Shown: piece by piece, positions 1 through 64,000 of the stretch
How the letters are laid out: every line of letters begins with the position of its first letter
How positions within the stretch are numbered: position 1 is the stretch's first letter
DNA from: an uncultured archaeon
Lineage (GTDB): Archaea; Aenigmatarchaeota; Aenigmatarchaeia; QMZP01
Length of the DNA: 64,000 nucleotides
Direction of reading: 5' to 3'
NCBI GenBank assembly: GCA_964498245.1
Contig: CAZCGK010000002.1
Location: 6,133 to 70,132, forward strand
The notes under the pieces: model-generated
Seen by the model: only the letters and a program-made list of their open reading frames with translations
Database searches by the model: none
What the model was told of the DNA's origin: nothing
Program-made: the position numbers and the translations under genes

Positions 1-12
1 TATTCACAAAGG

Positions 13-201
13 GTGAAAGAGAACCATGAAATAACAAAAATGATAATTCAGAGAGCACTTTTCTCTACCGATTCTACTATTACACAGGATATAGAGGAAA
101 AGGAGATTGAAGAACTTCTGAAAGAACTCGAAAAGGAAGAAGATGAGGATGTTAAAGAAATAATAAAGGAGATTGAAGATGAAAATAAAAAGGGAGAATG
201 A
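13..201 (+). CDS. hypothetical acidic protein, possibly the 3' part of a gene starting upstream of the window
   Basis: The ORF begins with GTG at 13 and the frame stays open back to position 1. The product is Glu/Lys-rich with no recognisable motif. Confidence 0.25.
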   Translation: MKENHEITKMIIQRALFSTDSTITQDIEEKEIEELLKELEKEEDEDVKEIIKEIEDENKKGE

Positions 202-406
202 CAGAATAATATTACATCTTCACAAAGATCTTTACAAGAGTGATTCCATTGATAAAGCGATAGAAGATTTTGCACACCTTTGTAAAATAAAATCAGGCGA
301 AAACGAAAAGTATTTTTTGATCGAATTTGCAGGGGCAGAGGAATTGGAAGAATTGGTTATGGAGTTTGCAAATTATGTACTATCTCTTTTGAAAATTTCA
401 GGGTGA
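173..406 (+). CDS. small hypothetical protein upstream of the rSAM maturase; possible accessory component (HxsD-like or RRE-like) of the peptide-modification cluster
   Basis: A 77-aa ORF lies 4 nt upstream of the rSAM gene on the same strand. It has no catalytic motifs, so its role is inferred from context only. Confidence 0.3.
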   Translation: MKMKIKRENDRIILHLHKDLYKSDSIDKAIEDFAHLCKIKSGENEKYFLIEFAGAEELEELVMEFANYVLSLLKISG

Positions 407-410
407 GTAA

Positions 411-1820
411 ATGCCAGAAAAATACGGAATACTTCCCTATTCCTCATGTAAAATGAATGATGGTTTTCTGATAACCACAATTACAGGTTCTTGGTGTTAT
501 CTCACCTCTAAGGAATTTGCTATGCTTCAAAAAAAACACATAGAAGCAACACTTTACAGAAAACTTGTTGATAGCGGAATCATCATCACAGAAAAAAATG
601 CCAATGCAATTATAACAGAATACAGGCAGATGAACAGGTTTCTTTTTCAGGGACCTTCACTTCATATAGTGGTTCCAACCTTGAGATGCAATCATGAATG
701 TGTTTACTGTCATGCTAAACCGCCTGATGAAAGATACAGCGATATGGATAAAAAAACGGCAATAAATGTTCTTGATTTTATTTTCAGCACCGAAAGTCCG
801 TGTATAGCAATAGAGTTTCAAGGGGGAGAACCTCTATTAAATTGGGATATGGTAAGGTTCATAATAGATGAAGCTAACAGAATTAACGATGAATACGAAA
901 AAAAGGACCTTGAATTACGTCTTGTAACAAATCTTACCGTGATGGATGATGAAAAACTTGAATTTTTACTGGGTGTGAAGAATGCATATATCTGTACATC
1001 ACTTGATGGTCCGGAGACGGTTCATAACAAGAACAGAAAATATAGAGGAGGTGGTGAGACATACAGCGATGTCGTAAAATGGATTGAAAAAATAAAGGAA
1101 AGGTGTAACAGAATAAATGCAATACCCACAATAACCAGATACTCCCTGCCTTATTGGAGAGAGATAATAGATGAATATGTCAAGCACGGATTTGATACAA
1201 TTCATCTAAGATTTCTCAACAAATTAGGTGCTGCCATGAGAAATTGGAATGAAATTTCATACACACCTGAGGAATTTTTACATTTCTGGAAACAATCTCT
1301 TGAGTATATACTGGAACTTAACAAACAGGGTATAAAACTTAAGGAAAGAACAGCAGAAATAATGCTCACAAAGATTCTGGAAAGAAAAGACCCCGGATAT
1401 ACAGAGCTTATGAGTCCATGTGGTGCAGGAAGAACTCAGCTTCTCTACAACTACAACGGTGATATATATACATGTGATGAGGGTAGAATGCTGGGTAATG
1501 ATCTTTTCAAACTGGGAAATGTGAATAAAAACAAATACAGGGATATTGTAAGAAGCGATAATTTTATTGGTATATGTCATGCATCGATTCTCGATAACTA
1601 TTGCGGAGACTGTGTTTTCAAACCTTACTGCGGAACCTGTCCTGTAATGAACTATGTTGAACAAGGAACGCTCGTACCGAAAATAAGAGAAACGATGAGG
1701 TGCAATATATATAAGGAGCAGTTTTTATATTTATTTAACAAGATAATAAATGATGAAGAAGCTTTAGAAGTATTCAAGGGATGGGTGCATGAAGGAGAAT
1801 GTAAAAAAGAAACTACCTGA
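411..1820 (+). CDS. radical SAM/SPASM-domain peptide maturase-like enzyme (HxsB-like candidate)
   Basis: It has the CNHECVYCH CxxxCxxC motif about 90 aa from the N-terminus, a GGEP motif, and a C-terminal Cys cluster (CGDCVFKPYCGTCP) typical of SPASM/twitch auxiliary clusters. About 90 aa precede the core, which could be an RRE-like recognition domain. Confidence 0.75.
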   Translation: MPEKYGILPYSSCKMNDGFLITTITGSWCYLTSKEFAMLQKKHIEATLYRKLVDSGIIITEKNANAIITEYRQMNRFLFQGPSLHIVVPTLRCNHECVYCHAKPPDERYSDMDKKTAINVLDFIFSTESPCIAIEFQGGEPLLNWDMVRFIIDEANRINDEYEKKDLELRLVTNLTVMDDEKLEFLLGVKNAYICTSLDGPETVHNKNRKYRGGGETYSDVVKWIEKIKERCNRINAIPTITRYSLPYWREIIDEYVKHGFDTIHLRFLNKLGAAMRNWNEISYTPEEFLHFWKQSLEYILELNKQGIKLKERTAEIMLTKILERKDPGYTELMSPCGAGRTQLLYNYNGDIYTCDEGRMLGNDLFKLGNVNKNKYRDIVRSDNFIGICHASILDNYCGDCVFKPYCGTCPVMNYVEQGTLVPKIRETMRCNIYKEQFLYLFNKIINDEEALEVFKGWVHEGECKKETT

Positions 1821-2040
1821 AATAAAAAAAAATATAAAAGATTTTATATCCGATGAAAGTGGTTTTGTTTCCAAGGAGAAGATACTTAAAGCAAGTTTTG
1901 CAGTCGGTTTTGCAACTCTCGCTCTTGTAAATACAGCAGCAGCAGATCATACATCACATACAAACAGCATTTCGGGAAGTTTTTCCGGAAGTACTGTTAC
2001 CGGTTCACATACACATCACGGAAGTCATTCAAGTTACTGA
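1789..2040 (+). CDS. candidate RiPP precursor / His-Xaa-Ser repeat peptide (HxsA-like) with a Sec-type signal segment
   Basis: This 83-aa ORF lies immediately downstream of the rSAM gene and overlaps its stop. It has a Lys-rich N-terminal leader and a hydrophobic stretch ending in AAA|D. The C-terminal core DHTSHTNSISGSFSGSTVTGSHTHHGSHSSY is rich in His-Xaa-Ser/His-Xaa-Xaa triplets. Confidence 0.5.
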   Translation: MKENVKKKLPEIKKNIKDFISDESGFVSKEKILKASFAVGFATLALVNTAAADHTSHTNSISGSFSGSTVTGSHTHHGSHSSY

Positions 2041-2073
2041 ATTTATTTTAATAGAAAAAATAAAAAATAAAAT

Positions 2074-2883
2074 ATGGTTTCGAAAAGGATAAAAGTGATC
2101 ATAAGTTTGATTGTGGTTGTTTTAATTGCTATATTTGTTCTTTTCACTGTAATGAAAAAACCCGAATTGTACAGCAAAGAAGATATAGAGCTTATAATCG
2201 AGAACAACCTTCCTTATATGAAAGAAATTCTTCTTTCTGAAAACCCAGTTTTTGCAGGATGTATTGCATATTCAACTGATAATATTTCGGTTTGCAATGT
2301 ATTGAAAGGAGACGATGAAAAACAAACCTGTCAAAACGATTATTGTATCTATACACTCCTTTCCCATCAGTGCGAAAAAATAGAAAGAAATCAACAAATA
2401 ATGTCCATAAAACCAACAAGTATAATAGCATATATGGAAGTATGTAGAGCACTCAAATCAAAATCCTGTAAAGATCTTTCTGGTGAGATGAAAAAGATAT
2501 GCGAACTACTTATATCACTTAATGCCCAAGATTGTATTTCATTTCCTGAGCTGAACGTGTCAAAATCCGAGTGTAAGAGTTTAGTGTATCTATATGCTGC
2601 TATTTCAAAAAACGATAGTAGTTACTGTGAAAACATACCAAAATTTTATGAAAGAAATGTATGTATATCCCTTGTATCCAAAGGAGAATGTGAAACGGTT
2701 TTGAATGATATTGCAAGAGATTGGATACGCTTTTCTCTCTCCAGAACCTTGTATAATCATACAGATATCTCTTTATGCGACTCCATAAAATATAAGGAAA
2801 TAAAAAAAGCTTGTAAAGATCCATCGATAATTTATGAGGAAATTATAAGAAACTCCGACAATCTGGTTAAGTTAAATCAGTAA
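2074..2883 (+). CDS. Cys-rich membrane-anchored protein (N-terminal TM helix, about 20 Cys in the ectodomain), hypothetical
   Basis: It has the N-terminal hydrophobic helix VIISLIVVVLIAIFVLFTV and many spaced Cys residues. No catalytic motif is recognisable. Confidence 0.45.
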   Translation: MVSKRIKVIISLIVVVLIAIFVLFTVMKKPELYSKEDIELIIENNLPYMKEILLSENPVFAGCIAYSTDNISVCNVLKGDDEKQTCQNDYCIYTLLSHQCEKIERNQQIMSIKPTSIIAYMEVCRALKSKSCKDLSGEMKKICELLISLNAQDCISFPELNVSKSECKSLVYLYAAISKNDSSYCENIPKFYERNVCISLVSKGECETVLNDIARDWIRFSLSRTLYNHTDISLCDSIKYKEIKKACKDPSIIYEEIIRNSDNLVKLNQ

Positions 2884-2898
2884 TTAAAAATATAAAAT

Positions 2899-3999
2899 AT
2901 GATTCGACCTGAAAACAATCGCATAGATAAATATCTCTTAAGGGAGTATCTGAAAGAGATAGCAAAGGTTGTGAATTTTTATCAAGGTATAGACGATTAT
3001 TCGGAATACATAAAAAACTTTGAAAATATATTCTGCAAATATATCAATGCAAAACATGCCAAAGCGGTAAATTCGGGAACGGATGCCCTGCAGATATCGC
3101 TTATTTCTTTGGGTATAAAAAGGGGAGATGAAGTAATAGTTCCGGACCTTACATACATATCTACCGGACTTGCCGTGATATATTCCGGTGCGAAACCTGT
3201 GTTTGTAGATGTTAAAAAGGAAGATTTAACAGTTGATGAAAACAAACTCGAGAATGCAATAACAGAAAAAACCAAAGCAATAATCCCTGTTCATATGTTC
3301 GGACATCCGTGCAATATGAAAGTTATAGCAGAAATAGCAGAAAAGCATGATCTGAAGATTATAGAGGACTGTTGTCAGGCGTTTTCCTGCAAAATAAACG
3401 AAAGAATGGTAGGAACGTTCGGTGATGCATCTGCTTTCAGTTTTTCTTATTACAAACCGCTTTCCTCCCTATCTGGTAACGGAGGGATGATAGTGTTTAG
3501 AGATTCAGGACTTGCAAGAAGTATAGAAGATTTGATAAAACTCTGGAAATGTAATGATTTGCTAAAGGTGAGCGGTAGAAAATTTCACAAAATCTCTCTT
3601 GTAGATGTAGCAACGATCCTTGTAAAATTGAAAAACTTCAGGTTGATAGAAAAATCCAGAAAAGAAGCCCAAAAACTTTACAGAGAAAATCTGGAAGAGG
3701 TAGAAGAAATTGAAATTCCAAGTGAAAGAAAAGGTAGAGCCTCTATAATGGAGAATTTTGTGATACTCGTCGAAAAGAGGGATAAACTGATAGAATATCT
3801 GAACAGGAAGGGAATAAAAATAGAACATCCCTACAGACCACTACATACCATAAAGATGTTCGGTTACAAAGCAAAACCTCAGGAATTTTCTGTAACAGAG
3901 AGGTATTATCAAAAAGGGCTTCATTTGCCTTTGTACAGTCTCATGAAACCAGAAGAGGTTGAAAAGGTAACAGAAGCTATCATACATTTTTATTCCTAA
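2899..3999 (+). CDS. DegT/DnrJ/EryC1/StrS-family PLP-dependent sugar aminotransferase
   Basis: It has the GTDALQ motif, the small-domain SFSYYKP PLP-lysine region, and a length of about 366 aa typical of the family. Confidence 0.8.
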   Translation: MIRPENNRIDKYLLREYLKEIAKVVNFYQGIDDYSEYIKNFENIFCKYINAKHAKAVNSGTDALQISLISLGIKRGDEVIVPDLTYISTGLAVIYSGAKPVFVDVKKEDLTVDENKLENAITEKTKAIIPVHMFGHPCNMKVIAEIAEKHDLKIIEDCCQAFSCKINERMVGTFGDASAFSFSYYKPLSSLSGNGGMIVFRDSGLARSIEDLIKLWKCNDLLKVSGRKFHKISLVDVATILVKLKNFRLIEKSRKEAQKLYRENLEEVEEIEIPSERKGRASIMENFVILVEKRDKLIEYLNRKGIKIEHPYRPLHTIKMFGYKAKPQEFSVTERYYQKGLHLPLYSLMKPEEVEKVTEAIIHFYS

Positions 4000-5143
4000 G
4001 CCTTTGCAATTTCTTGTCTATTTCCTTATTAAATTTTATTAAAGGACAGTATCTGCATTCTATCCAGAAATCGTTATCCGTATTTATTTCATATTTGTAT
4101 TTAATTCTGGCTTGATGAAATTTATCAGAATTCCATATTTCTATCAATCTATTACGGTATATGTTACCTACCAAAAACTGCTGATGGTTGCAACAAGGAA
4201 ACACATTCCCGTTGATATCTATATGAACATAATACCATCCAGTGTAGCACCTTATATTATTGGAGGCAAGTGTATTCAAATAAAAGAATCTATTATAACA
4301 AGCATTCTCAAATTGCACAGTTTTTCTGTCGCAATTTATAGACCTTTTAATAATATCAAGCACTTCATATAAGTTTGTTCTGTATTTATATTCTCTTTGA
4401 GCTTTCAACAATTTCTCTATTAACAATTTTAATTCTTTCATTTCCTTAGGTGAAAGTATTAGTGAAGATGTATCGCTATTAGCTTGCATGAGTTTGAACT
4501 CTACATATTCTATACCAAATTTTGAACATATTTTGAGCATTTTGTCTATATCTTTGAAATTATACTTGTTCAAGATGTATACAATATGAACAACAGGTTT
4601 ATTCAGTTTTAATTTATTCTTGCTTTTAATTTCATAGAGAAACTTCAAATTTTTTAAAACCCTGTAAAACATTTTATCAGAGCCACCTGCTTGTAGAAAC
4701 CCGTGTTTTTTTGGTGAAACTGCAGAAAGATTTACCCTTATTAAATCAATTTCTAGCATATGTTTCAAATGCTTAGGATGAATGCTGAGATTTGTATCTA
4801 TCATTACCCTTATGTCACTTTTCTTTGCATATTTTATCATCTTAAAAATATCTGGATGCAGAGTAGGTTCTCCCTCTCCTAAAATAGATATCTGCTCCAC
4901 TCCCATGATACGGGAATCATCCACAATTTCTTTAAATTTTTCAAAAGGAAGTGCTTTTTTCTTTTTGCTTTTTTTGACAAATTTCGAATGATACCAGCAA
5001 AATACACATTTGAAATTGCAGAATGAATTTACATGGAGCTTTACGCATCTAGGTCCTACAAAAACCTTATCCAGATATGCACCAAGAAGCCTTAGACTTT
5101 CTGGGGATGCATTATATTTTTGATACCTTTCTATAAACTCCAT
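3980..5143 (-). CDS. radical SAM protein with a C-terminal SPASM/twitch-like Cys cluster
   Basis: It has the CNFKCVFCW CxxxCxxC motif and a GEGEP motif. The C-terminal Cys motifs CCNHQ...CRYCP are SPASM/twitch-like. Confidence 0.75.
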   Translation of the reverse strand: MEFIERYQKYNASPESLRLLGAYLDKVFVGPRCVKLHVNSFCNFKCVFCWYHSKFVKKSKKKKALPFEKFKEIVDDSRIMGVEQISILGEGEPTLHPDIFKMIKYAKKSDIRVMIDTNLSIHPKHLKHMLEIDLIRVNLSAVSPKKHGFLQAGGSDKMFYRVLKNLKFLYEIKSKNKLKLNKPVVHIVYILNKYNFKDIDKMLKICSKFGIEYVEFKLMQANSDTSSLILSPKEMKELKLLIEKLLKAQREYKYRTNLYEVLDIIKRSINCDRKTVQFENACYNRFFYLNTLASNNIRCYTGWYYVHIDINGNVFPCCNHQQFLVGNIYRNRLIEIWNSDKFHQARIKYKYEINTDNDFWIECRYCPLIKFNKEIDKKLQRLRNKNV

Positions 5144-6185
5144 ACCACTCCCTTATTTCTCTTTCAGGATTGAAATGCTTTTTAACAGTCATATATCCAT
5201 TCTGTCCAAGGGAATACATTTTTTCTCTGTTATTGTAAATTTCAATTAGTTTTTCATATATTTCTTCACCAGAAAACGGCTCAACAAGCAGACCGTTGTA
5301 TTCGTGTTTTATTATCTCTTCTGTTCCGCCAACCCTTGTGGCTATCACGGGAATGCCAAGAGACATCGCTTCAAGAACCGCATTGGGAAAACCCTCAAAC
5401 AGAGAGACCTGCACATAAACATCAAACATCTGCATCTCCTTCAAAACATCTTCATGTTTCATCACACCTTTTATTACAATTTTGTGTTTGATACCGGTTT
5501 TTTCCACGGCTTTTAAAAAATTAGAATTATCCGTTTTGCTTGCTCCGATCAGGACAAGTCTAGAATCCGGAATCTTGCTTGCAAATACTTTAAATGCATC
5601 CAAAAGATATTTCCAGCCTTTCAGCTTTCTTATATCACCTAAATATGAAACGTTTCCCACGATGAATTCTTTGCTTCTTTTTCTCTTACAATTTGGAATT
5701 TCAACGGAATTGTTTATAACTTCTGTTCGGGTTTTTCTTCCTGTAATTTTTTCAAATATCTTTAGATGCATTTTGCTAACAGAAACAATATATTTAGCAT
5801 TTTTTGCGACAATGTTACAAACATCAGAAATGGTGTTTAAAATATGGGAACCTCTCAAACCCACGATTGAGGGTTTGTCCAATAGGGAAGCTGCCTTTAC
5901 AGCAATCAAACCATCCGGCTCTATATCAAAACCGTGAATCACATCAAAATCCAATCTCTCATCAAGCCTTTTAATCACCTCAACAGCATTGTTTTCGAAA
6001 TGATTTAGTCTGTAGATAAAAACTCTATTGTTCTTCTGAAATTTGCTTCCACCCCTTCCGGTTATAATATGAAATTCGATTCCTTTGTATCTCTTTACCA
6101 TTCCGTTTACAATCCTTTTTAGCGATACGCTCCTTCCACCAAGTGGTTGCGTGCTGAAATCATTGGAGATGATGCATATTCTCAT
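5112..6185 (-). CDS. glycosyltransferase family 4 (GT-B, retaining)
   Basis: The C-terminal EGFPNAVLEAMSLGIPVIAT E-x7-E motif is typical of GT4. Confidence 0.8.
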   Translation of the reverse strand: MRICIISNDFSTQPLGGRSVSLKRIVNGMVKRYKGIEFHIITGRGGSKFQKNNRVFIYRLNHFENNAVEVIKRLDERLDFDVIHGFDIEPDGLIAVKAASLLDKPSIVGLRGSHILNTISDVCNIVAKNAKYIVSVSKMHLKIFEKITGRKTRTEVINNSVEIPNCKRKRSKEFIVGNVSYLGDIRKLKGWKYLLDAFKVFASKIPDSRLVLIGASKTDNSNFLKAVEKTGIKHKIVIKGVMKHEDVLKEMQMFDVYVQVSLFEGFPNAVLEAMSLGIPVIATRVGGTEEIIKHEYNGLLVEPFSGEEIYEKLIEIYNNREKMYSLGQNGYMTVKKHFNPEREIREWYGVYRKVSKI

Positions 6186-6916
6186 TTTATTCCTCCTGCT
6201 TCGCTCAGCCTTAGAAACTCTGCACCAGTTTTTAGCAAGTACTTCAAAAATATTGCAAGATTTTTGAACCCGTCTGCATCAAAGACATGATGATGCATGT
6301 ATATGCCTATTACAGGCATGGTTTCTCTAAGTAAAATGAATTTTGCTATCACATCTCTGATATTTGAATTTTCCAGACAAAGCGATACCGGTACAAAGGA
6401 AAAACCATATTTTTTCATATCGAATTTTGCTGGTTTTTTGGCTGAGAATATTTTGAAGCCCAGAATATCAACAGCCTTTAAAGTGTTCTCATCATATTTA
6501 TGGTATGGCGGTGTGAATGCAGGTATGAAGTCCCTCTTAAAAAAATTTTCCATAATCTCTTTGCCCCTTTCTATCTCCTCTCTCTGTTTTTCATAAATCC
6601 TTCCGAAGAATTCAAACTTTATCATTTCACTGCCGTAATTCTTATGTATGTATCCATGCTGACCATATTCTATCAGCTCAGGATTTTCTTCCTTAATCCA
6701 CCTGAGCCTTTTTGCAGATTCCTCTGTAAGTTTTCCCGGTATTACAGCATGGTGAATTGGTATTTTCTTTTTGATAAAAATTCTGGATAGTGTCATAAAC
6801 TTTTTGTCTGCATCAAACACATCATCATTTCTAAAAAACACCTTGATCGTGTCCATTTCATTCACATATTTTTTTAAGTCCACGATACAAATTCTCGAGA
6901 CCATTATACCATTCAT
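6182..6916 (-). CDS. putative polysaccharide deacetylase-like protein (divergent)
   Basis: It has FRNDDV and HGYIH motifs reminiscent of a NodB-type metal site. The assignment is tentative. Confidence 0.4.
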   Translation of the reverse strand: MNGIMVSRICIVDLKKYVNEMDTIKVFFRNDDVFDADKKFMTLSRIFIKKKIPIHHAVIPGKLTEESAKRLRWIKEENPELIEYGQHGYIHKNYGSEMIKFEFFGRIYEKQREEIERGKEIMENFFKRDFIPAFTPPYHKYDENTLKAVDILGFKIFSAKKPAKFDMKKYGFSFVPVSLCLENSNIRDVIAKFILLRETMPVIGIYMHHHVFDADGFKNLAIFLKYLLKTGAEFLRLSEAGGIK

Positions 6917-8003
6917 TTTTTATCTTTACATGCATATTTTTCTCAATCTGCTTTTTTATTTCCTCAGCTATTTTCTCAGGTGAAAGTTTATCATATCTTA
7001 TCACAGAGGAACCTAACAAATCCTTCATCATTCTTGCACGGGATACCTGCTCCATCTCTTTCATATAGGGAATGAGCACGGCTTTTTTTCTAAACCACAT
7101 TGTTTCAACAGATGTATTGTAACCGCACATGCTTACGGACACATCGCACATACTCAAATAATCTGTAAACTCTGCATTCGGAAGAAAGCTGAAGGTTTTT
7201 ACATTTTTGAATCCTTTTGAAAGTTTATCAAATATATTTATCTCTTTTTTGGTAGATGCAGGACCATAGCATACAAACATGAAATATTCATTTCCCAAAA
7301 ACCTCAGAGACATTATAGATTTTGCTATTATACCGGGATAAACCACACCACCACCTCTACTCACAAGTACAATCTTCTTATGCATTTCACGCTTGATTTT
7401 TTTCTTTTCTTTCTCTGAAAACACATAACCTGTGAAGATAATCTTTCCTTTCAATTTTCTAAAAAAATTGACATATTCCTCTGCTTTCTCTTTTAATGCT
7501 ACTTTCATATATTCGTATTCAATTTCTGGTGTATGAATAAAAAGCCTGTCAAAGCCTTTAGAATATTCAAGTATTTCTTCTGTTCTGTTCAAATCTAACG
7601 CAGGATATCCTATGGATGCGCATATCTTGGTTTCGGGCATGGTTTTTCTCATCCAGAGGATGAAGGGATAAAGCTCATACTTCCCTTCGGATCTTCCGAA
7701 GGGAAAAAACTCTGTTAAGAAAAGATCCGGTTTGAACCTTTTCACAATGCTTTTCATGATAAAAAGCCTTTTTCTTATTTTTCCCGTATCCAAGGGCATT
7801 CCAGCTCTGTAAAACTCCCTTCTATCCCGGAGCGGATAAGGAAGGTTCACAATCTCTATATCCGAAAAATCCACATCCTGCTTCTTTCCGCCGTTGAGAA
7901 TGAGAATTTGAGTTCCTTTGCTTTGCAAACACCTCGCTATTCTCAGTGTTCTTGTGGTATGTCCCAGGGTTTCCCTGTGAGTATAATACATCATTATTTT
8001 CAT
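6858..8003 (-). CDS. GT-B fold glycosyltransferase (GT1/GT28-like)
   Basis: It has a two-domain size of about 380 aa and the N-terminal YYTHRETLGHTTR motif. It is translationally coupled to the flanking genes. Confidence 0.5.
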   Translation of the reverse strand: MKIMMYYTHRETLGHTTRTLRIARCLQSKGTQILILNGGKKQDVDFSDIEIVNLPYPLRDRREFYRAGMPLDTGKIRKRLFIMKSIVKRFKPDLFLTEFFPFGRSEGKYELYPFILWMRKTMPETKICASIGYPALDLNRTEEILEYSKGFDRLFIHTPEIEYEYMKVALKEKAEEYVNFFRKLKGKIIFTGYVFSEKEKKKIKREMHKKIVLVSRGGGVVYPGIIAKSIMSLRFLGNEYFMFVCYGPASTKKEINIFDKLSKGFKNVKTFSFLPNAEFTDYLSMCDVSVSMCGYNTSVETMWFRKKAVLIPYMKEMEQVSRARMMKDLLGSSVIRYDKLSPEKIAEEIKKQIEKNMHVKIKNEWYNGLENLYRGLKKICE

Positions 8004-8959
8004 ATAATATCCCTATTGCAGCCTTTCAAAAAACCATGATAGGATAGGCATTTCGGACATTTTCCCTTTAGTGCTTTTTCGATCACAGCTTTTCTCTTTC
8101 CTTCCTCTACAATTCCGGTATGGATGTTACCTACAGGGTCCTGATAAAGACAGGGAAAAATATTACCTCGGGAATCGATAAATAGGGATGTTTTTGGTGT
8201 GAGGCACTTTTTTATAAAATTCAGGTCTGGGTTTTCTGTAAACTTCACAAGTTGCACAATCCATAAATTGTTTTTACCCTTGTATTTATCCTTTAGAATT
8301 TTTAACAGATCTATTTTGGTGTGTTTCAGTTCTCTTCGAGAAAGCTGTATAATCTTGGTTTCTTTTATACGATGATAATACCTGCTTAAATACTCACCAA
8401 ATTTAGGTTCGAAAAAACAACCAAGTTTTTTAGCTAATTCATAAATACTGTAAAGATCCTTATAATTAAGCTTGGTTATTACTGTTTTTATCGAAATCGG
8501 TATAAAAGGATATCTCCTTTTTATCATTCGAATGGTTTTTACTGTTTTTTGAAATGCATTATTCATACCGCGCTGAAGATTATGGGTCTCCTTTAAACCG
8601 TCAAGGCTTATCCCAAATTCCGTACCATGAAGAATAGCTTTACTGTTTTTCAGAAATTCAAGGATTTTTTCTGTGGCATAACCATTTGTCGTAATGTTTA
8701 TAGATATTACCCTTTTCTTGATATATAAAAAATAGAGATATCTGTATATTTTTTCAAATTCCGGGTGAAGAAAACACTCACCTCCTGTGAGAGAGATAGA
8801 AAGCCTGTTTTCAAATTTGCTGACAAAACTCAAAATATTCACCAAATCCAGATCATTTATTTCCCTTTCCTTCCATATACTGCACATTCTACATTTAAGA
8901 TTACATCTATTGGTTATTTCAAATGTAAGGTTTTTTACATCCTCTAAACATTTACTCAT
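8000..8959 (-). CDS. radical SAM protein with a SPASM/twitch-like C-terminal Cys cluster
   Basis: It has a CNLKCRMCS CxxxCxxC motif near the N-terminus and C-terminal CLYQ...CPKCLSY cysteines. Confidence 0.7.
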   Translation of the reverse strand: MSKCLEDVKNLTFEITNRCNLKCRMCSIWKEREINDLDLVNILSFVSKFENRLSISLTGGECFLHPEFEKIYRYLYFLYIKKRVISINITTNGYATEKILEFLKNSKAILHGTEFGISLDGLKETHNLQRGMNNAFQKTVKTIRMIKRRYPFIPISIKTVITKLNYKDLYSIYELAKKLGCFFEPKFGEYLSRYYHRIKETKIIQLSRRELKHTKIDLLKILKDKYKGKNNLWIVQLVKFTENPDLNFIKKCLTPKTSLFIDSRGNIFPCLYQDPVGNIHTGIVEEGKRKAVIEKALKGKCPKCLSYHGFLKGCNRDII

Positions 8960-10272
8960 TCCACCACCAGCGGATCCTCTGCATAATAGCTACCAAAAAC
9001 CTTTTTTGCCATGGTTCTGCTCCCACCTTTGCATACAGGATAGATTTCGCATACTTTACATCTTTCAGGAAGATACTCAAGATTCCTCAGTTTTTTCATT
9101 AGAGTGCTGTTCCATGCAGCATTTATATTTTTCCACGTACCTGCAACATCATCCGAATAATAAACAGGTTTCACATCACCGTTTACAGATATTACCATTC
9201 TATCCCTTCCATCATCCATAAAACCACCCAGGGAAAACACTCGTGCAGTAAAACCTTCTCCAAGAAAACAAAACGGAAAAGCGTTTGTTATCACACTTCG
9301 TGTTCCAAATTTTTCGTAAAATTTTAATGAATGATTGAAAAAGGAACAGAGAGACTTTTTTTCAGCCTCCGCATGAATTAATCGATAGTTTTCATGAACG
9401 AGCCCGAGCTTTTTCTTGATAAGAAGAAATATATCGAAAAGCGAATCACGATTTTTTTCATTGATAACAGTCCCTGCTCTCAGAAATATCCGAGGATTGA
9501 TTCTTTTTATTTTCAGAACGGTTTTGAGCTTATTTTTGAAACTGTAAGGATTTCCTGTGATTTTGGCTTCCCCTTTGGGTGTAGAGTGATGAAGAGGAAT
9601 GAGAACAGAATCTGTATGTTTTATTATATCAGTGTAATGTTTGTTATCCGTAAATGTTCCGTTGGAATTTATCCATACCTCCATTTTAAGTGATTTTGCA
9701 TATTTAACATAGTTGTATAAATTTGAATCCATAAAAGGTTCTCCGCCGGTGAATCTTATTCTCCTGATACCCATTTTATATGCTTGATTTATTACCGAAA
9801 AAACCACTTCCGAATCTATGAATTCATAATCATGTTTTGGAGAAAAACAAAAAAAGCAATTAAGATTGCATTTTGATGTTATCTCTATTGAAATTTCTTT
9901 AGGCAGATCCTTTACCGGCTCTGGGTTATTAGAAAAATCTTCTGGAAAACCTGCACAAAATCTGTTGAATTTACACTCTTTACACTGTGGAGATTTTGTT
10001 TTGTGGTTGCTCGATATATTTATTATATGCTCTTCTGCATCAGGGAGTATGCAGTAGGGAAGGTTAAAGAATATCATGCTCGTTTTTTCTTCAAATCTAT
10101 TAATGAGTGTATAAAGTACGGACCTGATTTTGAAAAAATCAGGAGGATTCTTGCTATCAAAGATTACATCAACCAGAGGTATATTTCGAGTTTCAAGCAG
10201 CTTGATTAAAGAGATGAGATTTTTCACATTTTTTTTGTTTATTTGCAGTGTGAGTTTTTCGGAATTCAGCAT
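8956..10272 (-). CDS. radical SAM/SPASM protein with an N-terminal extension of about 130 aa
   Basis: It has a CNLNCFFCF CxxxCxxC motif, a GGEP motif, and a C-terminal CKVCEIYPVCKGG cluster. Its N-terminal extension contains a CKECKFNRFC motif. Confidence 0.7.
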   Translation of the reverse strand: MLNSEKLTLQINKKNVKNLISLIKLLETRNIPLVDVIFDSKNPPDFFKIRSVLYTLINRFEEKTSMIFFNLPYCILPDAEEHIINISSNHKTKSPQCKECKFNRFCAGFPEDFSNNPEPVKDLPKEISIEITSKCNLNCFFCFSPKHDYEFIDSEVVFSVINQAYKMGIRRIRFTGGEPFMDSNLYNYVKYAKSLKMEVWINSNGTFTDNKHYTDIIKHTDSVLIPLHHSTPKGEAKITGNPYSFKNKLKTVLKIKRINPRIFLRAGTVINEKNRDSLFDIFLLIKKKLGLVHENYRLIHAEAEKKSLCSFFNHSLKFYEKFGTRSVITNAFPFCFLGEGFTARVFSLGGFMDDGRDRMVISVNGDVKPVYYSDDVAGTWKNINAAWNSTLMKKLRNLEYLPERCKVCEIYPVCKGGSRTMAKKVFGSYYAEDPLVVE

Positions 10273-10289
10273 ACTTAACCAATCTATTT

Positions 10290-10310
10290 TTGGAAAATAT
10301 ATAAGTATTA
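10290..10310. promoter_or_regulatory. candidate bidirectional archaeal promoter (TATA-like AAAATATATAAG) between the divergent rSAM operon and the surface-protein gene
   Basis: An AT-rich TATA-like element sits about 25-30 bp upstream of both divergent start codons (10272 minus strand, 10330 plus strand). This suggests leaderless transcripts. Confidence 0.25.
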
Positions 10311-10329
10311 GAAGTAAAAAATAAAAAGT

Positions 10330-13300
10330 ATGAAACAGGTGACCATTTCACTAATTGTTTGCATATTTTCCTTCCTGATTCTTCTGCAACTGAGCGCTGC
10401 AGAAACTCTGACTTGTTATATAAAAGACCCTTCAGGAACTGCTATACGAAGCAGTCAAACTACCTTTGGATTCTATACAAGTGCAACATATACATGTTCA
10501 GCATCATGCCCTTCTTCGGATTCTTCATGTTGCCAGAAAGAAGGACAATACACTTGGCAGGTGGTTTCAAGTTATGACGGAAGCACAGTTTCAGGAAATG
10601 CATACTATGTCAACTGGGATGGTTCCTCTACCTGGTGCTCTTGTCATGGTGATACTTGGGTAAGCAGCGTTTCCAAGTGCTGTGGTGATGATGGTTCAGC
10701 TGATGATTGGTGTGCTGGTGGATATACAAGTTGTTATGATGGTGTTTACTATACAGATGGTGATTCAAATTCCTATACATGTTCCTGTGGCGGAGGTTAT
10801 TGGAACATAGGTGGTGAAGTTGCTGGAAGTTCTTGTTGCGGTGATGATTCAGGAGAGTACAGAAGAACACGCCAGGCTGGAACAGATTCCACATATTCAT
10901 CCGATTCTAACGATGATGCGTGTTGCAATGCAAACAACAAATGTGTATATAATTCTGTATGTTACGCTTCTACTTCAACGTTAGGCTCGATACCCAATAA
11001 GAATTACTGTGATAACGGTGTTTGGGTAGGCGGAGATGCTTCTGAAACAGCCTGCACAGCAATTGCTGGTTCAGGAAGGTGGAGTATAGGCGGAGAAGTG
11101 GCTGCCACAACATGCTGTGGTGATGATTCTGGTGAAAATTACAGGATATGCCAAGATAATAATGAAGGATATTGCGCCAGATCGAGTGATAATACTGCAT
11201 GTTGCGATTCACAATATGATTGTGTATTTGATGATACATGCTATTCTTCTGGAACTGTGCAAGGACAGTGGAGGTGCGAATCCGGGACATGGCATGATTT
11301 TATACCACCTGTTACAACGGATGATGCAACCAGTACATGGACGAATACGGATCAAATAGTCACATTAACCTGTGATGATGATGCAGGTTCAGGCTGTGAT
11401 ACAGTCAGATACTGTATAGGTTCAAATACATGCACTCCAGAAATAACAGAATATGATATTTCAAGTGGTTCTTACAAGGTCTCTGTGACATGCCCAGCCG
11501 GTTCGGTATGCAAACAGTATGTAAGATACCAGTCAAAGGATAAGGCAGGAAACTGGGAAGATATTAAAACCTCAGCAGAAACGAGAATAGATAAAGAAAA
11601 ACCAACAACTTCCATAAAACTTTCCGGAGTCGAAGGGGATAATGGCTGGTATGTATCTGATGTTACGGTGACACTTTCTTGTGATGACGGTAGCGGTTCA
11701 GGCTGTAGTGAGACTTACTATTGTGTGGACCAATCTGATTCCTGTACACCAAGCGTGAAATACACAGGACCATTTTTAATTTCAAATGAAGATATAAACT
11801 ATGTTCGATATCATTCAAAGGATAATGTTGGGAATGTAGAAGATGTTAAATCCACCGAAGTCAAAATAGATAAGACACCACCAACAGCATGGATAAACCC
11901 TCTTCCTGAATGGACGAATTCAAGTGATGGTTCTGGTGATGTATATTTTGATGTATACTGGAATGGAGATGATGGACCTACCGGTTCAGGAATAACGAGT
12001 TACAGCATTCAGTATATAATATACAACAGAGCAACTGGAAATTATGTCACAAATAACTGCGGAACAGCTGATTGGTGTGATTGGATTACAAGGGATGAAA
12101 CAGATCCGAAACAGGAAATATTTGGTCTTCTGGACAATCCCGAAAATGTAGAGGCATTCAACAATCACACATTTCTTTTCAGAATAAGTGCAAAGGATAA
12201 TGCAGGAAATGTAATGGATTATTCTATAAACCCACCCTGGGAAAATACATCTATCGATGTGGTTTCTCCTGTAAGCGCAATATCTACTGTATCCTATCCA
12301 GGAGAACTCATAGTAGAGGCTTTCTGGCAGGGTTGGGATAATGAATCAGGAGTAGCATACTATGATGTTCAAAGCAATATGAGCGGCTCTTGGGATTATC
12401 TCACAGATACAGACGGAAACAGTACATATCATACTACAAAAACTTCAGGTAATTTCAGTGTTTCATCCGATGGAATTTACTATTTCAGGGTAAGAGCAGT
12501 AGATAGAGCAGGAAATGTAGAAACCCCCTGGAAATACAGCTCGGTTCTTGTGGATGTTTCACCTCCTGTTGCTTGGATGGAAGAGCCCTATAATGAATGG
12601 ATGAAATTTTATAATTTCACTGTAAATTGGTCCGGATACGATACAGGTAGTCCACCTTCTGGAATCAAATGTTACGATGTTCAGTGGAGTAATGATACGA
12701 TAAACTGGAACTATATCCAATACAATGAATTTGGTGATTTGACAGAGTGTGTACTTCTAACGGAAACCATATTCGGCCTTTACGGATTTACTGATTTAAA
12801 AGATGGCATTACATACTATTTCAGAGTTAGAGCTACAGACAATAATGGAAATATCGGTAACTGGAGTGTGAAAAACACAACAATAGATACGTATTCTCCC
12901 GTTATTATAGTTAACGTAACAGACGATAAAGGAAGAGAGATAATAGAAGGCTATGTTCCAGCAGATGTAAAAAACATTACCATAACCTCAATGGCATGGG
13001 ACAACATTTCAGGTATAAAAAAGCATACCATTCACTATTGGCTCACTCAAAACAACAAATACACATACGGTGAAAAGGAATGCGGCGAAGCACTACCATG
13101 GGGAGATTGGAGTAACTGTTCCATAACCTTTGCTTATGATGAAGACACGGTGATCAAATATTATGTGAAGGCAGAGGACAGAGCAGGAAATGTAAATACA
13201 ACACCGATAAGGTTTACAACCTCTCACCCCCTTGCAAATTTTGTAATTCACCAGGCAGCTATCGGTTTGGGAGATTCAATTCTTCTTAAAGTTCAGGTGA

Positions 13301-13662
13301 GAAACATCCAAGAAACCGTGGACAATATAACCATATCCATTGAAAGCACGATCACCTCAGCAAAACCAAAATTTGAAAATATAGGCTCTGGAGATTTTGA
13401 AATTCAGGCAGACGGAAAGGTCTTACAAGTTTATAACTTAAATCCAATGGAAGAAAGAGAATTTTTTGTGAGAATATATTCCAGCGAGATAGGGACCTAT
13501 TATCTGAACATGACAGCTCAATCAAACGTTGCACAGCCGGGTCTTATTGATACAGACAGTGCAAAAATAATTATCGGTTATCCCCCTTCATTCCCCGGTC
13601 TTGCACCATGGAGTATTCTCCTGCTTGTAATACTTTCGGTTACGATTTTCTTAATTATTTAA
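10330..13662 (+). CDS. large secreted Cys-rich surface protein with Ig-like repeats and a C-terminal PGL+TM sorting-like tail
   Basis: It has a signal peptide and N-terminal about 330 aa with repeated CCGDDSGE/CCGDDGS Cys motifs. These are followed by repeated (F/Y)R(V/I)(R/S)A(x)D(x)AGN(V/I) Ig-like/FN3-like modules. The C-terminus is PSFPGLAPWSILLLVILSVTIFLII. Confidence 0.65.
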   Translation: MKQVTISLIVCIFSFLILLQLSAAETLTCYIKDPSGTAIRSSQTTFGFYTSATYTCSASCPSSDSSCCQKEGQYTWQVVSSYDGSTVSGNAYYVNWDGSSTWCSCHGDTWVSSVSKCCGDDGSADDWCAGGYTSCYDGVYYTDGDSNSYTCSCGGGYWNIGGEVAGSSCCGDDSGEYRRTRQAGTDSTYSSDSNDDACCNANNKCVYNSVCYASTSTLGSIPNKNYCDNGVWVGGDASETACTAIAGSGRWSIGGEVAATTCCGDDSGENYRICQDNNEGYCARSSDNTACCDSQYDCVFDDTCYSSGTVQGQWRCESGTWHDFIPPVTTDDATSTWTNTDQIVTLTCDDDAGSGCDTVRYCIGSNTCTPEITEYDISSGSYKVSVTCPAGSVCKQYVRYQSKDKAGNWEDIKTSAETRIDKEKPTTSIKLSGVEGDNGWYVSDVTVTLSCDDGSGSGCSETYYCVDQSDSCTPSVKYTGPFLISNEDINYVRYHSKDNVGNVEDVKSTEVKIDKTPPTAWINPLPEWTNSSDGSGDVYFDVYWNGDDGPTGSGITSYSIQYIIYNRATGNYVTNNCGTADWCDWITRDETDPKQEIFGLLDNPENVEAFNNHTFLFRISAKDNAGNVMDYSINPPWENTSIDVVSPVSAISTVSYPGELIVEAFWQGWDNESGVAYYDVQSNMSGSWDYLTDTDGNSTYHTTKTSGNFSVSSDGIYYFRVRAVDRAGNVETPWKYSSVLVDVSPPVAWMEEPYNEWMKFYNFTVNWSGYDTGSPPSGIKCYDVQWSNDTINWNYIQYNEFGDLTECVLLTETIFGLYGFTDLKDGITYYFRVRATDNNGNIGNWSVKNTTIDTYSPVIIVNVTDDKGREIIEGYVPADVKNITITSMAWDNISGIKKHTIHYWLTQNNKYTYGEKECGEALPWGDWSNCSITFAYDEDTVIKYYVKAEDRAGNVNTTPIRFTTSHPLANFVIHQAAIGLGDSILLKVQVRNIQETVDNITISIESTITSAKPKFENIGSGDFEIQADGKVLQVYNLNPMEEREFFVRIYSSEIGTYYLNMTAQSNVAQPGLIDTDSAKIIIGYPPSFPGLAPWSILLLVILSVTIFLII

Positions 13663-13664
13663 AA

Positions 13665-13790
13665 CGCTGGGAGAGGGACTCGAACCCTCAAGCCCTTGCG
13701 GGCACACGCTGTCTGTTTTTCTATCATCTCACGCTGGGAACCACCCAGCATGACTCCAAGCGTGCTCCTTACCAATTCGGACATCCCAGC
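13665..13790 (-). tRNA. tRNA-Ser (anticodon GGA) with a roughly 42-nt intron after position 37 and a long variable arm
   Basis: Manual fold: acceptor GCTGGGA/TCCCAGC, 3-bp D stem, anticodon stem CACGC/GCGTG with loop TTGGAG[intron]A, variable arm TGCCCGCAAGGGCT, T arm GAGGG-TTCGAGT-CCCTC, discriminator G. No CCA is encoded. Confidence 0.65.
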
Positions 13791-13863
13791 ATCTGCTTAT
13801 AAATTTTTTATGGAAGATATGAAACCTTCGAATAAATATGATTCCGCTTTGAATATAAAAGAT

Positions 13864-16302
13864 TTATCTTTTCTTTCTACCCTTCTTTGATGTTCTCTTT
13901 CTGTGTCTCTTTGTATTCTTCCTTCTTTTAGTTTCCTTCTCCTTTACAATTTCCAGTTTCACACCATTCATGAGGTTTATGAGGCTTTCCCTTGTATACG
14001 TTCCTGTATCTCTTCTCTTGTTTTTGAGCCTTATCGTGAGAAATGATATTATCAAGATTGATATAAACAGGGAAGCGGTGTTCACTATGGTTGAAGAATT
14101 TGTTGCGAGATAGGAACCTATAAAATCTGTGAACTGCGATTGTGTTGATGATCTTATTTCTCCACTAATCCCTTCAGGTTTTATATTCAGAACAAAACTG
14201 TCAGCGTTTTTCTTTTCCAGTTCATCACACTCCACCTTCATGGTCACAGTATAACTATTCTTTTCCGGAGATATTGGAGTTATATGAATGTATATCTTCT
14301 TCTCATCTCCCGGGGCAATCTCAGTTATCTCCTTTGGTTCAAAATCAAACCATTCGGAAGGAATTCCTTCTACATTTATTCTAAGATTGTGCATCGTCTC
14401 CTGACCGGTGTTTATTATCGATACCTCGATTGTGGATTCTCCTTTCTCAGGAATCTGTGTCTTGATTGGGAGCGCCCACATCAGTTCCCTCTTTTTCACA
14501 ATCGAAATATCCTTGGTAATACCCGTTGATCTGAATAACGATTTACTGACATTTATATAGAGTATATGCATACCCTCTTTGTCAGGGGCTCTCAAAGTTG
14601 CAGAAAACACACCATCAGAGTTTGTTCTGGTCTCCCCGGAAACGTCACCCAATCTGTATTTCACTATTGCATTGTCCACCACTCTTCCGTCACCTCGCCT
14701 TACAGTCCCTCTGAGTTTTATAATATCATTGAGATAATACTCCTCCCTGTCAGTTCCTGCTTCAATCTCCAGTGTTTCCCTTTCTCCAACAACAAAAGCT
14801 GAGAGGTGGGTTGAATCAAACCTTACAACATTTCTTGTTACATCAACATCCGAATCAATTCTTTCCCATACACCCGAACAGATTCTCGCATCAAGATTCC
14901 AGTTACGACAGGTGTAAACCTCGATATTTGTTTCATCAACAATCTTTGATGCATCGTACTTTATCTGCATAAACACCCTGTCAAACTCCAGTGCAAACTC
15001 CAACGCAATACCAACAGCAATCTTAAGTCCTTCAATTTCCGCATTCTGGAATGAATCATATCTTATCACATTTTTCACATTCTGATCAATCATTACGTTA
15101 TAGAAATCTGCTGTAACACCTGGAAGATTAACTGTTACGGAGTAATTTCCCTTCGGAAGATAACCAGAGTATCTCCCACCACCGAGGTTTATCGTCTTTG
15201 ACCAGCCATTTCTATAAAACTTAATATTCCCTGAAACTGTCTTTCCGTTTGCATTGAACAGTTCTCCGCTGAAGGAAACAACATATTCTATCACCTTCTT
15301 TGATGAAAATTTAATCTCTTCATTATCTCCATCATCATCAACATCTCCTGTATAATCAACCGAGACGATCAATTCATATGATCCAGGAGCCAGATCAGGC
15401 GCCTTTATAACAATCTCATCAGTGCCTGTTCTCTGGAATTCAATATCCTGATTATTCAATCTTACCGAAACACGGTTTATTATGCGACTCAGTATTGGAG
15501 AATCATGATAGAATGCATCGAGTTTTATGGTTATGTTCTCGTTTCCTCTTATTTCACTCGGAGTTATAGAGGAAATACGGAACACAGAAGACGGAAAAAC
15601 ATCTATATATCTCTTATCAGAAACTGTTTTGTTCTCAAAACTAACTCTCAGCGTCAGCGATATGCTTCCATACATTTTCAGTTCAGGAAGGTTTATCACC
15701 CAGTGTCTGTTTATATTATCAAAAAAAATCCTGTTTGATGGTATGATTACATAATCCCCATCATTAACTGAATAGGAGAAACTTACATCCCTTGGACTGG
15801 TTATGATACTTTCCGAATCATCCGTCTTGGTTATTTCTGCAGTTATTTCTAGGGACGAGTCATCATAAATAACGTCTGGATGAACATCAAGAATATTAAT
15901 GTCAAGCCTTTGCACAGTGAGTTTCAGGTATTCCTCTTTCCTGACATTATTTTCAGATTCATCAGCTTCACAGACAACTGTTATGTTATATGTTCCGAGA
16001 TGCTGGGGAATAAAACTATTGGAATACAAATCTTCTGATTTTTCCAGCGGAATGAAAAATGATACAGCAGGGTGGTCAACAAGAGCATAAACCCTTTCTA
16101 CCGTTCCGTTGGTGGTTTCACATTTGCACGATATGGTTACAGATTCACCAACCCATACTTTTGGACCGGGATGCAGTACGATATTACTCAGAAGAACTTC
16201 AGCCCTGACAGAAAGGGGGCATACAATCATTACAACACATATTATCAAAAACAGAGCAGAATTCTTACAAACAAACTCCTTTAATCTCTTCCTGCCCTCC
16301 AT
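13864..16302 (-). CDS. large secreted/membrane-anchored surface protein (signal peptide, C-terminal TM helix and basic tail)
   Basis: It has an N-terminal hydrophobic signal and a C-terminal TM helix followed by an Arg/Lys-rich tail. Sequons are abundant. Confidence 0.55.
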   Translation of the reverse strand: MEGRKRLKEFVCKNSALFLIICVVMIVCPLSVRAEVLLSNIVLHPGPKVWVGESVTISCKCETTNGTVERVYALVDHPAVSFFIPLEKSEDLYSNSFIPQHLGTYNITVVCEADESENNVRKEEYLKLTVQRLDINILDVHPDVIYDDSSLEITAEITKTDDSESIITSPRDVSFSYSVNDGDYVIIPSNRIFFDNINRHWVINLPELKMYGSISLTLRVSFENKTVSDKRYIDVFPSSVFRISSITPSEIRGNENITIKLDAFYHDSPILSRIINRVSVRLNNQDIEFQRTGTDEIVIKAPDLAPGSYELIVSVDYTGDVDDDGDNEEIKFSSKKVIEYVVSFSGELFNANGKTVSGNIKFYRNGWSKTINLGGGRYSGYLPKGNYSVTVNLPGVTADFYNVMIDQNVKNVIRYDSFQNAEIEGLKIAVGIALEFALEFDRVFMQIKYDASKIVDETNIEVYTCRNWNLDARICSGVWERIDSDVDVTRNVVRFDSTHLSAFVVGERETLEIEAGTDREEYYLNDIIKLRGTVRRGDGRVVDNAIVKYRLGDVSGETRTNSDGVFSATLRAPDKEGMHILYINVSKSLFRSTGITKDISIVKKRELMWALPIKTQIPEKGESTIEVSIINTGQETMHNLRINVEGIPSEWFDFEPKEITEIAPGDEKKIYIHITPISPEKNSYTVTMKVECDELEKKNADSFVLNIKPEGISGEIRSSTQSQFTDFIGSYLATNSSTIVNTASLFISILIISFLTIRLKNKRRDTGTYTRESLINLMNGVKLEIVKEKETKRRKNTKRHRKRTSKKGRKKR

Positions 16303-17075
16303 ATGTTCAATTTTATTTTATAGCTTAAATAGATTATTAGAAGAATGATAAGCATTAAAATGATAATAAACGGAGCAAAAGCATCAGACCGAGATTTTTC
16401 CTTTTTCAGAAGGACTGTTTTCTTTTGAATGAAATTTCCGTCCTCTGTGATTAAAGTAAATTCAACAGAGGATTCCTTCCAGATCGATGGTCTGTACGGT
16501 ATTCTTGCTTTTTTTATCTGTCCGGAGTTCATGAAATCTATCCTTGCTGATTCCATTATCCAACCAACAGGGTATTTACTGGGAATTACAATCAGATTTT
16601 TGACATCCTGATTACTTCTTATGTAAATATCTATATAATCATCGAATGTATGAACATCTACTATTTCAAAATTACCGGCTTTGCTTTTCTTTGGTTTTCC
16701 TTCAAAATAATATGGACCGAATTTAAAAATCTCGTTGCAAAAATATATTCTTACATATACTGTATAGTTTCCCTCAGGCAGATTCGAGTAAATATCCATA
16801 TCAGCATGGCTCCCTGGCCATAAAGGCTTTGCCCTGCTCCAGCCTGTGTACACAAGTTTAGAAGTATTATAGAAATCTGCTCTTGCTCTTACCTCGCATC
16901 CAACAGAACCGATATTTTCCCATGTAATTGAGATTTTCTGGGGAGGCTTTGTGCTTATGTTTATCCATGCAAGACTTCCCTGTATTACACTTTCTACATT
17001 CACATCAACATCCAGAGCCGCAACTGCAGGTATTAAACCCATAACCAATAGAACAGTAAAAAATCTCACATTCAT
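16281..17075 (-). CDS. secreted protein with a C-terminal membrane anchor, hypothetical
   Basis: It has a signal peptide and a C-terminal TM segment. Confidence 0.45.
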   Translation of the reverse strand: MNVRFFTVLLVMGLIPAVAALDVDVNVESVIQGSLAWINISTKPPQKISITWENIGSVGCEVRARADFYNTSKLVYTGWSRAKPLWPGSHADMDIYSNLPEGNYTVYVRIYFCNEIFKFGPYYFEGKPKKSKAGNFEIVDVHTFDDYIDIYIRSNQDVKNLIVIPSKYPVGWIMESARIDFMNSGQIKKARIPYRPSIWKESSVEFTLITEDGNFIQKKTVLLKKEKSRSDAFAPFIIILMLIILLIIYLSYKIKLNIWRAGRD

Positions 17076-17103
17076 TTCACCACCCTTAACTTTTGATCTT
17101 TTT

Positions 17104-18084
17104 TCATTTTTTCCACCAGTAGATTCCTATAAATATAATCAAAATTATCATTGAGATTACCCAAAAAGGAAAAACCCCCGGTGCCTGTTGTGCAACAACC
17201 GCTCCTGTAGTTTCCATTTCAGGTGGATGAATTTGAATTTCACCTGTATCCTGATAATCTCCTGTTTCCCATGAAACCCTTGCCGATATGTTGTATATAC
17301 CGGGATTGATATTTGCAGTGTCCAAGTATGCATGTAATGCCACTATCTGTCCAGGTCTGATAAACTCTGATGTTGTTTTAAGCCTTGCTATTATATCACT
17401 CTCATTGTTGCCGTATATTCTTATATCACTTGCCTTCACTCTCATGGTCACAGTCCCGTTATTTTTAAAAAACACATCAATAACCTCCATACCTCCTGCA
17501 CGCCTCGAACCGAATCCTGCTATATAACCGGATCGCACAGCATTTCCAGAAACTCTGAAGATTATTCTGAATTCCACTGATGCTATTGTTCCTATACCAA
17601 GTCCTGCTCCCTGAATACCGGACCTCGGTTTAAACCTTATAACACTTGAATGGTATCCTGGTTCTGCATTTTCAGGAATATTCAATATAACTGTCACCCT
17701 TTTATTCGCAAGCAGTGTTCTGCCAGCTTTTGTCCTAAAATTTTTCTTGTGAGGGGGGAGAAGAACAGGATTTTCGATGAACTCCACCCATCTATGAGAA
17801 TATTCCTCCGAAGCCTCAGAGAGATTGAAATCATAACCAGTTCTCGGTCTTGAGGAACTGAAGAAATCAGGATTTCCCGGGGATGATATCATATCCACTA
17901 CGAGGTTGGTATTACTATCTGTTATGAGGAAAAACTCTATGAGATGGGTTGAACCCGGTCTCACTTCTCCCAAATCAACAAAACCCGGCGAAACTCCTAT
18001 TGAAAGCGACTGTGCACTACCTGTAAAAATACACAGAAACGCAATAGAACTCAAGAAAAAAACACGAAGTTTACCATCCAACAT
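17104..18084 (-). CDS. secreted protein with a C-terminal membrane anchor, hypothetical
   Basis: It has a signal peptide and the C-terminal TM helix VFPFWVISMIILIIFIGIYWWKK. Confidence 0.45.
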   Translation of the reverse strand: MLDGKLRVFFLSSIAFLCIFTGSAQSLSIGVSPGFVDLGEVRPGSTHLIEFFLITDSNTNLVVDMISSPGNPDFFSSSRPRTGYDFNLSEASEEYSHRWVEFIENPVLLPPHKKNFRTKAGRTLLANKRVTVILNIPENAEPGYHSSVIRFKPRSGIQGAGLGIGTIASVEFRIIFRVSGNAVRSGYIAGFGSRRAGGMEVIDVFFKNNGTVTMRVKASDIRIYGNNESDIIARLKTTSEFIRPGQIVALHAYLDTANINPGIYNISARVSWETGDYQDTGEIQIHPPEMETTGAVVAQQAPGVFPFWVISMIILIIFIGIYWWKK

Positions 18085-18195
18085 AGAATTATATACGAAT
18101 CAAATCAATAAAAATCTTGGAGACGGTTTTTTAAAGTTAACAAAGCAATCACTTACATGAAGATTTAAATATCACCTCGCCACTATATATATAAC

Positions 18196-19047
18196 ATGAA
18201 ACAAAGAATTGTTTCACTATTATTCGTTTCTGCCATGCTTCTGTGTTTTGTAGGATTGGTGATTGCAGCTACTGATACCGATACAGCAACATTCGATGTA
18301 ACAGTTTCTTCCATAGTGATGATTGATATACAGCCAAACTCAACCAGCTGGACTGCATATCCAGGAAATACAACATCTGCAGTTGATTTTTCTTTGGTAA
18401 ATATAGGTTCATCAAACATAACAAGTATCTATCTTACTGCCACAGAGCCAAGCTCCATGCCCTTCGGAACAACCACAGCAACAAACTGGGATGCAGGAAA
18501 CTTTCTAGAAGTAAGCAATGATACAGGAACTACATATTATTTTGTCAACAGAGTAGAGTTTAATGAAAGCGATTGGCCGGATTATTTAACCTTACCATCG
18601 AATGCTAAGGCTGTAGGAAGATTCAGGATAGCGGATAATGAATACTTCTGGGCTCTCGAAAGCGGTTTGGTGAACTGCAGCAACGGAACAATATATATAG
18701 GAACCACACCGCATACACCATCAGATAGTGGTGATACAAATCTTACAGATAATTCCCATACATTACAACAAGACGGAAGCTTGACTCATGGTCTGGTTGA
18801 TGCAAAGATAGGCAACCAGTGGTACTGCATCGTAGTAGATGCGGATTGCACCAAGGTGAGGATGGTTAAGTGGAACATCCAATATGATGAGGATGCTGGA
18901 AAGTGTACAAACGATGGATATGTTTACACAGGAACATTGTTACCAGGAGAGAGCTTTGAAATAAAGGTAAGGGCAAGAATACCCTTGGGTGTTGCAAGCG
19001 GTGATGTCACTACAGGAACACTCACGGTTACAGCAAGCGATACATAG
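18196..19047 (+). CDS. secreted protein, hypothetical
   Basis: It has an N-terminal signal peptide and a Thr/Asn-rich product. Confidence 0.45.
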   Translation: MKQRIVSLLFVSAMLLCFVGLVIAATDTDTATFDVTVSSIVMIDIQPNSTSWTAYPGNTTSAVDFSLVNIGSSNITSIYLTATEPSSMPFGTTTATNWDAGNFLEVSNDTGTTYYFVNRVEFNESDWPDYLTLPSNAKAVGRFRIADNEYFWALESGLVNCSNGTIYIGTTPHTPSDSGDTNLTDNSHTLQQDGSLTHGLVDAKIGNQWYCIVVDADCTKVRMVKWNIQYDEDAGKCTNDGYVYTGTLLPGESFEIKVRARIPLGVASGDVTTGTLTVTASDT

Positions 19048-19137
19048 GCAAGTAGAACGGTAATGACAAAACTGTTTATTTTATTCGTTAATTAGTTCAT
19101 TTATTTTTTTGTTTACTAAATAATTATTAGTGAAAAA

Positions 19138-20511
19138 ATGTCAGAAAGTTCCTCCGGCTTCTGTTTATTCCAAAAATCAAAAATCTCTGTTTTACTTTTG
19201 ATACTGATTTTGTTGATATTTATCATTTTTTTTCACCAATTCACGGGTTTTGTGACAAATGTTATTAGATTTGCTATTGAAATATTCCCTTTGACAAAGG
19301 CTTGCATGTGTTTCACATCATATCCTGATGTAGTTGTGCAGGGCACGCAGAGTTATTTCACTGTGAACACCGAAAATTGTGGTAATAGAAATTTATCTGG
19401 AAGGGTTGTTTTCAGCATAATAAATTCATCCAACAATACTGTGCATCAAGAAGTTTCAGATCCATTTTCCCTTTCTGTTTCCGAAGCCAAGAGGATTACC
19501 TTTGGATGGACAGCTGATGTTCCTACTGGTAGTTACAGTGCACATGCAAAATATGTTGTTAACGGAACCGTCTTATCAGAGATACAATACAATTTTGAGG
19601 TTGTTCTGATAATCTGCATTCCAGGTGAAACAAAATGTTTCGATAATGAGGTAAGAGTGTGTTCCTATGATGGAACCAGATGGTTATTTTTAGAATACTG
19701 TGAATATGGATGTAGCAATGGTGCTTGTATTCAACCTCCACCAGCCCCACAACCTGGAATACAGGTGTCCAAACCTGTAGCAAATATTTATGTTGAATAT
19801 CCTGACACTGTTGAAATACCCCAGGGAGTGAACTATACAATCCCGCTGAAAGTCGTAAACATCGGTGATGTTATCCTGCATAATCTTAACCTCTCGGTAA
19901 AGCACTCAGGAAACATGTCGGTTTCAATAACATCTTCGTTCGTACCAGTTCTTGATATCAACTCCTCTGTGATTTTTTCTATTGAAGTCAGTGTGCCATA
20001 TAATATGCCGATTGGAGAGTACTGGATTGACTGGGAAATATCCGCAGAAGAGATATCCAAGAAAGGTAGAATAATCGCAAATATAACTGTAACATCCTTG
20101 AAAGCGAAATGCGAAGAGCTCATATCTCATTATTCCTGGCTTTTGGATTATATGGAAAAGGAGATAAAGATTGCAGAGTTTGAAGGGGCAGACGTAACAA
20201 AACTGAAAAAACTGATTGATGAAGCGAGGGATGATTTCGACATAGCAAAGAAATTCTACTCCTTTGGCATGTATTTAGAATCTCTCGAGAAACTGGAGTC
20301 CGTCAGAAAAAAGATAGAGTATATTGTTATTGAATTAAAGAAAGCCAAAATAGAAGCAATTCCGTTAAAAAAAGAGATTGAGATGCGGCTTCCACTGATA
20401 TCTCTTTATATACTTATAGCATCAGTTTTTGTATGTGCAGCAGTGTTCATAACAGTAAAGAAGTTAAGAGAAAGGAAAAGGCGTACTGAGTTAATCCTTC
20501 CGAAGGTTTAG
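19138..20511 (+). CDS. membrane protein with an extracellular domain and a C-terminal TM helix, hypothetical
   Basis: It has an N-terminal TM helix, a C-terminal TM helix plus basic tail, and an internal coiled-coil segment. Confidence 0.45.
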   Translation: MSESSSGFCLFQKSKISVLLLILILLIFIIFFHQFTGFVTNVIRFAIEIFPLTKACMCFTSYPDVVVQGTQSYFTVNTENCGNRNLSGRVVFSIINSSNNTVHQEVSDPFSLSVSEAKRITFGWTADVPTGSYSAHAKYVVNGTVLSEIQYNFEVVLIICIPGETKCFDNEVRVCSYDGTRWLFLEYCEYGCSNGACIQPPPAPQPGIQVSKPVANIYVEYPDTVEIPQGVNYTIPLKVVNIGDVILHNLNLSVKHSGNMSVSITSSFVPVLDINSSVIFSIEVSVPYNMPIGEYWIDWEISAEEISKKGRIIANITVTSLKAKCEELISHYSWLLDYMEKEIKIAEFEGADVTKLKKLIDEARDDFDIAKKFYSFGMYLESLEKLESVRKKIEYIVIELKKAKIEAIPLKKEIEMRLPLISLYILIASVFVCAAVFITVKKLRERKRRTELILPKV

Positions 20512-20513
20512 TA

Positions 20514-21344
20514 TTATTTATTTTTTCCAGCATACCAGAGAGCTGCTGAAATAACAGCGGTTATTATAAGAATTATTATTGAGGATGAATACGGACCATT
20601 AATTATATTACTGACCGCACCTATCATTCCTGTGATGGTGTTTTCTGGGTTCTCTATATCAATCGGTTCTCTTCTGTCTGATTGCTCCTCTCTGTCCCTC
20701 CTGACCGGTTTATTCTTCACACTTCTCTCAATTTCTGATGATGTATTATCATTCAAGCCAACTGAAAAATTCTCTGCATTTATATAAGTATTGCTTTTTT
20801 CTGCATTTTCCTGATAAATTCCTGTAATATTCTGGTCTCCCATTACATTAACTTCAAATTTAAAGCTTCTTAACTGAGAGGTTGTCAGTATGTTTTCAGG
20901 ACCCTTTACCACTGCAGATAATCTTATATAATACTTCCCTGGTTCTATGTTTTGCGGTGTTTTGACCATAACCCTGACCACTCTTGCTTTGATATCACCA
21001 TGACCCGTTCCGAGAAACTCGTATCCTTCCTCCAGTTCTGAACTTCCAGGCTCTGAATAAGGGAGATAGAAGTTTTTTGGGGTTATTGTTATGTTAAACC
21101 CCTTTGGCAACTCTGTAACATTCATGCTGACATATATTCCAGGTTTTTCATGAATGTTGAAAAGGAGTATTTTGAAGCTTGTTACATCCCCTGGCAGAAT
21201 ATCTATAGATTTCTTTCCATAAGCACTACCAAGAGGTATCACTGCATGGATATTCTGTATTGATAGAATCAAGAAGAATACTAACATTACCAAAAATATC
21301 ACTGCATATCTTCCGTTTAAGTTCACTTTATGGTTCTTCACCAC
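20514..21344 (-). CDS. secreted protein with a C-terminal membrane anchor, hypothetical
   Basis: It has a signal peptide and a C-terminal TM helix. Confidence 0.45.
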   Translation of the reverse strand: MVKNHKVNLNGRYAVIFLVMLVFFLILSIQNIHAVIPLGSAYGKKSIDILPGDVTSFKILLFNIHEKPGIYVSMNVTELPKGFNITITPKNFYLPYSEPGSSELEEGYEFLGTGHGDIKARVVRVMVKTPQNIEPGKYYIRLSAVVKGPENILTTSQLRSFKFEVNVMGDQNITGIYQENAEKSNTYINAENFSVGLNDNTSSEIERSVKNKPVRRDREEQSDRREPIDIENPENTITGMIGAVSNIINGPYSSSIIILIITAVISAALWYAGKNK

Positions 21345-24300
21345 TTTCCACCCCTTCTATATATAGAGTTCCGGTATAGTTATCCGCAGTTATTCCGAAC
21401 GGAATATCTATCCAGTAGTACATGGTTACATTTGTGGATGGCGAAACGGCCTCTTTGAGCAGATTCCAGGAATAACCCAGTCTGTAACCACTGCTGTATT
21501 CATTCGTTGCATTATTCCATGTTATGTTTCCAACCTGAATATAATAATTATCGTTTAATGATCTGTTCAGGTCTGTTCCCTTTATATAAAGATCAACATT
21601 ACATGTTGTTACGGACTCCACTGTAATGTTGTAGTTGTCATTGACATTCCCAGGAGCTGAATTGTTGGTTGTTCCTGGTTGGAGGTTTCCAAAATCTATA
21701 CTATCCCACTGAAGGGTTATGTCAAGAATACAGGACACTATCTGAATGGTATTATTATCTGTGGTGTTATCATCCAGATATGACATGTTTGATTCAAGAA
21801 GCGCGCCGATTTTGTAGCTCGATCCTATGGTGCCTGTAGCATTCACATTCCATACCAGTTCACAGTATTCATCCTTGTCCAAAGGATTTCCGGAGCAGTT
21901 CTGGGGATTGGGATTGTCCGTAATGTAAAAAGGAGTGTCACCTTCAGTTGTGCTTATATCCGTGTCAGGATTACTTGATGTGGAGTTGTATCTGATTCTG
22001 CCTGTTACATTTCCGCAGTAACCCTTTCTACAGTAGACAGTCACGTTTACCAAGAATGTTGTGTTCTGTGCAACATTTTTCTGATCTACAGGCTCCACAA
22101 GCATGACCTCGAGATAGCCCTGTTTTATTGTTATAGAATCATTTGCGCTGAGGGGCTCATAATCCTGTACAGATCCGTTGCAGGTAACATTCCAGGAATA
22201 GAAACCACCCAGGGAGAAAGACCTGTTGTATTCATAAAGAAGGCTGGAGGAATTGAATGTCATGTTGAAGGGACCGTATGGACTTACATTGAAGGATATC
22301 TCACAGTAAACCCCTGATCCATTGATAGGCTCTCCGGAGGTCAGGTTGGTGTAGTTCGCAAAGAATGTAACATTCTCGTTCACATAAACCGTCCTGGATC
22401 CACCTTCAGGATCTGTTTGATCCCATATACTCAGATTGGAATTTGCTGAGGAGGAATAATTGGTGAAATGGGTTACGTTGAATGAAAGGGTTCCAGAGGA
22501 ATAGCTTGTTATAACGCAGTCAGGAGGATTGCATATTTTCCCATCCCTTAATATTACAGGGGTGTGGAGATAGCTTAAACCATAAAATGTGATGTTTGCA
22601 GAGGTATTGAATGTGTCATTCAGGTTTGCAGAATCCACATCCACGAAATTATATCCGAAGGTTATGTAGGTATCAAAATCCGCCCAGCTTGCATTCACGC
22701 AACCGTACCACACAATCCTGAACACGCCCACCTTTCCTAACAAGGGCTGGCACACATTGGTTATATCCTCCACACTCTCAAAGTCTGTGGTTTCAGGATC
22801 ATCGAAGTTTGCATAGGATGGGGAGGGGAATCTTATTGAGAGGCTTCTCTTTTCAGATTCCTTTTCGTTTGCACCATCAGAGCATGTTATCCACCACTCG
22901 TAATCCCCATCAGCAAGAGTTTCATTCACCTGAATGGTTGTTGAGCTATCATTCAGAGCATTCACCGTTCCATAGGGTTTAGGTATTCCGGTTCCTGTAT
23001 CCGTTCTGTTGAGGAAAATCTCGCAGCTCAGGGTTGATGCCCTGTCATCACTGGTATTAAATATGAACTTTGGCACTCTTGTAGTTGTATTTATTGTATT
23101 GTTTGGAGGATATTCAAGATTTACACTTGGCGAGGTCGAATCAATTATAAGGGTTCTGTTTGTATCAGACCAGTCCTCATTCCCTGATGTATCATTGCAG
23201 TACACTCCCCATTTCCATTCTCCTTCAGGAATGCCACTAACGGTTACATACCATACTGTATTGTTTATCGGGCTTGAATTGGTCTGGTTTGCTGACCACA
23301 CACCAGACCAGTCTGACCAGAGCTGGAGATAATCGGGCTGAACATCATCCCAGCACTTTAGTTCGAATGTAATTGTGGACGAAGAGGAGATGTAGTTATC
23401 AGGCGGGTTCGTTCCGAACTTTGCCACAGGTGGGCTGGCATCGGATAGATATGCAAATATTACATCTATGTATGGAGGGAGGTTACTTTCGTTGCTGAAC
23501 GATACGGTTACGTTATGGTTGTGATACTCGTCTGCTACGCTTACCTGCTGTCCTATCGACCTTCCCCTGTCCCAGCTATCAGATGCCCAACTTACTGATA
23601 TGACAAGGTTGTCATGTGTGTGATTTTCCGATCCTCCGGTTGCTCCGTATGCTGTTGAACCAACTATGAACCTCTTGTAGAAATCCCCTCCAGGATTGGA
23701 CATCACTATCCAGTTGGAGGGTGGTGTGCCATCGAACATTCCTATCAGGCCTGTAGGTATTTCTGTATCAGATTCTGCCTTCGCAAGGGTGACATTTATA
23801 AACGGAGGTCTGTGATCTGCTGTGCTTGTTGGTCCTCCAGAACCTGTGTGGGTATGATCACTGATTGCTGCATCTGTCGAATATACCTCAGTACCCACTG
23901 TCCCTTTCGCTATGCTGAGCGTTATCTTCACTGTAGAATGGTAGTGTGTATTATTACCTCCTGTGGATATGCTCGCGTTGCCCATGACAAAATATCCATC
24001 CTGTGCTATGTATAAACTCCAGCCAGGGGGAATGCTCTCATTGAATATTGCTATGGCCCCTGCAGGTATGGTTGTCGGGATTCCGCTGTCATACACTATC
24101 ACCTTCAGGCTTCTGTAAGAGGGCAGGGATGTTGCGTTTGAAACCGAATAGGAACTTATGCCTCCATGGGTGTGGTTTGCGCTTGATGGGTGAGACTCAG
24201 TACCTTCCCTTGCTGATAACGTATCCACACATGCAGTTTCGTTTACGTAAATCACGGCATGTGTGTGTGTCTCAGAACCACCTGTTGCTCCATATTTCTC

Positions 24301-26451
24301 ATTACCTCTGGGAAACCTTTCGTAGAATGGGTCTCCTGGAGAGCAGGATATGCATGTCCAGCCCTCTGGTGCATCAACAGTTTCGTTATCCCAGAATAAT
24401 ATTAAATGTGTTGGAAGGATTATCCTTCTGATCTCTGATTGGTTTTGCTTTGCATAGGCATTGGCACAGCTTATCCACCAATCGTAACTACCCTTTAGAA
24501 GACTTGAGTTGGCTGTAAGGGTTGTGAGGGTGTTATTAAGCACTGAAGTATTTTCATCATAGGGCTGAGGTGTTCCTGAGCCTGTATCTGTTCTGTTTAT
24601 CCAGAGTGTGCAGGAAAAGGTTGTGGAGTAGACATCGTATACTGTGAAGGTAAAGCTGGGTGTTGTGGTGGTGATTTCTGCATTGTCTTCTGGGGAGTGC
24701 AGTTCTATGTGGATTGGTGTGGGTGAAAGAGGAAGGTAATCCTTTGCCCAGGAATAATCAGCAGAGATATTGTATTCTGAGTCGCAGATGCCGTTGCCAT
24801 CCTGGTCTTGGCATGTATCAGAGAAGTTTCCATCCGGATCTGTCCAGTAGTTTCCTCCTATGCAGGGACCTCCTATTATGTTGGTTTGACCTGAGCAGTT
24901 AAGGCTGGTGTTGAAAAAGTTCGGGTTATCTATGTGGTCACCTATCTCTATGTTTTGCGTGTTGTTGAAAAAGTTATTATAGATGCAATTGTATTCTGGG
25001 TCCCAGTTTACATCACCACTTGCAGCCTTAAGACCTATACCTTCAGCATTGTTTGTTATAATGGAAGAGGTTATGTTATTGTAGTCAGAATCCCCATAAA
25101 GGAGGATTCCTTCATCATAGTTATAATTTGCTGTGATATTGGTGAGACTGTTATTGTTACTCTGGCATATGTAGATTCCACGATCGTTGTAATTTACTGT
25201 GATGTTAGTAAGAATATTGGAGGAAGAAGAGTCGAGGCAGATTCCACGATAGTTGTAACTTGAATTGATTTGGGAGAGAGTTGTGTTTTCTGTTCTCAGA
25301 AGGTAGAGCATGTTATTTTTCTTTGTTGGAGAACCGAGGATTGTTATGTTTGTTAGGTTGGAATTGTCTGCGTTGCAGAGGATAAGTTCTGAGAGGGTTT
25401 TATCCTGAAGGTTTACGGAGTAGTTGTAGTATTCTATGGGTCTTCCTCCTGAGCCTGTGATGTTCTGGAGGAGGTTGTTGCAGTGGGAGTCTTCAGAGGT
25501 AGATATAGCGAAATCATATACATCATTTTCCTGCAGGGTTATGTTGTGAAGGGTGTTAAAGGAGGAGGAATAGAGGTAGATTCCATCCTCGCTATTGTAA
25601 TTTGCTGTGATGTTGGTGAGGATGCTATTGTTGCTGGAATATAGGTAGATTCCGTGATAATTGTAATTTGCTGTGATGTTGGTGAGGGTGTTGGAGGATG
25701 ATGAATCAAGATATATTCCATTCCAGAAATAACTTATGTTCCCGCAGTTTTTGATTGTATTATTATCCGAAGAATCATTGAGCCAGATTCCGTAGCCGTA
25801 AGAGTCTCCGTCTCCTGAGATTGTGTGGCCTGCGCAGTCAAAGGTTAGATTGTCTGCTCCTCCGAATTTTATGCAGGATTCTCCGGAGTCTGTGTTATCA
25901 TTTGCGCCTGCATAATTGGTTATGTCTGCTGTAAGCTTTAGAATGTCTCCTGAAATCATGGTTCCGTTCTGGAGGTAGGAAGAGCATTCTTCGCAGGAGG
26001 AGCATGTGTAGACAGCGAAGTTTTCTGTATATTCTATATCCTCACCAAAGCGGAATTCCAATTTATGCATCTGGGATGTGAGAACCCTGAATGTTGCATA
26101 TCCAGTTTTACTGCATGCATAATCCCTCACAAGAATCGAATCCGTTCCATTCAGCCATGTATAATTTAGCATGAGATTCCCGCACCTTATTTCCACAAAT
26201 CTCAAATCATAACCAGAATCAGCATGATTGCTTAAAGTTGTACCCACAGGTGAGATTATGAGATCTGTTCGACCCTTCGTGATAAATGCCACAGTCCAGT
26301 TTCCACCCACAACAGGATAGCTCTGAGGATTCAGTATCTCTATCTCCGGCTGATGTAGAAGAGCCTTATCAGAAGAAATCTGAGACATTCCAAGAATCAC
26401 TATCAATGCTCCAAGCAAAGCCTTGTGAAAAAAACAGACATCCAAACTCAT
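21328..26451 (-). CDS. giant (1707 aa) secreted surface protein with right-handed parallel beta-helix (PbH1/NosD-like) repeats and duplicated His-rich modules
   Basis: It has a signal peptide and repeated NITANYNYxGIYL beta-helix repeats. Two copies of a YGATGGSE(T/N)HTH ... H(T/N)H module are present, and NxS/T sequons are very dense. Confidence 0.65.
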   Translation of the reverse strand: MSLDVCFFHKALLGALIVILGMSQISSDKALLHQPEIEILNPQSYPVVGGNWTVAFITKGRTDLIISPVGTTLSNHADSGYDLRFVEIRCGNLMLNYTWLNGTDSILVRDYACSKTGYATFRVLTSQMHKLEFRFGEDIEYTENFAVYTCSSCEECSSYLQNGTMISGDILKLTADITNYAGANDNTDSGESCIKFGGADNLTFDCAGHTISGDGDSYGYGIWLNDSSDNNTIKNCGNISYFWNGIYLDSSSSNTLTNITANYNYHGIYLYSSNNSILTNITANYNSEDGIYLYSSSFNTLHNITLQENDVYDFAISTSEDSHCNNLLQNITGSGGRPIEYYNYSVNLQDKTLSELILCNADNSNLTNITILGSPTKKNNMLYLLRTENTTLSQINSSYNYRGICLDSSSSNILTNITVNYNDRGIYICQSNNNSLTNITANYNYDEGILLYGDSDYNNITSSIITNNAEGIGLKAASGDVNWDPEYNCIYNNFFNNTQNIEIGDHIDNPNFFNTSLNCSGQTNIIGGPCIGGNYWTDPDGNFSDTCQDQDGNGICDSEYNISADYSWAKDYLPLSPTPIHIELHSPEDNAEITTTTPSFTFTVYDVYSTTFSCTLWINRTDTGSGTPQPYDENTSVLNNTLTTLTANSSLLKGSYDWWISCANAYAKQNQSEIRRIILPTHLILFWDNETVDAPEGWTCISCSPGDPFYERFPRGNEKYGATGGSETHTHAVIYVNETACVDTLSAREGTESHPSSANHTHGGISSYSVSNATSLPSYRSLKVIVYDSGIPTTIPAGAIAIFNESIPPGWSLYIAQDGYFVMGNASISTGGNNTHYHSTVKITLSIAKGTVGTEVYSTDAAISDHTHTGSGGPTSTADHRPPFINVTLAKAESDTEIPTGLIGMFDGTPPSNWIVMSNPGGDFYKRFIVGSTAYGATGGSENHTHDNLVISVSWASDSWDRGRSIGQQVSVADEYHNHNVTVSFSNESNLPPYIDVIFAYLSDASPPVAKFGTNPPDNYISSSSTITFELKCWDDVQPDYLQLWSDWSGVWSANQTNSSPINNTVWYVTVSGIPEGEWKWGVYCNDTSGNEDWSDTNRTLIIDSTSPSVNLEYPPNNTINTTTRVPKFIFNTSDDRASTLSCEIFLNRTDTGTGIPKPYGTVNALNDSSTTIQVNETLADGDYEWWITCSDGANEKESEKRSLSIRFPSPSYANFDDPETTDFESVEDITNVCQPLLGKVGVFRIVWYGCVNASWADFDTYITFGYNFVDVDSANLNDTFNTSANITFYGLSYLHTPVILRDGKICNPPDCVITSYSSGTLSFNVTHFTNYSSSANSNLSIWDQTDPEGGSRTVYVNENVTFFANYTNLTSGEPINGSGVYCEISFNVSPYGPFNMTFNSSSLLYEYNRSFSLGGFYSWNVTCNGSVQDYEPLSANDSITIKQGYLEVMLVEPVDQKNVAQNTTFLVNVTVYCRKGYCGNVTGRIRYNSTSSNPDTDISTTEGDTPFYITDNPNPQNCSGNPLDKDEYCELVWNVNATGTIGSSYKIGALLESNMSYLDDNTTDNNTIQIVSCILDITLQWDSIDFGNLQPGTTNNSAPGNVNDNYNITVESVTTCNVDLYIKGTDLNRSLNDNYYIQVGNITWNNATNEYSSGYRLGYSWNLLKEAVSPSTNVTMYYWIDIPFGITADNYTGTLYIEGVESGEEP

Positions 26452-26481
26452 ATTAGGAAATTACAAGGATGATTAATAAAA

Positions 26482-27228
26482 CTAAGCGATCCTGAAAAGC
26501 CTTCTTATTCTCAAAAATCTCGGTGGTTTGTATTCCTCCCCCACAAGCTCTGCAGCAATTTTCATGAATGCAAGGGAAGCAGGAGAATATTCGTCAAGTC
26601 CGACAATGGGTGTTCTCCTGAAAACACTCTTCTTTACGTTCCTATCTTCCGGTATTTTGCCAAGTATTTTTGACTCACATAACGATTCTATTTCTTCGGG
26701 CAGCAGTTCATACGAATCTGTGCAGCGATTAATGACTATGCTTATATTTCTCTTTCCTAATTTTCTGGCGAGTTTTATCACCTTCATGGCATCGGTGACA
26801 GCTGGAATTTCAGGATTCGTTACCACGATTACTTCTTCACATGCCTTCAAAATCTGGGAAACATTCCTTCCTATACCCGGAGGGGAATCTATCAGCACGA
26901 TATCATCGAGCTTCTGCACGGTATTTTTAAACCTGTTTTGATTATACGTCTGGATATAGTTCATTGAGAGATACGAAGGCAGAACCCTGAGTCCTGAAGG
27001 ATGAATGTATATTGCATCTTCTATATCAATATCACCTGAAAGGACATCCTGTAATGCAGAGGGAAACTGATACATGCCGAGCTGCAGTCCGAGATTTGAT
27101 GTTTCCATATCCGCATCAACCACCGTAACACTCTTCTTCATTATTGTAAGAGCCAGACCTACATTAGAAACAAAGGTTGTCTTTCCAGCACCACCCTTTC
27201 CTGAGACGACCCCAATCAACCGCTTCAT
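26482..27228 (-). CDS. MinD/ParA-family P-loop ATPase
   Basis: It has the deviant Walker A motif GKGGAGKTT. Confidence 0.8.
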   Translation of the reverse strand: MKRLIGVVSGKGGAGKTTFVSNVGLALTIMKKSVTVVDADMETSNLGLQLGMYQFPSALQDVLSGDIDIEDAIYIHPSGLRVLPSYLSMNYIQTYNQNRFKNTVQKLDDIVLIDSPPGIGRNVSQILKACEEVIVVTNPEIPAVTDAMKVIKLARKLGKRNISIVINRCTDSYELLPEEIESLCESKILGKIPEDRNVKKSVFRRTPIVGLDEYSPASLAFMKIAAELVGEEYKPPRFLRIRRLFRIA

Positions 27229-27269
27229 GATAAATCTATCTTACCCGGATATAAAAATCTTCTTTCAAA

Positions 27270-28049
27270 TCACCGGCGTTTTTTTACAATGCTTATTTTC
27301 TCAAGCCCTTCTTTTACATCCTTTTTCATTCTTTCAAATCTTTTTTCATACACAGAAACAAGGTCATTTATATAGCTTATCACATACTCCTTAAACTTTT
27401 TTATCTCTTCTCTATTTTCCTTTATTTTTTCTGATTGTTTGCTTATCGCATTTCTCAGCTTCTTTACAGTTTCCATTACATCAGCATCTCTCATTTTCTG
27501 GCTGTTAATATAGTTTTCAATGTTTTTTACTTTTCCCTTGACTACCGCATCAAAGGCTCTCTCATGTGATTTGATCACACTGTCCACATAGGACTCCATG
27601 TTTTGCTTGAATCTTTTTATATCCGTCCTGCTTTCTATCATGTCAACATCCCTTTTTAATCTCTCAACAACCATTCCCAGGTCTCTGAGCTGAAATTCTA
27701 CCAATTTTTTCAATTCCTGTATATTGTTTTTATTAGTTTTCAGATTCTTTGATATATTTTGGATATCAAGAATGAGTTCATGCATTTTTTCTTCAAGAGT
27801 GTTGAGTCTATCAGAGTCGGTTAAAGTCCTCTTATTTATATCCTCCACACTCTCTCTGAGATTTTTCAAGGAGGATTCAATGGCATTTATTTTGCTGGTA
27901 TTTCTCTCTATGGAATCAGAAAACCTGCGAACAAGATTTTCATAACGTCTTCTCCACTCCTCCCTTTCTTTTTTCAGCAGGATTATTCTTTCCCTCATAC
28001 CCTTTAAATTCATATTATCACAATCTCCTTTATTCCAGAAACAATCCAC
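27270..28049 (-). CDS. coiled-coil protein, hypothetical
   Basis: It is highly charged with heptad-like composition and has no enzymatic motifs. Confidence 0.45.
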   Translation of the reverse strand: MDCFWNKGDCDNMNLKGMRERIILLKKEREEWRRRYENLVRRFSDSIERNTSKINAIESSLKNLRESVEDINKRTLTDSDRLNTLEEKMHELILDIQNISKNLKTNKNNIQELKKLVEFQLRDLGMVVERLKRDVDMIESRTDIKRFKQNMESYVDSVIKSHERAFDAVVKGKVKNIENYINSQKMRDADVMETVKKLRNAISKQSEKIKENREEIKKFKEYVISYINDLVSVYEKRFERMKKDVKEGLEKISIVKKRR

Positions 28050-28109
28050 ATTATCCTTCTCAATCTCTCACCGAGCGAATCAGAGGTACATAATTATTGT
28101 TATCGGGAT

Positions 28110-28316
28110 TTATAAATTCTGTTTTTGTTTTCTTTTTGCCTCACATATTCTGCACAATCCTGTTTCCACAGAAAAATCCTTTGCACAAACTATAGCACCA
28201 CACAGTCTGCATGTATATGCAGGCAGTGCAGGACCTCCACATATCGCACACAAGGCTCCTCTTTCCATAAGTAAAAGAATGGTGAGGGTATTTAAAAACT
28301 TACTTTTCATACCCAT
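28110..28316 (-). CDS. small zinc-ribbon protein (4-6 Cys)
   Basis: It has the CAICGG...CRLCG...CAK...CRIC Cys pairs. Confidence 0.35.
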   Translation of the reverse strand: MGMKSKFLNTLTILLLMERGALCAICGGPALPAYTCRLCGAIVCAKDFSVETGLCRICEAKRKQKQNL

Positions 28317-28627
28317 TTGGTGTTTGTAGCATCGAAGAGAACGGTTTTATAGGCTAGGAAAACATCGCAATTAAGAGAAGTTGAGGCAAACCATAAAAAT
28401 TCAATTTGAGAAATACCTAAAGGTACATAATTTTTTATAGAGCTAACTACAACGCATTTTATTAAAGAGATAGGCAAAAAGATTTCGCCAACAATAAATT
28501 TACAGAACCAGAAGAGATAGAATTAAGTAAGAGACTTGCCCGAGAAGGTTGTTTCTTCTCACCTATCGGAAAGCTTTCCTATCAGGGAAATAAATATCCA
28601 GAATATCCTCATTGGTTCGTCCTTATT

Positions 28628-29671
28628 TTAATGAATATAAAAAGTTGCATCTAGTAGAAATGGATCTGCTCTGAAGTAGAGGTTTTCCCTTCTCATAATA
28701 AAGGAATATTTCATGAGCCTTTCAAGTGCCTGTGTTAGAGTGTTGGGATTTATCTTCTTTCTCATATCCTTACTCACGTAATAATAGAGCTGAGACCATG
28801 TAACGTGATTGGAGTTTCTGATGATTGTAATGTAGAGTTTTTTATTTCTAATCCTTTGGAGGAAACTCTGAAGCTCTGATGCAACGACTTTGGTCGCTAT
28901 TTTCTTGGTCTTCTCAAGCGCGTTACTGTTTTTAAGAACAGCCCTTTCGTATCCATAAAGAGTCAGCCATCCTATCAGTCCGTCCAACTCTTCCACTACA
29001 TGTCTTATCTCCTCCTCGGAAATCCTGAATTTGAGTTGTCGGAAACCCATGGATAGGTACTCTCTCGCCCTTTCCTTATCCAGCCTTTTCATTTCAATCT
29101 TCACTATGTGCCTTCCGAAAAGTGGATGTGCTGCCGCATCCCTCTCGCCTAGGACATCCTCTATTACACCTACCTCGCTTCCAGAGATTATGAAACTCAC
29201 GTTCGGAATCCTGTCATAGAAATAGGAAATGACATCGGCCAACTGAAGGGGACCTATTCGCTGTGCTTCATCAATGAACACATGTATTCTTCCGGCCTTT
29301 CTTATCACTTCCTCCATCTTCAAGAAACTCTCATCAACCTTCCTTATTATTCTCATGCCCACATTTCCTACAGAAAGATCAACAGATTCTATTTTTCCAA
29401 ATATTTTTGATTTTTTCTCCTTAGCTATATCATATATTATGGAAAACAATTCCTTTTTTGGATCCGAGATGATTCTTCCATCAATCCAGACTTTCAGACC
29501 CGAAAGCTCGTGGTAAAGCACATTAAGAAGGCTTGTTTTTCCAACCCTTCTCACACCTATTAATGAGATTATTTTCTCTCCCCTCTTAAGGGCACTTTTT
29601 ATCTCTTCGTATTCTGTTCTGTAATTAAAAAAATCCTTAATCCGACTCTTGGGTTCTATATTGAAATACAT
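28628..29671 (-). CDS. archaeal ATPase (AAA-like, Arch_ATPase family)
   Basis: It has the Walker A motif GVRRVGKTSLL and the characteristic length of about 350 aa. Confidence 0.65.
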   Translation of the reverse strand: MYFNIEPKSRIKDFFNYRTEYEEIKSALKRGEKIISLIGVRRVGKTSLLNVLYHELSGLKVWIDGRIISDPKKELFSIIYDIAKEKKSKIFGKIESVDLSVGNVGMRIIRKVDESFLKMEEVIRKAGRIHVFIDEAQRIGPLQLADVISYFYDRIPNVSFIISGSEVGVIEDVLGERDAAAHPLFGRHIVKIEMKRLDKERAREYLSMGFRQLKFRISEEEIRHVVEELDGLIGWLTLYGYERAVLKNSNALEKTKKIATKVVASELQSFLQRIRNKKLYITIIRNSNHVTWSQLYYYVSKDMRKKINPNTLTQALERLMKYSFIMRRENLYFRADPFLLDATFYIH

Positions 29672-29743
29672 GATTATTCATTTATATCTGTTCTATAAAA
29701 ACTTAACTTAAATTGAAATTTTACTTAAGTTTACTTAACTTCG

Positions 29744-30934
29744 CTAAACAATATCCTTCTTCACGATTTCTCCAGGCAATGTAAACCTTCCAGGCCAGAT
29801 TTTTCTTCCTGGATAGAAAACCGTATTAACACCGGTTTTCACATTATCACCTATAACAGCACCGAATTTTCTTCTTAAGGTATCGATCTTTTCTCCCTTC
29901 ACAAAGGATTTTACCGTCTGTCCATCATGTCTGAGATTTGCTATTATCGTTCCTCCACCTATGTTTACATTGCATCCTATTATCGAATCTCCTATATAGG
30001 AGAGATGGTTTATTTTACTGCCATGCATAACAATGGAATTCTTCACCTCCACACCATTTCCTATTCTGCAATCGTTGCCTATCGCAGTATAAGGTCTTAT
30101 AAAACAATTAGGTCCTATCCTGCAGTTCTTTCCAATAACAACAGGACCCTTTATATACGCTCCGCTCTTCACAAGAGTTCCCTTTCCAATAACAACAGGA
30201 CCCTTTATTTTTACATGCTCTTCAACCTCTCCTTCTATCTTTGTTTCATTAAGATTTTCCAGAATCTTTTCATTCGCTTCAAGCAGATTCCATGGATAGC
30301 TGACCGGAAACCAGCAACCATCTGCATTAACAACATATACATCCCGGGATTTCGCTAAAGAATTCACAGCCTCATTAAGCTCGTATTCACCTCGAGGAGA
30401 TTTTTCAAGTTTTTTTATCTCCTGAAAAATTTCCTCATCAAGAACATAGCAACCGGTATTTGCAAGGTCAGACACGAATTCCTTCGGCTTCTCTGCAAAT
30501 CCACAAACCTTTCCCTCCTTCTCAATCCACACACCGAATCTCTCCGGGTCATTAACTCTGTGAGCGGTCACGCAGAGATCATGTTCAACACATTCTTCCA
30601 GAAGCTTTCTACTGTATATATCATCACCCATCAGAACCAGAAACCTGCCTGAAACATATCCTTCTGCATGAAGAAGGGCATGCCCTGTACCCAGCTGCTC
30701 TCTCTGCTCCACATATGTGAGCTTAATTCCCTGAAACTCTTCACCGAATTTTTCTTTTATCATCTCCTTTCGGTATCCAACCACAAGAATTACTTCATCT
30801 ATCAGGCCTGACAAGGATTCGAGATTGTGTTGAAGAATGGGCTTGTTTGCAACCTCAAGAAGCGGTTTCGGTCTGGTCAATGTCAAAGGATACGTTCTTG
30901 TTGATTTTCCTGCAGCAAGTACAACCGCTTTCAT
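29744..30934 (-). CDS. bifunctional sugar-1-phosphate nucleotidyltransferase / left-handed beta-helix acetyltransferase (archaeal GlmU-like)
   Basis: It has the N-terminal LAAGKSTR nucleotidyltransferase motif and C-terminal hexapeptide repeats. Confidence 0.8.
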   Translation of the reverse strand: MKAVVLAAGKSTRTYPLTLTRPKPLLEVANKPILQHNLESLSGLIDEVILVVGYRKEMIKEKFGEEFQGIKLTYVEQREQLGTGHALLHAEGYVSGRFLVLMGDDIYSRKLLEECVEHDLCVTAHRVNDPERFGVWIEKEGKVCGFAEKPKEFVSDLANTGCYVLDEEIFQEIKKLEKSPRGEYELNEAVNSLAKSRDVYVVNADGCWFPVSYPWNLLEANEKILENLNETKIEGEVEEHVKIKGPVVIGKGTLVKSGAYIKGPVVIGKNCRIGPNCFIRPYTAIGNDCRIGNGVEVKNSIVMHGSKINHLSYIGDSIIGCNVNIGGGTIIANLRHDGQTVKSFVKGEKIDTLRRKFGAVIGDNVKTGVNTVFYPGRKIWPGRFTLPGEIVKKDIV

Positions 30935-32704
30935 TTATTTCACCGTGACGCTTTTACTGAGATTTCTTGGATAGTCCGGATCGTGTCCGTTGAGAATGGC
31001 AAGATGATAGGCCAGTATCTGAACAGGTATTATATTCACTATAGGTGATGCATTGCCAACATCCGGAACCTTTATCCAGTAATCGAAAATCTCATTGTTT
31101 TCAGGTGAAACACCTATTATATAGCCTCCTCTTGCTTTAACTTCCATTGCATTGCTTATTATATCCTGCTTTGCCTCATCATTAGCAACCAAAACAATGC
31201 AAGGCACACCTTCATGTATCAGAGCCAGAGGTCCGTGCTTGAGCTCACCTCCGGCAAAACCCTCAGCATGTATGTAGGAGACTTCCTGTATTTTTATTGC
31301 CGCCTCCAAAGCCATCGGATAGTTCAGGGACCTTCCGATTATATAAATATTTTTCTGTTTGTATATCTTCTCCGCAAGTTTTCGTATACGATCTTCATAC
31401 CTTGGATTCAGCATGTCGTTAACTTTTGCTGCAGTCTCTATCAGGAGCCTTTTTCCCTCTTCGAGTTTTCCTGCACAGGCATATGCGAGAAGCATAACCA
31501 AGGCAAGCTGGGAGGTGGTTGCTTTGGTTGATGCCACAGCTTTTTCAGGACCCGCATTTATAAGAAATGTATAATCCGATTCCCTGTCCAAAGTTGAGCC
31601 CTTTACGTTCACAAGGGATATTATTTTTACCCCCTTCTTCTTTGCAATTCTCACAGCCTCAAGAACATCAGCGGTTTCACCGCTCTGCGATATGGGTATG
31701 AGAAGCGTTCTTTCGGTTAAGAAGTGATGATAGTTTGGAAACTCTGAAGAAAACACTGCATTCACATGTTTTTTTGCTATTTTGGAGAAGAAATATTCCG
31801 CAGCCATGCAGACCTTTCCTGCGGTTCCACAGCCTGTGAAAAATGTTCCATAAGCCTTATTTATCTCCTCTGCAATTCTCATTATTTCTTCTTCTGGCTG
31901 GTTTATGGCTCTGGCTATCGTATCTTTCTGTTCCATTATCTCCTTTATCATGAAATGCTTATATCCTCCCTTCTCTGCCTGCTGGGCATCCCAGTCTATG
32001 GTTATGAGCCTTTTCCAAACCTCTTCGTTTTTCACAAAATTGATAAACTTCGGTTTTTTATCTATAATTACCATTTCATCATCATCTATATACATAACAT
32101 TTTTCGTCTGATCAAGAAAAGCCAGAACATCCGAAGCGAGAAAATATTCCGTGGTTTCGCCTGCAGACTTCACACCCACAATGAGAGGAGAACCCTTTCT
32201 TATGCCTATCATTTTATCCGGATGCTCTGTTGATATCATTACTATTGCATATCTTCCCTCGAGCATTAATGCTGTTTTCTTTGCAGCCTCCTCAAAGCCT
32301 AAATGAAGGTTTTCCTCCATCAAATGTGCTATTATTTCACTATCGGTCTCGGATTTGAAAACGTGTCCTTTATCCATCAACATTTTTTTGAGTTCCTGAA
32401 AATTCTCTATGATTCCATTGTGAACTATCGCTATAGAATTTTTGCAATCTACATGAGGGTGTGCATTTTCTTTTGTAACACCACCATGAGTTGCCCACCT
32501 TGAATGCGCTATACCCACATTTCCTGGAAGATTTATTTCCTTTGCTTCGCTTATTTTTCCTGTATTCTTTTCCAAAAACAATCGGTTTTCCTTCACCGTT
32601 GCAAATCCGTAAGAATCGTAACCTCTGTATTCGAGTTTTTTCAGTGAATTAAAAATTATAGGTGCAGCATCCCTTTTTCCGATATATCCAACTATACCGC
32701 ACAC
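30935..32704 (-). CDS. glmS: glutamine--fructose-6-phosphate aminotransferase
   Basis: It has the N-terminal nucleophile CGIVGY, two SIS domains, and the C-terminal KSVTVK-type end. The start is probably the GTG giving fMet-Cys, as explained in the findings. Confidence 0.9.
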   Translation of the reverse strand: MCGIVGYIGKRDAAPIIFNSLKKLEYRGYDSYGFATVKENRLFLEKNTGKISEAKEINLPGNVGIAHSRWATHGGVTKENAHPHVDCKNSIAIVHNGIIENFQELKKMLMDKGHVFKSETDSEIIAHLMEENLHLGFEEAAKKTALMLEGRYAIVMISTEHPDKMIGIRKGSPLIVGVKSAGETTEYFLASDVLAFLDQTKNVMYIDDDEMVIIDKKPKFINFVKNEEVWKRLITIDWDAQQAEKGGYKHFMIKEIMEQKDTIARAINQPEEEIMRIAEEINKAYGTFFTGCGTAGKVCMAAEYFFSKIAKKHVNAVFSSEFPNYHHFLTERTLLIPISQSGETADVLEAVRIAKKKGVKIISLVNVKGSTLDRESDYTFLINAGPEKAVASTKATTSQLALVMLLAYACAGKLEEGKRLLIETAAKVNDMLNPRYEDRIRKLAEKIYKQKNIYIIGRSLNYPMALEAAIKIQEVSYIHAEGFAGGELKHGPLALIHEGVPCIVLVANDEAKQDIISNAMEVKARGGYIIGVSPENNEIFDYWIKVPDVGNASPIVNIIPVQILAYHLAILNGHDPDYPRNLSKSVTVK

Positions 32705-32864
32705 CAGAAACACCTGTAGGATAGATAGCTTTAGCCTATTTAAATGCTTTATTGAAAATATTTTCACAAGACGGGGTTTCAACACCGCAATAAGAAAGGA
32801 AATTTTATAAAAATTTCTAAAATATTTTTTGTAATATTATAAATTTTTTACTAAGGGTGAAGAA

Positions 32865-33797
32865 ATGAAAGCAAAATACTTTCTTCTAAAAAATATTAAA
32901 AAAAGAAGTGTGCTCATGCCCATAAAAATATTTAAAAATCCGGAAGATTTGAAGGTTCTTGCTAATCCTCTTGGATGGAAAATATTTCAGGAGATGAAAG
33001 TTCCTGCATGTCCTAAGGATGTGGCGAAAAAGTTGGGCATTCATGAGCAAAAAGTTTATTACTATATAAACAGATTCAGAGCTTCAGGACTTATAGAGGA
33101 AGTAAAAACCGAAGCAAGGCACGGAACAATTGCAAGATTTTACAAAGCAAAAAATCATGCGTTTGGTATGTGCATAGACGGAGGAGAAAGCATCAAAATA
33201 AATATACATCCTCCACAGCAATATAAACTTCTTGAACCTTTTATTGCTGAAGGTAGATTCAATGCAAAAATTATAGTGGGCTCACCCGATCCTCATGGTC
33301 CTTGGAAGGCAAGGGGAAGCGATTCCTGCTGTGCAATAGACTTTGCCCTTTTCATGGGCACATTCAGTGCTCATACAAAACTACCAAATTATATGCTGGA
33401 TGTTGAGATAAGAGAAAAGGATTTGAAAGATAACCTTGTGCTTTTTGGCGGTCCTGTTGTGAACATGATCACGAAAAAAATAAACAGCAAGTTACCGATA
33501 TACATAGATATAAAGGAAAATTTTGATATAAAATCCAAAATTTCGGGAAGGGTTTACAAGGACGATGAATGCGGATTCATTGCTATAATAGATAATCCTT
33601 GGAAGAAAGAGAAAAAAATTCTTGTGCTTGCGGGAAAAAGATTTCAGGGAACAAAATCCGCGGTTCTCGCATGGATAAAATATCTGGAAAAAATAATGGA
33701 AGGTAACAAATTTGATAAAAAAATCGTTGCAAAAGTTGTGAGAGGCTATGATATGGACGGTGACGGAGTTATAGACAGTGTGGATATTCTTGAGTAA
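32865..33797 (+). CDS. hypothetical protein with an N-terminal winged-helix-like segment
   Basis: An HTH-like region spans about residues 40-80, and the C-terminus has the Asp-rich DMDGDGVID motif. No close family is recognised. Confidence 0.4.
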   Translation: MKAKYFLLKNIKKRSVLMPIKIFKNPEDLKVLANPLGWKIFQEMKVPACPKDVAKKLGIHEQKVYYYINRFRASGLIEEVKTEARHGTIARFYKAKNHAFGMCIDGGESIKINIHPPQQYKLLEPFIAEGRFNAKIIVGSPDPHGPWKARGSDSCCAIDFALFMGTFSAHTKLPNYMLDVEIREKDLKDNLVLFGGPVVNMITKKINSKLPIYIDIKENFDIKSKISGRVYKDDECGFIAIIDNPWKKEKKILVLAGKRFQGTKSAVLAWIKYLEKIMEGNKFDKKIVAKVVRGYDMDGDGVIDSVDILE

Positions 33798-33835
33798 AAA
33801 TAAAAATTAATAGTTGTAAATTAAAGAAGACTAAT

Positions 33836-33975
33836 GCCGGTGTAGCTCAGCGGTTAGGTTGAAACCACGTGAAGAGCGCCAGACTCATAACATGAAGTGC
33901 AAAGGTTATGAGTGTTGAGGGTTTTAAACCCTGTGAGAAATCTGGAGGTCGCGGGTTCAAATCCCGCCACCGGCA
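33836..33975 (+). tRNA. tRNA-Met/Ile2 (anticodon CAT) with two introns (D-loop and 37/38)
   Basis: Manual fold: acceptor GCCGGTG/CACCGGC, D stem GCTC/GAGC interrupted by a 16-nt insert, anticodon stem CCAGA/TCTGG with loop CTCATA[about 50-nt intron]A, T arm GCGGG-TTCAAAT-CCCGC, discriminator A. G1-C72 argues for an elongator. Confidence 0.65.
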
Positions 33976-33995
33976 TCATTTCTATTCAGGTTGCT

Positions 33996-34274
33996 TTAAA
34001 ATACCCATGCAAAGATTTTATCGTTCATCACAACATAACTCATTTTGGTTTTAACATCGCTTCTCTCCAACATACATGTAATCTCAATACCCTGAGGTAT
34101 CCGTGCATACATTCCAGTATCGTATCCCTTTTCTCTGCAGAAATTTTTTACAAGCACATTAAGACTGTTATCAGATGAGAATATACCAGCATGAGATAAT
34201 ATTGCTATCACAAGGAATGCTGCAATCATTCCCATAACAAATCCTGCGATTAGAGAGATTTTTGTTTCTTCCAT
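33996..34274 (-). CDS. small membrane protein, hypothetical
   Basis: It has one TM helix. Confidence 0.3.
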   Translation of the reverse strand: MEETKISLIAGFVMGMIAAFLVIAILSHAGIFSSDNSLNVLVKNFCREKGYDTGMYARIPQGIEITCMLERSDVKTKMSYVVMNDKIFAWVF

Positions 34275-34299
34275 ATGGAAAAATAGAAGGGTAAGATTT

Positions 34300-34749
34300 T
34301 TAAGGGAATAGGTTACCTAAAAAACCTCCTAAATATCCCACAATAATCGGTGCGAAGAAAAGTGTAATTACATAGAAAATAAGGGCTACAGCTATTGAAT
34401 GAACAAGGCTTAAATCTCCAAAAAAGAGCTTTATAAACACAATCCACACAAGAAGTGGTAGAATAACATTCCCAAAGGGTATCGCAATAACAAACGGAAG
34501 AAGTAATCCCATAAAACCAAACATGTTAATCAGATTTACAATAAGCACCACCAAGAATGCATTTTTTACTGAGACGTTTTCTCCAAATTTATGACCGAAT
34601 ATTTCCAGAATTATCGATAGAATAATTCCTCCAATAAGGGTGGATAAAATAATATTTATACCCATGCTTATCCAGAATTCAAATGAATGTGCAGTTGCGA
34701 GGTCGTAAATGGCTTCTGGATTGAATAAAAAATTAAGGAACTCAACCAT
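34300..34749 (-). CDS. integral membrane protein (4 TM), hypothetical
   Basis: It is a polytopic hydrophobic ORF. Confidence 0.4.
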   Translation of the reverse strand: MVEFLNFLFNPEAIYDLATAHSFEFWISMGINIILSTLIGGIILSIILEIFGHKFGENVSVKNAFLVVLIVNLINMFGFMGLLLPFVIAIPFGNVILPLLVWIVFIKLFFGDLSLVHSIAVALIFYVITLFFAPIIVGYLGGFLGNLFP

Positions 34750-34806
34750 ATTTTATTTTTTGAATAAATAATATTAATAATTGAGAGTTGGGAGGGACTT
34801 CTGTCT

Positions 34807-36840
34807 ATGTACGAGGAAGCAAAAAACGAAATGACATCTTTGGATATAAGATTTCTTGTAAGAGAGCTTAGAAAAATAATTACTGGAGGATTTATAAGGA
34901 AAATCTATCAATACGGTGATTCGCGTTCAAAAAATCTGTTTTTTGAGATTTTTGTTCCAAATAAAGGTGCTTTCTGGCTTTACATGGATAAGAATAAAAT
35001 ATTTCTTACCAAGCACAAAAAACCCGCTCCTCAGGAACCTCCAAGTTTCTGCATGTTTCTCCGAAAACACCTGATGAACAAAAAAATAAAGAATATAACA
35101 CAGGCAGGGTTCGACAGGATAGTGGAAATAGAAACAGAGCAATGTGTTTTTGTTGCAGAGCTTTTCCACTCAGGCAATTTCATACTCTGCGACTCCTTGA
35201 AAAATATTATAATGCCTCTGGAGATTCAGAAATGGAAGGATAGAGAAATAAAACCAAAAATACCCTACAGATATCCTCCAAAACCATTAAATCCTTTCGC
35301 AATGGACATTGAAACCTTTATCTCTTCCTTTTTTAGAACAGAAAAAAAGCTTATAGCCTATCTTGCCTCGAGTCTGGGATTTGGTTCGGTTTATGCTCAG
35401 GAAATCTGCGCGCGGTGCGGTGTGGATGGAAATATACTTTGTAAAGAAATAAAGACCGATGATATTGTTGCAATATATAACACCATTCAGGAAATAGATA
35501 AAGAGTTTAGTCCATGTGTGTACGAGAATTTTGTCTCACCGTTTCCTCTAAAAATTTATGGAAATAGAGATGTGATTTTTAAGCCCAGTTTTTCAGAAGC
35601 ATTAGATGAATATTTTTCCAAACGTGAGGTGGAAACAGTAAAGGAGAGTATTGAGAAGCAAATAAAGGAAGAAAAGGAAAAACTTGAAAGAATAGTTAAA
35701 CAGCAAGATGAGGCATTAGAAAGATGGAAAAAAATAGAAAAGCAATCAAGGGAAATGGGAGATAGAATTTACAGTTATTATTCTGTTGTGGAAGGGGTTA
35801 TTGAGGGTATAAGAAAAGCAAAAGAATCCGGTCTTTCTTGGACCGAGATAAAGGAAAAGATATCGCAGGAATCCTCTCCCGAAGCGGAAGCCATAAAGGA
35901 AATAAGAGAAGGTGATAATGTTGTGGTGCTGAATTTGGGCGGTATTGATGTTGAAATAGATATTACAAAAACACCAGAAGAAAACGCTGCAAAATATTAT
36001 GAAGATGCTAAATGGGCAAAGAAGAAGCTTGAAGGTCTTGTGGAAGCGAAGAGTCTGCATGAGAAAAAGCTTGAGGAGACACAAGAAGAAAGGAAAAAAT
36101 TGGAAACATCAGATTTTGAAAAGTTTGTGTTTGCCAAAGAAAAGGAAAGCATTACAGTGCAGAAGTCTCAAGAACCTGAACAGAAAAAACCGAGAAGGAA
36201 ATGGTATGAAAAATTCAGATGGTTCCTTTCTTCAGATGGCTTTCTTGTTGTGGGCGGAAAGGATGCAAACCAGAATGAAATGCTGATTAAAAAACATACT
36301 GAGCCTAAAGACTTTGTATTTCATGCTGCTACCCATGGAGCAGCATTCGTGGTCATAAAAACTCAGGGCATGGAGGTTCCCGATGAAACGAAAAAAGAGG
36401 CAGCTGAATTTGCGGCCGCACATTCGAAAGCCTGGAGCATGGGTTTGGCAACCATTGATGTTTACTGTGTACGAAGAGAACAGGTTTCCAAGTCACCACC
36501 TTCAGGCGAGTATCTACCCAAAGGCTCGTTCATGATTTACGGAGAAAGAGAATGGTACAGAGATATCGAGCTCAAGCTTGCCATTGGAGTAAAAATAGAC
36601 AGAGAAAATAATACAGCCAAAGTACTTTCAGGTCCGGTAATGGCCATGAGAAAGAATTCCGATTATTTCATCACAATAAAACCGGGATTCAAAAAATCCC
36701 ATGAACTTGCAAGAACCATAAAAGACAAAATCCTCATACGTTCAAGCCCAGAGGATCGGTTTCTGATAGAGAAAATACCTCTGGATGAATTTCAGGTGGT
36801 TATACCTTCAGGCACGGGAGATATTGCAGAATATGTGTAA
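34807..36840 (+). CDS. NFACT-family RNA-binding protein (Rqc2/FbpA homolog, DUF814)
   Basis: It has the N-terminal LDIRFLVRELRKII NFACT-N motif, a central coiled coil, and a C-terminal DUF814-like region. Its length is about 677 aa. Confidence 0.8.
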   Translation: MYEEAKNEMTSLDIRFLVRELRKIITGGFIRKIYQYGDSRSKNLFFEIFVPNKGAFWLYMDKNKIFLTKHKKPAPQEPPSFCMFLRKHLMNKKIKNITQAGFDRIVEIETEQCVFVAELFHSGNFILCDSLKNIIMPLEIQKWKDREIKPKIPYRYPPKPLNPFAMDIETFISSFFRTEKKLIAYLASSLGFGSVYAQEICARCGVDGNILCKEIKTDDIVAIYNTIQEIDKEFSPCVYENFVSPFPLKIYGNRDVIFKPSFSEALDEYFSKREVETVKESIEKQIKEEKEKLERIVKQQDEALERWKKIEKQSREMGDRIYSYYSVVEGVIEGIRKAKESGLSWTEIKEKISQESSPEAEAIKEIREGDNVVVLNLGGIDVEIDITKTPEENAAKYYEDAKWAKKKLEGLVEAKSLHEKKLEETQEERKKLETSDFEKFVFAKEKESITVQKSQEPEQKKPRRKWYEKFRWFLSSDGFLVVGGKDANQNEMLIKKHTEPKDFVFHAATHGAAFVVIKTQGMEVPDETKKEAAEFAAAHSKAWSMGLATIDVYCVRREQVSKSPPSGEYLPKGSFMIYGEREWYRDIELKLAIGVKIDRENNTAKVLSGPVMAMRKNSDYFITIKPGFKKSHELARTIKDKILIRSSPEDRFLIEKIPLDEFQVVIPSGTGDIAEYV

Positions 36841-36939
36841 AATTTACATTTCAATAAAATTCCTTAAGTATATACCGATTCAACACGCGTTTCCTTTTTA
36901 ACCAAATATTTAAATAGGTCTAAAACCAATAATAAAAAG

Positions 36940-37416
36940 ATGCGTATGAAGATGAAAGCACAATCCGCAATGGAATATTTGATGACATATGGATGGGCGA
37001 TTTTAATTGTCATAATAGTGGCTGCAGCGCTTTATGCTTTAGGTGTTTTCAACCCAGCAACATACACAGGAAGCCAGGCAACAGGTTTTCCTAACCTAGG
37101 AGCTCCAAGAGAGTGGCAGTTTGACAGTGCATCAAACCAGCTAACAGTGATTCTCCAGAACCAGAAGGTAGGAAGACAGATCACAGTGAACAATGTTTCT
37201 GCAACCTGCGGATCAGGAGGATCTGCTGTTGAATCCTCTGAAACCGCAGCAGGAACTGTAACAATCTCAGCCGGAGGAACATCTCAATTTACCTTTACCT
37301 GTGATAACCTGAATGCAGGTGACCCCTATAGTTACGAAATCGTTGTAAAATACGTTCCCAGTGGCCTGACACTTGAACAGGTAGATAGAGGAAGAATAAC
37401 AGGAACCGCCCAATAA
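36940..37416 (+). CDS. archaeal type IV pilin-like protein (class III signal peptide, DUF361-like N-terminus)
   Basis: Its N-terminal sequence is KAQSAMEYLMTYGWAILIVIIV. Confidence 0.6.
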   Translation: MRMKMKAQSAMEYLMTYGWAILIVIIVAAALYALGVFNPATYTGSQATGFPNLGAPREWQFDSASNQLTVILQNQKVGRQITVNNVSATCGSGGSAVESSETAAGTVTISAGGTSQFTFTCDNLNAGDPYSYEIVVKYVPSGLTLEQVDRGRITGTAQ

Positions 37417-37464
37417 AAGCATAAAACACAAATATTTAATTTTTCGGTTTTTTTATTTTTATCT

Positions 37465-37806
37465 ATGTATAAACAAGTAATCGTAATACGGAAGGACCTT
37501 AAACTCAGTAAAGGAAAACTTGCAGCTCAAGCAGCCCACGCTTCTTTAGAAGCATATAGGCAATCAAGCAGAAGCATAAGAATTAAATGGGAAAGGGAAG
37601 GTTCAAAAAAGGTGATTTTAAAGGTTGGGAATCTGAAAGAGCTTATGCAGATATTCAGAAAAGCAAAAGCTTCTGGTTTGCCGTGCTGTATTATAAGAGA
37701 TGCAGGAAAAACGGAAGTAAGACCGGGAACGATAACAGCTTTGGGAATAGGCCCGTCGGAAGAGGAAAAAATCGATGCTGTTACAGGCCATTTAAAAATG
37801 CTATAA
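37465..37806 (+). CDS. pth2: peptidyl-tRNA hydrolase, PTH2 family
   Basis: It has the VIVIRKDLKLSKGKLAAQAAHAS signature. Confidence 0.85.
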   Translation: MYKQVIVIRKDLKLSKGKLAAQAAHASLEAYRQSSRSIRIKWEREGSKKVILKVGNLKELMQIFRKAKASGLPCCIIRDAGKTEVRPGTITALGIGPSEEEKIDAVTGHLKML

Positions 37807-37871
37807 AACAATAAAACTTTATAAACCTCTCTTCACTAACCTTTAAAATTCTCTTGCAAATAAGTGAAAGA

Positions 37872-38300
37872 ATGGATGAAAAGAAAACTCAACAAATAGA
37901 ACCAAAAGACCAAGAAAAAATTATTGTTTATCAGCTCTTGCAAAATCAACTCGAAGAGCTTAAGCAGCAAATGATAATGGTAGAGGAACGAATTGCAGGG
38001 TTAAACCTTGCAAGAGAAATTATCGATGAACTCGGGGGAAAAGAAAGAGAAACCCTCATACCTTTGGGGAGCGGATTTTATGCTCATGGCAAACTTATAG
38101 GAGAAAAAATAATAACAGATATTGGTGCAGGAGTTATGATAGAAAAGAGCAAGCTCCATGCAAAGGAAATAATCGAGAAAAGAAGAGATGAACTCAAAGA
38201 GGTAAAAGAAAAACTTCAGGCTAATATTAATGAAGTTATGGAAAACATTAACGAAATTCTTCCTGAAATACAGAAAATAGCAGAGAAATTGAATAAGTAA
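37872..38300 (+). CDS. pfdA: prefoldin alpha subunit-like coiled-coil chaperone
   Basis: It is about 142 aa with two long coiled coils around a central beta-hairpin region. Confidence 0.6.
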   Translation: MDEKKTQQIEPKDQEKIIVYQLLQNQLEELKQQMIMVEERIAGLNLAREIIDELGGKERETLIPLGSGFYAHGKLIGEKIITDIGAGVMIEKSKLHAKEIIEKRRDELKEVKEKLQANINEVMENINEILPEIQKIAEKLNK

Positions 38301-38302
38301 AA

Positions 38303-38640
38303 TCCGTGGTCGGTGAGTGTTCCCGAATTTTAAAGGATTACGCTCCTTGAGCTTTGGTGGGAACACCGAGACCGACCACGACTCTCTCGTTCTCATCTCC
38401 GGGAAGTGTATTTAATTTTCTCTTTACACCCCCCGGAGCGAGAATGATCTGGGGTTGTTATAAAGGGTTCGAGCCGAGAGAGAATGACGCTCAGGGTCGT
38501 CCGTTAGAACCAGAACGGAGTCATCCCCACTTATGAACATGTAATAATGGGGAGTACCTTAAATCCATACACTCCTTTGAGCCAAAGAACCAGACTTCTC
38601 CAACAATTACTCAAAGGAGTTCTCATACTGAATATATTTT
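38303..38640. ncRNA. GC-rich structured RNA candidate (identity unresolved: SRP RNA, RNase P RNA or other)
   Basis: It is a local GC-rich island of about 330 nt with no ORF. A 19-bp near-perfect stem (GTGGTCGGTGAGTGTTCCC / GGGAACACCGAGACCGACCAC) and further hairpins are visible. Confidence 0.3.
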
Positions 38641-38692
38641 ATTTTTTACTATTTAAAAAACTTTCTGAACGATATTTGTCGAATTTTTAGAA

Positions 38693-39028
38693 TCAGTGAT
38701 GCTCGTATTTCTCTTTCATCTCTATATCTATCTTTACTCCTTCGGGAATGGGAATTCTCACAACCTGTTTTAAAGCTCTTTCATTGGAGCCTATATCTAT
38801 AACCCTCCTGTGAATTCTCATTTCCCATCTATCCCATGTAGCATTTCCGTGTCCTGTACCGTCACCGCAGGGTGTTTTCAGTGTGTAAACCCTGAGCTTT
38901 TTTGTAGGAAGCGGAACAGGACCTCTAACAGAAATACCGTATTTTTTTGCAATTTCCTTTATCTGTCTGCAAATTTCATCCAGCTCTTTATAATTCCTTC
39001 CCGCGAGCTTGATTCTTGCAAATTCCAT
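38693..39028 (-). CDS. rps10: 30S ribosomal protein S10 (uS10)
   Basis: It has the ARIKL...GPVPLPTK...WDRWEMRIHRR signature. Confidence 0.9.
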   Translation of the reverse strand: MEFARIKLAGRNYKELDEICRQIKEIAKKYGISVRGPVPLPTKKLRVYTLKTPCGDGTGHGNATWDRWEMRIHRRVIDIGSNERALKQVVRIPIPEGVKIDIEMKEKYEHH

Positions 39029-39061
39029 ATTATTCACCTTTGTTTTCTCTTTAAATATTTT

Positions 39062-39499
39062 TTATCTCTTGCTCCTTTGCTTGTATCTTCTTGATCCCTG
39101 TGAAGATCTGGGAGGTTTGTGGGGTTCGGTTCTTCTAGGATCGTAGACTATTAGATTTCTATCATATTCTATAAATTTCTTTTTCACATTTTCTCCCAGG
39201 ATTTCCACCAGACCCCTGGCTATGGCCTGTCTGGCAGCTTCAGCTTGACCCATTATACCTCCACCAATGACGTTTACCTTTATATCATATCCTTTCCATC
39301 CATCCCCTGCAAGCACAAGAGGCTCATTTATTAAAAGTCTTACCATGTCAGGTTTTACGATTTCAAGAGGAATTGAATTTATTTTTACCCTTCCAGAACC
39401 CGGTCTAAATGTTGCTCTGGCAACTGCTCTTTTCCTTTTACCTGTGGTGAATACGATTTTCTTTTCAACACCCTTCTCTTTTTTCATACTTCTCCCCAT
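39062..39499 (-). CDS. rps9: 30S ribosomal protein S9 (uS9)
   Basis: It has the GGGIMGQAEAARQAIARGL motif and a basic C-terminal tail. Confidence 0.9.
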   Translation of the reverse strand: MGRSMKKEKGVEKKIVFTTGKRKRAVARATFRPGSGRVKINSIPLEIVKPDMVRLLINEPLVLAGDGWKGYDIKVNVIGGGIMGQAEAARQAIARGLVEILGENVKKKFIEYDRNLIVYDPRRTEPHKPPRSSQGSRRYKQRSKR

Positions 39500-39500
39500 A

Positions 39501-39920
39501 TCACCATGTTTTCTTCACACCAAGACTTTCAGATATTTTCTCTAAGGTTATATATTTACATTTTAATTTATTTTCAGCTTCTTCAATTTTTTTTGGTGTA
39601 CCAGAAAGACCTTCAGGAATAGAAACATATACCTTTAATCTTTTCAGAGCTTCTCTTCCCCTGGATTTCTTTGGAAGCATCCCCTTTACAACCCTTTTAA
39701 CTATATCATCAGGTCTTCTCGGATAAAAAGGTCCGTGATACGGATCACCTCTGCTTATCTTTTCACGGAACACCTGTATGTTGTAACCGGGGTTTCCTGA
39801 AACCACAGCCTTTTCAGCGTTTATAACAATTACCTTTTTACCCTTCAAAAGCTCTTTTGCTATTCTTGAGGCCATCCTTCCCAGCACATGATTCTCAGCA
39901 TCTATTATAAGCTCTTCCAT
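39501..39920 (-). CDS. rpl13: 50S ribosomal protein L13 (uL13)
   Basis: It has the IIDAENHVLGRMASRIAK N-terminus. Confidence 0.9.
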   Translation of the reverse strand: MEELIIDAENHVLGRMASRIAKELLKGKKVIVINAEKAVVSGNPGYNIQVFREKISRGDPYHGPFYPRRPDDIVKRVVKGMLPKKSRGREALKRLKVYVSIPEGLSGTPKKIEEAENKLKCKYITLEKISESLGVKKTW

Positions 39921-39925
39921 ACCTA

Positions 39926-40285
39926 TTACCCTATTATTCTTATTTTTTCTCTCCCCTTGTAATTCTCAACAAATTCCCAAATACTCATACATTTTCCACC
40001 AGCGTTTTTTATTTTTTCTCTTGCTGATTTTGAAAATTTATCCGCCACAATTGTTATGTTTTTTGTTATTTCTCCTCCGCCAAGGACCACTCCGGGAACA
40101 ATCACGATCTCATCCGGTTTTGCATACTTTTCAATACGATAAAGATTTACTTCATGTTGTTTTCTTCTAGGCCTGTTTAAAGCCCTTGCTACAGCTTTCC
40201 ATACAGGCATGTCTTCCTCTATTCCTTTTCTATACAGGTTCTTTATCAACTCTGCTTTTACAGGGTTTTTGCTTCTGATTTTCAT
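39926..40285 (-). CDS. rpl18e: 50S ribosomal protein L18e (eL18)
   Basis: It is a basic protein of about 119 aa with the PVWKAVA...RPRR signature, in the conserved L18e-L13-S9 order. Confidence 0.85.
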   Translation of the reverse strand: MKIRSKNPVKAELIKNLYRKGIEEDMPVWKAVARALNRPRRKQHEVNLYRIEKYAKPDEIVIVPGVVLGGGEITKNITIVADKFSKSAREKIKNAGGKCMSIWEFVENYKGREKIRIIG

Positions 40286-40341
40286 GGTTTCACTCTTTTG
40301 AATATTACATCTTTCTGATGATTAGAATATTTAAATATTAA

Positions 40342-40561
40342 TGCGGGGGGCCGGATTTTCGGATTCAAGCTTCTTTTCCAAAGAAGGCTTGTTTTCGAAC
40401 CGGCGAAGGCACTTCCCACTCTTCACACACTTCCATATTTTAGGAAGTGTTAGCTCCTGTGAAGAGTTCTAAGCCACAGGATTTCTCAATCATCATCCTC
40501 TATCAGCTCTCAAGCTTTTCATTCTTGAGTCCTGCCCCTTTAACCACTCGGGCACCCCCGC
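40342..40561 (-). tRNA. tRNA-Leu (anticodon CAA) with three insertions (37/38, variable arm, 59/60)
   Basis: Manual fold: acceptor GCGGGGG/CCCCCGC, 3-bp D stem, anticodon stem CAGGA/TCCTG with loop CTCAAG[intron]A, V-arm GGC...[insert]...GCC, T arm GCCGG-TTCGAA[intron]T-CCGGC, discriminator A. Confidence 0.55.
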
Positions 40562-40574
40562 ATCTAAAGGAAAA

Positions 40575-40720
40575 TGCGGAGGGGAGGATTCTCTTAAAGG
40601 GAGGACATTCTCCCTTAATTCGAACCCCCGAAGGCAATTCTCACCCTCCGTGAGACATCGAAAGGGTTCTAAGCCACAGGGTCCTAAGCCCTGCCCCTTT
40701 GACCGCTCGGGCACCTCCGC
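40575..40720 (-). tRNA. tRNA-Leu (anticodon TAG) with insertions in the variable arm and at 59/60
   Basis: Manual fold: acceptor GCGGAGG/CCTCCGC, anticodon arm CAGGG-CTTAGGA-CCCTG, V-arm TGGCTTAGAAC[insert]GCCTTC, T arm GGGGG-TTCGAA[intron]T-CCTCC, discriminator A. Confidence 0.55.
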
Positions 40721-40732
40721 ATTCCCAAGATA

Positions 40733-40920
40733 TGCTCCCGGCGGGAGTTTCATCCACTACAGGCAAAACCTGCTTGAATTTTGAACCCGCGTCACAGGCT
40801 TTCTTTGATCTTTCATAGACCTTACGGTCTCAACTCTTTCGAGTGATATCTCGAAAGGCCTGTATCCATAGTCACCACTCCTCACGCGGATGTGGTTTGA
40901 CCGGGCTAGACGACGGGAGC
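40733..40920 (-). tRNA. tRNA-Glu-like (anticodon TTC) gene with at least two to three insertions; D-arm not cleanly resolved
   Basis: Manual fold: acceptor GCTCCCG/CGGGAGC, anticodon stem CAGGC/GCCTG with loop CTTTCG[intron]A, T arm GCGGG-TTCAAA[intron]T-CCCGC, discriminator A. The D region has an extra insert. Confidence 0.4.
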
Positions 40921-40962
40921 ATATCCCAACATCCCAGAATATGTATGTACACATTCTGGGAG

Positions 40963-41035
40963 TGGGCCGGGCAGGATTCGAACCTGCGACCCCCGCCACG
41001 TCAAGGCGGTGTCATAACCACTAGACCACCGGCCC
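40963..41035 (-). tRNA. tRNA-Val (anticodon GAC)
   Basis: It folds as a canonical 73-nt cloverleaf with no intron and no encoded CCA. Confidence 0.85.
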
Positions 41036-41101
41036 ATTGGGAAGTTTTAGTTTTATCATATTTATAAATATAGTGATCTGCTCTTAAAGAAGTAAAATTC
41101 A

Positions 41102-41174
41102 TGGGTCGGCCCGGATTCGAACCGGGGATCTCCGCCGTGTGAAGGCGGCGTCCTAACCGCTAGACCACCAACCC
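41102..41174 (-). tRNA. tRNA-Val (anticodon CAC)
   Basis: It folds as a canonical 73-nt cloverleaf with no intron. Confidence 0.85.
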
Positions 41175-41239
41175 TCTCAAAATTGAATTTATAATCAGCA
41201 TTTATTAAGCTTTTGTGATATTTCCTGAGATATCAAAAG

Positions 41240-41407
41240 CGCCGGGGGCAGGATTTTCTATTCCTCGCAGAGACAGTGAGATGAACATAATGAATAGCTT
41301 ATTCTAATTCTCTGCGAAGATTCGAACCTGCACGGGGCAAAGCCCCACGTGGTTTCTTGCAGGAAATTAACTCGAGCCACGCGCGTTAGCCGTTCCGCCA
41401 CCCCGGC
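41240..41407 (-). tRNA. tRNA-Ser (anticodon CGA) with two introns (37/38 and 59/60)
   Basis: Manual fold: acceptor GCCGGGG/CCCCGGC, 3-bp D stem, anticodon stem CGTGG/CCACG with loop CTCGAG[intron], long V-arm GGGGCTTTGCCCC, T arm GCAGG-TTCGAA[about 65-nt intron]T-CCTGC, discriminator G. Confidence 0.6.
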
Positions 41408-41480
41408 AATTGTTACACTGCTTCTCTATATTCCATTGAAAAAGAAATATTTATAAAACAACCTCTGTTAATTTTTCACC

Positions 41481-41846
41481 ATGTTTGAGGAATATTGCAA
41501 TAAGTGCGGAGAGTGCTGCAAAAACCAGAAAGGAATTCTTGTAACCCCCGAAGATCTGGAATTATGGAAGGCGCTAGGCAGGAATGATATAATAGATGCT
41601 GTGGAGGAGATTGAAGAAGATTATTATACAGAAAGCGGAATACTTTTGTTCAGAAAGGGAGAGATGATTTTACCTACAGATAAGAACGAGAGATGTATAT
41701 TTTTAACAAAGGATAATAAATGCTCAATATACAATATCAGACCTAAATTATGCTGGATGTTTCCATACAGAGGAGACGGATTAATGATTTATCCTAAGTC
41801 CTGCAATGTTATAAAACATCTCTACTTTACAGAGGACGGATTATGA
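41481..41846 (+). CDS. YkgJ-family putative zinc/iron-sulfur cluster protein (CxxCxxCC)
   Basis: It has the N-terminal CNKCGECC motif and further conserved Cys residues. Confidence 0.55.
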   Translation: MFEEYCNKCGECCKNQKGILVTPEDLELWKALGRNDIIDAVEEIEEDYYTESGILLFRKGEMILPTDKNERCIFLTKDNKCSIYNIRPKLCWMFPYRGDGLMIYPKSCNVIKHLYFTEDGL

Positions 41847-42046
41847 TAGCGATCGAGGTATCGTATCGGGGAAAAAAGAAAAATCTCAAGATAAAAAACA
41901 CCTCTACTATAGAAGAGGTCCTCGAAAACTTGGGAATAAATCGAGAGGCGGTGATAGTAAGCAAAAACGGAGAGATCGTCCCCGAAGATGAAAGAATAAA
42001 AAATGGAGATAAATTAAAAATCATGGATGTGGTTTCAGGAGGATAA
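41843..42046 (+). CDS. ThiS/MoaD-like ubiquitin-fold sulfur carrier (SAMP-like) ending in Gly-Gly
   Basis: It is a 67-aa beta-grasp-sized protein with C-terminus VVSGG. It sits directly upstream of a PP-loop thiolase and overlaps the stop of the preceding gene. Confidence 0.7.
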   Translation: MIAIEVSYRGKKKNLKIKNTSTIEEVLENLGINREAVIVSKNGEIVPEDERIKNGDKLKIMDVVSGG

Positions 42047-42075
42047 TTTAAATTCTTTCCTCTATAAAAAAGACC

Positions 42076-43005
42076 ATGAAATGCAGATGCGGAAGAAGAG
42101 CTGTCTATTACAGAAGATTTGAGGGAAGCGCTCTTTGCAAAAAATGTTTTCTGAAATCGATAGAGAAAAAAGTAAAAAGAACCGTTAGAAATAACAAGCT
42201 CATAAGACCTGGAGATAGAATAGCTTTTGCACTTTCCGGTGGCAAGGATTCTTCTGCTGTTCTGTATTTGATGCATGAGATTATTTCTCCCAGAAGGGAT
42301 ATGGAAATGTTCGCAATAACGATAGATGAAGGCATATCCTCTTACAGACCCAAAACGATAAAAGCTGCAAAGAAACTCTGCAAAGAACTCGGAATCGAAC
42401 ATTATGTTTTTTCTTTTAAAGATTTTTTTGGTAAAACTCTTGATCAGAAGGTAAAGGAAATAAAGAATTGTGAAATAAAGGAACCGTGCACCTATTGCGG
42501 TGTGGGAAGAAGATATGTGTTGAATCTGAAAGCAAGGGAGTTGGGAGCAACAAAGATATGCACAGGACACAATCTCGATGATGAGGTCCAGAGTATAATC
42601 ATGAATTACATTCGTGGAGATATTCTCAGAGCAGGCAGACTCGGTCCTGTAACAGATTTTTCAATAAGAAAAAAGCATGGCAAGATGTTCATTCCCAGAA
42701 TAAAACCCTTAAGAGAGATACCGGAAAAGGAGATAGCGCTTTATATAATGCTGAAAAACATGGATATATCCTGGGATGAATGTCCCTATGCCTCAGGTAT
42801 AAGATTTGATGTCAGAGATTTTATAAACAATCTTGAGAAAAAATATCCAGGAACAAAATATACAATACTTTACGCGTTTGATAAAATCGTACCATACATA
42901 AGAAAAGCCTCCGTGTTCAAAGAAGGAGAGATATTGAAATGCAAAAAGTGTGGAGAACCCGCGTCAGGAGAGGTATGCAAAGCATGCGAACTATGGAAAG
43001 CATGA
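42076..43005 (+). CDS. ncsA: tRNA 2-thiolation PP-loop ATPase (NcsA/Ncs6/TtuA family)
   Basis: It has the SGGKDS PP-loop motif and CxxC pairs at both the N-terminus (CRCG...CKKC) and C-terminus (CKKCGEP...CKAC). Confidence 0.8.
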   Translation: MKCRCGRRAVYYRRFEGSALCKKCFLKSIEKKVKRTVRNNKLIRPGDRIAFALSGGKDSSAVLYLMHEIISPRRDMEMFAITIDEGISSYRPKTIKAAKKLCKELGIEHYVFSFKDFFGKTLDQKVKEIKNCEIKEPCTYCGVGRRYVLNLKARELGATKICTGHNLDDEVQSIIMNYIRGDILRAGRLGPVTDFSIRKKHGKMFIPRIKPLREIPEKEIALYIMLKNMDISWDECPYASGIRFDVRDFINNLEKKYPGTKYTILYAFDKIVPYIRKASVFKEGEILKCKKCGEPASGEVCKACELWKA

Positions 43006-43391
43006 AAAACAAATCCCAAGCTTCTGTCGAGTATGTGATACTTCTTCTGCTGTTCATGACAGCTTTTTCAATAGCGGTTTTTTTCAGCGTGAATCAAATA
43101 CAATTTGATAACATGCTGAGAATGGATATGGAAGCAGGCAAGGTTGTCAATGAGATTTCCAGAAAAATAAATCTGGTTGTTGTTGAAGGAAACGGTTTTC
43201 AAGCAAATCTGACACTTCCTGAAAAAATTTTGGGAAACAACTATAGTGTTTTCATTCAATCAAATTTTGTTGTTCTTACTGTGCAAAACAAAACCTATTT
43301 TAAACCGCTTCTCACATCGAATATTACGGGAACTATAAAAAAAGGCATGAACACTCTTTACAACAGCAATGGCATGATAATAATTCTGTAG
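43002..43391 (+). CDS. pilin-like protein with class III signal peptide
   Basis: Its N-terminal sequence MKNKSQASVEYVILLLLFM resembles the QxSxEY archaeal prepilin motif. The start is chosen at the internal Met overlapping the ncsA stop. Confidence 0.45.
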   Translation: MKNKSQASVEYVILLLLFMTAFSIAVFFSVNQIQFDNMLRMDMEAGKVVNEISRKINLVVVEGNGFQANLTLPEKILGNNYSVFIQSNFVVLTVQNKTYFKPLLTSNITGTIKKGMNTLYNSNGMIIIL

Positions 43392-43892
43392 GTGAAGGGA
43401 AACATGAAAGCACAGATATGGTCCACTGATTTCATAGCTTCTGTCATAGTATTCTTTCTTATTTTTACCACACTTATGATATCTTGGAACTATTTGAATC
43501 AGAAGAATGCAGAAAGAATGACAATGGAAGAAATGGAAACTGCTGCACTTCTTGTGTCCGATACACTTCTCAGAATCCCCGGATTTCCGGAAAACTGGAA
43601 CGAAAGCACAGTTCAGTCTCTCGGACTCGCAATGAAAGAAAATGTGCTCAATGAAAGTAAAGTAAAAATGTTTTTTTCTTTAGATTATGAAAAAATAAAA
43701 GAACTTCTTGGTCTAAAAGAAAGCGAATTTTATCTGAAAATAACGGAACTCAATGGATCAATCATTATGCTGAACGGAACATATCTTGAAAAAGGTGTGT
43801 ATCCAGAGAATAAAAGTATAATAGTACCCGTAGAGAGATATGTACTGCTGAACAGCACCATAGCAAAATTTTCCCTCGTTCTTTACAGGTGA
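43392..43892 (+). CDS. pilin-like protein with class III signal peptide
   Basis: Its N-terminal sequence is MKGNMKAQIWSTDFIASVIVFFLIF. Confidence 0.45.
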   Translation: MKGNMKAQIWSTDFIASVIVFFLIFTTLMISWNYLNQKNAERMTMEEMETAALLVSDTLLRIPGFPENWNESTVQSLGLAMKENVLNESKVKMFFSLDYEKIKELLGLKESEFYLKITELNGSIIMLNGTYLEKGVYPENKSIIVPVERYVLLNSTIAKFSLVLYR

Positions 43893-44905
43893 GTTTCATG
43901 TTGTGTTTGGGTATAGAGAGCACCGCACACACATTCGGAGCAGGTGTGGTTTCCGAAAAAGGCAAAATTCTCTCGAATGTTCTTGACACTTATAGACCAC
44001 CACAGGGGTGGGGAATAAAACCAATCGATGCAGCAGAGCATCATAAAAAAGTTTTTCGGAATGTAATTGAAACCTCATTGAAGAAGGCAGATGTGAATAT
44101 GAAAGATATAGATGTTATTTCTGTTTCACACGGTCCTGGACTTCCACCCTGTCTTCATGTTGGCGTGAACATTGCCAAAAAACTTTCACAGGAGAATGCT
44201 TTGCCCCTTATTGGGGTCAACCATTGTATTGCCCACATAGAGATATCACGCCTTGCCACAGAGGCGAGGGATCCTGTCGTACTTTATGTTTCCGGAGGCA
44301 ATACCCAGATTATTTCTTTTGTTGAAGGAAGATATAGGTGCTTCGGAGAATCCATGGATATCGGTGTTGGTAACGCCCTGGATAAATTCGGAAGAGCAGC
44401 CGGTCTTGAATTTCCAGCAGGTCCCAAGATAGAAGACTTGGCAAGAAGGGTTGAGAAAAAAAGAAAATTCCAAGGCTATCATGGATATATTGAACTTCCT
44501 TATACCGTAAAAGGCATGGATCTTTCCTTTTCAGGTATCGTTACAGATGCGATAAGAAAACTGGAGAGGGGCGAAAAGCTGGAAGATTTATGCTTTTCAT
44601 TCCAAGAAACCCTATTTTCCATGCTTACCGAGGTTACCGAACGTGCTCTGGCACATACCAGAAAAGAAGAGGTTATCCTGACGGGTGGTGTTGCAGCAAA
44701 TTCACGTCTGAGAGAAATGCTATCGATAATGTGTAAAGAAAGGGGAGCAAAATTTTATACGGTTCCTAAAGAACTCGCTGGTGATAACGGTGCGATGATA
44801 GCATGGACGGGAATCTTGATATATAAATCTTCTGGCTGCAAAGAGCCTGTAGATATAAAACCAAGAGAAAGAACAGATGAAGTAGATGTAACATGGATAA
44901 AATAG
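43889..44905 (+). CDS. kae1: tRNA N6-adenosine threonylcarbamoyltransferase Kae1
   Basis: It has the N-terminal LGIESTAHTFGAGVV ASKHA signature and a length of about 338 aa. Confidence 0.9.
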   Translation: MSFMLCLGIESTAHTFGAGVVSEKGKILSNVLDTYRPPQGWGIKPIDAAEHHKKVFRNVIETSLKKADVNMKDIDVISVSHGPGLPPCLHVGVNIAKKLSQENALPLIGVNHCIAHIEISRLATEARDPVVLYVSGGNTQIISFVEGRYRCFGESMDIGVGNALDKFGRAAGLEFPAGPKIEDLARRVEKKRKFQGYHGYIELPYTVKGMDLSFSGIVTDAIRKLERGEKLEDLCFSFQETLFSMLTEVTERALAHTRKEEVILTGGVAANSRLREMLSIMCKERGAKFYTVPKELAGDNGAMIAWTGILIYKSSGCKEPVDIKPRERTDEVDVTWIK

Positions 44906-45000
44906 CCTGCCAGACCATGTTTCTGACTCAACTGACCCAATAATTTAAATATATATATGTAGAATATACATTGCATACAAAAATCAAACAGGCGATAAAC

Positions 45001-45798
45001 ATGAAAATACCTGTGTACAGCCTTAAAGGAGAGGTAAAGAAAAATGTAGACATTGCCAGAGTTTTCTCTGAAACCGTAAGGGAAGACCTGATAAGAAGGG
45101 CTGTGAGTGCGGAGCAAGCAGCCAAGAGACAACCCTATGGTGTTGATCCACTTGCAGGTAAAAGAACCTCTGCTCACTACCATGGAAGAAGGGGAATAAG
45201 GCACAGTATGATGAACAGAGAGATGGCAAGAATGAAAAGGATTCACCATCCAGGATTTCTTTACATGACCGCAAGATTTGTCCCCCAGGCTGTAAAGGGA
45301 AGAAAGGCTCATCCTCCAAAGGCAGAAAAGATATGGAAAAAGAAAATAAACAAAAAGGAAAGGCTTAAAGCCTTATTTTCAGCTCTTTCAGCCACAATAA
45401 AAAAGGATCTCGTGCTCTCTCGAGGCCATAAAATAAAATCGATAAAACACTTACCCCTCGTGCTTGAAGATAAATTTCAGGAAATAAAAAGAGTAAAGAA
45501 GGTTCGTGAAGTACTCGAAAAATTCGGTTTTTCCGAAGAACTGGAAAGAATCAAAGAAAAAAAGGTAAGAGCGGGAAAAGGAAAGAACAGAGGCAGAAAA
45601 CACAAAAAGAAAAGAGGACCTCTCATTATTATTAGTGAGGATAAAGGCATATTCAGAGCAGCGAGAAACATTCCGGGTATCGAAGTTACTGAGGTAGAGA
45701 ATTTAACGGTGGAAAAACTTGCACCTGGAAGCAAGCCCGGAAGGCTGTGTATATGGACAGAATCTGCATTAACAAAACTTGAGAATATAGGTGAATGA
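45001..45798 (+). CDS. rpl4: 50S ribosomal protein L4 (uL4)
   Basis: It has the MKIPVYSLKGE N-terminus, a basic extended loop, and sits upstream of L23. Confidence 0.85.
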   Translation: MKIPVYSLKGEVKKNVDIARVFSETVREDLIRRAVSAEQAAKRQPYGVDPLAGKRTSAHYHGRRGIRHSMMNREMARMKRIHHPGFLYMTARFVPQAVKGRKAHPPKAEKIWKKKINKKERLKALFSALSATIKKDLVLSRGHKIKSIKHLPLVLEDKFQEIKRVKKVREVLEKFGFSEELERIKEKKVRAGKGKNRGRKHKKKRGPLIIISEDKGIFRAARNIPGIEVTEVENLTVEKLAPGSKPGRLCIWTESALTKLENIGE

Positions 45799-46081
45799 TA
45801 TGAATAAAAAGATTCTGAAACAGAAAGGATGGAACGTGCTCATGTATCCGCATCTTGCAGAGAAATCGATGAACACAATAGAGACTGAAAATAAACTGGT
45901 GTTTATAGTAAAGAGAAATGCCCGCAAAAAGGATATAAAGGAAGAAGTGGAAAAGTTGTTCGATGTAAGGGTTAAAAAGGTGAATGTGGAGATAACACGG
46001 GAGGGTCAGAAGAAAGCATATATTAAGCTCCATCCCGATCACTCCGCAGCTGAGATAGCATCCAGATTAGGAATAATATGA
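45791..46081 (+). CDS. rpl23: 50S ribosomal protein L23 (uL23)
   Basis: It has the expected size and the conserved L4-L23-L2 order. Confidence 0.85.
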   Translation: MNDMNKKILKQKGWNVLMYPHLAEKSMNTIETENKLVFIVKRNARKKDIKEEVEKLFDVRVKKVNVEITREGQKKAYIKLHPDHSAAEIASRLGII

Positions 46082-46082
46082 G

Positions 46083-46763
46083 GTGTTTGATATGGGAAAG
46101 CGTATAATTCAGCAGAGAAGAGGAAGAGGGTCACCGACATACAGGATTCCAAACTACAAATTCAAACCCGTTCTTAGCTATAAGAACATGAAAGGCAAGG
46201 TTGTGGATATAGTTAATAATCCTATAAGCACCGCACCAATTGCTGAAGTAGTCTATGAAGACAACAGCACAGGTTATGTAATTGCTCCAGAAGGTCTGAA
46301 AGTTGGGGAAAATGTAGAAAAATATATCATGCCTCTTTCTCAGGTGCCTGAAGGAACAACGGTTTTCGCAATAGAAACGTATCCAAGCTCAGGACCTAAA
46401 CTTTGCAGAGCCGCAGGTTCAGCGGCTATTGTGGTTTCAAAAACCGAAAAAGAATGTATAGTACAACTGCCCTCAAAGAAAATCAAGAAGTTGCACCCGG
46501 ACTGCATGGTAACTGTAGGCATACCAGCGGGTGAGGGAAGAAAGGAAAAACCAATATTGAAGGCTGGTAAGAAATGGATAATGATGCACAGAAGAGGAAA
46601 ACTGTACCCAAGAACATCCGGAGTTGCAATGAACGCTGTTGATCACCCATTTGGTGGTGGATACACGGGATTAGGAAAACACAAAACAGTTTCGAGAAAT
46701 GCTCCTCCAGGAAGAAAGGTGGGTTCACTTGCCGCGAGAAGAACCGGAAGGAAGAAGAGGTAA
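46083..46763 (+). CDS. rpl2: 50S ribosomal protein L2 (uL2)
   Basis: It has the GKRIIQQRRGRGSPTYR N-terminus and the AMNAVDHPFGGG motif. Confidence 0.9.
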   Translation: MFDMGKRIIQQRRGRGSPTYRIPNYKFKPVLSYKNMKGKVVDIVNNPISTAPIAEVVYEDNSTGYVIAPEGLKVGENVEKYIMPLSQVPEGTTVFAIETYPSSGPKLCRAAGSAAIVVSKTEKECIVQLPSKKIKKLHPDCMVTVGIPAGEGRKEKPILKAGKKWIMMHRRGKLYPRTSGVAMNAVDHPFGGGYTGLGKHKTVSRNAPPGRKVGSLAARRTGRKKR

Positions 46764-46808
46764 AAGTTTTTATAATACTTATATAAGGTTTGATAAGGGG
46801 GTTTAAAA

Positions 46809-47189
46809 ATGGCAAGATTCGTGTATAAGGGAAAAACACTGGAAGAACTCAAGCAGATGTCCTTAGAGGAATTTGCCGAGTTGATACCCGCAAGAAGTAG
46901 AAGAGCGCTTAAGAGAGGGCTCACAGAAATCCAGAAAAAACTCCTCCTCAAAATAAGAAAAAACCCCCAAAAGTTCCATCGAACACATTGCAGAGACATG
47001 GTTATAATACCAGAAATGGTAGGAGTAAAAATCGGTGTTTATAACGGAAAGGAATTTGTACCCGTGGAGATAAAACCTGAAATGCTCGGCCACCGCCTTG
47101 GAGAGTTTGCTCTTACAAGAAAGCGTGTGAAGCACTCAGCTCCAGGATTCGGTGCAACAAGGTCATCCAAATATGTTCCACTTAAGTAA
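46809..47189 (+). CDS. rps19: 30S ribosomal protein S19 (uS19)
   Basis: It has the [11 protein letters not shown] and IPEMVG signatures. Confidence 0.9.
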
Positions 47190-47202
47190 TTAAAGTGATA
47201 TT

Positions 47203-47586
47203 ATGGCAAAGTACACATTCAATCCCAATCCTGCAAAGTGTGTAAAGGCGTACGGAAGGGCATTGAAGATATCCACTAAATATTCCAAAATCGTATGCAG
47301 AAAAATCACAGGCATGACTCTGGAAAAGGGTAAAAAACTCCTGGAAGACCTGATAAATCAAAAGAGGAGTCTTGATGGAAAATACTATACAAAAATTTCA
47401 AAGGAACTTCTTTCCCTTTTGAAACACGCTGAAAACAATGCGGAATATAAGGGTATGGATGTATCCAGAATGATCATTCACGCATCCGCGCACAAGGGAT
47501 TTACATTTAGAAGACCGAGAAACCTTAAAAGAAGGGGAGAAAAAATGAAAATGACAAATATACAGATAGTTTTGATGAAAAAATGA
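47203..47586 (+). CDS. rpl22: 50S ribosomal protein L22 (uL22)
   Basis: It occupies the L22 position between S19 and S3 and is a basic protein of about 127 aa. Confidence 0.85.
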   Translation: MAKYTFNPNPAKCVKAYGRALKISTKYSKIVCRKITGMTLEKGKKLLEDLINQKRSLDGKYYTKISKELLSLLKHAENNAEYKGMDVSRMIIHASAHKGFTFRRPRNLKRRGEKMKMTNIQIVLMKK

Positions 47587-48308
47587 GGCTGATGAGTATG
47601 TTGCTGAAAAGATATTTCATCCAGCAGGTAATCAAAGAAGTAGAAATAGAGGATTTTATAAGAAAGCAGTTTCCGCAGGGTGATTATTCGAGAACAGAAC
47701 TGCAAAGAACACCCTTGGGCATAAAAGTGATAATTTACACACATAAACCCGGAAGGATTATAGGAAGAGGTGGAAAAAACATAGCGGAAATGACAGAGGC
47801 GATAAAAAGAAAATTCGGTTTGGAGAATCCGCAGATTGATGTGAAAGTGGTGGCAAATCCCAACCTGGATGCGAAAATCGTTGCAAAACAGATAGCTTCT
47901 GCAATAGAGAAAGGTTATAATTACAAGAAAATAGGCAATATTATGCTTAAGAGGATAATGGATGCGGGTGCTGTGGGAGCAGAAATTATAATATCAGGAA
48001 AACTTACCGGAGGAAAAGCAATGACAGCAAAGTTCACAGATGGATACATAAAGCACTGCGGTCAACCTGCAAAGGAACTTGTGGATTACGGTTTTGAAGA
48101 AGCGGACACCAAACCAGGAAAAATAGGAGTAAAGGTAAGGATAATGAAGAAGTTCCAGGAAATCACAGGAGAGGTCGTTGAGAAAAGAGAAGAAGAAAAG
48201 AAAACAGAGGAGGATATAGAAAAAGAACTGGAGAAAGAACTTGAAACAGCATCCGAAGAAGAGAAAACAGAAGAGTTTGAGGAAAGAGATAAAGAAAAAA
48301 GGAAATAA
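47583..48308 (+). CDS. rps3: 30S ribosomal protein S3 (uS3) with an acidic C-terminal extension
   Basis: It has a KH-domain GRIIGRGGKNI motif. Confidence 0.9.
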   Translation: MRLMSMLLKRYFIQQVIKEVEIEDFIRKQFPQGDYSRTELQRTPLGIKVIIYTHKPGRIIGRGGKNIAEMTEAIKRKFGLENPQIDVKVVANPNLDAKIVAKQIASAIEKGYNYKKIGNIMLKRIMDAGAVGAEIIISGKLTGGKAMTAKFTDGYIKHCGQPAKELVDYGFEEADTKPGKIGVKVRIMKKFQEITGEVVEKREEEKKTEEDIEKELEKELETASEEEKTEEFEERDKEKRK

Positions 48309-48345
48309 TTTTTTAAATACTTCAATTCAATATTAAGGTGAGCAG

Positions 48346-48558
48346 ATGACTGTGATGAAAGTCAGGGATATAAGAAAGCTTGATATGAAAACACTACAGG
48401 CAAAACTTAATGAGATTGAATTAGAGCTGGCAAAGGAAAAGGCAAACATATATATAGGTGCAAATGCCACTTCTCCAGGAAAAATCCGAGAAATGAAAAA
48501 AACAATAGCCCGTATTCTTACGGTTATTCGTGAAAAACAAAGGGGGGAAAATAACTAA
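48346..48558 (+). CDS. rpl29: 50S ribosomal protein L29 (uL29)
   Basis: It is a 70-aa coiled-coil protein with the LQAKLNEIELELAKEK signature. Confidence 0.85.
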   Translation: MTVMKVRDIRKLDMKTLQAKLNEIELELAKEKANIYIGANATSPGKIREMKKTIARILTVIREKQRGENN

Positions 48559-48863
48559 TGGCAACAATATGTGAAAAGTGTGGCTTACCGAAGGACCTTT
48601 GTGTATGTGAAACGATAGCAAAGGAAGGAGAGAAAATAAAGATTTCTACAACAAATAAAAGATACGGAAAAACCATAACAATAATAGAAGGTATAGGAAA
48701 GGATGTGAACACCAAAAAAATATTAAAGGAACTTAAAACAAAGCTCGCATGCGGCGGAACCATAAAAAATAGTGTGATAGAACTTCAGGGAAATCATAAA
48801 CAAAAAGCAAAACAACTTCTCGTAAAACTCGGATTTACAGAGGATCAAATAGAAGTAATTTAA
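48558..48863 (+). CDS. sui1: translation initiation factor SUI1 (aSUI1/eIF1)
   Basis: It has an N-terminal Zn-ribbon-like CEKCG...CVC motif and a SUI1 fold with the GGTIKN signature. Confidence 0.9.
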   Translation: MATICEKCGLPKDLCVCETIAKEGEKIKISTTNKRYGKTITIIEGIGKDVNTKKILKELKTKLACGGTIKNSVIELQGNHKQKAKQLLVKLGFTEDQIEVI

Positions 48864-48894
48864 AATATAAATCTCATTTGCAAATCAAAATACT

Positions 48895-50106
48895 ATGAAA
48901 ATTGCTGTATTTTCCGATATACATCTCGGATTCGGTACAAACACAGAATTATGGTATGATGCGTTCGATTCTTTTAAAGAAGCTATGAAAAAAAGTCTGG
49001 ACTGTGACGTAATTCTCATAGCAGGAGACATGTTCGATTCAAGAAATCCGGGAACTGATGTTTTGGCAAGGGCGATGGAAATACTTATGGAATCGCTTCT
49101 TGTAGATAATGATGTGAAAATTGTGGAAGGTATAAATAAAGATGTAAAAGAACTCTCTCCTATACATGAAAAAGGTATTCCTGTTATTGCGATTCACGGA
49201 ACACATGAAAGAAGGGTAAAAGGATTTATCAACCCAGTAGAAGCTTTGGAGAAAGCCGGATTTCTCATTCATCTGCATTGCAGTAGCATAATTCTGGAAA
49301 AGAATAATGAAAGAATTTGCGTTCACGGAATGTCTGGTGTTCCTGACCACTACACCGAATCCGTCCTTCAGAACTGGAATCCGAAACCGGTAAGGGGATG
49401 TTTCAATATTTTGATGCTTCACCAATCCTTAAAACCATTTATGTATGCAGAGCATCTTACAGACATAGAAAAATTACCAAAAGGATTTGATATTTACATT
49501 TGCGGTCATATTCACGAAGCCATGAAATACAAGCATCGCGATTCCCTGTTTCTCATTCCCGGATCATTTATAGTAACTCAGATAACAAAAGAAGCACTAA
49601 AGCCCAAGGGTTTCTGGAAGTTTGATACGCGTGATCCGGAAAAAACACTGGAATTTGTGGAGTTTGAGAATCAGAGAAAAATACACATAGAAGAAATAAA
49701 TGAAGAGGCCACAGAGGAGAAAATCACATCGATTATAAAAAACATCATCTCCCAGAACCATGCAAAAAAACCTGTGATAAGAATAAAATTGCTCAAAGAC
49801 AGCAGTATAGATTTGAATTACATTGCAAAAAGATACAGCAATCATGCAATACTTTCGTTTAAAAAATCCCCTTCTTGTAAGGAAGGGTTCGGTTTCAAAA
49901 CTGTTGAGGAGCACAAACTTTCTGTTGAAGAGCTGGGAAAAAAACTTTTGAGAGAAAACATAGCACGATCAGGACTGGATATTCCTGTGTTTGAAAATGT
50001 TTTTGAGTTTTTGCTGGAGGGCAAAGCAGAAGAAGCATTAAATATTTTAAAATCAAAAATTAAAGTGAATGAAGGACGAAACCATGACCAAAACATTTCT
50101 GGATAA
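48895..50106 (+). CDS. calcineurin-like metallophosphoesterase (Mre11/SbcD-like)
   Basis: It has the phosphoesterase motifs DIHLG, GDMFD, and GHIHE/GTHE. Confidence 0.6.
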   Translation: MKIAVFSDIHLGFGTNTELWYDAFDSFKEAMKKSLDCDVILIAGDMFDSRNPGTDVLARAMEILMESLLVDNDVKIVEGINKDVKELSPIHEKGIPVIAIHGTHERRVKGFINPVEALEKAGFLIHLHCSSIILEKNNERICVHGMSGVPDHYTESVLQNWNPKPVRGCFNILMLHQSLKPFMYAEHLTDIEKLPKGFDIYICGHIHEAMKYKHRDSLFLIPGSFIVTQITKEALKPKGFWKFDTRDPEKTLEFVEFENQRKIHIEEINEEATEEKITSIIKNIISQNHAKKPVIRIKLLKDSSIDLNYIAKRYSNHAILSFKKSPSCKEGFGFKTVEEHKLSVEELGKKLLRENIARSGLDIPVFENVFEFLLEGKAEEALNILKSKIKVNEGRNHDQNISG

Positions 50107-50377
50107 GGAAACTGTGGAAAGAATCGCCTCCCTTGCAAGATTAACACTCTCTGAGGATGAAGTAAAAAGGTTTTCTAAGGAGCTCTCTGCTGTACTTGAG
50201 GCTTTTAGAGTTCTTCAAAGAGTTGATACTTCCGGCATATCACCTTCATTTCACCCAATAAATCTCAAGGAAAAAACAAGAGAGGATAAAATAGAAAAAA
50301 GTCTCTTGCAAAGGGAAGCCCTATCGAACACGAGAAACAAAGAAGAAGGTTATTTCAAAGGTCCGAAAGTAGTGTGA
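50084..50377 (+). CDS. gatC: aspartyl/glutamyl-tRNA amidotransferase subunit C-like
   Basis: It has the IASLARLTLSEDEV motif typical of GatC and a length of about 98 aa. Confidence 0.6.
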   Translation: MTKTFLDKETVERIASLARLTLSEDEVKRFSKELSAVLEAFRVLQRVDTSGISPSFHPINLKEKTREDKIEKSLLQREALSNTRNKEEGYFKGPKVV

Positions 50378-50438
50378 TAATTCTTTTTTAAAGCATCGAA
50401 AGCTTAATATTACCTAAAATTTTTACAAGGTGTTATTT

Positions 50439-52187
50439 ATGGAAGATAAAACACGTTCGCCCATATTGGTAAATTTGGGTCATGTTGATCACGGAAAAAC
50501 CACACTGCTAGATAAAATAAGAGGAAGTGCTGTTGCAAAATCCGAACCAGGTCTTATAACCCAGCACATCTCTGCAAGCTATATCCCGATGGATGTTATA
50601 AGAAAAATATGCCAACCACTTCTTCAAAAAATCAAGATCGATCTTAGCCTCCCGGGATTTTTATGGATAGATTCTCCAGGACACGAAGCATTCACAACTT
50701 TGAGAAAGCGTGGTGGTGCGATAGCCGATCTTGCAGTTCTTGTTATTGATATCAATGAAGGATTTAAACCGCAAACAGATGAATCCATAAATTTTTTGAA
50801 ACAGTTCAAAACACCTTTTATTGTGGCAGCAACAAAGATAGATAAGATTTCTGGATGGATTCCACATAACGATGCATGCTTTATAGATTCAATAAATCTA
50901 CAGCCTTCTAGGGTTGTAGAGGAACTTGAAAACAAAGTTTACACACTCGTGGGTCAGCTTGCTGAAAGAGGTTTTCAGTCAGAAAGATATGACAGGGTTA
51001 GGGATTTCACAAAGCAAGTAGCAATAGTCCCTGTTTCTGGTGTTACAGGAGAGGGCATTCCGGATCTTCTTGTAACAATAGAAGGGATATCAGAAAAGTT
51101 TCTCAAAGACAGGCTTGAGATTCAAAGCGATAGGGGAAAAGGAACAATTCTTGAGGTTAAGGAATACCGGGGATTGGGAACAACAATAGATGTTATTCTC
51201 TATGATGGTGAGATGAAAAGAGGGGATTACATTATCATAGGTGGAAGGGAAACAATTGTTACAAAAATAAAGGCTCTTCTGGAACCAAAACCCCTGAGAG
51301 AATTAAGATCAGAAAAGGACTTCATTTCAGTGGAAAGGGTACGCGCTGCTGCTGGTGTAAAAGTAGCAGCACCCAATTTGGATAAAGCAATAGCAGGTTC
51401 TCCCATCAGAGCCACAGGCAAGGAAGGGGACATAGAAGAATGTATAAGAGAGGTTGAAAGCGAGGTTTCTGAGGTTGAAATACAGACAGAGAAAGAAGGT
51501 GTGATACTCAAAGCGGACACACTTGGAAGTCTTGAGGCACTGATAAAAACATTCAGAGAGATGAACATTTCAATAAGAAAGGCGCTTGTAGGTGATGTGA
51601 ATAAAAGCGATATCATGGAGATAAAGGCTTTCTCAGAGCCCTTGATTTTTGCTTTTGGTGTAAAAATTCCGCCGGAAGTTGAGAAAATAGCAAAGGATAA
51701 TAATGTGAAGATATTCAAATCCAACGTGATATACAAGCTTGTGGAAGATTTTGAAAGGTGGCAGAAAGAAAAGCAGAAAAGAAAAGAAGAAATGCTTTTG
51801 GCTTCGGTTACGAGACCTGGAAGGATAAGAGTTCTTCCGGGCTATATCTTCAGACAGAGCAAACCTGCTATCTTCGGTGTTGAAGTTCTGAAAGGCATTA
51901 TAAAGCCAAGGTATAAACTGCGAAAGGGAAAAGAGCTCATAGGAGAAATAAAGGAGATCCAGTTCAGTGGTGAAAATATAAATGAAGCAAAAACCGGAGA
52001 TAAGGTTGCCATTTCAATGGATGATGTGGTTATGGGAAAGGATATAAATGAAGGTGATATTCTGGAAACAGCGGTAACCCCTGAAGATATGGAAAAACTC
52101 GAAGAGCTCAAACCAAGACTCAGGAAAGACGAGATCGAACTTCTGGAGGAATGGAAAAATGAGCAGGAACAGAATTTGCGCTGTTGA
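50439..52187 (+). CDS. infB: translation initiation factor aIF5B (IF2 homolog)
   Basis: It has the GHVDHGKTTLLD P-loop and the DSPGH motif. Its four-domain length is about 583 aa. Confidence 0.9.
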   Translation: MEDKTRSPILVNLGHVDHGKTTLLDKIRGSAVAKSEPGLITQHISASYIPMDVIRKICQPLLQKIKIDLSLPGFLWIDSPGHEAFTTLRKRGGAIADLAVLVIDINEGFKPQTDESINFLKQFKTPFIVAATKIDKISGWIPHNDACFIDSINLQPSRVVEELENKVYTLVGQLAERGFQSERYDRVRDFTKQVAIVPVSGVTGEGIPDLLVTIEGISEKFLKDRLEIQSDRGKGTILEVKEYRGLGTTIDVILYDGEMKRGDYIIIGGRETIVTKIKALLEPKPLRELRSEKDFISVERVRAAAGVKVAAPNLDKAIAGSPIRATGKEGDIEECIREVESEVSEVEIQTEKEGVILKADTLGSLEALIKTFREMNISIRKALVGDVNKSDIMEIKAFSEPLIFAFGVKIPPEVEKIAKDNNVKIFKSNVIYKLVEDFERWQKEKQKRKEEMLLASVTRPGRIRVLPGYIFRQSKPAIFGVEVLKGIIKPRYKLRKGKELIGEIKEIQFSGENINEAKTGDKVAISMDDVVMGKDINEGDILETAVTPEDMEKLEELKPRLRKDEIELLEEWKNEQEQNLRC

Positions 52188-52581
52188 TCCGGTAATTGTT
52201 AAGGAGAATAAGATACTTCTCATAAAAAGGGCATTTGGAATCTTTAAAGGATATTGGGTCCTTCCAGGAGGTAAAATAAAACCAGAAGAAACTGCAGAAT
52301 CAGCATGTATAAGAGAAGCCAAGGAGGAAACAGGACTGGATGTAGAGGTTGTAAAATTCTTGGGCTTTTATGATAGCCCTGAAAGAGATCCGGAAAAACA
52401 TGCAATATCTCTCGCATTTCTCTGCAAACCCTTGAAGGGAGACCTCAAAACCAATTCAGAAGCAACAGAAATAAAATTCTTTTCCTTTCAAAACCTCCCA
52501 GAAAAAATGGGATTTGATCACAGAAAGATAGTAGAGGATGCGATGAAGGTTTTGGGACTATCGAAAGAGCATCTTCGATAA
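52159..52581 (+). CDS. NUDIX hydrolase
   Basis: It has the Nudix box GGKIKPEETAESACIREAKEETGL. Confidence 0.75.
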   Translation: MSRNRICAVDPVIVKENKILLIKRAFGIFKGYWVLPGGKIKPEETAESACIREAKEETGLDVEVVKFLGFYDSPERDPEKHAISLAFLCKPLKGDLKTNSEATEIKFFSFQNLPEKMGFDHRKIVEDAMKVLGLSKEHLR

Positions 52582-52583
52582 AT

Positions 52584-52826
52584 TTATTTCGATTTCTTAA
52601 TCTCCTCCAAAATTCTCTTAACGTCCCACACTTCTATTTCTTCAGGCTTTCTCTCTAAAATCTTTTTTTCAGGCACGATTAGAATTTTTTTGCAATCCTT
52701 AAATTTTCCTAATCTCTCCTCTATTTTTCTTATTTCACCTCTGTTGACATTTTCCTTCCATTTGACCTCTCCTACTATCTCTTTCATCAATAAGTTCCAT
52801 TTTGAATTCAGAAAACTTTTTTGCAA
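52584..52826 (-). CDS. hypothetical small protein
   Basis: It is an 80-aa charged ORF with no recognisable motifs. Confidence 0.25.
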   Translation of the reverse strand: MQKSFLNSKWNLLMKEIVGEVKWKENVNRGEIRKIEERLGKFKDCKKILIVPEKKILERKPEEIEVWDVKRILEEIKKSK

Positions 52827-52899
52827 TCCATAAAGTCGATGAAATCGCGATTAAATTTCCTTTGATCCCAAACGCATGCAATCTATCATGAAACTCTTT

Positions 52900-53433
52900 C
52901 TATACTTTTAAAGAAAACCACCTAAGCCATGCAAACCACAATCCAAGAACAAGCGATATAAGCCCGAACTGCCACAGAAAATCATGAAGAAACGAGGCTG
53001 TCTCCGGTCCGTAGGCAAGCCCTGCAAGGACCGCGCTAAATATTCTGAAAAGATTTGCAACCCAGATAACAGGCAACCCTGCAGCTATACCGTAAAATCT
53101 TTTCTTATTTTTCACAGCCGGAACCGCAAAAACCAGTGCTGAAAAAAACAGAAGGGACTTCCATCCAGTACAATCTTGATCTATCACAAAGGCAAAACCC
53201 ATATTATTCTCAGAAAACACTGAAAGATATGCGCCTTCTCTGGAAACATTCAAACCCGATACTCTCAACATAAACTCAATCTGTCCCGCAACGGTTAATT
53301 GCAGAGGATTCAGAATTTGAGAAAAGGTCAAAACTGCATACAGCGGAATAGAAAGAACAAGAAGACGCAAAAGAAAGATTAGTGTAAGTAGCATTCTTTT
53401 CTGAAGAGATGTGAGTTCAATTTTTTTCCACAT
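52900..53433 (-). CDS. exosortase/archaeosortase-family membrane protein
   Basis: It is polytopic with a candidate catalytic Cys in IDQDCTGWKS and a conserved Arg in NLFRIFS. Its size matches the short archaeosortases. Confidence 0.55.
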   Translation of the reverse strand: MWKKIELTSLQKRMLLTLIFLLRLLVLSIPLYAVLTFSQILNPLQLTVAGQIEFMLRVSGLNVSREGAYLSVFSENNMGFAFVIDQDCTGWKSLLFFSALVFAVPAVKNKKRFYGIAAGLPVIWVANLFRIFSAVLAGLAYGPETASFLHDFLWQFGLISLVLGLWFAWLRWFSLKV

Positions 53434-53435
53434 GT

Positions 53436-53960
53436 CTATATTTTTGTTTTGAGTTTAATATTTATGAATCGATTTATGCTATTTGCTATGTTTTCTCCAT
53501 GAAGCAGTACGCTGGTTTTTACATGATTCTCTGCATCTGCATTTCCTGAAAGACCATATTTACAAAGGCTTGTATTTATTCTTCTCATTAATTGCCGTAT
53601 CCTTTTTCCTGCAAATACAGCAGAAGCCAGAGCATCCCTTTCATGATGATTTGAGAATATATTATCCTCCGTGTATTTTTTTGTCAATTTTATCTTTTCG
53701 TTCACGCTCAATGTCTTTTTCGGTATGATAAGCCTTGCTGAAAATGAGGATGCAATCTTTTCAACCATTTTGCAGGGAGGATTTGTATCCCCTGAAATTA
53801 TAACAGGAATACCGTGCTTTGAGATCTCCTTTGCAATTCTCGATCTGGAGAGATTTTTCTCACTGAAAACAGAAATAACATTTCCTTCAAGATCAAGAAG
53901 AGCGATTCCGGTTGTTGTTCCAGGGTCTATACCAACAATGAGAAGTTTTTTGGAAACCGT
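53436..53960 (-). CDS. RNase H-fold (YqgF/RuvC-like) nuclease-family protein, putative; start codon unresolved
   Basis: The frame is open from 53960 and encodes KLLIVGIDPGTTTGIALLDLEG...ISGD. There is no ATG/GTG/TTG upstream of the conserved N-terminus; the first ATG lies at 53768, inside the conserved region. Confidence 0.4.
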   Translation of the reverse strand, partial: TVSKKLLIVGIDPGTTTGIALLDLEGNVISVFSEKNLSRSRIAKEISKHGIPVIISGDTNPPCKMVEKIASSFSARLIIPKKTLSVNEKIKLTKKYTEDNIFSNHHERDALASAVFAGKRIRQLMRRINTSLCKYGLSGNADAENHVKTSVLLHGENIANSINRFINIKLKTKI

Positions 53961-53972
53961 TTAACCACCTCA

Positions 53973-54287
53973 ATGAGAAATTTAAATCAAACGAATTTAA
54001 ATATTTTCATGGAATATCCGGAATGCGTAATTACTATAAACAGAAAGGGCGAGAGGGAAGTTCGAAGACTGCTTCGCAGAGGAGAGTTTGTGGAATATGA
54101 TTACATAGACCCGGAAACAGGAAGGGTTAAAGAGGGAGGAAAGAAAAGCATAATATTGAAAACCCGGGAGGGAATGCAGCATTACTTTCTCATACCCCTA
54201 AAAACCGAAGGAAGGTTTCTTGCTGTACTGGATAAAGAGACCAAAGAAATAAAATTATGGGATGGAAAAAAAGCGGTTGATGTGTAG
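53973..54287 (+). CDS. hypothetical protein
   Basis: It is a 104-aa ORF with no motifs. Confidence 0.3.
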   Translation: MRNLNQTNLNIFMEYPECVITINRKGEREVRRLLRRGEFVEYDYIDPETGRVKEGGKKSIILKTREGMQHYFLIPLKTEGRFLAVLDKETKEIKLWDGKKAVDV

Positions 54288-54305
54288 TTTTAAATAGAGT
54301 TTTGT

Positions 54306-54923
54306 TTATTTTTCTAATCTTCCCAAAATCTCTTTCTTCCAGAGTTTGATTTTTCTTGGATTCTGAATTCCCAGGTATTGGAATTCTTTTGAAGCAGACA
54401 AGATGATTTCTTTCAGCCTGTTTCTGTAAGAAATGAGTTTAAATTTTTGTAGAAGTTTCAGATATCTTTTCAAATTAATTTCTGAATTCATAAGCAAATT
54501 AATAATATCCACTCTATCTTTTTGACCCTTTACAGAATCCTTTCTTGCAAGTTCTGCTTGCTGTTTCAGTATTAAAAGGATCTCTGGTTCGGGAATTCGA
54601 AAGCCCTCGATTAGAATGGAAGATTTCTGTATTTCCTCCGGAGGAACAGCGAGATCTGAATAAAAGGGAACATAAATATCTATGGATATACCTTCAATGA
54701 GGGCTTCGTATTTTTTCAGGAAGGGTGTTTTTTTAAGGGAATATTTCCTTCTCAGGATTTCAAGTTCTTCAAAACCCACAATTATATCAATATCCTTACT
54801 TTTTATGGTACGGGTTAGCAGATAGCAAGCCCAGCCTCCTATCAGAATGAAATCTATTTCCTTTTTCAACCCTATCAAAACCTTCCAGGATTTTTCTATT
54901 GCAATATCATTCCAGAACTCCAT
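54306..54923 (-). CDS. nucleotidyltransferase-fold protein, putative (AbiEii-like?)
   Basis: It has an ILIGGWA motif resembling the GG(T/S)A of minimal nucleotidyltransferases. The assignment is tentative. Confidence 0.35.
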   Translation of the reverse strand: MEFWNDIAIEKSWKVLIGLKKEIDFILIGGWACYLLTRTIKSKDIDIIVGFEELEILRRKYSLKKTPFLKKYEALIEGISIDIYVPFYSDLAVPPEEIQKSSILIEGFRIPEPEILLILKQQAELARKDSVKGQKDRVDIINLLMNSEINLKRYLKLLQKFKLISYRNRLKEIILSASKEFQYLGIQNPRKIKLWKKEILGRLEK

Positions 54924-55507
54924 CTTACTCCCTCCATAATCTTTTTTTCCAATGCTTTCAAAAACTCATCTGCATACCAAGTATTCAAATTCCAGAGGTC
55001 AACAAAGAGTTGGGCTATAGGAACTTTTCGGAAAGATTGAAGATGAGGGTCGGGTTTAAGGATAAAAAGGTTCGGTCTTCCGGGTTTGGGAGGAAATCTT
55101 TCCATGATAAGATTCCTCTCTCCGTAAACCCAAACCTCTGAGTAATCCGAAGGAGTGGAATCAAATCTAAATTTATACCCTGAGTACGCAGTGAAGAGAA
55201 CCGGAGGAAGCTCTTTCTCTATTTCCTCCACCCTTTGATTTACCCTGGTCTGATAAACTATATCCTTTTCCAGATTTCTAATGCTTGCCCAGTAAAGAAG
55301 GATTTTCTTTGGATTTATCACGTAGAACCCCATGGGTTTTTTCTCTATGGAGTTCATTTTTTCTAAGGGCTTCAAGGCTTTGTGGACATTGCCTGTGGAG
55401 GTTTTACAGATCTTGGCTAAAGAGGATTGTTTAAAAAAATTCTCCTTCTTTTCCAAAACCCTGTAAAGGATCTCCCTGTAAACCCTTTCGGATTTCTTCA
55501 TTTTCAA
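54896..55507 (-). CDS. HTH-domain protein, putative transcriptional regulator (AbiEi-like?)
   Basis: It has an N-terminal winged-helix-like segment and overlaps the downstream gene. Confidence 0.35.
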   Translation of the reverse strand: MKMKKSERVYREILYRVLEKKENFFKQSSLAKICKTSTGNVHKALKPLEKMNSIEKKPMGFYVINPKKILLYWASIRNLEKDIVYQTRVNQRVEEIEKELPPVLFTAYSGYKFRFDSTPSDYSEVWVYGERNLIMERFPPKPGRPNLFILKPDPHLQSFRKVPIAQLFVDLWNLNTWYADEFLKALEKKIMEGVRWSSGMILQ

Positions 55508-55652
55508 TTTTTATGATTTAATATTTATAAATCTTTCACTTTTTGGTGAAAATCTGACTACGAAATATCTTACCGCTTTATTTAGTTCCGATATATGAAT
55601 TCGGAAAAATCTTATCAAGAGAACTCTCAAAAAAAGAATTCAAAAAGCATAG

Positions 55653-56102
55653 CTATTTTTTATTAGCAGGAACAAGTTTTTCATCAACAATTTTGAAGTG
55701 CTTATATTTCTCAAACATATCAAGAATCATATGATATTGGGTTTGATATTTTTTGACCATTTCCTCAACAGTTATCCCGGATTTTAAATTCTTCATTTCT
55801 TCAGTAAAATCAATGACAATCTCTTCCAGATGGTTTTGCAATTCACTATCTATTGGAATGTATTTTAAATAAGAAGGTGGAATTTTTTTACCATTATGCT
55901 TAAATTGGTTACAGCCTCTAAGTTCCTGTTCGAATGTTAACTCAGTACCAATCAAAGAAGGGCAGGACTTGTCATAATAAGGGCTTTTTTCATTTTGACA
56001 AAAATAACCTGCACCATGTCTTCCAACTTCTCGATAATGAACACAATATGAGCACGCCATTACATCTGCCCAACACAAGGGTTGTTGCTTTTTATCTGTC
56101 AT
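55653..56102 (-). CDS. Cys-rich hypothetical protein
   Basis: It has about 9 Cys in the N-terminal 70 aa. Confidence 0.35.
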   Translation of the reverse strand: MTDKKQQPLCWADVMACSYCVHYREVGRHGAGYFCQNEKSPYYDKSCPSLIGTELTFEQELRGCNQFKHNGKKIPPSYLKYIPIDSELQNHLEEIVIDFTEEMKNLKSGITVEEMVKKYQTQYHMILDMFEKYKHFKIVDEKLVPANKK

Positions 56103-56398
56103 AAGATTTATATTAGATACAAAATTATTAAAATTTCCAACAACCGTTCTATTAACTTATTTTTCGTAAAACAACAACATAAAACCGAGAGATAAAACTA
56201 TGGGACCAGAAATTACGAAAATCTCTTTTGGCATCATCATACAAAACTGGAATTGAATAAAGTTTACTGTTAAACCTCTGATTCTCCAAGTGAAACGAGA
56301 ATTTCAGAATACGATTATATAGATCAAGAAACAGAAAAACAGTATTGATATATAATTTTTAATAATTAACCATAAACACATTAAGAGGAGTGTGAAAA

Positions 56399-57682
56399 AT
56401 GCTGGATATAAAACTTATTCGTGAAAGGCCGGAGGTTGTGAGAGAAAATCTCATCAAGAGGAATGAAAAAGAAAAGCTTGAATGGATCGATAAAATTATA
56501 GAATATGATAAGAAGTGGAGAGAATCCCTTCAAAAACTAGAATCCCTTCGGCACAGAAGAAACATTATCACAGAGAAAATAGCGAAATTCAAAAAGGAAG
56601 GAAAAGATACAAGCAGCCTGATAAAAGAGGTTAAAAGCATCCCAGAGAAAATAAAAGATCTGGAAGAAAAAACCCAGAAATACAGAGAAATGATAGATTT
56701 TTATCTTAAAAATCTTCCCAACCTGCTTCATGAATCTGTTCCCTTGGGTAAGGACGAAAATGATAATATTGAAATAAGAAGATGGGGGAGGCCGCCTAAA
56801 TTCGATTTCAAACCCAAAAACCACCTTGAAATTGCAGAAGGACTGGGTCTGATAGATGCAGAGAGAGCAGCAAAGGTCTCTGGATCCAAATTTTTCTATA
56901 TCAAGGGTGAACTCGTTCTTTTGGATATTGCAATTCAGAAATACGCCATAGATTTCCTAATAAAAAAAGGTTTTACACCAGTGGAACCTCCATTCATGCT
57001 GAGAAGGAAACCATACGAAGGTGTGACCGATCTGAAGGATTTTGAAAATGTGATGTACAAAATAGAAAACGAAGACCTTTATCTCATAGCTACATCTGAA
57101 CATCCTATAGCAGCTATGTTTATGAACGAGGTTCTGGAAAAGGATAAGCTACCTCTGAAATTCTGCGGAGTTTCTCCCTGCTTCAGGAAAGAGGCAGGTT
57201 CTCATGGTAAGTACACAAAAGGTCTTTTCAGAATGCATCAGTTCAACAAGATAGAGCAATTTGTTTTCTGTCTTCCAGAAGAAAGCTGGAAAATTCACGA
57301 AGAATTGCAGAAGAATTCCGAAGAGCTTTATCAGGGTTTGGGTTTGCATTACCGTGTGGTAAACGTTTGTACAGGAGATATAGGTCCTATAGCAGCAAAG
57401 AAATACGATATAGAGGTATGGATGGCTGATGGAAAGTTCAGAGAGAGCGGAAGCAATTCCAATTGCACCGACTATCAGGCAAGAAGACTGAATATACGAT
57501 ACCGGGAAAAGGAAGGTCTTCCACCCGCAGGTTTTGTCCACACCCTTAACAACACCGCCCTGGCCACAAGCAGAATAATGGTTGCAATTCTTGAACAGTA
57601 TCAGCAGGAAGATGGATCTGTGGTAATACCCAAGGTTTTAAGACCGTATATGAATGGAATGGATGTTATATCAAAATGGTGA
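56399..57682 (+). CDS. serS: seryl-tRNA synthetase
   Basis: It has an N-terminal coiled-coil arm and class II motifs. Its length is 427 aa. Confidence 0.9.
   Translation: MLDIKLIRERPEVVRENLIKRNEKEKLEWIDKIIEYDKKWRESLQKLESLRHRRNIITEKIAKFKKEGKDTSSLIKEVKSIPEKIKDLEEKTQKYREMIDFYLKNLPNLLHESVPLGKDENDNIEIRRWGRPPKFDFKPKNHLEIAEGLGLIDAERAAKVSGSKFFYIKGELVLLDIAIQKYAIDFLIKKGFTPVEPPFMLRRKPYEGVTDLKDFENVMYKIENEDLYLIATSEHPIAAMFMNEVLEKDKLPLKFCGVSPCFRKEAGSHGKYTKGLFRMHQFNKIEQFVFCLPEESWKIHEELQKNSEELYQGLGLHYRVVNVCTGDIGPIAAKKYDIEVWMADGKFRESGSNSNCTDYQARRLNIRYREKEGLPPAGFVHTLNNTALATSRIMVAILEQYQQEDGSVVIPKVLRPYMNGMDVISKW
57513..57676 (+). repeat. direct repeat copy 1 (164 bp; 3' end of serS)
   Basis: It is identical to 58413-58576. 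Confidence 0.9.
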
Positions 57683-57689
57683 AGAAGTG

Positions 57690-58037
57690 TTACTCTGTTC
57701 CTTCTTCTTTTACGATTTTCTGAAGTTTTTCTTTTAGCGATGGTATATCCTTCATTATTGTATCCCAAACAGCCTCTATATCCACCCCAAAATATGCATG
57801 TATCAATTTATCTCTCATCCCAGCTATTTGTCTCCATGGTATATTTGAATGTTTATTTCTGAAACCTGTTGAAAGATTTTTGGTGGCTTCCCCGATTATC
57901 TCTATTTCCCTTATCACCGCATCTTGGAGCATACGATTATTCCTAAACTCATCATAATCTCTATCTCTCAAATATTCTTCTATTAAATTAATAGCGTCCA
58001 ACATGTGCCTAAGAAATACCAGGTCATCTTTCCTCAT
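57690..58037 (-). CDS. hepT: HepT-family (DUF86) toxin, RNase of a HepT/MNT toxin-antitoxin pair
   Basis: It has the Rx4HxY motif RDKLIHAYF. Confidence 0.8.
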   Translation of the reverse strand: MRKDDLVFLRHMLDAINLIEEYLRDRDYDEFRNNRMLQDAVIREIEIIGEATKNLSTGFRNKHSNIPWRQIAGMRDKLIHAYFGVDIEAVWDTIMKDIPSLKEKLQKIVKEEGTE

Positions 58038-58321
58038 CCAAACACCACTTTCGATTCCTTTTCAATTCTTTTTATTAAATACGGGCTAATAGATGCCTTT
58101 GTAAGCAGATCTACTTTCATGTTCAATGTGTCTTCCAATTCTTGCTCTATTCCCACAAGTTCAAGCAGACTTTTCCTTTTTTCAAACTCCACAATAATAT
58201 CCAAATCACTTCTCTTAGTATGCTCACCTCGGGCATAAGAACCAAATATCTCAATTTTTTTGGCACCGTGTTTTTTTAAGATTGATACCAATTTATCTAT
58301 AATCTTATTCATCTTCTTCAC
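58034..58321 (-). CDS. mnt: MNT-family minimal nucleotidyltransferase antitoxin
   Basis: It has the GSYARGEHTKRSDLDIIV (GSx10DxD) motif and overlaps hepT by 4 nt. Confidence 0.8.
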   Translation of the reverse strand: MKKMNKIIDKLVSILKKHGAKKIEIFGSYARGEHTKRSDLDIIVEFEKRKSLLELVGIEQELEDTLNMKVDLLTKASISPYLIKRIEKESKVVFG

Positions 58322-58390
58322 CTTTTATGAACACATGGTATGTCATAATTTTCAGTTTATGTATTTTATTTCAGTTTGAAAGCTAAATAA

Positions 58391-58579
<189 letters not shown>

Positions 58580-58647
58580 TGAGGATTTTTTACCAATAAT
58601 TGCTTTTCTAATTCAAAGTTCATAACAAGTTATCCAAGCAGCCATTT

Positions 58648-59022
58648 TCAAAGCGGAATAAACTTTATCTTTTTTCCTTCAGTGCTTTCCTCATCTTCAT
58701 AATCCCAAGTTATAACAAGCAGGTTTTTGCATGCGAGCTCCTTGCTCGCTTTCAACAGGGTTTTGATTTCTCTTTTTTCAATTTCATCTCTGGCATTTGC
58801 ATGTGTGACTTGGATGAGCTGCTTAATCCTCAAACCTTCCCTAACAACAAAATCGATTTCTTTGCTCTGGTAATCTTTCCAGTAGTAAACCTCAGAAATA
58901 CCTGCAAGCTCTTTCTTTTTTAGTTCGAGGAAAACCAAGTTTTCCATGAATTTGCCCGTATCAGAAGAAAAGCTGACCAGATTTGAAGCCAGACCACTGT
59001 CATTTATATAAATCTTAGGCAT
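58648..59022 (-). pseudogene. C-terminal (DUF4143-like) fragment of an AAA-family ATPase; likely a truncated remnant
   Basis: Only the C-terminal domain of about 124 aa is present. No upstream ATPase domain is found in frame. Confidence 0.4.
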
Positions 59023-59074
59023 GGAGAGCAGTGATTTTTTATAGGAAAAATGGAATTTTCAGGGATAAATTTTC

Positions 59075-59473
59075 TCAAATTGATGACACATATCTCCTAT
59101 ACATCTCATTAACAGTTTTTTTGTTCACATATGGTCTGTGATGTCTGAAGCCTCCGGCAAAAGATTTGGGTATATGAAGAAGCTCATGAATCAGTGTTTT
59201 TGTTTTTTCCTCTTCAGAAAGCCTATCAAAACGTTCTGATATGACCTCTATTATATAGAAGGCTTGCATACTTAGAGCTTTTTGAAATATTTTCGGTAAA
59301 CTGTGACATCGTGCAATAACATATCTGCTTTTTGAACCGAAACTTCTTATGCATACCAGCCTCGAAAGATCGATGTGGTGCATTTCAAGCTTTAAAACAA
59401 TATCACGAACCTTTCTATCTATATCCCGGGCTCTTTTATACTTTATCATGGTTTTATATTCTTTGAACATCAT
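59075..59473 (-). CDS. putative zinc metallopeptidase (HExxH, YgjP/DUF45-like)
   Basis: It has the LIHELLHI motif. Confidence 0.45.
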   Translation of the reverse strand: MMFKEYKTMIKYKRARDIDRKVRDIVLKLEMHHIDLSRLVCIRSFGSKSRYVIARCHSLPKIFQKALSMQAFYIIEVISERFDRLSEEEKTKTLIHELLHIPKSFAGGFRHHRPYVNKKTVNEMYRRYVSSI

Positions 59474-59482
59474 TTAATTTTT

Positions 59483-60376
59483 ATGGAAAAAGAAATTCTG
59501 GAAAAATACAGAAAAGCCGGAAGAATCGCCGCTGAAGTCAGAAGGGAAATAGAAAAAAAGCTCAGACCCGGAGTTAGAATACTGGATCTTGCCGAAGAAA
59601 TAGAAAGAATGATTTTGGAAAAAGGAGGCAAACCAGCTTTTCCGGTTAATATATCCATAAATGAGATAACGGCTCACTATACACCCTGTATAGGAGATAC
59701 GAGAGAAATCAAAGAAGGAGATCTTGTTAAAATAGATATAGGTGTTCATGTTGATGGATATATAGGAGATATGGCATTCACATACTGTTCTGAAAAAAAC
59801 CCTCTGGTAGAAGCCAATGAAAAAATTCTCAGGGATGTTGAAAAGATCATTCGTCCCGGTGTAACCGTTGCTGAAATCGGAAAAGAAATAGAATCCTGTG
59901 CGAAAAAATACGGTGTGGGTTTAATTGTAAATCTAACAGGTCATGGACTGGAAAGATACGTGTTTCATGCAAATCCCTCCATACCGAATGTTGCAAACAA
60001 TTCTTCCTATACTCTCAGAGAAGGCGAAGTGATCGCATTAGAACCCTTCGTTGTGGAAAGTAACGGCTATGTAAAGGAATCCTCACATACAGAAATTTAC
60101 CGATACCTTCAGGATAAGCCTGTAAGACTTCCAGAAGCAAGGGAAATCCTGCGCATGGCAAGAGAAAAATACAAATCCCTGCCATTCTGCAGGAGATGGC
60201 TATGTAAATCTTTCTCACCTGTAAAGGTTTCCCTGGCATTAAAACAGCTTGAACAGGCAGGAGCAATAGAAACCTATCCCGTGCTTAGAGAGGCAAAAAA
60301 CAGACCTGTTTCCCAGGCAGAGCATACCTTTATAGTTATGGACAAACCTATTGTGACAACAAAACTCGGTGATTAG
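59483..60376 (+). CDS. map: methionine aminopeptidase, type 2 (archaeal)
   Basis: It has the EKYRKAGRIAAEV N-terminus and pita-bread fold motifs. Confidence 0.9.
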   Translation: MEKEILEKYRKAGRIAAEVRREIEKKLRPGVRILDLAEEIERMILEKGGKPAFPVNISINEITAHYTPCIGDTREIKEGDLVKIDIGVHVDGYIGDMAFTYCSEKNPLVEANEKILRDVEKIIRPGVTVAEIGKEIESCAKKYGVGLIVNLTGHGLERYVFHANPSIPNVANNSSYTLREGEVIALEPFVVESNGYVKESSHTEIYRYLQDKPVRLPEAREILRMAREKYKSLPFCRRWLCKSFSPVKVSLALKQLEQAGAIETYPVLREAKNRPVSQAEHTFIVMDKPIVTTKLGD

Positions 60377-60856
60377 ATGAGTATAACAATATGCACAGTT
60401 CTTGCTATTATGAAAGACAACAAAATTCTTTTAATAAGAAGAGAAAAAGAACCCTTCAAGGGAATGTGGGCACTTCCTGGAGGAAAACTCGAACATAGTG
60501 AACATGTAGAAGATTGTGCCTTAAGAGAATGCAAGGAGGAAACCGGGCTGAATGCAAGATTTGATAGGATATGCGGAATTGTTAATGAGCATATATTGAG
60601 CAATGGTTTAGTGGAGAATCACTTCCTACTTCTTGTATGCAAGCTTGAACCCGAACATGAAAACTACATCGAAGGAAATGAAGGTGAACTCAGATGGTTT
60701 ACCGTTGAAGAAATATTTAACATGCATGAAAAGATCGTGCCTAGTGATTTGCATATGATAAAAGATATAATTATTGAAAACAAGGGATATGTATTCAAAA
60801 GCGTTATGGAGAGAATACGGGATAACTATATACAAAGCGCATTTGAGCCGATATGA
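60377..60856 (+). CDS. NUDIX hydrolase
   Basis: It has the Nudix box GGKLEHSEHVEDCALRECKEETGL. Confidence 0.75.
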   Translation: MSITICTVLAIMKDNKILLIRREKEPFKGMWALPGGKLEHSEHVEDCALRECKEETGLNARFDRICGIVNEHILSNGLVENHFLLLVCKLEPEHENYIEGNEGELRWFTVEEIFNMHEKIVPSDLHMIKDIIIENKGYVFKSVMERIRDNYIQSAFEPI

Positions 60857-61194
60857 AATTTTCCGAAGCTGTTTACGAAATTGTGAAGAGGATTCCAAAA
60901 GGAAGAGTGAGCACGTATTCAGAAGTAGCAAAAGCAATCGGAAAACCAAAAGCTTTCCGTGCTGTGGGACAGGTTCTGAAAAGAAACAAAAACCCTGATG
61001 TTCCCTGCCACAGAGTTGTCATGTCTTCAGGCTGTTTGGGCGGCTTCAAAGGCAGGAAATCAAGCAGGGAGAAGGAAATTCTTTTGAAAGGAGAAGGTAT
61101 AAGTATTCGCGATGGCAGGGTGGATCTGAAAAAATACGGTTTCCGGTTTTCAAAAAATAAAAAAATAAAGGAGATTAATTCCAGAAGGTTATGA
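60853..61194 (+). CDS. ogt: methylated-DNA--protein-cysteine methyltransferase (C-terminal domain only)
   Basis: It has the VPCHRVV active-site motif. Confidence 0.75.
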   Translation: MKFSEAVYEIVKRIPKGRVSTYSEVAKAIGKPKAFRAVGQVLKRNKNPDVPCHRVVMSSGCLGGFKGRKSSREKEILLKGEGISIRDGRVDLKKYGFRFSKNKKIKEINSRRL

Positions 61195-61324
61195 TTTCTT
61201 CCTCGGATTCAAGCACAAACCCAAATTCCGAATAGATTGTTGAACAGTTGGGACACTGAAAAACCAGTGGATTTTTGTTCCATACTTTTCCATGCGTTCC
61301 GCACATCGGACATCTTTTGGACAT
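61175..61324 (-). CDS. small zinc-ribbon ORF (49 aa), speculative
   Basis: It has CPMCG...CPNC motifs and overlaps the 3' end of ogt antisense. Confidence 0.2.
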   Translation of the reverse strand: MSKRCPMCGTHGKVWNKNPLVFQCPNCSTIYSEFGFVLESEEEIITFWN

Positions 61325-61352
61325 AGTAAAAACCAAGGATTGTTTCATAAAT

Positions 61353-62180
61353 TTAAAGGTTTTTTATAATTTTAAATTTTTCGGAATTTAAAGCTGATCT
61401 GAAAAAAATTCGCTCAATCTCTTTCGATAAAGAGAGTGACGGTGGAGTATTTTTATCTTTTTCTTCATAAAAGGAGAGACCAAAGACCATGTTTTGAGTA
61501 TGATAAAGAAGCAATACGCGAGGCTGAAGCCATTCGTCCAGTTCGGAAATTATGTACCATGATCCTTTTTCGAGCGGATCTTTTCTTCCCATTATTTCAT
61601 TTGCAATCTCTTTATAAAAACTTGACACTTCAGGATTCTTTATTATTTCCTCACCTCCGCACATATTTGTTAATACCCTGTACAAGAGCTCTCCTGTCCG
61701 AAAGTTATCAGAATTGACGGTATATATGGTTATTAATCCAGACGGGTTTAGTTCATAATTTCTGCCCATTTCTTGGAAAGCATTAACAAGAACCTTCCTC
61801 TTTTCATCAATTTCTTTGCAGAGCGCTTCCTTTGATGATTTAAAAAAATTCACTACATCTTTCAGAGAAAGGTTGTCTTCCGCAAGCATATCTCTTGACC
61901 ACAATTTCCATTTCGGGGTCTTATCCCCTTTTTTGCCACGGACCAGAACATGGGTCTTCCGATATATGTTTTCTCTTCTTTCTTCAGGAAAGAGAAGATC
62001 AGTGCAGCAGGGATATTCAGGATTCAATTTCACATTCCATTTCTTTGCAACAACATCTGCAACATCCATTGCATCAGAATATTCTAATTCAGGAGAATCC
62101 AATAATTTACCAAGTCTAACCACAGGATAATTGTAACCCATGTTGATACTTTTGAACGAAAATTTTTTATAAATTCGCAA
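61353..62180 (-). CDS. hypothetical protein (275 aa)
   Basis: It has no recognisable motifs and occupies the position where L19e would be expected. Confidence 0.35.
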   Translation of the reverse strand: MRIYKKFSFKSINMGYNYPVVRLGKLLDSPELEYSDAMDVADVVAKKWNVKLNPEYPCCTDLLFPEERRENIYRKTHVLVRGKKGDKTPKWKLWSRDMLAEDNLSLKDVVNFFKSSKEALCKEIDEKRKVLVNAFQEMGRNYELNPSGLITIYTVNSDNFRTGELLYRVLTNMCGGEEIIKNPEVSSFYKEIANEIMGRKDPLEKGSWYIISELDEWLQPRVLLLYHTQNMVFGLSFYEEKDKNTPPSLSLSKEIERIFFRSALNSEKFKIIKNL

Positions 62181-62553
62181 TCTTTATCTTCATCTCCTCA
62201 GCTTTTTTGAGTATTTCCGTTCTCTTTTTCTTTCCCACACCTCCAGCTATTACTGCCATTTCTTTTTCCGGATCTATCTTTTCAAGATCTCTGGCATTAA
62301 ATACCCTTACTTCTCTGTATCCAAGTCTGTTCAAGCCTCTCACTTCTTTTGGAGAAGAATAGCCTACAGAAGGACGCTTTCCCCTCGCCTTTTCTCCTTT
62401 TCTTAATTTAGAGTGCCTTCCTCTAGGTCTTCTCCAGGATTCCCCAAGCCTTGAATGTTTGAAACTCTCCTGTCTCTTAAAACCCGGTTTTTTTCTTTTT
62501 AATCTTTTTCTTATCTTCAGTAAAGTGGAAAGCTTCTTCTTTATACTCATCAT
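62167..62553 (-). CDS. rpl32e: 50S ribosomal protein L32e (eL32)
   Basis: It has the GESWRRPRG...GY...VRG signature. Confidence 0.85.
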   Translation of the reverse strand: MMSIKKKLSTLLKIRKRLKRKKPGFKRQESFKHSRLGESWRRPRGRHSKLRKGEKARGKRPSVGYSSPKEVRGLNRLGYREVRVFNARDLEKIDPEKEMAVIAGGVGKKKRTEILKKAEEMKIKIANL

Positions 62554-63101
62554 CCCTCACCGTCTTCGATTGGTGTGCATTTTTGAATAAGATGAATACC
62601 GTCCTGGAAAACCCTTCTATCAAAACCTTTAACCTTAGCAGCACTTTCTATATTTGCTGCGGTTTGACCGACATGTTCCTTATTTATTCCAGTGACAACA
62701 ACCACATCCTTTTTCAACTCCACTCTAACATCATCATATATTCTTGCAGTTCTACCATCCCTTTCTCCCAAAAAGTTCTGGATAACAGCTTTGTTACCCT
62801 CCACACTGAATTTTATAGGAAAGTGAGAATAAACTATCTTTAATTTTGCCTGCCACCCCTTTGTAACACCGATCATCATGTTTTTCACATGAGCGGCCCA
62901 TGTTCCAACTATTGCTTTTATTTTTCTCCTGTTGTTTTCAGAAGAAACCACTATTTTATTATCCTTTACTTCCATTTTAACAGCATGGTGCTGAAACTTT
63001 CTTTTCAGTTCACCCTTCGGTCCTCTGACAGTTAATTCATTCCCTTCCAATTTAACCTCAACACCTTCCAGGATCGGAACCTCTTTTATCATTCCATACA
63101 C
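62550..63101 (-). CDS. rpl6: 50S ribosomal protein L6 (uL6)
   Basis: It has a two-domain L6 fold with the VPILEGVEVKLEGNELTVRGPKGEL N-terminus. Confidence 0.9.
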   Translation of the reverse strand: MYGMIKEVPILEGVEVKLEGNELTVRGPKGELKRKFQHHAVKMEVKDNKIVVSSENNRRKIKAIVGTWAAHVKNMMIGVTKGWQAKLKIVYSHFPIKFSVEGNKAVIQNFLGERDGRTARIYDDVRVELKKDVVVVTGINKEHVGQTAANIESAAKVKGFDRRVFQDGIHLIQKCTPIEDGEG

Positions 63102-63236
63102 CCAGTATTATCAAATGAAAGCCCTTCGGGGTCTGAATAGTTAATTAAAGGCAATAGATATTTAAATGTTCTTCAAGTATTGAAAATAAAAGCATGCTAA
63201 GGAATAATTATATAAACTCGACTTCAAATTTTCCAT

Positions 63237-64000
63237 ATGATACGTCTCAATTTTCATCCAGAAAGGGGAATTTGGTGTGAAGACAGACAGAGCCTTGATA
63301 AATTAAGAAAAAACTTTTTTGGAATAGAGAGAGGCGGAAAGATTTTTCTCTATCCAGAAGAAACACTTTATATTTTAAATTTCATGAACGGTGTATGCAT
63401 CTACAAAAACAGAAAAATGAGCTTTAGCGATCTGGCCACATTTTTTTCAAAGGAAGATCCGAGACTTTTTATACATTACAATGCCTTCAGAGACTGGAGG
63501 GATAGAGGACTTATAATAAAAAGAATAGATTCCGTTCAGGTTGAGCCTAAAAAAAGGAAAAAAGAGAAAAAATATCCGGCAAAAAGCATCGAAAAAGTGG
63601 AAATAAAAGCAAAGGCTTACTGGTATCCGAAATCAATGTTTTCTATTATAGATGATAAACAGACAGGAAAAAGATTGTTTCAAAACTACTGGTTTGGACA
63701 GTATGGTGTGTACAAACAGGACAGAGGAGACCTTTTGAAGCTGGATTTTTTCGAAACTGTGTTTTTAGCAAAGCATTTCGGGATGAAGGTGATAAATACA
63801 AACACAGGAAAAGAAATAAGCTGGGAGGAAGTATTCAGAAGTGTGGTGAAAGAGAGAGACTATGCAAAACAACACTACAATGTTTATGAGGATTGGAGGC
63901 TGAAGGGGTACGTAGTGAAAACAGGCTTCAAGTTCGGATCGCATTTCAGAATATATTTTCCCGGTGCATCACCTGGAAGAACCGGTGAAAAATGGATACA
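63237..64000 (+). CDS. endA: tRNA-splicing endonuclease (EndA), partial at the window end; catalytic domain after about residue 230
   Basis: It has the catalytic signature GYVVKTGFKFGSHFRIYFPG near the 3' end of the window. The long N-terminal region suggests a duplicated or multi-unit form. Confidence 0.7.
   Translation, partial: MIRLNFHPERGIWCEDRQSLDKLRKNFFGIERGGKIFLYPEETLYILNFMNGVCIYKNRKMSFSDLATFFSKEDPRLFIHYNAFRDWRDRGLIIKRIDSVQVEPKKRKKEKKYPAKSIEKVEIKAKAYWYPKSMFSIIDDKQTGKRLFQNYWFGQYGVYKQDRGDLLKLDFFETVFLAKHFGMKVINTNTGKEISWEEVFRSVVKERDYAKQHYNVYEDWRLKGYVVKTGFKFGSHFRIYFPGASPGRTGEKWI

Follow-up and report, generated by a model that had tools for sequence, protein, structure and literature searches.

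The window, by which we mean the whole 64,000-nucleotide stretch of DNA that was analyzed, begins within an operon. On the contig, the gene order reads A24 peptidase ... rSAM::HxsD fusion, HxsD-like, HxsB, 83-aa precursor, and Cys-rich membrane protein, and the following features lie in the window:

1..201, forward strand: 3′ end of the rSAM::HxsD fusion gene (last 66 codons and stop of a 499-aa gene)
179..406, forward strand: HxsD-like small protein, 75 aa from ATG 179; NF038315 (HxsD_rel) 67.1 bits (cutoff 41)
411..1820, forward strand: HxsB, radical SAM/SPASM peptide maturase, 469 aa; TIGR03978 459.7 bits (cutoff 370)
411-650, forward strand: HxsB RRE-like N-terminal domain (aa 1-80)
669-1130, forward strand: HxsB radical SAM core (aa 87-240; Pfam Radical_SAM match)
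1419-1703, forward strand: HxsB SPASM domain (aa 337-431; Pfam SPASM match)
1789..2040, forward strand: HxsA3-like precursor peptide, 83 aa; HxsA3 (NF038309) 42.2 bits (cutoff 65), HxsA4 (NF038313) 25.4 bits
1789-1890, forward strand: conserved precursor leader (aa 1-34), with 10 K/R in residues 1-34
1891-1944, forward strand: precursor apolar segment ending AAA (aa 35-52), SFAVGFATLALVNTAAA
1945-2037, forward strand: precursor His/Ser core ending HTH-HGS-HSS-Y (aa 53-83), the 31-aa tail DHTSHTNSISGSFSGSTVTGSHTHHGSHSSY
2074..2883, forward strand: Cys-rich protein, 269 aa, 15 Cys, N-terminal transmembrane segment

The initial annotation had recognized three ORFs (173-406, 411-1820, and 1789-2040), and all three were found at those positions. 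They do belong to one system, but that system is larger: it is cut by the window edge, and a second HxsD domain and an A24 prepilin-peptidase homologue lie further upstream. The first ORF can be read as 77 aa from an alternative TTG start at 173, while public gene calls use ATG 179; its stop codon is located 4 nt ahead of the HxsB start. There is no gene between HxsB and the peptide; the two genes overlap, the peptide ATG being placed 32 nt before HxsB ends, and a similar overlap is seen in some relatives (e.g., L003 and L005). The host is an archaeon: the window carries an intron-containing tRNA as well as genes for S_layer_C, PTH2, prefoldin, and L18e, and Nop5 lies just upstream of it.

The 469-aa protein had been described as a SPASM-type radical SAM enzyme with an N-terminal extension, and it is recognized as HxsB above the NCBI trusted cutoff, with residues 10-459 aligned to positions 4-466 of the 466-position TIGR03978 profile. 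It carries the radical SAM motif CxxxCxxC at C93/C97/C100, in which the catalytic cysteines are invariant, the full seven SPASM cysteines (C337, C355, C398, C401, C407, C410, and C431), and an extension of ~85 aa. In the AF2 model (pLDDT 89.8), the N-terminus comprises three strands (residues 10-15, 18-23, and 28-32) and then three helices (33-40, 46-55, and 64-74), an RRE-type element predicted at pLDDT 80-97. The modeled domain has RRE architecture, and we call it RRE-like; leader binding is putative. HxsB is built like the sactipeptide synthase CteB, its best solved fold in Foldseek (5wgg, E 8e-23, full length), and its top fold matches are CteB, anSME, TigE, ChlB, and SuiB; sequence identity is about 20% to CteB and anSME, and lower to SuiB. 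It groups in an archaeal clade whose labels are DPANN phyla, adjoining a clade of mostly candidate-phyla bacteria, and, in an alignment covering 98% of its length, shares about 37% identity with the proteobacterial HxsB of Aeromonas. Fourteen HxsB relatives were also found on viral contigs (28-38% identity), none near the archaeal clade.

The small ORF upstream of HxsB had been suggested as an accessory component, and its score above the NF038315 cutoff identifies it as HxsD-like. It reached 22 bits against TIGR03976 (cutoff 50) and is a second, shorter HxsD paralogue, the sole such ORF in the window. A homologue of 61-89 aa lies directly upstream of HxsB in most of 80 related loci obtained by a genome scan of species-representative genomes (neighborhood counts below use 85 loci), and most of the 80 retain the arrangement HxsD, HxsD-like, HxsB. 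A database search found only one relative. The single-sequence AF2 model of the window protein (pLDDT 71.6) has the order strand-strand-helix-strand-strand-helix, for which Foldseek returned nothing below E 0.38 from the PDB.

The gene overlapping the start of the HxsD-like gene begins outside the window (contig context L001:8292-9791), and the part inside is only the acidic C-terminal tail of its HxsD portion. The encoded protein has a Radical_SAM match at residues 15-162 and a TIGR03976 HxsD match at residues 374-458 (41.3 bits, cutoff 50); the latter domain has a precomputed Pfam HxsD match (PF27806) and aligns with stand-alone HxsD proteins at 38-49% identity. We considered the upstream rSAM as a replacement for HxsC and rejected it: its close homologues (E <= 1e-49, 287-362 aa), 28 of 28, are unfused proteins that match no more than its first two-thirds. 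Each of the three genomic contexts inspected places that rSAM beside DegT aminotransferase, within a glycan cluster. We therefore regard the fusion as probably a local event; it was found on a single contig, where HxsD might instead be translated on its own from an internal Met.

The precursor has exactly the layout that had been proposed, a Lys-rich N-terminus, an apolar stretch, and a 31-aa tail. Its best matches are HxsA3 (E 5e-11, spanning 74 of 81 profile positions) and HxsA4 (E 2e-5), so that the HMM comparison suggested by the initial annotation named the expected families but at scores below both cutoffs, as the peptide has only three repeat units. The peptidoglycan-binding HxsA profile (TIGR03979) gave nothing at E<=0.1, and there was no Pfam domain. 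Of the 31 tail residues, 6 are His and 10 are Ser; against a background of 1.7% His and 7.0% Ser in the window's long ORFs, the binomial P values are close to 1e-5 and 3e-5, respectively. The nine residues preceding the terminal Tyr make up three in-register units, HTH-HGS-HSS. To call the tail "dominated" by HxS triplets was slightly generous, with three strict H-x-S triplets in all.

The peptide ORF and its core are conserved, a point on which the initial annotation had staked its proposal: related loci keep the leader, apolar segment, and His/Ser tail, and a short HxsA-like ORF (<=150 aa) with the same layout lies beside HxsB in about 50 of the 80 loci. An HMM built from 52 locus-derived homologues, the window peptide included, matched that peptide at 83.6 bits (E 3e-25) and no other window ORF. 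At E<=1e-3, HxsA3 was matched by 46 of the 52 peptides and HxsA4 by 38. The leader motif LPxIKKxIxxF[LI]xxEEGKISK is at least 90% conserved, with K13, F19, L20, E23, and G25 near-invariant; conservation is also at least 90% at the histidine columns H74, H77, and H80. The C-terminal residue is Tyr or Trp in 36/52, typically in SH[SG]S[YW], and a small-x-small site follows the apolar segment in 51/52 (strict AxA in 28/52).

The Cys-rich protein is probably a further component of the cassette. Homologues occur in 22 loci by iterative HMM search, in archaeal and bacterial bins, and 20 of these directly adjoin the HxsA gene; there are 31 relatives among 1.84 billion representative proteins, and neither Pfam nor NCBIfam contains a matching family. 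The contig A24 peptidase lies 4.3 kb from HxsB (2.6 kb from the start of the fusion gene), with three genes between. An Asn-synthase-like gene that overlaps the upstream fusion gene was rejected as a component because it is no conserved neighbor of such cassettes: its cluster comprises four loci (L001 and L083-L085), and it is absent from the 80 genome-scan loci.

Taken together, we consider it probable that the three window genes are a genuine HXS (His-Xaa-Ser) peptide-maturation cassette of the HxsA3/HxsD-like subtype in a small-genome archaeon. The HxsD-like protein is above its NCBIfam cutoff (NF038315), and the top two families of the peptide are HxsA3 and HxsA4, although it falls short of both. 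This subtype occurs in DPANN archaea and candidate-phyla bacteria, and the cassette is a further example of a catalogued but uncharacterized subtype, of which we found no description in the literature searched. Its occurrence in an archaeon had been put forward as a novelty; however, NCBI and JGI already annotate HxsB in many DPANN genome bins, so that as genome annotation the cassette is unsurprising. A PADLOC run, which contains no HXS model, matched only generic viperin-type rSAMs.

The statement that the function of the family is unknown is outdated, since the canonical HxsABCD system has been shown to act against phages by preventing the entry of their DNA (Li et al., Nat Commun 2026, PMC13128918). 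In E. coli, HxsC is essential and is modeled as the installer of the modification, and HxsA undergoes a +8 Da change in its last HxS repeat, SHRSS; in vitro reconstitution was not achieved, owing to the insolubility of HxsA and the need for three maturation proteins (PMC13128918). The identification as an HXS system stands for the HxsA3/HxsD-like subtype but not for the canonical form with HxsC and a peptidoglycan-binding HxsA. Shared with the HxsD-HxsB-HxsC-HxsA systems of Pseudomonadota (TIGR03976-03979) are an orthologous HxsB, HxsD-family proteins directly upstream, and a substrate, predicted to be exported, that carries in-register H-x-S units and whose gene follows HxsB; near the last repeat, the archaeal SHSSY is similar to the modified SHRSS. 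In contrast, the archaeal cassette lacks HxsC and has two HxsD paralogues rather than one. We sought HxsC in the window and upstream flank (TIGR03977, cutoff 267.9 bits) and found generic rSAM-level similarity only, the best nearby scores being 67.3 bits (8956-10272), 60.8 bits (8000-8959), and 42 bits (upstream fusion), and phmmer with Aeromonas HxsC had no match in the contig. Short HxsC-like or PapB-like rSAMs adjoin HxsB in some relatives, though not at the window locus.

The substrates also differ. Canonical HxsA is about 190-214 aa long, with a signal peptide, about five basic, Arg-rich HxS repeats (pI 11.6), and a peptidoglycan-binding domain, whereas the archaeal peptide has a 34-aa conserved leader and a neutral three-unit core (pI 6.6), and its host has neither peptidoglycan nor periplasm. 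The Cys-rich membrane protein and A24 peptidase are tied to the archaeal cassette and not to the canonical one. As the core is without Lys or Arg and there is no peptidoglycan-binding domain, the electrostatic DNA-trapping model is not directly transferable to the archaeal variant, which is a pared-down relative of the bacterial phage-DNA-entry-blocking system, named by annotation pipelines and never studied in such form.

Other known systems offer partial parallels. CteB (the SCIFF thioether synthase, PDB 5wgg), PapB, and SuiB have the same RRE-rSAM-SPASM build, with CxxxCxxC and a seven-Cys SPASM, and such RiPP maturases likewise have a leader-bearing peptide encoded next door. The archaeal core has no Cys, which excludes thioether chemistry. 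Archaeal class III (prepilin-type) processing by A24 peptidases (EppA, FlaK, and PibD) is paralleled by the linked A24 homologue with its catalytic GDxKL and by a substrate in which an apolar helix comes after a charged N-terminus; however, the precursor leader is much longer than is typical, and most of the peptides lack the usual cleavage motif.

We propose that the RRE-like domain of HxsB would bind the precursor leader in the cytoplasm, assisted by the two HxsD-type proteins, and that HxsB would then modify the C-terminal H-x-S units covalently by radical chemistry. The likeliest site would be the conserved terminal S-H-S-S-Y, much as E. coli HxsA carries its +8 Da change in the last HxS repeat. 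With its positive-inside leader and apolar segment, the precursor may have its tail outside the cell, where a signal-peptidase-type cut after AAA (residue 52) could release a free 31-aa peptide; otherwise the tail would remain membrane-anchored, with the adjacent Cys-rich membrane protein as a candidate partner or anchor. The 34-aa leader is long for a Sec signal, and we count this against our main reading.

As to role, homology alone leads us to favor, tentatively and at somewhat less than even chances, an envelope-level barrier to virus entry, as for bacterial HXS. The main alternative is metal binding, which the initial annotation had suggested alongside signaling: once exported and modified, the His/Ser/Gly tail would chelate Ni, Zn, Cu, or Fe on the outside of the cell and so serve in their uptake, buffering, or detoxification. 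Its attraction lies in a core with 19% His, HxxH spacing, and no basic residues, in relatives' peptides that carry up to 19 HGS/HSS units, and in the neutral His repeats, which suit the coordination of metals better than the binding of DNA; the family is, moreover, common in small-genome, nutrient-scavenging symbionts. We nevertheless regard this role as unlikely, as there is no consistently adjacent transporter, metallochaperone, or metal-regulated gene in the 85 loci, and the sole HxS-repeat protein tested experimentally acts in phage defense. The A24 peptidase raises another possibility, that it would cut off the 34-aa leader just ahead of the apolar segment, so that the helix is retained and a pilin-like or membrane-anchored peptide presents its HxS tail at the cell surface or as part of a filament. 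In 30 of 85 loci, and in 25 of the 35 archaeal ones, a homologue with intact GDxKL is found no more than 6 kb away, in most cases immediately upstream of HxsD and in the same orientation, and in one case 32 nt before HxsB; the contig copy matches Arc_PepC (27.9 bits, cutoff 23.4) and, weakly but over its full length, EppA; and [KR]-x-[GAS] precedes the apolar run in 35/52 peptides (K-A-S in the window peptide). The class III motif [KRDE][GA] stands immediately before that run in only 3/52, however, and is absent from the window peptide, while the conserved AxA-type site after it argues for signal peptidase I. The peptidase is also separated from HxsB on this contig, as described above, and in a few loci adjoins a housekeeping RNase P subunit, so that the linkage could partly be inherited synteny. 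We therefore think pilin-like display quite improbable.

A glycan pathway, with the Ser/Thr-rich tail O-glycosylated through the adjacent DegT aminotransferase, glycosyltransferases, and radical SAM enzymes, seems to us very unlikely. The closest relatives do have the cassette beside DegT (L002, L083, and L084 together with GT28 and a 340-aa-type rSAM; L010 with DegT only), and it is a 340-aa-type rSAM that is fused to HxsD on the window's contig. However, the linkage is limited to one small sub-clade, the cassette and DegT occurring together in 6 of 85 loci; two further DegT loci of the 85 are without the cassette in the available flank, L082 has the same glycan genes without Hxs genes in its available flank, and the fusion is subject to the single-contig and internal-Met reservations given earlier.

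Returning to HXS maturation, its modification chemistry is unsolved, and the archaeal subtype is a much smaller test case, with an 83-aa precursor, three repeat units, one dedicated rSAM, and two small partners (HxsD and HxsD-like). Should the antiviral role hold here as well, the cassette would be an envelope-level defense of DPANN archaea, about whose immune repertoire little is known; otherwise, the neutral core and missing wall anchor would point to a second use of HxS-repeat peptides. A bolder proposal, which we hold to be doubtful, is that the DPANN/candidate-phyla cassette is a distinct HxsC-free system of five to six genes (A24 peptidase, HxsD, HxsD-like, HxsB, HxS peptide, and Cys-rich partner), in which HxsB alone would modify the peptide, a dedicated prepilin-type peptidase would remove the leader, and the modified tail would be displayed on ultra-small episymbiotic cells, either to bar the entry of viruses or for contact with the host or the capture of metals. 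Were this so, the one-off rSAM::HxsD fusion would be natural evidence of HxsD proteins as rSAM adaptor subunits.

The initial annotation had proposed a His-Xaa-Ser (HXS) peptide system of the HxsA/HxsB type in this archaeon, encoded by three ORFs between window positions 173 and 2040. When we re-derived the ORFs from the window, all three were found at these coordinates, in a cassette operon that is truncated by the window edge. This DNA is also present on a public metagenome contig of 143.7 kb (L001; subtracting 9590 from an L001 position gives the window position).

Features of the cassette and its surroundings
L001:4572-5645, ~5 kb before window position 1: A24 prepilin-type peptidase homologue, with GDAKL (GDxKL) motif and archaeal C-terminal domain
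1-201 (whole ORF, L001:8292-9791), plus strand: 3′ end of a radical SAM (rSAM)::HxsD fusion ORF, 499 aa in all
173-406, plus strand: HxsD-like ORF, 77 aa with a TTG start (75 aa with ATG 179, as called in public annotation)
411-1820, plus strand: HxsB, rSAM/SPASM enzyme, 469 aa
1789-2040, plus strand: HxsA3-like precursor peptide, 83 aa
2074-2883, plus strand: Cys-rich ORF with N-terminal transmembrane segment, 269 aa, 15 Cys

The 469-aa protein, previously described as a SPASM-type rSAM enzyme with an N-terminal extension, is indeed HxsB, as it matches NCBIfam TIGR03978 over almost its whole length (459.7 bits; cutoff, 370) and Pfam Radical_SAM (residues 87-240) plus SPASM. Cysteines C93/C97/C100 of the radical SAM domain and the SPASM cysteines are conserved in 31 homologues. 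An AlphaFold2 model is confident (pLDDT 89.8), and its residues 1-75 fold as three strands and then three helices, arranged as in a RiPP recognition element (RRE). The top solved-structure match, aligned end to end, is CteB (5wgg; E 8e-23), an RRE-rSAM-SPASM thioether synthase; anSME, TigE, ChlB, and SuiB come next. The small ORF upstream, suspected to be an accessory component, matches the "HxsD-like protein" family NF038315 above cutoff (67.1 bits vs 41).

The peptide, whose start codon lies 32 nt within the 3′ end of the HxsB gene, reads MKENVKKKLPEIKKNIKDFISDESGFVSKEKILKA-SFAVGFATLALVNTAAA-DHTSHTNSISGSFSGSTVTGSHTHHGSHSSY. It has the Lys-rich leader, hydrophobic segment, and 31-aa His-rich tail noted initially: all 10 Lys/Arg fall within residues 1-34, residues 35-52 are apolar, and the tail contains 6 His, 10 Ser, and no Lys/Arg (pI 6.6). 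Compared with the window's long ORFs (1.7% His, 7.0% Ser), the tail is enriched in both His (P ~1e-5) and Ser (P ~3e-5). Its only NCBIfam matches are HxsA3 (42.2 bits, E 5e-11, against a cutoff of 65) and HxsA4 (25.4 bits), models that are matched by 46 and 38, respectively, of 52 aligned peptides. These share the leader LPxIKKxIxxF[LI]xxEEGKISK (K13, F19, L20, E23, and G25 are ≥90% conserved), followed by an apolar stretch and a tail built of H-x-S units that in 36 cases ends in Tyr or Trp, typically as SH[SG]S[YW]. The window peptide belongs to those with a short array, and its H74, H77, and H80 align to the three most conserved His columns. Since few of the peptides (3/52) have a standard class III cleavage motif, and a small-x-small site follows the apolar segment in 51/52 peptides (strict AxA in 28), we favor the predicted release by a signal-peptidase-type cut after AAA52, as suggested initially.

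No gene separates HxsB from the peptide gene; the rSAM genes nearby score just 42-67 bits against TIGR03977 (HxsC; cutoff, 267.9), and a phmmer search of the contig with Aeromonas HxsC gave no match. By these sequence comparisons, HxsC is absent from the locus. In some related loci, HxsB does have an additional rSAM next to it.

Searching one genome per species yielded at least 582 relatives of HxsB, of which the best 80 loci (39%-50% identity) were taken further. They are labeled DPANN (Woese-, Nano-, Aenigmat-, Nanohalo-, and Iainarchaeota), Patescibacteria, Omnitrophota, Elusimicrobia, and Myxococcota/Bdellovibrio. From called ORFs and profile matches, a recurrent core emerges: in order, HxsD (125-200 aa), HxsD-like (~61-89 aa), HxsB, and an HxsA-like ORF, the last detected in 60/81 loci and short (≤150 aa) in 50 of those 60. 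Two outcomes had been named beforehand as speaking against the proposal, namely lack of similarity to SPASM maturases, and loss of the peptide ORF or its His/Ser core from orthologous loci; neither occurred, given that the core gene order, leader, and H-x-S tail are conserved among related loci. The locus is a further member of a subtype that is covered by NCBI models and has already been labeled by annotation pipelines in many DPANN bins.

In a neighbor-joining tree, the window HxsB falls within a clade with almost exclusively archaeal labels, distinct from a mostly candidate-phyla bacterial clade; both are distant from canonical HxsB. HxsB and HxsD-like proteins 93% and 88% identical to those of the window (P0001/P0173 among our database relatives; NCBI RKX96853.1, locus tag DRP54_09730) are encoded on a 2.5-kb contig from a "Spirochaetes bacterium" bin; this short contig is probably misbinned, because the window locus has an archaeal context. 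HxsB relatives with 28%-38% identity are also encoded by 14 viral/prophage IMG/VR contigs (L089-L102).

The 499-aa ORF overlaps the HxsD-like gene, and only its last 66 codons and stop lie inside the window. Residues 1-335 are a radical SAM enzyme of the 340-aa type and residues ~357-460 a complete HxsD domain (TIGR03976, 41.3 bits; 38%-49% identity to stand-alone HxsD proteins). All 28 close homologues (E ≤ 1e-49) of the rSAM part are stand-alone proteins of 287-362 aa, so the fusion is seen solely on this contig, and in all three homologue contexts fetched, this rSAM adjoins a DegT aminotransferase in a glycan cluster. An internal Met could also serve as a separate HxsD start. We therefore treat the HxsD domain as belonging to the cassette and the rSAM part as a neighbor probably captured by fusion. 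In E. coli, HxsD reportedly binds HxsC, itself an rSAM enzyme (PMC13128918), so the fusion may be a clue from nature that HxsD proteins serve as adaptors for rSAM enzymes; equally, it may have arisen locally by accident, with HxsD starting internally.

The Cys-rich protein matches no Pfam or NCBIfam model, and 1.84 billion representative proteins include 31 relatives of it; its divergent family occurs in 22 loci, directly adjoining the HxsA gene in 20. The link to the A24 peptidase homologue (Arc_PepC, 27.9 bits; cutoff, 23.4) is a tentative lead. On this contig the gene precedes HxsB by 4.3 kb and lies beyond the window edge; a homologue lies within 6 kb in 30/85 loci and 25/35 archaeal loci, mostly directly upstream of HxsD, and in locus L046 it lies 32 nt before HxsB. 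An asparagine-synthase-like amidotransferase gene (L001:6893-8302) shares 11 nt with the beginning of the fusion gene. This family includes lasso-peptide and macrolactam cyclases; relatives occur near cassettes in loci L083 and L084, and in none of the 80 genome-scan loci.

The only functional work in the literature searched is a study of E. coli HxsD-HxsB-HxsC-HxsA, which acts broadly against phages by stopping their DNA from entering the cell (PMC13128918). There, HxsA (~214 aa) combines a signal peptide with five basic HxS repeats and a peptidoglycan-binding domain; its N-terminal processing requires HxsB, HxsC, and HxsD, and a +8 Da change maps to SHRSS within the last repeat. HxsA-based searches placed 99.7% of systems in Pseudomonadota, and archaea go unmentioned (PMC13128918). 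In a canonical Aeromonas locus, HxsB is 36.9% identical to ours, and HxsA carries HRSHRSHSSHRSHSSHRSH (pI 11.6) and a C-terminal wall-binding region. The cassette described here differs from the E. coli system in its neutral core and in lacking both wall anchor and HxsC, so the DNA-trapping model is not simply transferable.

Gene content, gene order, and domain architecture of the cassette are directly observed, as is its conservation across the family. By our proposal, HxsB would dock the leader via its RRE-like domain, assisted by HxsD proteins, and modify the HxS units at the C terminus while still in the cytoplasm, after which the tail would be exported and either released or anchored. By homology, an envelope-level antiviral role is our leading guess, at somewhat short of an even chance, and metal binding by the peptide is a serious alternative. 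We consider the locus of moderate interest, chiefly as a minimal test case for HXS chemistry.

The host is an archaeon, judging from an intron-bearing tRNA gene and from S_layer_C, PTH2, prefoldin, and L18e encoded in the window, and from Nop5 upstream; a DPANN affiliation is suggested solely by the labels of the nearest HxsB relatives. A 140-nt tRNA gene (33836-33975, plus strand) aligns to all 71 positions of the Rfam model, which points to an intron of ~69 nt; ARAGORN in its default bacterial mode missed this gene. Tandem tRNA-Val genes (40962-41174, minus strand; anticodons GAC and CAC) lie 66 nt apart. Positions 2899-10272 hold, on both strands, a dense cluster of a DegT-type aminotransferase, an rSAM/SPASM enzyme, a GT4 glycosyltransferase, a DUF2334/deacetylase-like protein, a GT28-type transferase, and two further radical SAM enzymes. 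Locus L082 has many of these genes too; DegT, GT28, and the 340-aa-type rSAM adjoin Hxs cassettes in L002, L083, and L084, and several rSAM genes flank many other DPANN/candidate-phyla Hxs loci. Two large ORFs may encode surface proteins:

10330-13662, plus strand: 1110 aa, OmpL47-type beta-barrel domain (90 bits), otherwise unannotated
21328-26451, minus strand: 1707 aa; the public assembly calls a 2115-aa gene reaching the contig end

The window derives from another, longer assembly than the matching public contigs, since ENA contig k141_164527 (143.7 kb), which matches the left part of the window, ends at about window position 27676, and the right part matches a separate 14.4-kb Logan contig.

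Follow-up and report, generated by a model that had tools for sequence, protein, structure and literature searches.

A radical-SAM and glycosyltransferase operon in a DPANN archaeon forms the probable sugar-tailoring half of an Hxs-type gene cluster

Background

The His-Xaa-Ser (HXS) system of Proteobacteria is an antiphage system built from HxsA, HxsB, HxsC and HxsD (TIGR03976-TIGR03979; Li et al., Nat Commun 2026, PMC13128918), and 99.7% of HXS systems are found in Pseudomonadota (PMC13128918). Three further pathways are relevant to the locus described here. In mycofactocin biosynthesis the peptide MftA is handled by MftB, the radical-SAM (rSAM)/SPASM enzyme MftC and the glycosyltransferase MftF, while the 2-deoxystreptamine logic of butirosin and neomycin employs a glycosyltransferase (BtrM), a deacetylase (BtrD), a twitch rSAM dehydrogenase (BtrN) and a DegT-type aminotransferase (BtrS). 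The bacteriohopanetetrol cyclitol ether pathway uses the GT2 enzyme HpnI, the deacetylase HpnK and the rSAM enzyme HpnJ, and the rSAM calditol synthase of Sulfolobus is comparable.

Results

A tightly coupled operon of six minus-strand genes

The locus lies in a stretch of 64,000 nucleotides from an uncultured archaeon (hereafter the window). An earlier note, made from the sequence alone, had described six overlapping minus-strand genes at 3980-10272 encoding three rSAM enzymes, two glycosyltransferases and a deacetylase-like protein, and all six ORFs and their domain assignments were confirmed as follows.

8956..10272, minus strand: rSAM enzyme, 438 aa, HxsC-like (Radical_SAM 63 bits, weak SPASM)
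8000..8959, minus strand: rSAM enzyme, 319 aa, twitch-type auxiliary domain (Radical_SAM 64 bits, weak SPASM)
6858..8003, minus strand: GT28-like GT-B glycosyltransferase with MurG/Alg13-type C-terminal domain, 381 aa (Glyco_tran_28_C 44 bits)
6182..6916, minus strand: DUF2334/NodB-fold (CE4-like) deacetylase, 244 aa (DUF2334 48.5 bits, Polysacc_deac_1 28.4 bits)
5112..6185, minus strand: GT4 (GT-B fold) glycosyltransferase, 357 aa (Glycos_transf_1 115 bits)
3980..5143, minus strand: rSAM enzyme, 387 aa, SPASM/twitch-type auxiliary domain (Radical_SAM 71 bits, SPASM 49 bits)

From the 438-aa gene through to the 387-aa gene the successive overlaps are 4, 4, 59, 4 and 32 nt. The 59-nt overlap between the GT28-like and deacetylase genes hinges on the longest-ORF start, and because deacetylase homologues begin about 5 residues ahead of the FFRNDD motif the start is likely to be the ATG at 6856-6854, 1 nt past the GT28 stop at 6860-6858; coupling is tight whichever start holds. 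Synteny in relatives had been proposed as a check on the operon, and since homologues were found for each gene and the same gene order recurs in independent contigs the arrangement is more than chance.

The 381-aa GT28-like enzyme reached 37.5 bits against the MurG model, for which the cut-off is 250, and was rejected as a MurG; its orthologues occur in 14 of the loci compared. The 357-aa GT4 enzyme scores 30.7 bits with the GT4-conflict model (cut-off 26) and finds its best curated matches in BshA (91 bits), EpsE and SdgA, every one under its cut-off, with orthologues in four loci. The metal-site motifs of the DUF2334 deacetylase are conserved, R-[DN]-D-D, Q-H-G-x-x-H, F-x-P-P and H-H being kept in 13 homologues.

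A convergent Hxs operon accompanies the sugar genes across two domains

Convergent with these genes is a plus-strand operon with the following features in the window.

1..201, plus strand: C-terminal end of an rSAM+HxsD fusion of 499 aa that begins upstream of the window (source contig L170, 8292-9791)
179..406, plus strand: HxsD-like small protein, 75 aa (NF038315 HxsD-like, 67 bits, cut-off 41)
411..1820, plus strand: HxsB, the rSAM/SPASM maturase of the His-Xaa-Ser system (TIGR03978, 459.7 bits, cut-off 370)
1789..2040, plus strand: HxsA3-like precursor peptide, 83 aa (NF038309 HxsA3, 42 bits, under the cut-off of 65)
2074..2883, plus strand: membrane-anchored Cys-rich protein, 269 aa, 15 Cys, travelling with the Hxs module
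2899..3999, plus strand: DegT/DnrJ/EryC1-type PLP sugar aminotransferase (PF01041, 304 bits)

On the source contig an A24-like peptidase and a PaaK-like ligase are followed by an AsnB-like gene, the rSAM+HxsD fusion, the HxsD-like gene, HxsB, the HxS peptide, the Cys-rich membrane protein and DegT, a series in which adjacent genes overlap or stand apart by 33 nt at the most; Nop5 marks one end of the whole region, both operons included, and a surface protein the other. GlmS and GlmU-like genes are found 20 kb from the cluster. The HxsB-like call of the earlier note was right; what had been counted simply as a fourth rSAM gene within 10 kb is the key to the context of the operon, which makes up half of a composite system of the Hxs type. 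The count itself rises to five with the 499-aa fusion, which joins a peptide-type, PapB-like rSAM domain (best score, PapB model, 104 bits) to an HxsD domain (TIGR03976, 41.3 bits at residues 374-458). Its end, at window positions 1-87, matches the stand-alone HxsD proteins of three other loci.

The HxS precursor combines a charged leader bearing the motif FIxDExG with a hydrophobic helix and a tail rich in His, Ser and Thr that closes with SHSSY, and its sequence in the window contains no cysteine. The same leader, helix and C-terminal H-x-S-Y stand beside HxsB in 12 other loci. The neighbouring membrane protein has 15 cysteines, where 20 had been reported, and no match in Pfam or NCBIfam; L002 and L087 encode homologues immediately behind the HxS peptide, and L164 and L167 give weaker matches. 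The adjacent DegT gene, noted previously and confirmed here, is the last of the Hxs operon and overlaps the 387-aa rSAM gene tail to tail by 20 nt. Judged by its nearest solved relatives, glutamine--scyllo-inositol transaminase (7b0d, 204 bits) and QdtB, it is predicted to be a standard sugar/cyclitol aminotransferase, and orthologues of 32-48% identity are present in nine of the same clusters.

Of about 14 informative loci, 8 have sugar-module genes no more than 10 kb from HxsB (L001, L002, L007, L013, L087, L164, L167 and L168), and these span archaea, Planctomycetota, Omnitrophota-like bacteria and others. Within the 10 kb examined HxsB was absent from about 6 of the 14 (L003, L004/5, L165, which runs to a contig end, L166, L169 and L171), and no HxsB was seen in about 60 unrelated loci of the same scan. 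The L167 cluster forms a well-defined island, with topoisomerase and transketolase genes on one side and a DNA ligase on the other. L087 has the GT28, GT4, DUF2334 and 438-aa-type rSAM genes with no 319-aa orthologue in the stretch examined, and L086 carries an HxsD gene. With the Hxs and sugar gene sets co-occurring in archaea and several bacterial phyla, the six genes are read as the sugar-building and tailoring half of a cluster of about 15 genes that is conserved in DPANN archaea and in a number of bacterial phyla without cultivated members. The cluster pairs HXS-type rSAM peptide maturation with an uncharacterised rSAM, glycosyltransferase, deacetylase and aminotransferase pathway, in keeping with the initial impression of a non-standard architecture.

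The three rSAM enzymes of the operon differ in kind

All three operon rSAMs fall under every curated family cut-off, and for this reason none is predicted to be a housekeeping enzyme, the outcome that the earlier note had named as fatal to its proposal. That they might be MoaA, PflA/NrdG activases or tRNA or haem enzymes merely placed among glycan genes would account for weak matches to MoaA, AhbD/NirJ and a tungsten-cofactor maturase, but these lie 4- to 10-fold under the curated cut-offs (MoaA 67.5 against 284, AhbD 79.5 against 500) and the orthologues are always found in the same specialised cluster, so that we consider this explanation close to negligible.

The 438-aa enzyme comprises an rSAM core, a four-Cys C-terminal motif and an additional N-terminal domain that carries a separate invariant Cys/His motif, the invariant residues being C74, H82, C97, C100 and C106, then C135/C139/C142, and C335, C405, C408 and C414. 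It scores 67 bits overall against the HxsC model, under the curated cut-off, and its N-terminal domain resembles the tail of HxsC (E 2e-5); its closest folds are the RiPP maturases SuiB, SkfB and CteB. Relatives adjoin HxsB in ten loci, among them L087, where the 438-aa-type gene is the only second rSAM next to HxsB, HxsD and the HxS peptide. A24-like peptidase genes occur in 22 related loci, often immediately upstream of the 438-aa gene. These similarities identify it as an HxsC-like paralogue and putative peptide maturase.

The 319-aa enzyme has the invariant residues C19/C23/C26, C252, C270 and C304, with C301 kept in at least 90% of 41 sequences. The nearest folds to its AF2 model (pLDDT 92.5) are SkfB, BlsE, CteB, anSME and DesII, with SkfB and BlsE equally near, and the fold search does not separate a peptide from a sugar substrate. 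Its clade of 682 representatives (E<=1e-30) includes the fusions GT28_C+rSAM, GT2+rSAM+rSAM and GT2+GT2+GT4+rSAM+rSAM; DUF2334+rSAM fusions of the 319 type occur in four lineages (L002, L004/5, L013 and L168), and L086 encodes a GT2+DUF2334+rSAM protein of 972 aa. These repeated fusions to DUF2334, GT28, GT2 and GT4 domains point to a carbohydrate substrate. A second L086 protein, of 1109 aa, joins GT28-like and GT4 domains to an rSAM of the 387 type.

The 387-aa enzyme retains C42/C46/C49, C299, C317/318, C363 and C366 in 18 homologues, and its auxiliary domain matches that of BtrN at 34 bits, the likeness being confined to that domain. The four to five conserved auxiliary cysteines of the 319-aa and 387-aa families are consistent with a BtrN-like twitch pattern. 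The operon's three rSAMs are not equivalent, one being an HxsC-like peptide maturase and the other two fitting the twitch pattern.

The resulting set of glycosyltransferase, deacetylase, twitch rSAM and aminotransferase would also agree with a stand-alone small-molecule or glycolipid pathway, whether aminoglycoside-like, aminocyclitol-like or leading to an N-acylated amino-sugar lipid, that follows the logic of butirosin (BtrM/BtrD/BtrN/BtrS) or of hopanoid cyclitol ethers (HpnI/HpnK/HpnJ) with Hxs as an independent neighbour. KS-ACP-KS genes and APH-like kinases in bacterial versions are in its favour, as is the PaaK-like ligase of archaeal versions, which suggests acylation of the freed amine. 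We nevertheless regard it as improbable: the cluster has no 2-deoxy-scyllo-inosose synthase, other scaffold-forming gene or exporter, similarity to BtrN is limited to the 34-bit auxiliary domain, none was found to HpnJ or HpnK, and the association with Hxs is seen repeatedly in both archaea and bacteria.

Candidate acceptors of the modified sugar

Divergent from the operon is a Cys-rich surface protein that had been put forward as its substrate.

10330..13662, plus strand: secreted surface protein, 1110 aa, divergent from the operon, membership of the system uncertain

Its N-terminal third is Cys-rich, it carries Ig-like/OmpL47-type domains and it is anchored in the membrane at the C terminus, and the description as Cys-rich holds well (47 Cys, 31 within the first 330 aa). 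Its role as the substrate fares less well, with homologues divergent from the 438-aa rSAM gene in 5 of 8 loci of the close archaeal lineage (including L003, L004/5, L086 and L171), where it is as constant a neighbour as Hxs, and none in L002, L087 or the bacterial loci. Because the bacterial versions lack it we treat it as a secondary candidate, possibly a lineage-specific alternative target.

Cys-rich proteins on either flank, the SkfB, CteB and SuiB folds and the PapB score of the 499-aa rSAM (104 bits) could all be taken to mean that the rSAMs are sactipeptide- or ranthipeptide-type thioether maturases acting on a Cys-rich surface or membrane protein. This we think very unlikely, as all scores are far under the family cut-offs, the conserved precursor lacks Cys in this window, carbohydrate enzymes, not peptide-recognition domains, are the fusion partners of the 319-type enzymes, and the Cys-rich regions, being large and secreted, have the character of disulfide-bonded folds. 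Of the products originally suggested, the best reading is a peptide that is both glycosylated and radical-modified, or else a radical-modified sugar; a thioether cross-link is unsupported, the HxS peptide being free of cysteine.

Lipid-linked acceptors are the usual substrates of GT28/MurG/Alg13-type enzymes, and the resemblance of the 381-aa enzyme to such transferases would favour a general surface-glycan pathway, in which an unusual amino sugar would be assembled on a lipid carrier and passed to envelope proteins (the 1110-aa protein, S-layer or pilin-like proteins). That reading is a serious though clearly less probable one, and we are similarly doubtful of its corollary that Hxs is nearby merely because both sit in envelope or variable regions. 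It would fit the accessory genes, whose variation between relatives (NDP-sugar dehydrogenase, AsnB-like amidotransferase, PaaK-like ligase) recalls that of glycan loci, the recurrent divergent surface protein, with 19 N-X-S/T sequons against 13.8 +/- 3.2 expected, the GlmS and GlmU-like genes and a polyprenyl synthase adjoining the cluster in L171. It leaves unexplained, however, why bacteria without the surface protein, Planctomycetota and Omnitrophota-like ones among them, have HxsB, HxsD and the HxS peptide next to the same sugar genes, why DegT is the final gene of the Hxs operon and why an HxsC-like peptide maturase opens the six-gene operon, and the cluster lacks an initiating phosphoglycosyltransferase, flippase and oligosaccharyltransferase.

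Discussion

The reading we prefer, to which we give about an even chance, is a composite Hxs system in which an amino sugar is built on an acceptor, radically remodelled and intended to end up on the HxS peptide. The HxS core would be modified in the cytoplasm by three enzymes, HxsB, the 438-aa enzyme and the rSAM+HxsD fusion, with HxsD-type proteins presenting the leader. The GT28-like and GT4 enzymes would transfer HexNAc or hexose onto the acceptor and the DUF2334 enzyme would strip off the N-acetyl group, after which the twitch rSAMs would abstract a sugar hydrogen, leading either to oxidation of a hydroxyl to a ketone, as by BtrN, or to rearrangement. DegT could then turn the ketone into an amine, giving a cationic diamino sugar, to which the AsnB-like and PaaK-like enzymes might attach amide or acyl decorations; the A24-type peptidase would cut the leader at its conserved Gly and the product would be displayed outside the cell. 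We infer the reaction chemistry, including the donor sugars and rSAM reactions, as well as the acceptor, which is most likely the HxS peptide (1789-2040), the most widely conserved candidate; the lack of a transporter or oligosaccharyltransferase in the cluster counts against the preferred reading as a whole. By analogy with the HXS system of E. coli, a four-gene proteobacterial system on which any antiviral role purely depends, the product may act as an envelope barrier against viruses.

Among known systems, mycofactocin shares the processing of a ribosomal peptide by an rSAM/SPASM enzyme and a small chaperone, and shares with glycosylated RiPPs such as glycocins a cluster-encoded glycosyltransferase that decorates the product. 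In contrast to these, the precursor and rSAM families here are unrelated, there are five rSAMs, and two of these seem to act on the sugar itself. The cyclitol ether and calditol pathways show the same succession of glycosyl transfer, de-N-acetylation and rSAM remodelling of an amino sugar, an order that the GT2+DUF2334+rSAM fusion of L086 mirrors in one polypeptide, but the deacetylase and rSAM here come from other protein families, hopanoid or tetraether lipid genes are missing and the acceptor is probably not a lipid. All four enzyme types of the butirosin logic are clustered here; the C...C...CxxC auxiliary pattern of the 319-aa and 387-aa families, with an additional adjacent Cys in the latter, resembles the single-cluster twitch domain of BtrN, and BtrN is the best PDB sequence match of the 387-aa auxiliary domain. 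The locus differs in having no inosose synthase, a NodB/DUF2334-fold rather than LmbE-fold deacetylase, rSAM cores only distantly related to BtrN and a link to a ribosomal peptide system.

The closest relative is the canonical HXS system. The curated score makes HxsB a genuine member, an HxsD-like protein, an HxsD domain and a second, HxsC-like rSAM are present, and a precursor with His-x-Ser/Thr motifs is encoded beside HxsB and probably matured in the cytoplasm and then exported, as in the canonical system. The host, however, is a DPANN archaeon, the gene order is not the same, the curated HxsC and HxsA cut-offs are not reached, the 83-aa precursor has a pilin-like leader and helix without a peptidoglycan-binding domain, and the rSAM+HxsD fusion and Cys-rich membrane protein are extra. 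The main difference is the presence of at least eight additional genes with roles in sugar transfer, deacetylation, radical chemistry, transamination and amidation, and we rate the locus as a form of HXS system with an added, putative sugar-tailoring pathway.

Gene organization and operon structure

The six minus-strand ORFs described in the earlier note were all found where it had placed them.

Genes of the six-gene operon
8956-10272, minus strand, radical-SAM (rSAM) enzyme of 438 aa (rSAM438), Pfam Radical_SAM and weak SPASM
8000-8959, minus strand, rSAM enzyme of 319 aa (rSAM319), Pfam Radical_SAM and weak SPASM
6858-8003, minus strand, GT28-like glycosyltransferase of 381 aa, Pfam Glyco_tran_28_C
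6182-6916, minus strand, deacetylase-like protein of 244 aa, Pfam DUF2334 and Polysacc_deac_1
5112-6185, minus strand, GT4 glycosyltransferase of 357 aa, Pfam Glycos_transf_1
3980-5143, minus strand, rSAM enzyme of 387 aa, Pfam Radical_SAM and SPASM

Consecutive ORFs overlap by 4, 4, 59, 4 and 32 nt, and placing the deacetylase start at the ATG at 6856, which is backed by homologues, turns the 59-nt overlap with the GT28-like gene into a 1-nt gap. From the arrangement of genes on the contig this operon appears to be only half of a larger unit that includes the Hxs genes. Upstream of the window the source contig begins the series with an A24-type peptidase-like gene, next to it a PaaK-like ligase, and then a packed plus-strand Hxs operon that runs on into the window and comprises AsnB-like, rSAM+HxsD fusion (499 aa), HxsD-like, HxsB, HxS peptide (83 aa), Cys-rich membrane protein and DegT. 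This operon is convergent with the six-gene operon, the DegT gene (2899-3999) and that of the 387-aa rSAM overlapping tail to tail by 20 nt. DegT is the last gene of the plus-strand operon, so a sugar enzyme is co-transcribed with the Hxs genes. To the four rSAM genes tallied in the earlier note we add a fifth that starts just upstream of the window, and its 20 Cys in the membrane protein at 2074-2883 come to 15 on recounting.

On the other side the gene of the 438-aa rSAM and that of the 1110-aa Cys-rich surface protein start divergently only 57 nt apart (10273-10329), so that both units must be controlled from one very compact region. Rfam and tRNA scans gave no match inside the cluster.

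The source contig, which is metagenomic and 143.7 kb long (ENA ERZ27248349), also carries Nop5, aIF5B, Kae1 and an S-layer-like gene. The last of these (32865-33797) follows a GlmU-like gene (NTP_transferase and hexapeptide domains) beside GlmS (29744-32785, minus strand), a pair about 20 kb from the cluster that could possibly provide a local UDP-GlcNAc supply. At 33836-33975 on the plus strand there is a 140-nt Rfam tRNA match (55.6 bits) unreported by ARAGORN, whose length implies an intron, an archaeal hallmark. The closest named aIF5B sequences come from Candidatus Aenigmatarchaeota (60-64% identity), which makes a DPANN archaeon the likely source. The aIF5B gene (50430-52187) is matched at 100% identity by a 526-aa fragment (P0109) that NCBI lists under the name 'translation initiation factor IF-2, partial [Spirochaetes bacterium]', probably from a mis-binned contig. 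Adjoining the cluster, a block of large secreted or uncharacterised proteins at 13864-26451 looks like an envelope-protein island, with an 812-aa NPCBM_assoc/CARDB-like protein, several ORFs without a family match and a 1707-aa NosD/beta-helix protein.

HXS family membership and precursor peptides

Two proteins of the plus-strand operon clear the cut-offs of HXS models: HxsB (411-1820) with 459.7 bits against 370 for TIGR03978 and the HxsD-like protein (179-403; gene 179-406) with 67 bits against 41 for NF038315. The HxsD domain fused to the 499-aa rSAM gives 41.3 bits against 50 with the classic TIGR03976. For HxsC (TIGR03977, cut-off 267.9) the 438-aa, 319-aa and 499-aa enzymes score 67.3, 60.8 and 42 bits.

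The peptides adjoining HxsB have in common a basic leader ending F-x-x-D-E-x-G, a hydrophobic helix, a His/Ser/Thr-rich tail and a C-terminal H-x-S-Y, with 3-5 HxS repeats where the sugar module is complete and 15-25 in L011, L017 and L150. The peptide of the window reaches 42.2 bits with the HxsA3 model (cut-off 65) and has only 3 H-x-S/T motifs, and it shares leader, helix and C-terminal H-x-S-Y with these 15-25-repeat peptides. It contains no Cys, which leaves the thioether cross-linking by rSAMs put forward in the earlier note unsupported; scores against sactipeptide and ranthipeptide maturases are likewise under their cut-offs (AlbA 55 vs 850; PapB 58 vs 340 for the 319-aa and 104 vs 340 for the 499-aa enzyme). 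That the peptide has a prepilin-type G|FxxxE site is only a suggestion, since the Gly is conserved but the +5 Glu is not. The conserved H-S-N-S/T motif was considered as an N-glycosylation sequon and rejected, its +2 residue being Ile or Leu.

Conservation of the cluster and linkage to Hxs genes across lineages

Synteny of the operon in relatives is conserved. The order in L171 (rSAM438, rSAM, GT28, DUF2334, GT4, rSAM, rSAM) matches that of the window, L003 has a nearly identical layout, and L002 and L004/5 contain the same families rearranged. Close homologues of the 438-aa rSAM are rare and exclusively metagenomic (13 clusters, 42-55% identity), and orthologues of rSAM319 (about 40 clusters, 35-51% identity) accompany GT28, DegT, DUF2334 and 387-type rSAMs.

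HxsB lies less than 10 kb from sugar-module genes in L001, L002, L007 (Planctomycetia), L013 (Planctomycetales), L087, L164, L167 and L168, the cluster in L167 being a clean island flanked by housekeeping genes, and L086 has an HxsD gene. L087 combines GT28, GT4, DUF2334 and rSAM438 with no rSAM319 orthologue in the stretch examined. HxsB was not found in the stretches examined of L003, L004/5, L165 (contig end), L166, L169 and L171. It was also absent from all of about 60 unrelated loci in the same scan, indicating that the linkage of HxsB to the sugar module is not due to chance.

A broader 438-type family (30-34% identity) that shares the N-terminal Cys domain is found in L006 and L089-L135, on CPR-like and other contigs, most of these loci being without Hxs genes. 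In 17 loci a conserved protein of about 68 aa (..FL.T.T.F......GK.L.TFL..N.FPY.E..G.K..I..L.D) is encoded near and downstream of the broader-family rSAM, directly after it in most (e.g. L089 11343-11549, L092 11362-11571). The L006/L089-L135 loci also contain several rSAMs of about 310 aa, GT4, a GT-C-like membrane protein, B12-rSAMs and, judged from sequence only, Sua5-like, TsaD-like and ATP-grasp proteins.

Classification of the radical-SAM enzymes

None of the three rSAMs reaches any curated NCBIfam cut-off (best ratios W_rSAM_matur 92 vs 380, AhbD 79.5 vs 500 and MoaA 67.5 vs 284). This removes the first of the outcomes by which the earlier note would have seen its reading refuted, and housekeeping roles as MoaA, PflA/NrdG, NirJ/AhbD or tRNA enzymes are excluded. 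NCBIfam scans of all cluster proteins returned no family for any of the three, and PDB sequence searches gave generic rSAM matches only, with no solved close relative for the GT28-like or DUF2334 proteins. Each of the three carries the CxxxCxxC motif and conserved C-terminal Cys of SPASM/twitch enzymes: C135/C139/C142 with C335, C405, C408 and C414 in the 438-aa protein, C19/C23/C26 with C252, C270, C301 and C304 in the 319-aa protein and C42/C46/C49 with C299, C317/318, C363 and C366 in the 387-aa protein. The Pfam SPASM domain scores 49 bits in the 387-aa enzyme and 19 and 17 bits in the other two.

The three enzymes are of two kinds, the HxsC-like 438-aa protein on the one hand and the 319-aa and 387-aa proteins with conserved auxiliary Cys on the other. 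We regard the first as HxsC-like, not as an equivalog, judging from its best-family similarity, a tail motif and the position adjoining HxsB in many loci. HxsC is among its best curated matches (67 bits), and its extra N-terminal domain, with invariant C74, H82, C97, C100 and C106, resembles the C-terminal tail of the HxsC model (E 2e-5). In L012, L016, L019 and L152 the place of HxsC adjoining HxsB is taken by shorter relatives, and in L087 the 438-type enzyme is the sole second rSAM beside HxsD, HxsB and the HxS peptide. The nearest folds to its AF2 model (pLDDT 87.1) are the RiPP maturases SuiB, SkfB and CteB. A24-type peptidase-like genes are present in 22 related loci, often immediately upstream.

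The 319-aa and 387-aa families have 4-5 conserved auxiliary Cys in a C...C...CxxC arrangement that fits a single-cluster twitch pattern like that of BtrN. The likeness is one of logic and not of membership among BtrN-type sugar/cyclitol dehydrogenases: the sequence match to BtrN is limited to the auxiliary domain of the 387-aa rSAM (34 bits), the top folds retrieved with the 319-aa model do not include BtrN, and no 2-deoxy-scyllo-inosose synthase was found within the cluster. In the 319-aa AF2 model (pLDDT 92.5) SkfB and the sugar enzyme BlsE are equally close. As the Foldseek neighbours of the 319-aa and 438-aa models mix peptide maturases (SkfB, SuiB, CteB, anSME) with enzymes acting on sugars or nucleotides (BlsE, DesII, viperin), the substrate is not given by fold alone.

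Gene fusions are more telling. L002, L004/5, L013 and L168 carry DUF2334+rSAM319 fusions, and two L086 proteins have the layouts GT2+DUF2334+rSAM (972 aa) and GT28+GT4+rSAM (1109 aa). A profile search for the rSAM319 type gave 682 representatives (50% identity) at E<=1e-30, among them GT28_C+rSAM, GT2+rSAM+rSAM and a 1941-aa GT2+GT2+GT4+rSAM+rSAM protein. Such repeated independent fusions point to consecutive steps on one carbohydrate-bearing substrate, and the clade, in which we found no characterised member, is apparently a sizeable group of carbohydrate-directed rSAM enzymes. The giant polypeptides P0356 (1941 aa), P0335 and P0311 (~1170 aa) have 2-3 glycosyltransferase domains and two 319-type radical-SAM/SPASM modules.

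Sugar-enzyme partners and a proposed pathway

The DUF2334 protein, a predicted CE4/NodB-fold metal-dependent de-N-acetylase, exceeds both Pfam thresholds (PF10096 48.5 bits vs 26, PF01522 28.4 vs 23.1), and 13 homologues keep the NodB-type motifs R-[DN]-D-D and Q-H-G-x-x-H together with F-x-P-P and H-H. The GT4 enzyme has an E-x7-E motif and clears the Pfam threshold for 'GT4 in conflict systems' (30.7 vs 26), and the closest solved relatives of DegT are sugar and cyclitol aminotransferases. MurG was rejected as the identity of the GT28-like protein (37.5 bits, cut-off 250), only the C-terminal nucleotide-sugar domain matching. Accessory genes vary with lineage and include an AsnB-like amidotransferase, a PaaK-like ligase, an NDP-sugar dehydrogenase, KS-ACP-KS and an APH-like kinase. 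The bacterial versions (Planctomycetia, Omnitrophica) contain KS-ACP-KS-like genes (L007 4404-6705; L165 12562-14842), and an APH/choline-kinase-like gene is also found in L165 and L169; these hint at acyl or phosphoryl decoration and are without counterpart in the archaeal window.

We infer the following as the most likely order, chemistry and acceptor. HxsB, the rSAM+HxsD fusion and the 438-aa enzyme would modify the peptide, to which the GT28-like and GT4 enzymes would then add HexNAc or hexose. The DUF2334 enzyme would remove the acetyl group, the twitch rSAMs (319-aa and 387-aa) would oxidise or rearrange the sugar and DegT would aminate the resulting ketone, with amide or acyl groups added by the AsnB-like and PaaK-like enzymes. 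Finally the leader would be trimmed by the A24-type peptidase and the product exported.

A general surface-glycan pathway whose target could be the 1110-aa surface protein remains a serious alternative. A homologue of that protein adjoins the cluster in 5 of the 8 close archaeal loci and it has 19 sequons where 13.8 are expected. GT28-type enzymes, moreover, usually work on lipid-linked acceptors. Such a pathway would leave the cross-domain linkage to Hxs unexplained. A free aminoglycoside-like or glycolipid product is possible as well, but the cluster has no scaffold gene for it.

If the peptide is the acceptor the cluster would stand for a RiPP-like class that is new and that might serve episymbiotic, ultra-small cells as an envelope defence. 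In its fullest form, which we put forward as a rather unlikely reading, the ribosomal product would itself belong to a new class, in which an HxS-repeat peptide matured by three peptide-type rSAMs carries amino sugars remodelled on the acceptor by a new twitch-rSAM clade (oxidation and then transamination, or formation of a carbocycle). The cationic 'aminoglyco-peptide' so made would be displayed on the cell envelope in DPANN archaea, Omnitrophota, Planctomycetota and relatives and would bar viral DNA entry. In E. coli HXS, HxsA is matured in the cytoplasm and the periplasmic product stops phage DNA entry, probably electrostatically (PMC13128918); that a cationic amino-sugar decoration would fit a block of this kind is speculation by analogy. 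For testing, the cluster supplies concrete substrates in the 83-aa peptide and UDP-HexNAc, along with a defined enzyme order.

Comparison with known HXS systems

Neither the Hxs family nor its antiphage role is new, but the extended version with sugar genes appears to be. Literature searches returned no description of the extended cluster, of the enzyme combination or of a GT/deacetylase-fused rSAM clade, and PADLOC 2023 has no HXS model, the cluster giving only generic rSAM-core matches to pVip. HXS is known as a four-gene antiphage system, 99.7% proteobacterial, whose barrier role was first shown in 2026 in a paper that mentions neither glycosyltransferases nor archaea (PMC13128918). Compared with that system, which has the order D-B-C-A, the window has rSAM+HxsD, HxsD-like, HxsB and HxsA, its HxsC-like gene lies 7 kb off on the opposite strand, and its HxsA is an 83-aa protein lacking the peptidoglycan-binding domain of the described HxsA (PMC13128918). 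HXS has been described as a unit of four genes confined almost entirely to Proteobacteria, and this locus is a much larger version found in archaea and several uncultivated bacterial phyla, in which the peptide machinery is tied to a sugar pathway with at least two rSAMs of uncharacterised chemistry.

What the first reader, a model, noticed from the sequence alone, without database searches (positions are those of the whole stretch)
10330..13662. Cys-rich CCGDDSGE-repeat surface protein with a PGL-hydrophobic C-terminal tail; archaeosortase encoded 40 kb away
The 1110-aa secreted protein begins with an about 330-aa region carrying repeated CCGDD(S/G) cysteine motifs. Repeated Ig-like modules with an AxDxAGN motif follow. 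It ends with PSFPGLAPWSILLLVILSVTIFLII, resembling a PGF-CTERM-type sorting signal (Pro-Gly-X followed by a TM helix at the extreme C-terminus). An exosortase/archaeosortase-family gene lies at 52900-53433. The Cys-rich head sits next to four radical-SAM/SPASM enzymes that typically act on Cys-containing substrates.
Basis: partly seen in the sequence, partly recalled or inferred. Interest (0 to 1): 0.6.

Follow-up and report, generated by a model that had tools for sequence, protein, structure and literature searches.

The report
Archaeal surface protein with sorting tail
This gene encodes a large secreted cell-surface protein of a tiny DPANN archaeon; its cysteine-rich head is an undescribed domain, its conserved C-terminal tail is probably cut and lipid-anchored by a lineage-specific archaeosortase, and head-bearing genes of this kind regularly sit next to radical-SAM "His-x-Ser" peptide-maturation clusters.

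Summary
ORF 10330-13662 encodes a 1110-aa secreted protein. It has 30 Cys in residues 26-335, three exact CCGDD motifs, OmpL47-type/Ig-like modules and the stated tail.

The tail matches no curated sorting-signal model. It is nevertheless the conserved end (YPxxFPGLxxW, TM helix, usually a basic end) of every ortholog at 26-45% identity. All 22 metagenome DNA matches to the motif lie at ORF C-termini.

ORF 52900-53433 is a real exosortase/archaeosortase-family protein with conserved Cys87/Asn126/Arg129/His149, but it passes no named subfamily cutoff. Relatives were found in 41 genomes, nearly all Aenigmatarchaeota. These include all three identifiable genomes that carry tail-bearing orthologs. 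In one genome a tail protein abuts the archaeosortase gene. The pairing is probable, not proven.

The radical-SAM idea is only partly right. One of the four enzymes is HxsB, flanked by an HxsD-like gene and its own His-x-Ser precursor. Even so, Hxs-type radical-SAM genes lie within 10 kb of CCGDD-head genes in 8 of 8 loci from several DPANN lineages, against 2 of 44 control loci.

The head models confidently (pLDDT 91) and has no PDB analogue.

The parts
10330..13662 (+). Gene for the 1110-aa secreted surface protein (whole ORF)
10330..10401 (+). Sec-type signal peptide (aa 1-24)
   Evidence: read directly from the sequence
10405..11334 (+). Cys-rich head (aa 26-335): an N-terminal beta-sandwich followed by CCGDD repeats; an uncharacterised domain restricted to DPANN archaea
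11335..11910 (+). Two OmpL47-type beta-barrel domains (aa about 336-527)
   Evidence: NF047446, 90 bits, 2 stretches
11911..13209 (+). Ig/FN3-like modules with the xDxAGN strand motif; 19 N-x-S/T sequons lie in aa 530-1060
13213..13575 (+). Conserved pre-tail domain (aa 962-1082, starts HPLANF); it precedes the tail in every tail-bearing protein found
13576..13659 (+). C-terminal tail GYPPSFPGLAPW plus an 18-residue hydrophobic helix. This copy lacks the basic end seen in orthologs
52900..53433 (-). Short (177 aa) archaeosortase-family gene with DCTGWKS (Cys87), N126, R129 and H149; it fits no named subfamily
8956..10272 (-). Radical-SAM/SPASM-like enzyme (438 aa), divergent neighbour of the target. 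Orthologs sit next to the target's orthologs in L003 and L052 and are fused in L051
8000..8959 (-). Radical-SAM/SPASM enzyme (319 aa)
2899..8003 (.). Co-conserved block: DegT aminotransferase (2899-3999 +), rSAM/SPASM (3980-5143 -), GT4 (5112-6185 -), polysaccharide deacetylase/DUF2334 (6182-6916 -), GT28 (6858-8003 -)
173..2040 (+). Hxs-like module: HxsD-like (173-406), HxsB (411-1820), HxsA-like 83-aa precursor (1789-2040)

Best explanation
The ORF encodes a Sec-exported, probably N-glycosylated, cell-envelope protein of an Aenigmatarchaeota-like DPANN archaeon. From the N-terminus it has: a signal peptide; a beta-sandwich plus disulfide-rich CCGDD repeats (the distal, exposed head); two OmpL47-type barrels; several Ig/FN3-like spacer modules; a conserved ~110-aa pre-tail domain; and a tripartite C-terminal signal (YPxxFPGLxxW, a TM helix, and in orthologs a short basic end). 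After export the TM helix holds the protein in the membrane. The lineage-specific 177-aa archaeosortase encoded 39 kb away (Cys87/Arg129 active site) then recognises the FPGL motif at the outer membrane face, removes the helix, and most likely transfers the protein to a membrane lipid, as ArtA does with PGF-CTERM substrates. Shown here: the architecture, the conservation and strictly C-terminal position of the motif, family membership and conserved residues of the archaeosortase, their co-occurrence, and one clean adjacency. Inferred: cleavage, lipid attachment, glycosylation and disulfides. The neighbouring radical-SAM genes belong to an Hxs-like peptide-maturation/sugar-modification cluster. 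That cluster is genomically coupled to CCGDD-head proteins but has its own precursor peptide.
For: Architecture. Tail conserved in orthologs and paralogs at 26-45% identity (P0013, 15, 16, 18, 22, 24, 30, 34). 'GYPPSFPGL' is among the three most conserved 9-mers of the last 290 aa (0.59 against a mean of 0.33), and F1088 and G1090 are invariant in 12 sequences. A tail HMM scores 50-69 bits on members and at most 11 bits on 4,554 other ORF ends. All 22 metagenome DNA matches to the motif fall at ORF C-termini, including 167-aa and 198-aa proteins and tandem pairs. Archaeosortase: TIGR04178 60.7 bits (cutoff 23), PF09721 56.8 bits (cutoff 25.7). T88/N126/R129/H149 are invariant and Cys87 is present in 8 of the 9 aligned homologs (P0002 has Ser there). 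41 relatives were found, nearly all labelled Aenigmatarchaeota, and they include the three genomes (DAOVFN, CAYNRQ, CAZSLL) that carry the tail-bearing orthologs P0016, P0022 and P0018. In L019 a 695-aa tail protein starts where the archaeosortase ORF starts (divergent), and a second tail protein lies 5 kb away. Tail protein P0024 and archaeosortase P0004 come from the same sample, ERR15087788. The mechanistic analogy (tripartite signal, Cys/Arg catalysis, lipid anchoring by ArtA) comes from PMC6098224 and PMC9263693.
Against: No curated CTERM model recognises the window's tail. The nearest is PEF-CTERM at 19.1 bits (cutoff 23), and only on paralog P0034. This copy, and its 80-91% identical relatives, end at ...TIFLII with no basic residues, so the signal is not fully tripartite. 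The tail was never seen without the same ~110-aa preceding domain. It could therefore be part of an anchor module rather than a portable signal. Only 2 of 41 archaeosortase-centred loci contain a tail protein, and one of those adjacencies spans a 100-N scaffold gap and is not reproduced in a related contig. Co-occurrence in 3 of 3 genomes does not discriminate if both features are simply lineage-wide. No negative genomes were tested. The third ArtA catalytic residue (Arg253) could not be mapped.
Confidence: 0.6

Rival explanations
1. The tail is an ordinary permanent C-terminal transmembrane anchor. The FPGL-W motif is a structural hinge or interfacial cap of the conserved pre-tail domain, and the archaeosortase acts on other, unidentified substrates.
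For: The tail is always attached to the same ~110-aa domain. No curated sorting-signal HMM matches it. This copy has no basic end. Neighbouring surface proteins in the window use plain TM-plus-basic anchors. The paralog P0056 uses a TM helix plus a long charged tail.
Against: Plain anchors rarely keep an invariant F-P-G-[LI] with a fixed-spacing Trp across 26-45% identical proteins. No alternative recurrent C-terminal motif was seen near any of the 41 archaeosortase genes. Co-occurrence and the L019 adjacency also argue against it.
Confidence: 0.3
2. One reading: the adjacent radical-SAM/SPASM enzymes modify the Cys-rich CCGDD head before export, for example by forming Cys-to-Asp thioether cross-links of the sacti/ranthipeptide type.
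For: Radical-SAM genes lie within 10 kb of CCGDD-head genes in 8 of 8 loci. In 6 of them (window, L003, L005, L051, L052, L054) they form a divergent cluster directly upstream; in L003 one short UDPG-dehydrogenase-like ORF intervenes. This compares with 2 of 44 control loci. Two tail-bearing paralogs without the head (L019) have no radical-SAM gene nearby. Every repeat carries Cys next to Asp. Secreted proteins can be radical-SAM substrates before export: HxsA (PMC13128918), and anaerobic sulfatase maturase, the latter from general knowledge.
Against: The clusters carry their own conserved small precursor with an HxsA-type leader, namely window 1789-2040 and the L051, L053 and L054 homologs. 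The surface protein starts directly with a signal peptide and has no such leader. HxsB is an equivalog-level match, 459.7 bits against a cutoff of 370. Three of the window's enzymes travel with DegT, GT28, GT4 and deacetylase genes, which suggests sugar chemistry. The head models at pLDDT 91 as a compact fold with paired Cys columns conserved, which fits ordinary disulfides.
Confidence: 0.12
3. The CCGDD-head surface protein is a non-substrate functional partner of the Hxs-like system. It could be the scaffold, receptor or anchor that presents the matured His-x-Ser peptide (or a modified glycan made by the cluster) at the cell surface, as part of an envelope barrier against viruses or an interface with host cells.
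For: The same neighbourhood statistics apply. They recur in differently labelled DPANN lineages (Aenigmatarchaeota, Diapherotrites) and with different C-terminal architectures: FPGL tail, DUF2341 end, or no tail. The arrangement is divergent with a 57-bp intergenic gap in the window. Bacterial HXS acts in the envelope against phage DNA entry (PMC13128918).
Against: This rests on gene neighbourhood only. L003 and L052 lack HxsB, HxsD and HxsA within 10 kb, so the common denominator is loosely 'radical-SAM cluster'. L055 shows a non-radical-SAM gene directly upstream of a head-bearing ortholog, although only 0.95 kb is visible. The loci are not phylogenetically independent.
Confidence: 0.35

Closest known systems
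Archaeosortase A / PGF-CTERM system (Haloferax volcanii S-layer glycoprotein)
   Same: A large glycosylated secreted surface protein; a short Pro-Gly-hydrophobic motif directly before a C-terminal TM helix; and a polytopic exosortase/archaeosortase-family enzyme with conserved Cys and Arg encoded elsewhere in the genome.
   Different: The tail does not match the PGF-CTERM model. The enzyme scores 39 bits against the ArtA cutoff of 75 and is about 100 residues shorter. The motif is YPxxFPGLxxW. This copy has no basic end. The tail is always preceded by one particular domain.
Short archaeosortases/exosortases (ArtB with VPXXXP-CTERM, XrtH, XrtX, pacearchaeosortase)
   Same: Similar size (about 160-190 aa) and the best, though sub-threshold, HMM scores (XrtX 50.4, ArtB 49.6, XrtH 48.9). 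Like pacearchaeosortase, it is specific to a DPANN lineage.
   Different: All scores lie far below the curated cutoffs (170, 150, 86 and 80). The putative signal is different.
PEF-CTERM sorting domain (TIGR03024)
   Same: The paralog tail ...VPEFPGL... scores 19.1 bits, which is the nearest curated sorting-signal model.
   Different: That score is below the cutoff of 23. The window's own tail gives no hit. The archaeosortase scores only 20 bits on ArtC (cutoff 100).
HXS (His-Xaa-Ser) radical-SAM system, HxsA-D (bacterial antiphage system, PMC13128918)
   Same: The window encodes HxsB (459.7 bits, cutoff 370), an HxsD-like protein (67.1 bits, cutoff 41) and a small exported precursor ending in H-x-S repeats. 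L051 additionally has HxsC above cutoff.
   Different: The setting is archaeal. The gene order is D-B-A with no HxsC above cutoff in the window. The precursor is small with no peptidoglycan-binding domain and scores below the HxsA3 and HxsA4 cutoffs. The cluster is extended by extra radical-SAM, GT, DegT and deacetylase genes, and it is coupled to a giant CCGDD-head surface protein.
OmpL47-type beta-barrel / Big_13 / CHB_HEX_C surface-protein modules
   Same: The central modules with the xDxAGN strand match NF047446 above its cutoff.
   Different: These are generic building blocks of bacterial and archaeal surface proteins. They say nothing about the head or the tail.

Membership tests
Exosortase/archaeosortase superfamily (TIGR04178 / PF09721) | Score above the curated cutoff of the signature model | tested here: met
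   TIGR04178 60.7 bits against 23; PF09721 56.8 bits against 25.7
Exosortase/archaeosortase superfamily (TIGR04178 / PF09721) | Conserved catalytic Cys and Arg (ArtA Cys173, Arg214; third residue Arg253) in a polytopic membrane protein | tested here: inconclusive
   Cys87 (DCTGWKS), Asn126, Arg129 and His149 are conserved among 9 homologs. The equivalent of ArtA Arg253 could not be mapped because no ArtA sequence was at hand. The residues are taken from PMC9263693.
Named archaeosortase subfamilies ArtA-ArtF, pacearchaeosortase | Score above the subfamily cutoff | tested here: not met
   ArtA 39.1/75, ArtB 49.6/150, ArtC 20.1/100, ArtD 17.6/125, ArtF 26/150, pacearchaeosortase 29.3/80
PGF-CTERM and other curated CTERM sorting domains | Match to a curated sorting-domain HMM | tested here: not met
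   There is no hit for the window tail at E<=10. Orthologs reach only sub-threshold scores: PEF-CTERM 19.1/23, IPTL-CTERM 13.5/20.5, Loki-CTERM 13.3/19.9. No Pfam hit.
Archaeosortase-type sorting signal (generic definition) | Tripartite: a signature motif, a TM helix and a basic cluster at the extreme C-terminus | tested here: inconclusive
   The motif and helix are present. The basic cluster is present in orthologs but absent in this copy and its 80-91% identical relatives.
Archaeosortase-type sorting signal (generic definition) | The signal occurs on several proteins per genome and on different architectures | tested here: inconclusive
   Two tail proteins per locus occur in L019, L056, L058 and L065. 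Sizes range from 167 to 2071 aa, with or without the CCGDD head. All of them share the ~110-aa pre-tail domain.
Archaeosortase-type sorting signal (generic definition) | Phylogenetic co-occurrence with a dedicated sortase subfamily | tested here: inconclusive
   3 of 3 identifiable genomes plus the window carry both features. There is one clean adjacency (L019). No negative genomes were examined.
Archaeosortase-type sorting signal (generic definition) | C-terminal cleavage and lipid attachment | not testable with these tools
   This needs proteomics or lipid labelling.
HXS system (HxsA/B/C/D) | HxsB radical-SAM/SPASM maturase | tested here: met
   Window 411-1820: TIGR03978 459.7 bits against 370
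HXS system (HxsA/B/C/D) | HxsD or HxsD-like small protein | tested here: met
   Window 173-406: NF038315 67.1 bits against 41
HXS system (HxsA/B/C/D) | HxsA precursor with His-Xaa-Ser repeats | tested here: inconclusive
   Window 1789-2040 ends ...DHTSHTNS...GSHTHHGSHSSY. HxsA3 scores 42.2/65 and HxsA4 25.4/55, both below cutoff. The leader is conserved with the L051, L053 and L054 precursors.
HXS system (HxsA/B/C/D) | HxsC radical-SAM partner | tested here: not met
   The best window candidate (8956-10272) scores 67.3 against 267.9. HxsC is met in the related locus L051, 275.3 against 267.9.
Sacti/ranthipeptide-type radical-SAM substrate (for the Cys-rich head) | A leader or recognition sequence, and a dedicated maturase match | tested here: not met
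   There is no leader before the signal peptide. PapB, SCIFF and CcpM models score far below their cutoffs on all four enzymes.

The most novel reading that the evidence does not exclude
In DPANN archaea, the rare CCGDD cysteine-rich head marks giant envelope proteins that are dedicated partners of an archaeal, expanded version of the HXS radical-SAM system. They could be scaffolds that display the matured His-x-Ser peptide or a cluster-made glycan, or they could themselves be radical-SAM substrates. In Aenigmatarchaeota these proteins would be fixed to the membrane by a previously unclassified archaeosortase that recognises an FPGL-type tail. Together this would form a surface barrier module, against viruses or for host contact, of a kind not yet described in archaea.
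Probability: 0.3. Interest if true: 0.8.

Novelty: new variant of a known kind. Interest (0 to 1): 0.58.

Why it matters
DPANN archaea live attached to other cells, and their envelopes are almost uncharacterised. The finding matters for three reasons.

1. A lineage-specific archaeosortase with its own signal would show how their largest surface proteins are anchored. It would also give annotators a new signal/enzyme pair to model.

2. The CCGDD head is a confidently folding domain with no solved relative and only about 400 sequence clusters among 1.8 billion. That makes it a clean target for structural work.

3. HXS was shown only in 2026 to be an envelope-level antiphage system, and it was reported as essentially confined to Pseudomonadota. 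Recurrent archaeal Hxs-like clusters wired to giant surface proteins make two questions directly testable: what the archaeal versions do, and what their real substrates are.

Tried and rejected
1. NCBIfam and Pfam scans of the tail alone and of eight ortholog tails gave no hit above cutoff.

2. The large protein database was searched with a 12-sequence tail alignment. The first attempt was rejected as too short. The 52-aa version returned nothing at E<=1 although true members exist, so the tool is not suited to this query.

I worked around this with a 5-sequence alignment and a hand-made degenerate DNA pattern.

4. The adjacency of a tail protein to the archaeosortase in the scaffolded chromosome CP070801 (L034) is discounted. 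The junction is a 100-N gap, and the related contig L055 has a different 5' neighbour.

5. The second window protein ending APGVFPFW... (17104-18084) is not a member of the tail family.

6. A viral-contig scan for CCGDDSGE found only spurious short ORFs.

7. PADLOC gave only generic viperin-like radical-SAM similarity and has no HXS model.

8. The afdb50 fold library was unavailable.

9. P0034 could not be located on a contig.

10. The paper defining the archaeosortase subfamilies (PMC3256604) is not held.
Full report
OBSERVATION

ORF 10330-13662 (+) is a complete 1110-aa reading frame. It starts with a Sec-type signal peptide.

Residues 26-335 hold 30 of the 47 Cys. CCGDD occurs exactly at aa 117, 169 and 262, and further CC pairs occur at aa 67, 198 and 291. 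A ~93-aa repeat is evident.

The [AS]xDx[AV]GN motif occurs five times. It lies in modules that match the OmpL47-type beta-barrel domain (NF047446, 90 bits against a cutoff of 40) and, weakly, Big_13/fn3. Nineteen N-x-S/T sequons all lie between aa 530 and 1060.

The protein ends GYPPSFPGLAPWSILLLVILSVTIFLII. The identical protein is on four public contigs. NCBI holds it only as a 725-aa fragment labelled 'Candidatus Aerophobetes bacterium' (P0011).

The window is archaeal. It carries intron-containing tRNAs and an aIF5B-type GTPase. Its ribosomal proteins are 54-64% identical to those of loci from the genomes that carry tail-bearing orthologs; one of these genomes (DAOVFN) is labelled Aenigmatarchaeota.

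THE TAIL

No NCBIfam or Pfam sorting-domain model matches the tail, even at E<=10. The nearest is PEF-CTERM at 19.1 bits (cutoff 23), and that is on a paralog. It is therefore not a PGF-CTERM member.

It is nevertheless conserved. Homologs at 26-45% identity (P0013, P0015, P0016, P0018, P0022, P0024, P0030, P0034) end with [YF]P-x-x-F-P-G-[LI]-x-x-W, a hydrophobic helix, a conserved Tyr and a short basic end.

- Across the last 290 residues of 12 proteins the mean column identity is 0.33. The stretch GYPPSFPGL reaches 0.59, and F1088 and G1090 are invariant.
- An HMM of 12 tails scores 50-69 bits on members and at most 11 bits on 4,554 other ORF ends.
- A degenerate DNA pattern for the motif found 22 metagenome loci. 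In all 22 the match lies at an ORF C-terminus, giving 23 tail ORFs in total. They range from 167 to 2071 aa, and several are tandem pairs.

Two caveats apply. Every tail protein also shares the ~110-aa domain that precedes the tail, aa 962-1082 in the window protein. And the window's copy, like its 80-91% identical relatives, stops before the basic end.

THE ARCHAEOSORTASE

ORF 52900-53433 (-), 177 aa, passes the exosortase/archaeosortase signature and the Pfam model. It is far below every named subfamily cutoff: XrtX 50/170, ArtB 50/150, XrtH 49/86, ArtA 39/75, pacearchaeosortase 29/80.

Among nine homologs, T88, N126, R129 and H149 are invariant. Cys87, in the motif DCTGWKS, is present in eight of the nine. 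In ArtA the critical residues are Cys173, Arg214 and Arg253 (PMC9263693).

A scan of species-representative genomes found 41 loci, nearly all labelled Aenigmatarchaeota.

LINK BETWEEN TAIL AND ENZYME

The three tail-bearing orthologs that could be traced to genomes are GCA_030672885 (DAOVFN), GCA_964399875 (CAYNRQ) and GCA_964607835 (CAZSLL). All three appear in the archaeosortase list, as L028, L042 and L047.

In L019, a 204-kb contig, a 695-aa tail protein (7869-9956, -) starts exactly where the archaeosortase ORF (9956-10516, +) starts. A second tail protein lies 5 kb away.

A further apparent adjacency in L034 spans a 100-N scaffold gap and is not reproduced in the related contig L055, so I discount it.

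Overall, 2 of 41 archaeosortase-centred loci contain a tail protein. That is roughly what chance placement within 10 kb would give, so the support comes from co-occurrence plus one direct abutment. I rate the pairing at about 0.6.

THE RADICAL-SAM NEIGHBOURS

However:

- 411-1820 is HxsB (459.7 bits against 370).
- It is preceded by an HxsD-like gene (173-406; 67.1 bits against 41).
- It is overlapped at its end by an 83-aa ORF (1789-2040). This ORF has a charged leader, a hydrophobic segment and a C-terminus DHTSHTNS...GSHTHHGSHSSY. It scores below the HxsA3 and HxsA4 cutoffs but is homologous to precursors in three other loci.

The other three enzymes (3980-5143, 8000-8959, 8956-10272) are unclassified. 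In L003 and L052 their orthologs travel with DegT aminotransferase, GT28 and polysaccharide-deacetylase genes, again next to the ortholog of the surface protein.

The other loci show related arrangements:

- L051 has a full Hxs set next to P0030: HxsD, HxsD-like, HxsB at 479.7 bits, an HxsA4-like peptide, HxsC at 275.3 against 267.9, and three HxsC4-like enzymes.
- L005 has five or more HxsC4-like enzymes.
- L002 has one HxsC4-like enzyme two genes downstream.
- L054 is labelled Diapherotrites. There a 1874-aa CCGDD protein with a DUF2341 end and no tail has HxsD, four radical-SAM genes and a 131-aa HSS/CHSS-repeat precursor divergently upstream.
- L053 has HxsD and radical-SAM genes 4-9 kb from a protein with nine CCGDD motifs.

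So 8 of 8 head-bearing loci with usable flanks carry such genes. By the same criterion only 2 of 44 control loci (563 kb) do so. Fisher p is about 6e-8, but the loci are not phylogenetically independent. The two tail proteins in L019 that lack the head have no radical-SAM neighbour.

The coupling is therefore with the head, not the tail. Whether the head is a substrate is doubtful: the clusters carry their own precursor, and the surface protein has no leader. HXS is a bacterial envelope antiphage system in which HxsB and HxsC mature an exported HxsA. It was reported as 99.7% confined to Pseudomonadota (PMC13128918).

THE HEAD

With a 26-sequence alignment, AlphaFold2 gives mean pLDDT 91.2 and pTM 0.75 for aa 26-340.

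- Foldseek against the PDB finds nothing with E<0.5.
- Sequence searches of the PDB find nothing.
- No Pfam or NCBIfam model covers the head.
- A profile search of 1.84 billion representatives finds only 412 proteins at E<=1e-3 and 87 at E<=1e-30. Many are giant, up to 6834 aa with 16 copies of the domain.
- Where these proteins are named, they come from Aenigmatarchaeota, Diapherotrites, Nanoarchaeota and Undinarchaeales, and all are labelled 'hypothetical'.

A full-text search for 'CCGDD' found nothing relevant.

MECHANISM AND VERDICT

The most likely reading is a glycosylated envelope protein with its disulfide-rich head displayed distally. It would be anchored first by its C-terminal helix, then processed at the FPGL motif by the lineage-specific short archaeosortase and lipid-anchored, by analogy with ArtA (PMC6098224). 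Cleavage, lipidation, glycosylation and disulfides are all inferred.

The system works like an archaeosortase/CTERM pair but belongs to no curated subfamily or signal family. It is a new variant of a known kind.

It is the recurrent coupling of the CCGDD head with Hxs-type radical-SAM clusters across DPANN lineages.

Noticed in passing
window 173-2040: An archaeal Hxs-like module: HxsD-like (173-406), HxsB (411-1820) and an 83-aa His-x-Ser precursor (1789-2040). HXS was recently shown to be an antiphage system in bacteria and was reported as almost confined to Pseudomonadota.
   Followed up: partly
window 13665-13790 (-): An intron-containing tRNA with a long variable arm (43.6 bits, above gathering). 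It begins 3 nt after the stop codon of the surface-protein gene. Both ARAGORN and the default Rfam scan of the whole window missed it. The same arrangement is present in the 80% identical ortholog locus L067.
   Followed up: partly
window 33836-33975 (+): A second intron-containing tRNA, found by Rfam (55.6 bits) but not by ARAGORN. This is consistent with an archaeal genome.
   Followed up: no
window 13864-28049: A run of further secreted or membrane-anchored proteins: 812 aa with CARDB/NEW3-like domains, then 264, 326, 457 and 276 aa proteins, and a 1707-aa NosD/beta-helix protein. They have plain TM-plus-basic anchors. None carries the FPGL tail.
   Followed up: partly
window 2074-2883 (+): A 269-aa protein with an N-terminal TM helix and a Cys-rich repeat region, lying directly after the HxsA-like gene. 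Weakly similar proteins occupy the same position in L051 (3320-3895) and lie between the two tail proteins in L019 (7095-7838). There are no family hits.
   Followed up: partly
P0011 (NCBI DRJ04_06900) = window 11488-13662: The only NCBI record of this protein is a 725-aa fragment starting at an internal Met and labelled 'Candidatus Aerophobetes bacterium'. The surrounding genes are archaeal, so this is probably a mis-binned contig with a truncated gene call.
   Followed up: no
L012, L016, L017, L020, L022, L027, L030, L032 (about 9.3-9.9 kb, - strand, next to the archaeosortase): In many Aenigmatarchaeota loci a conserved ~195-aa polytopic membrane protein lies divergently next to the archaeosortase gene. 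It has only a sub-threshold hit to the cytidylyltransferase family (CTP_transf_1, 19.4 bits against 24). A lipid-synthesis partner would fit lipid anchoring, but this is unproven.
   Followed up: partly
L034 9468-9567: The 'complete chromosome' CP070801 has a 100-N gap inside the ortholog of the surface-protein gene, so about 730 codons of that gene are missing from the record.
   Followed up: yes
window 13576-13659: In this lineage the tail ends at ...TIFLII, without the Tyr-x4-Arg/Lys end that all more distant orthologs have. The tRNA gene abuts the stop codon, so the end of the gene may have been remodelled.
   Followed up: partly
L054 670-1065 (-): A Diapherotrites HxsA-like precursor that ends in about 12 HSS/CHSS repeats, which adds Cys to the His-x-Ser repeat. 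This is an unusual variant of the precursor.
   Followed up: no
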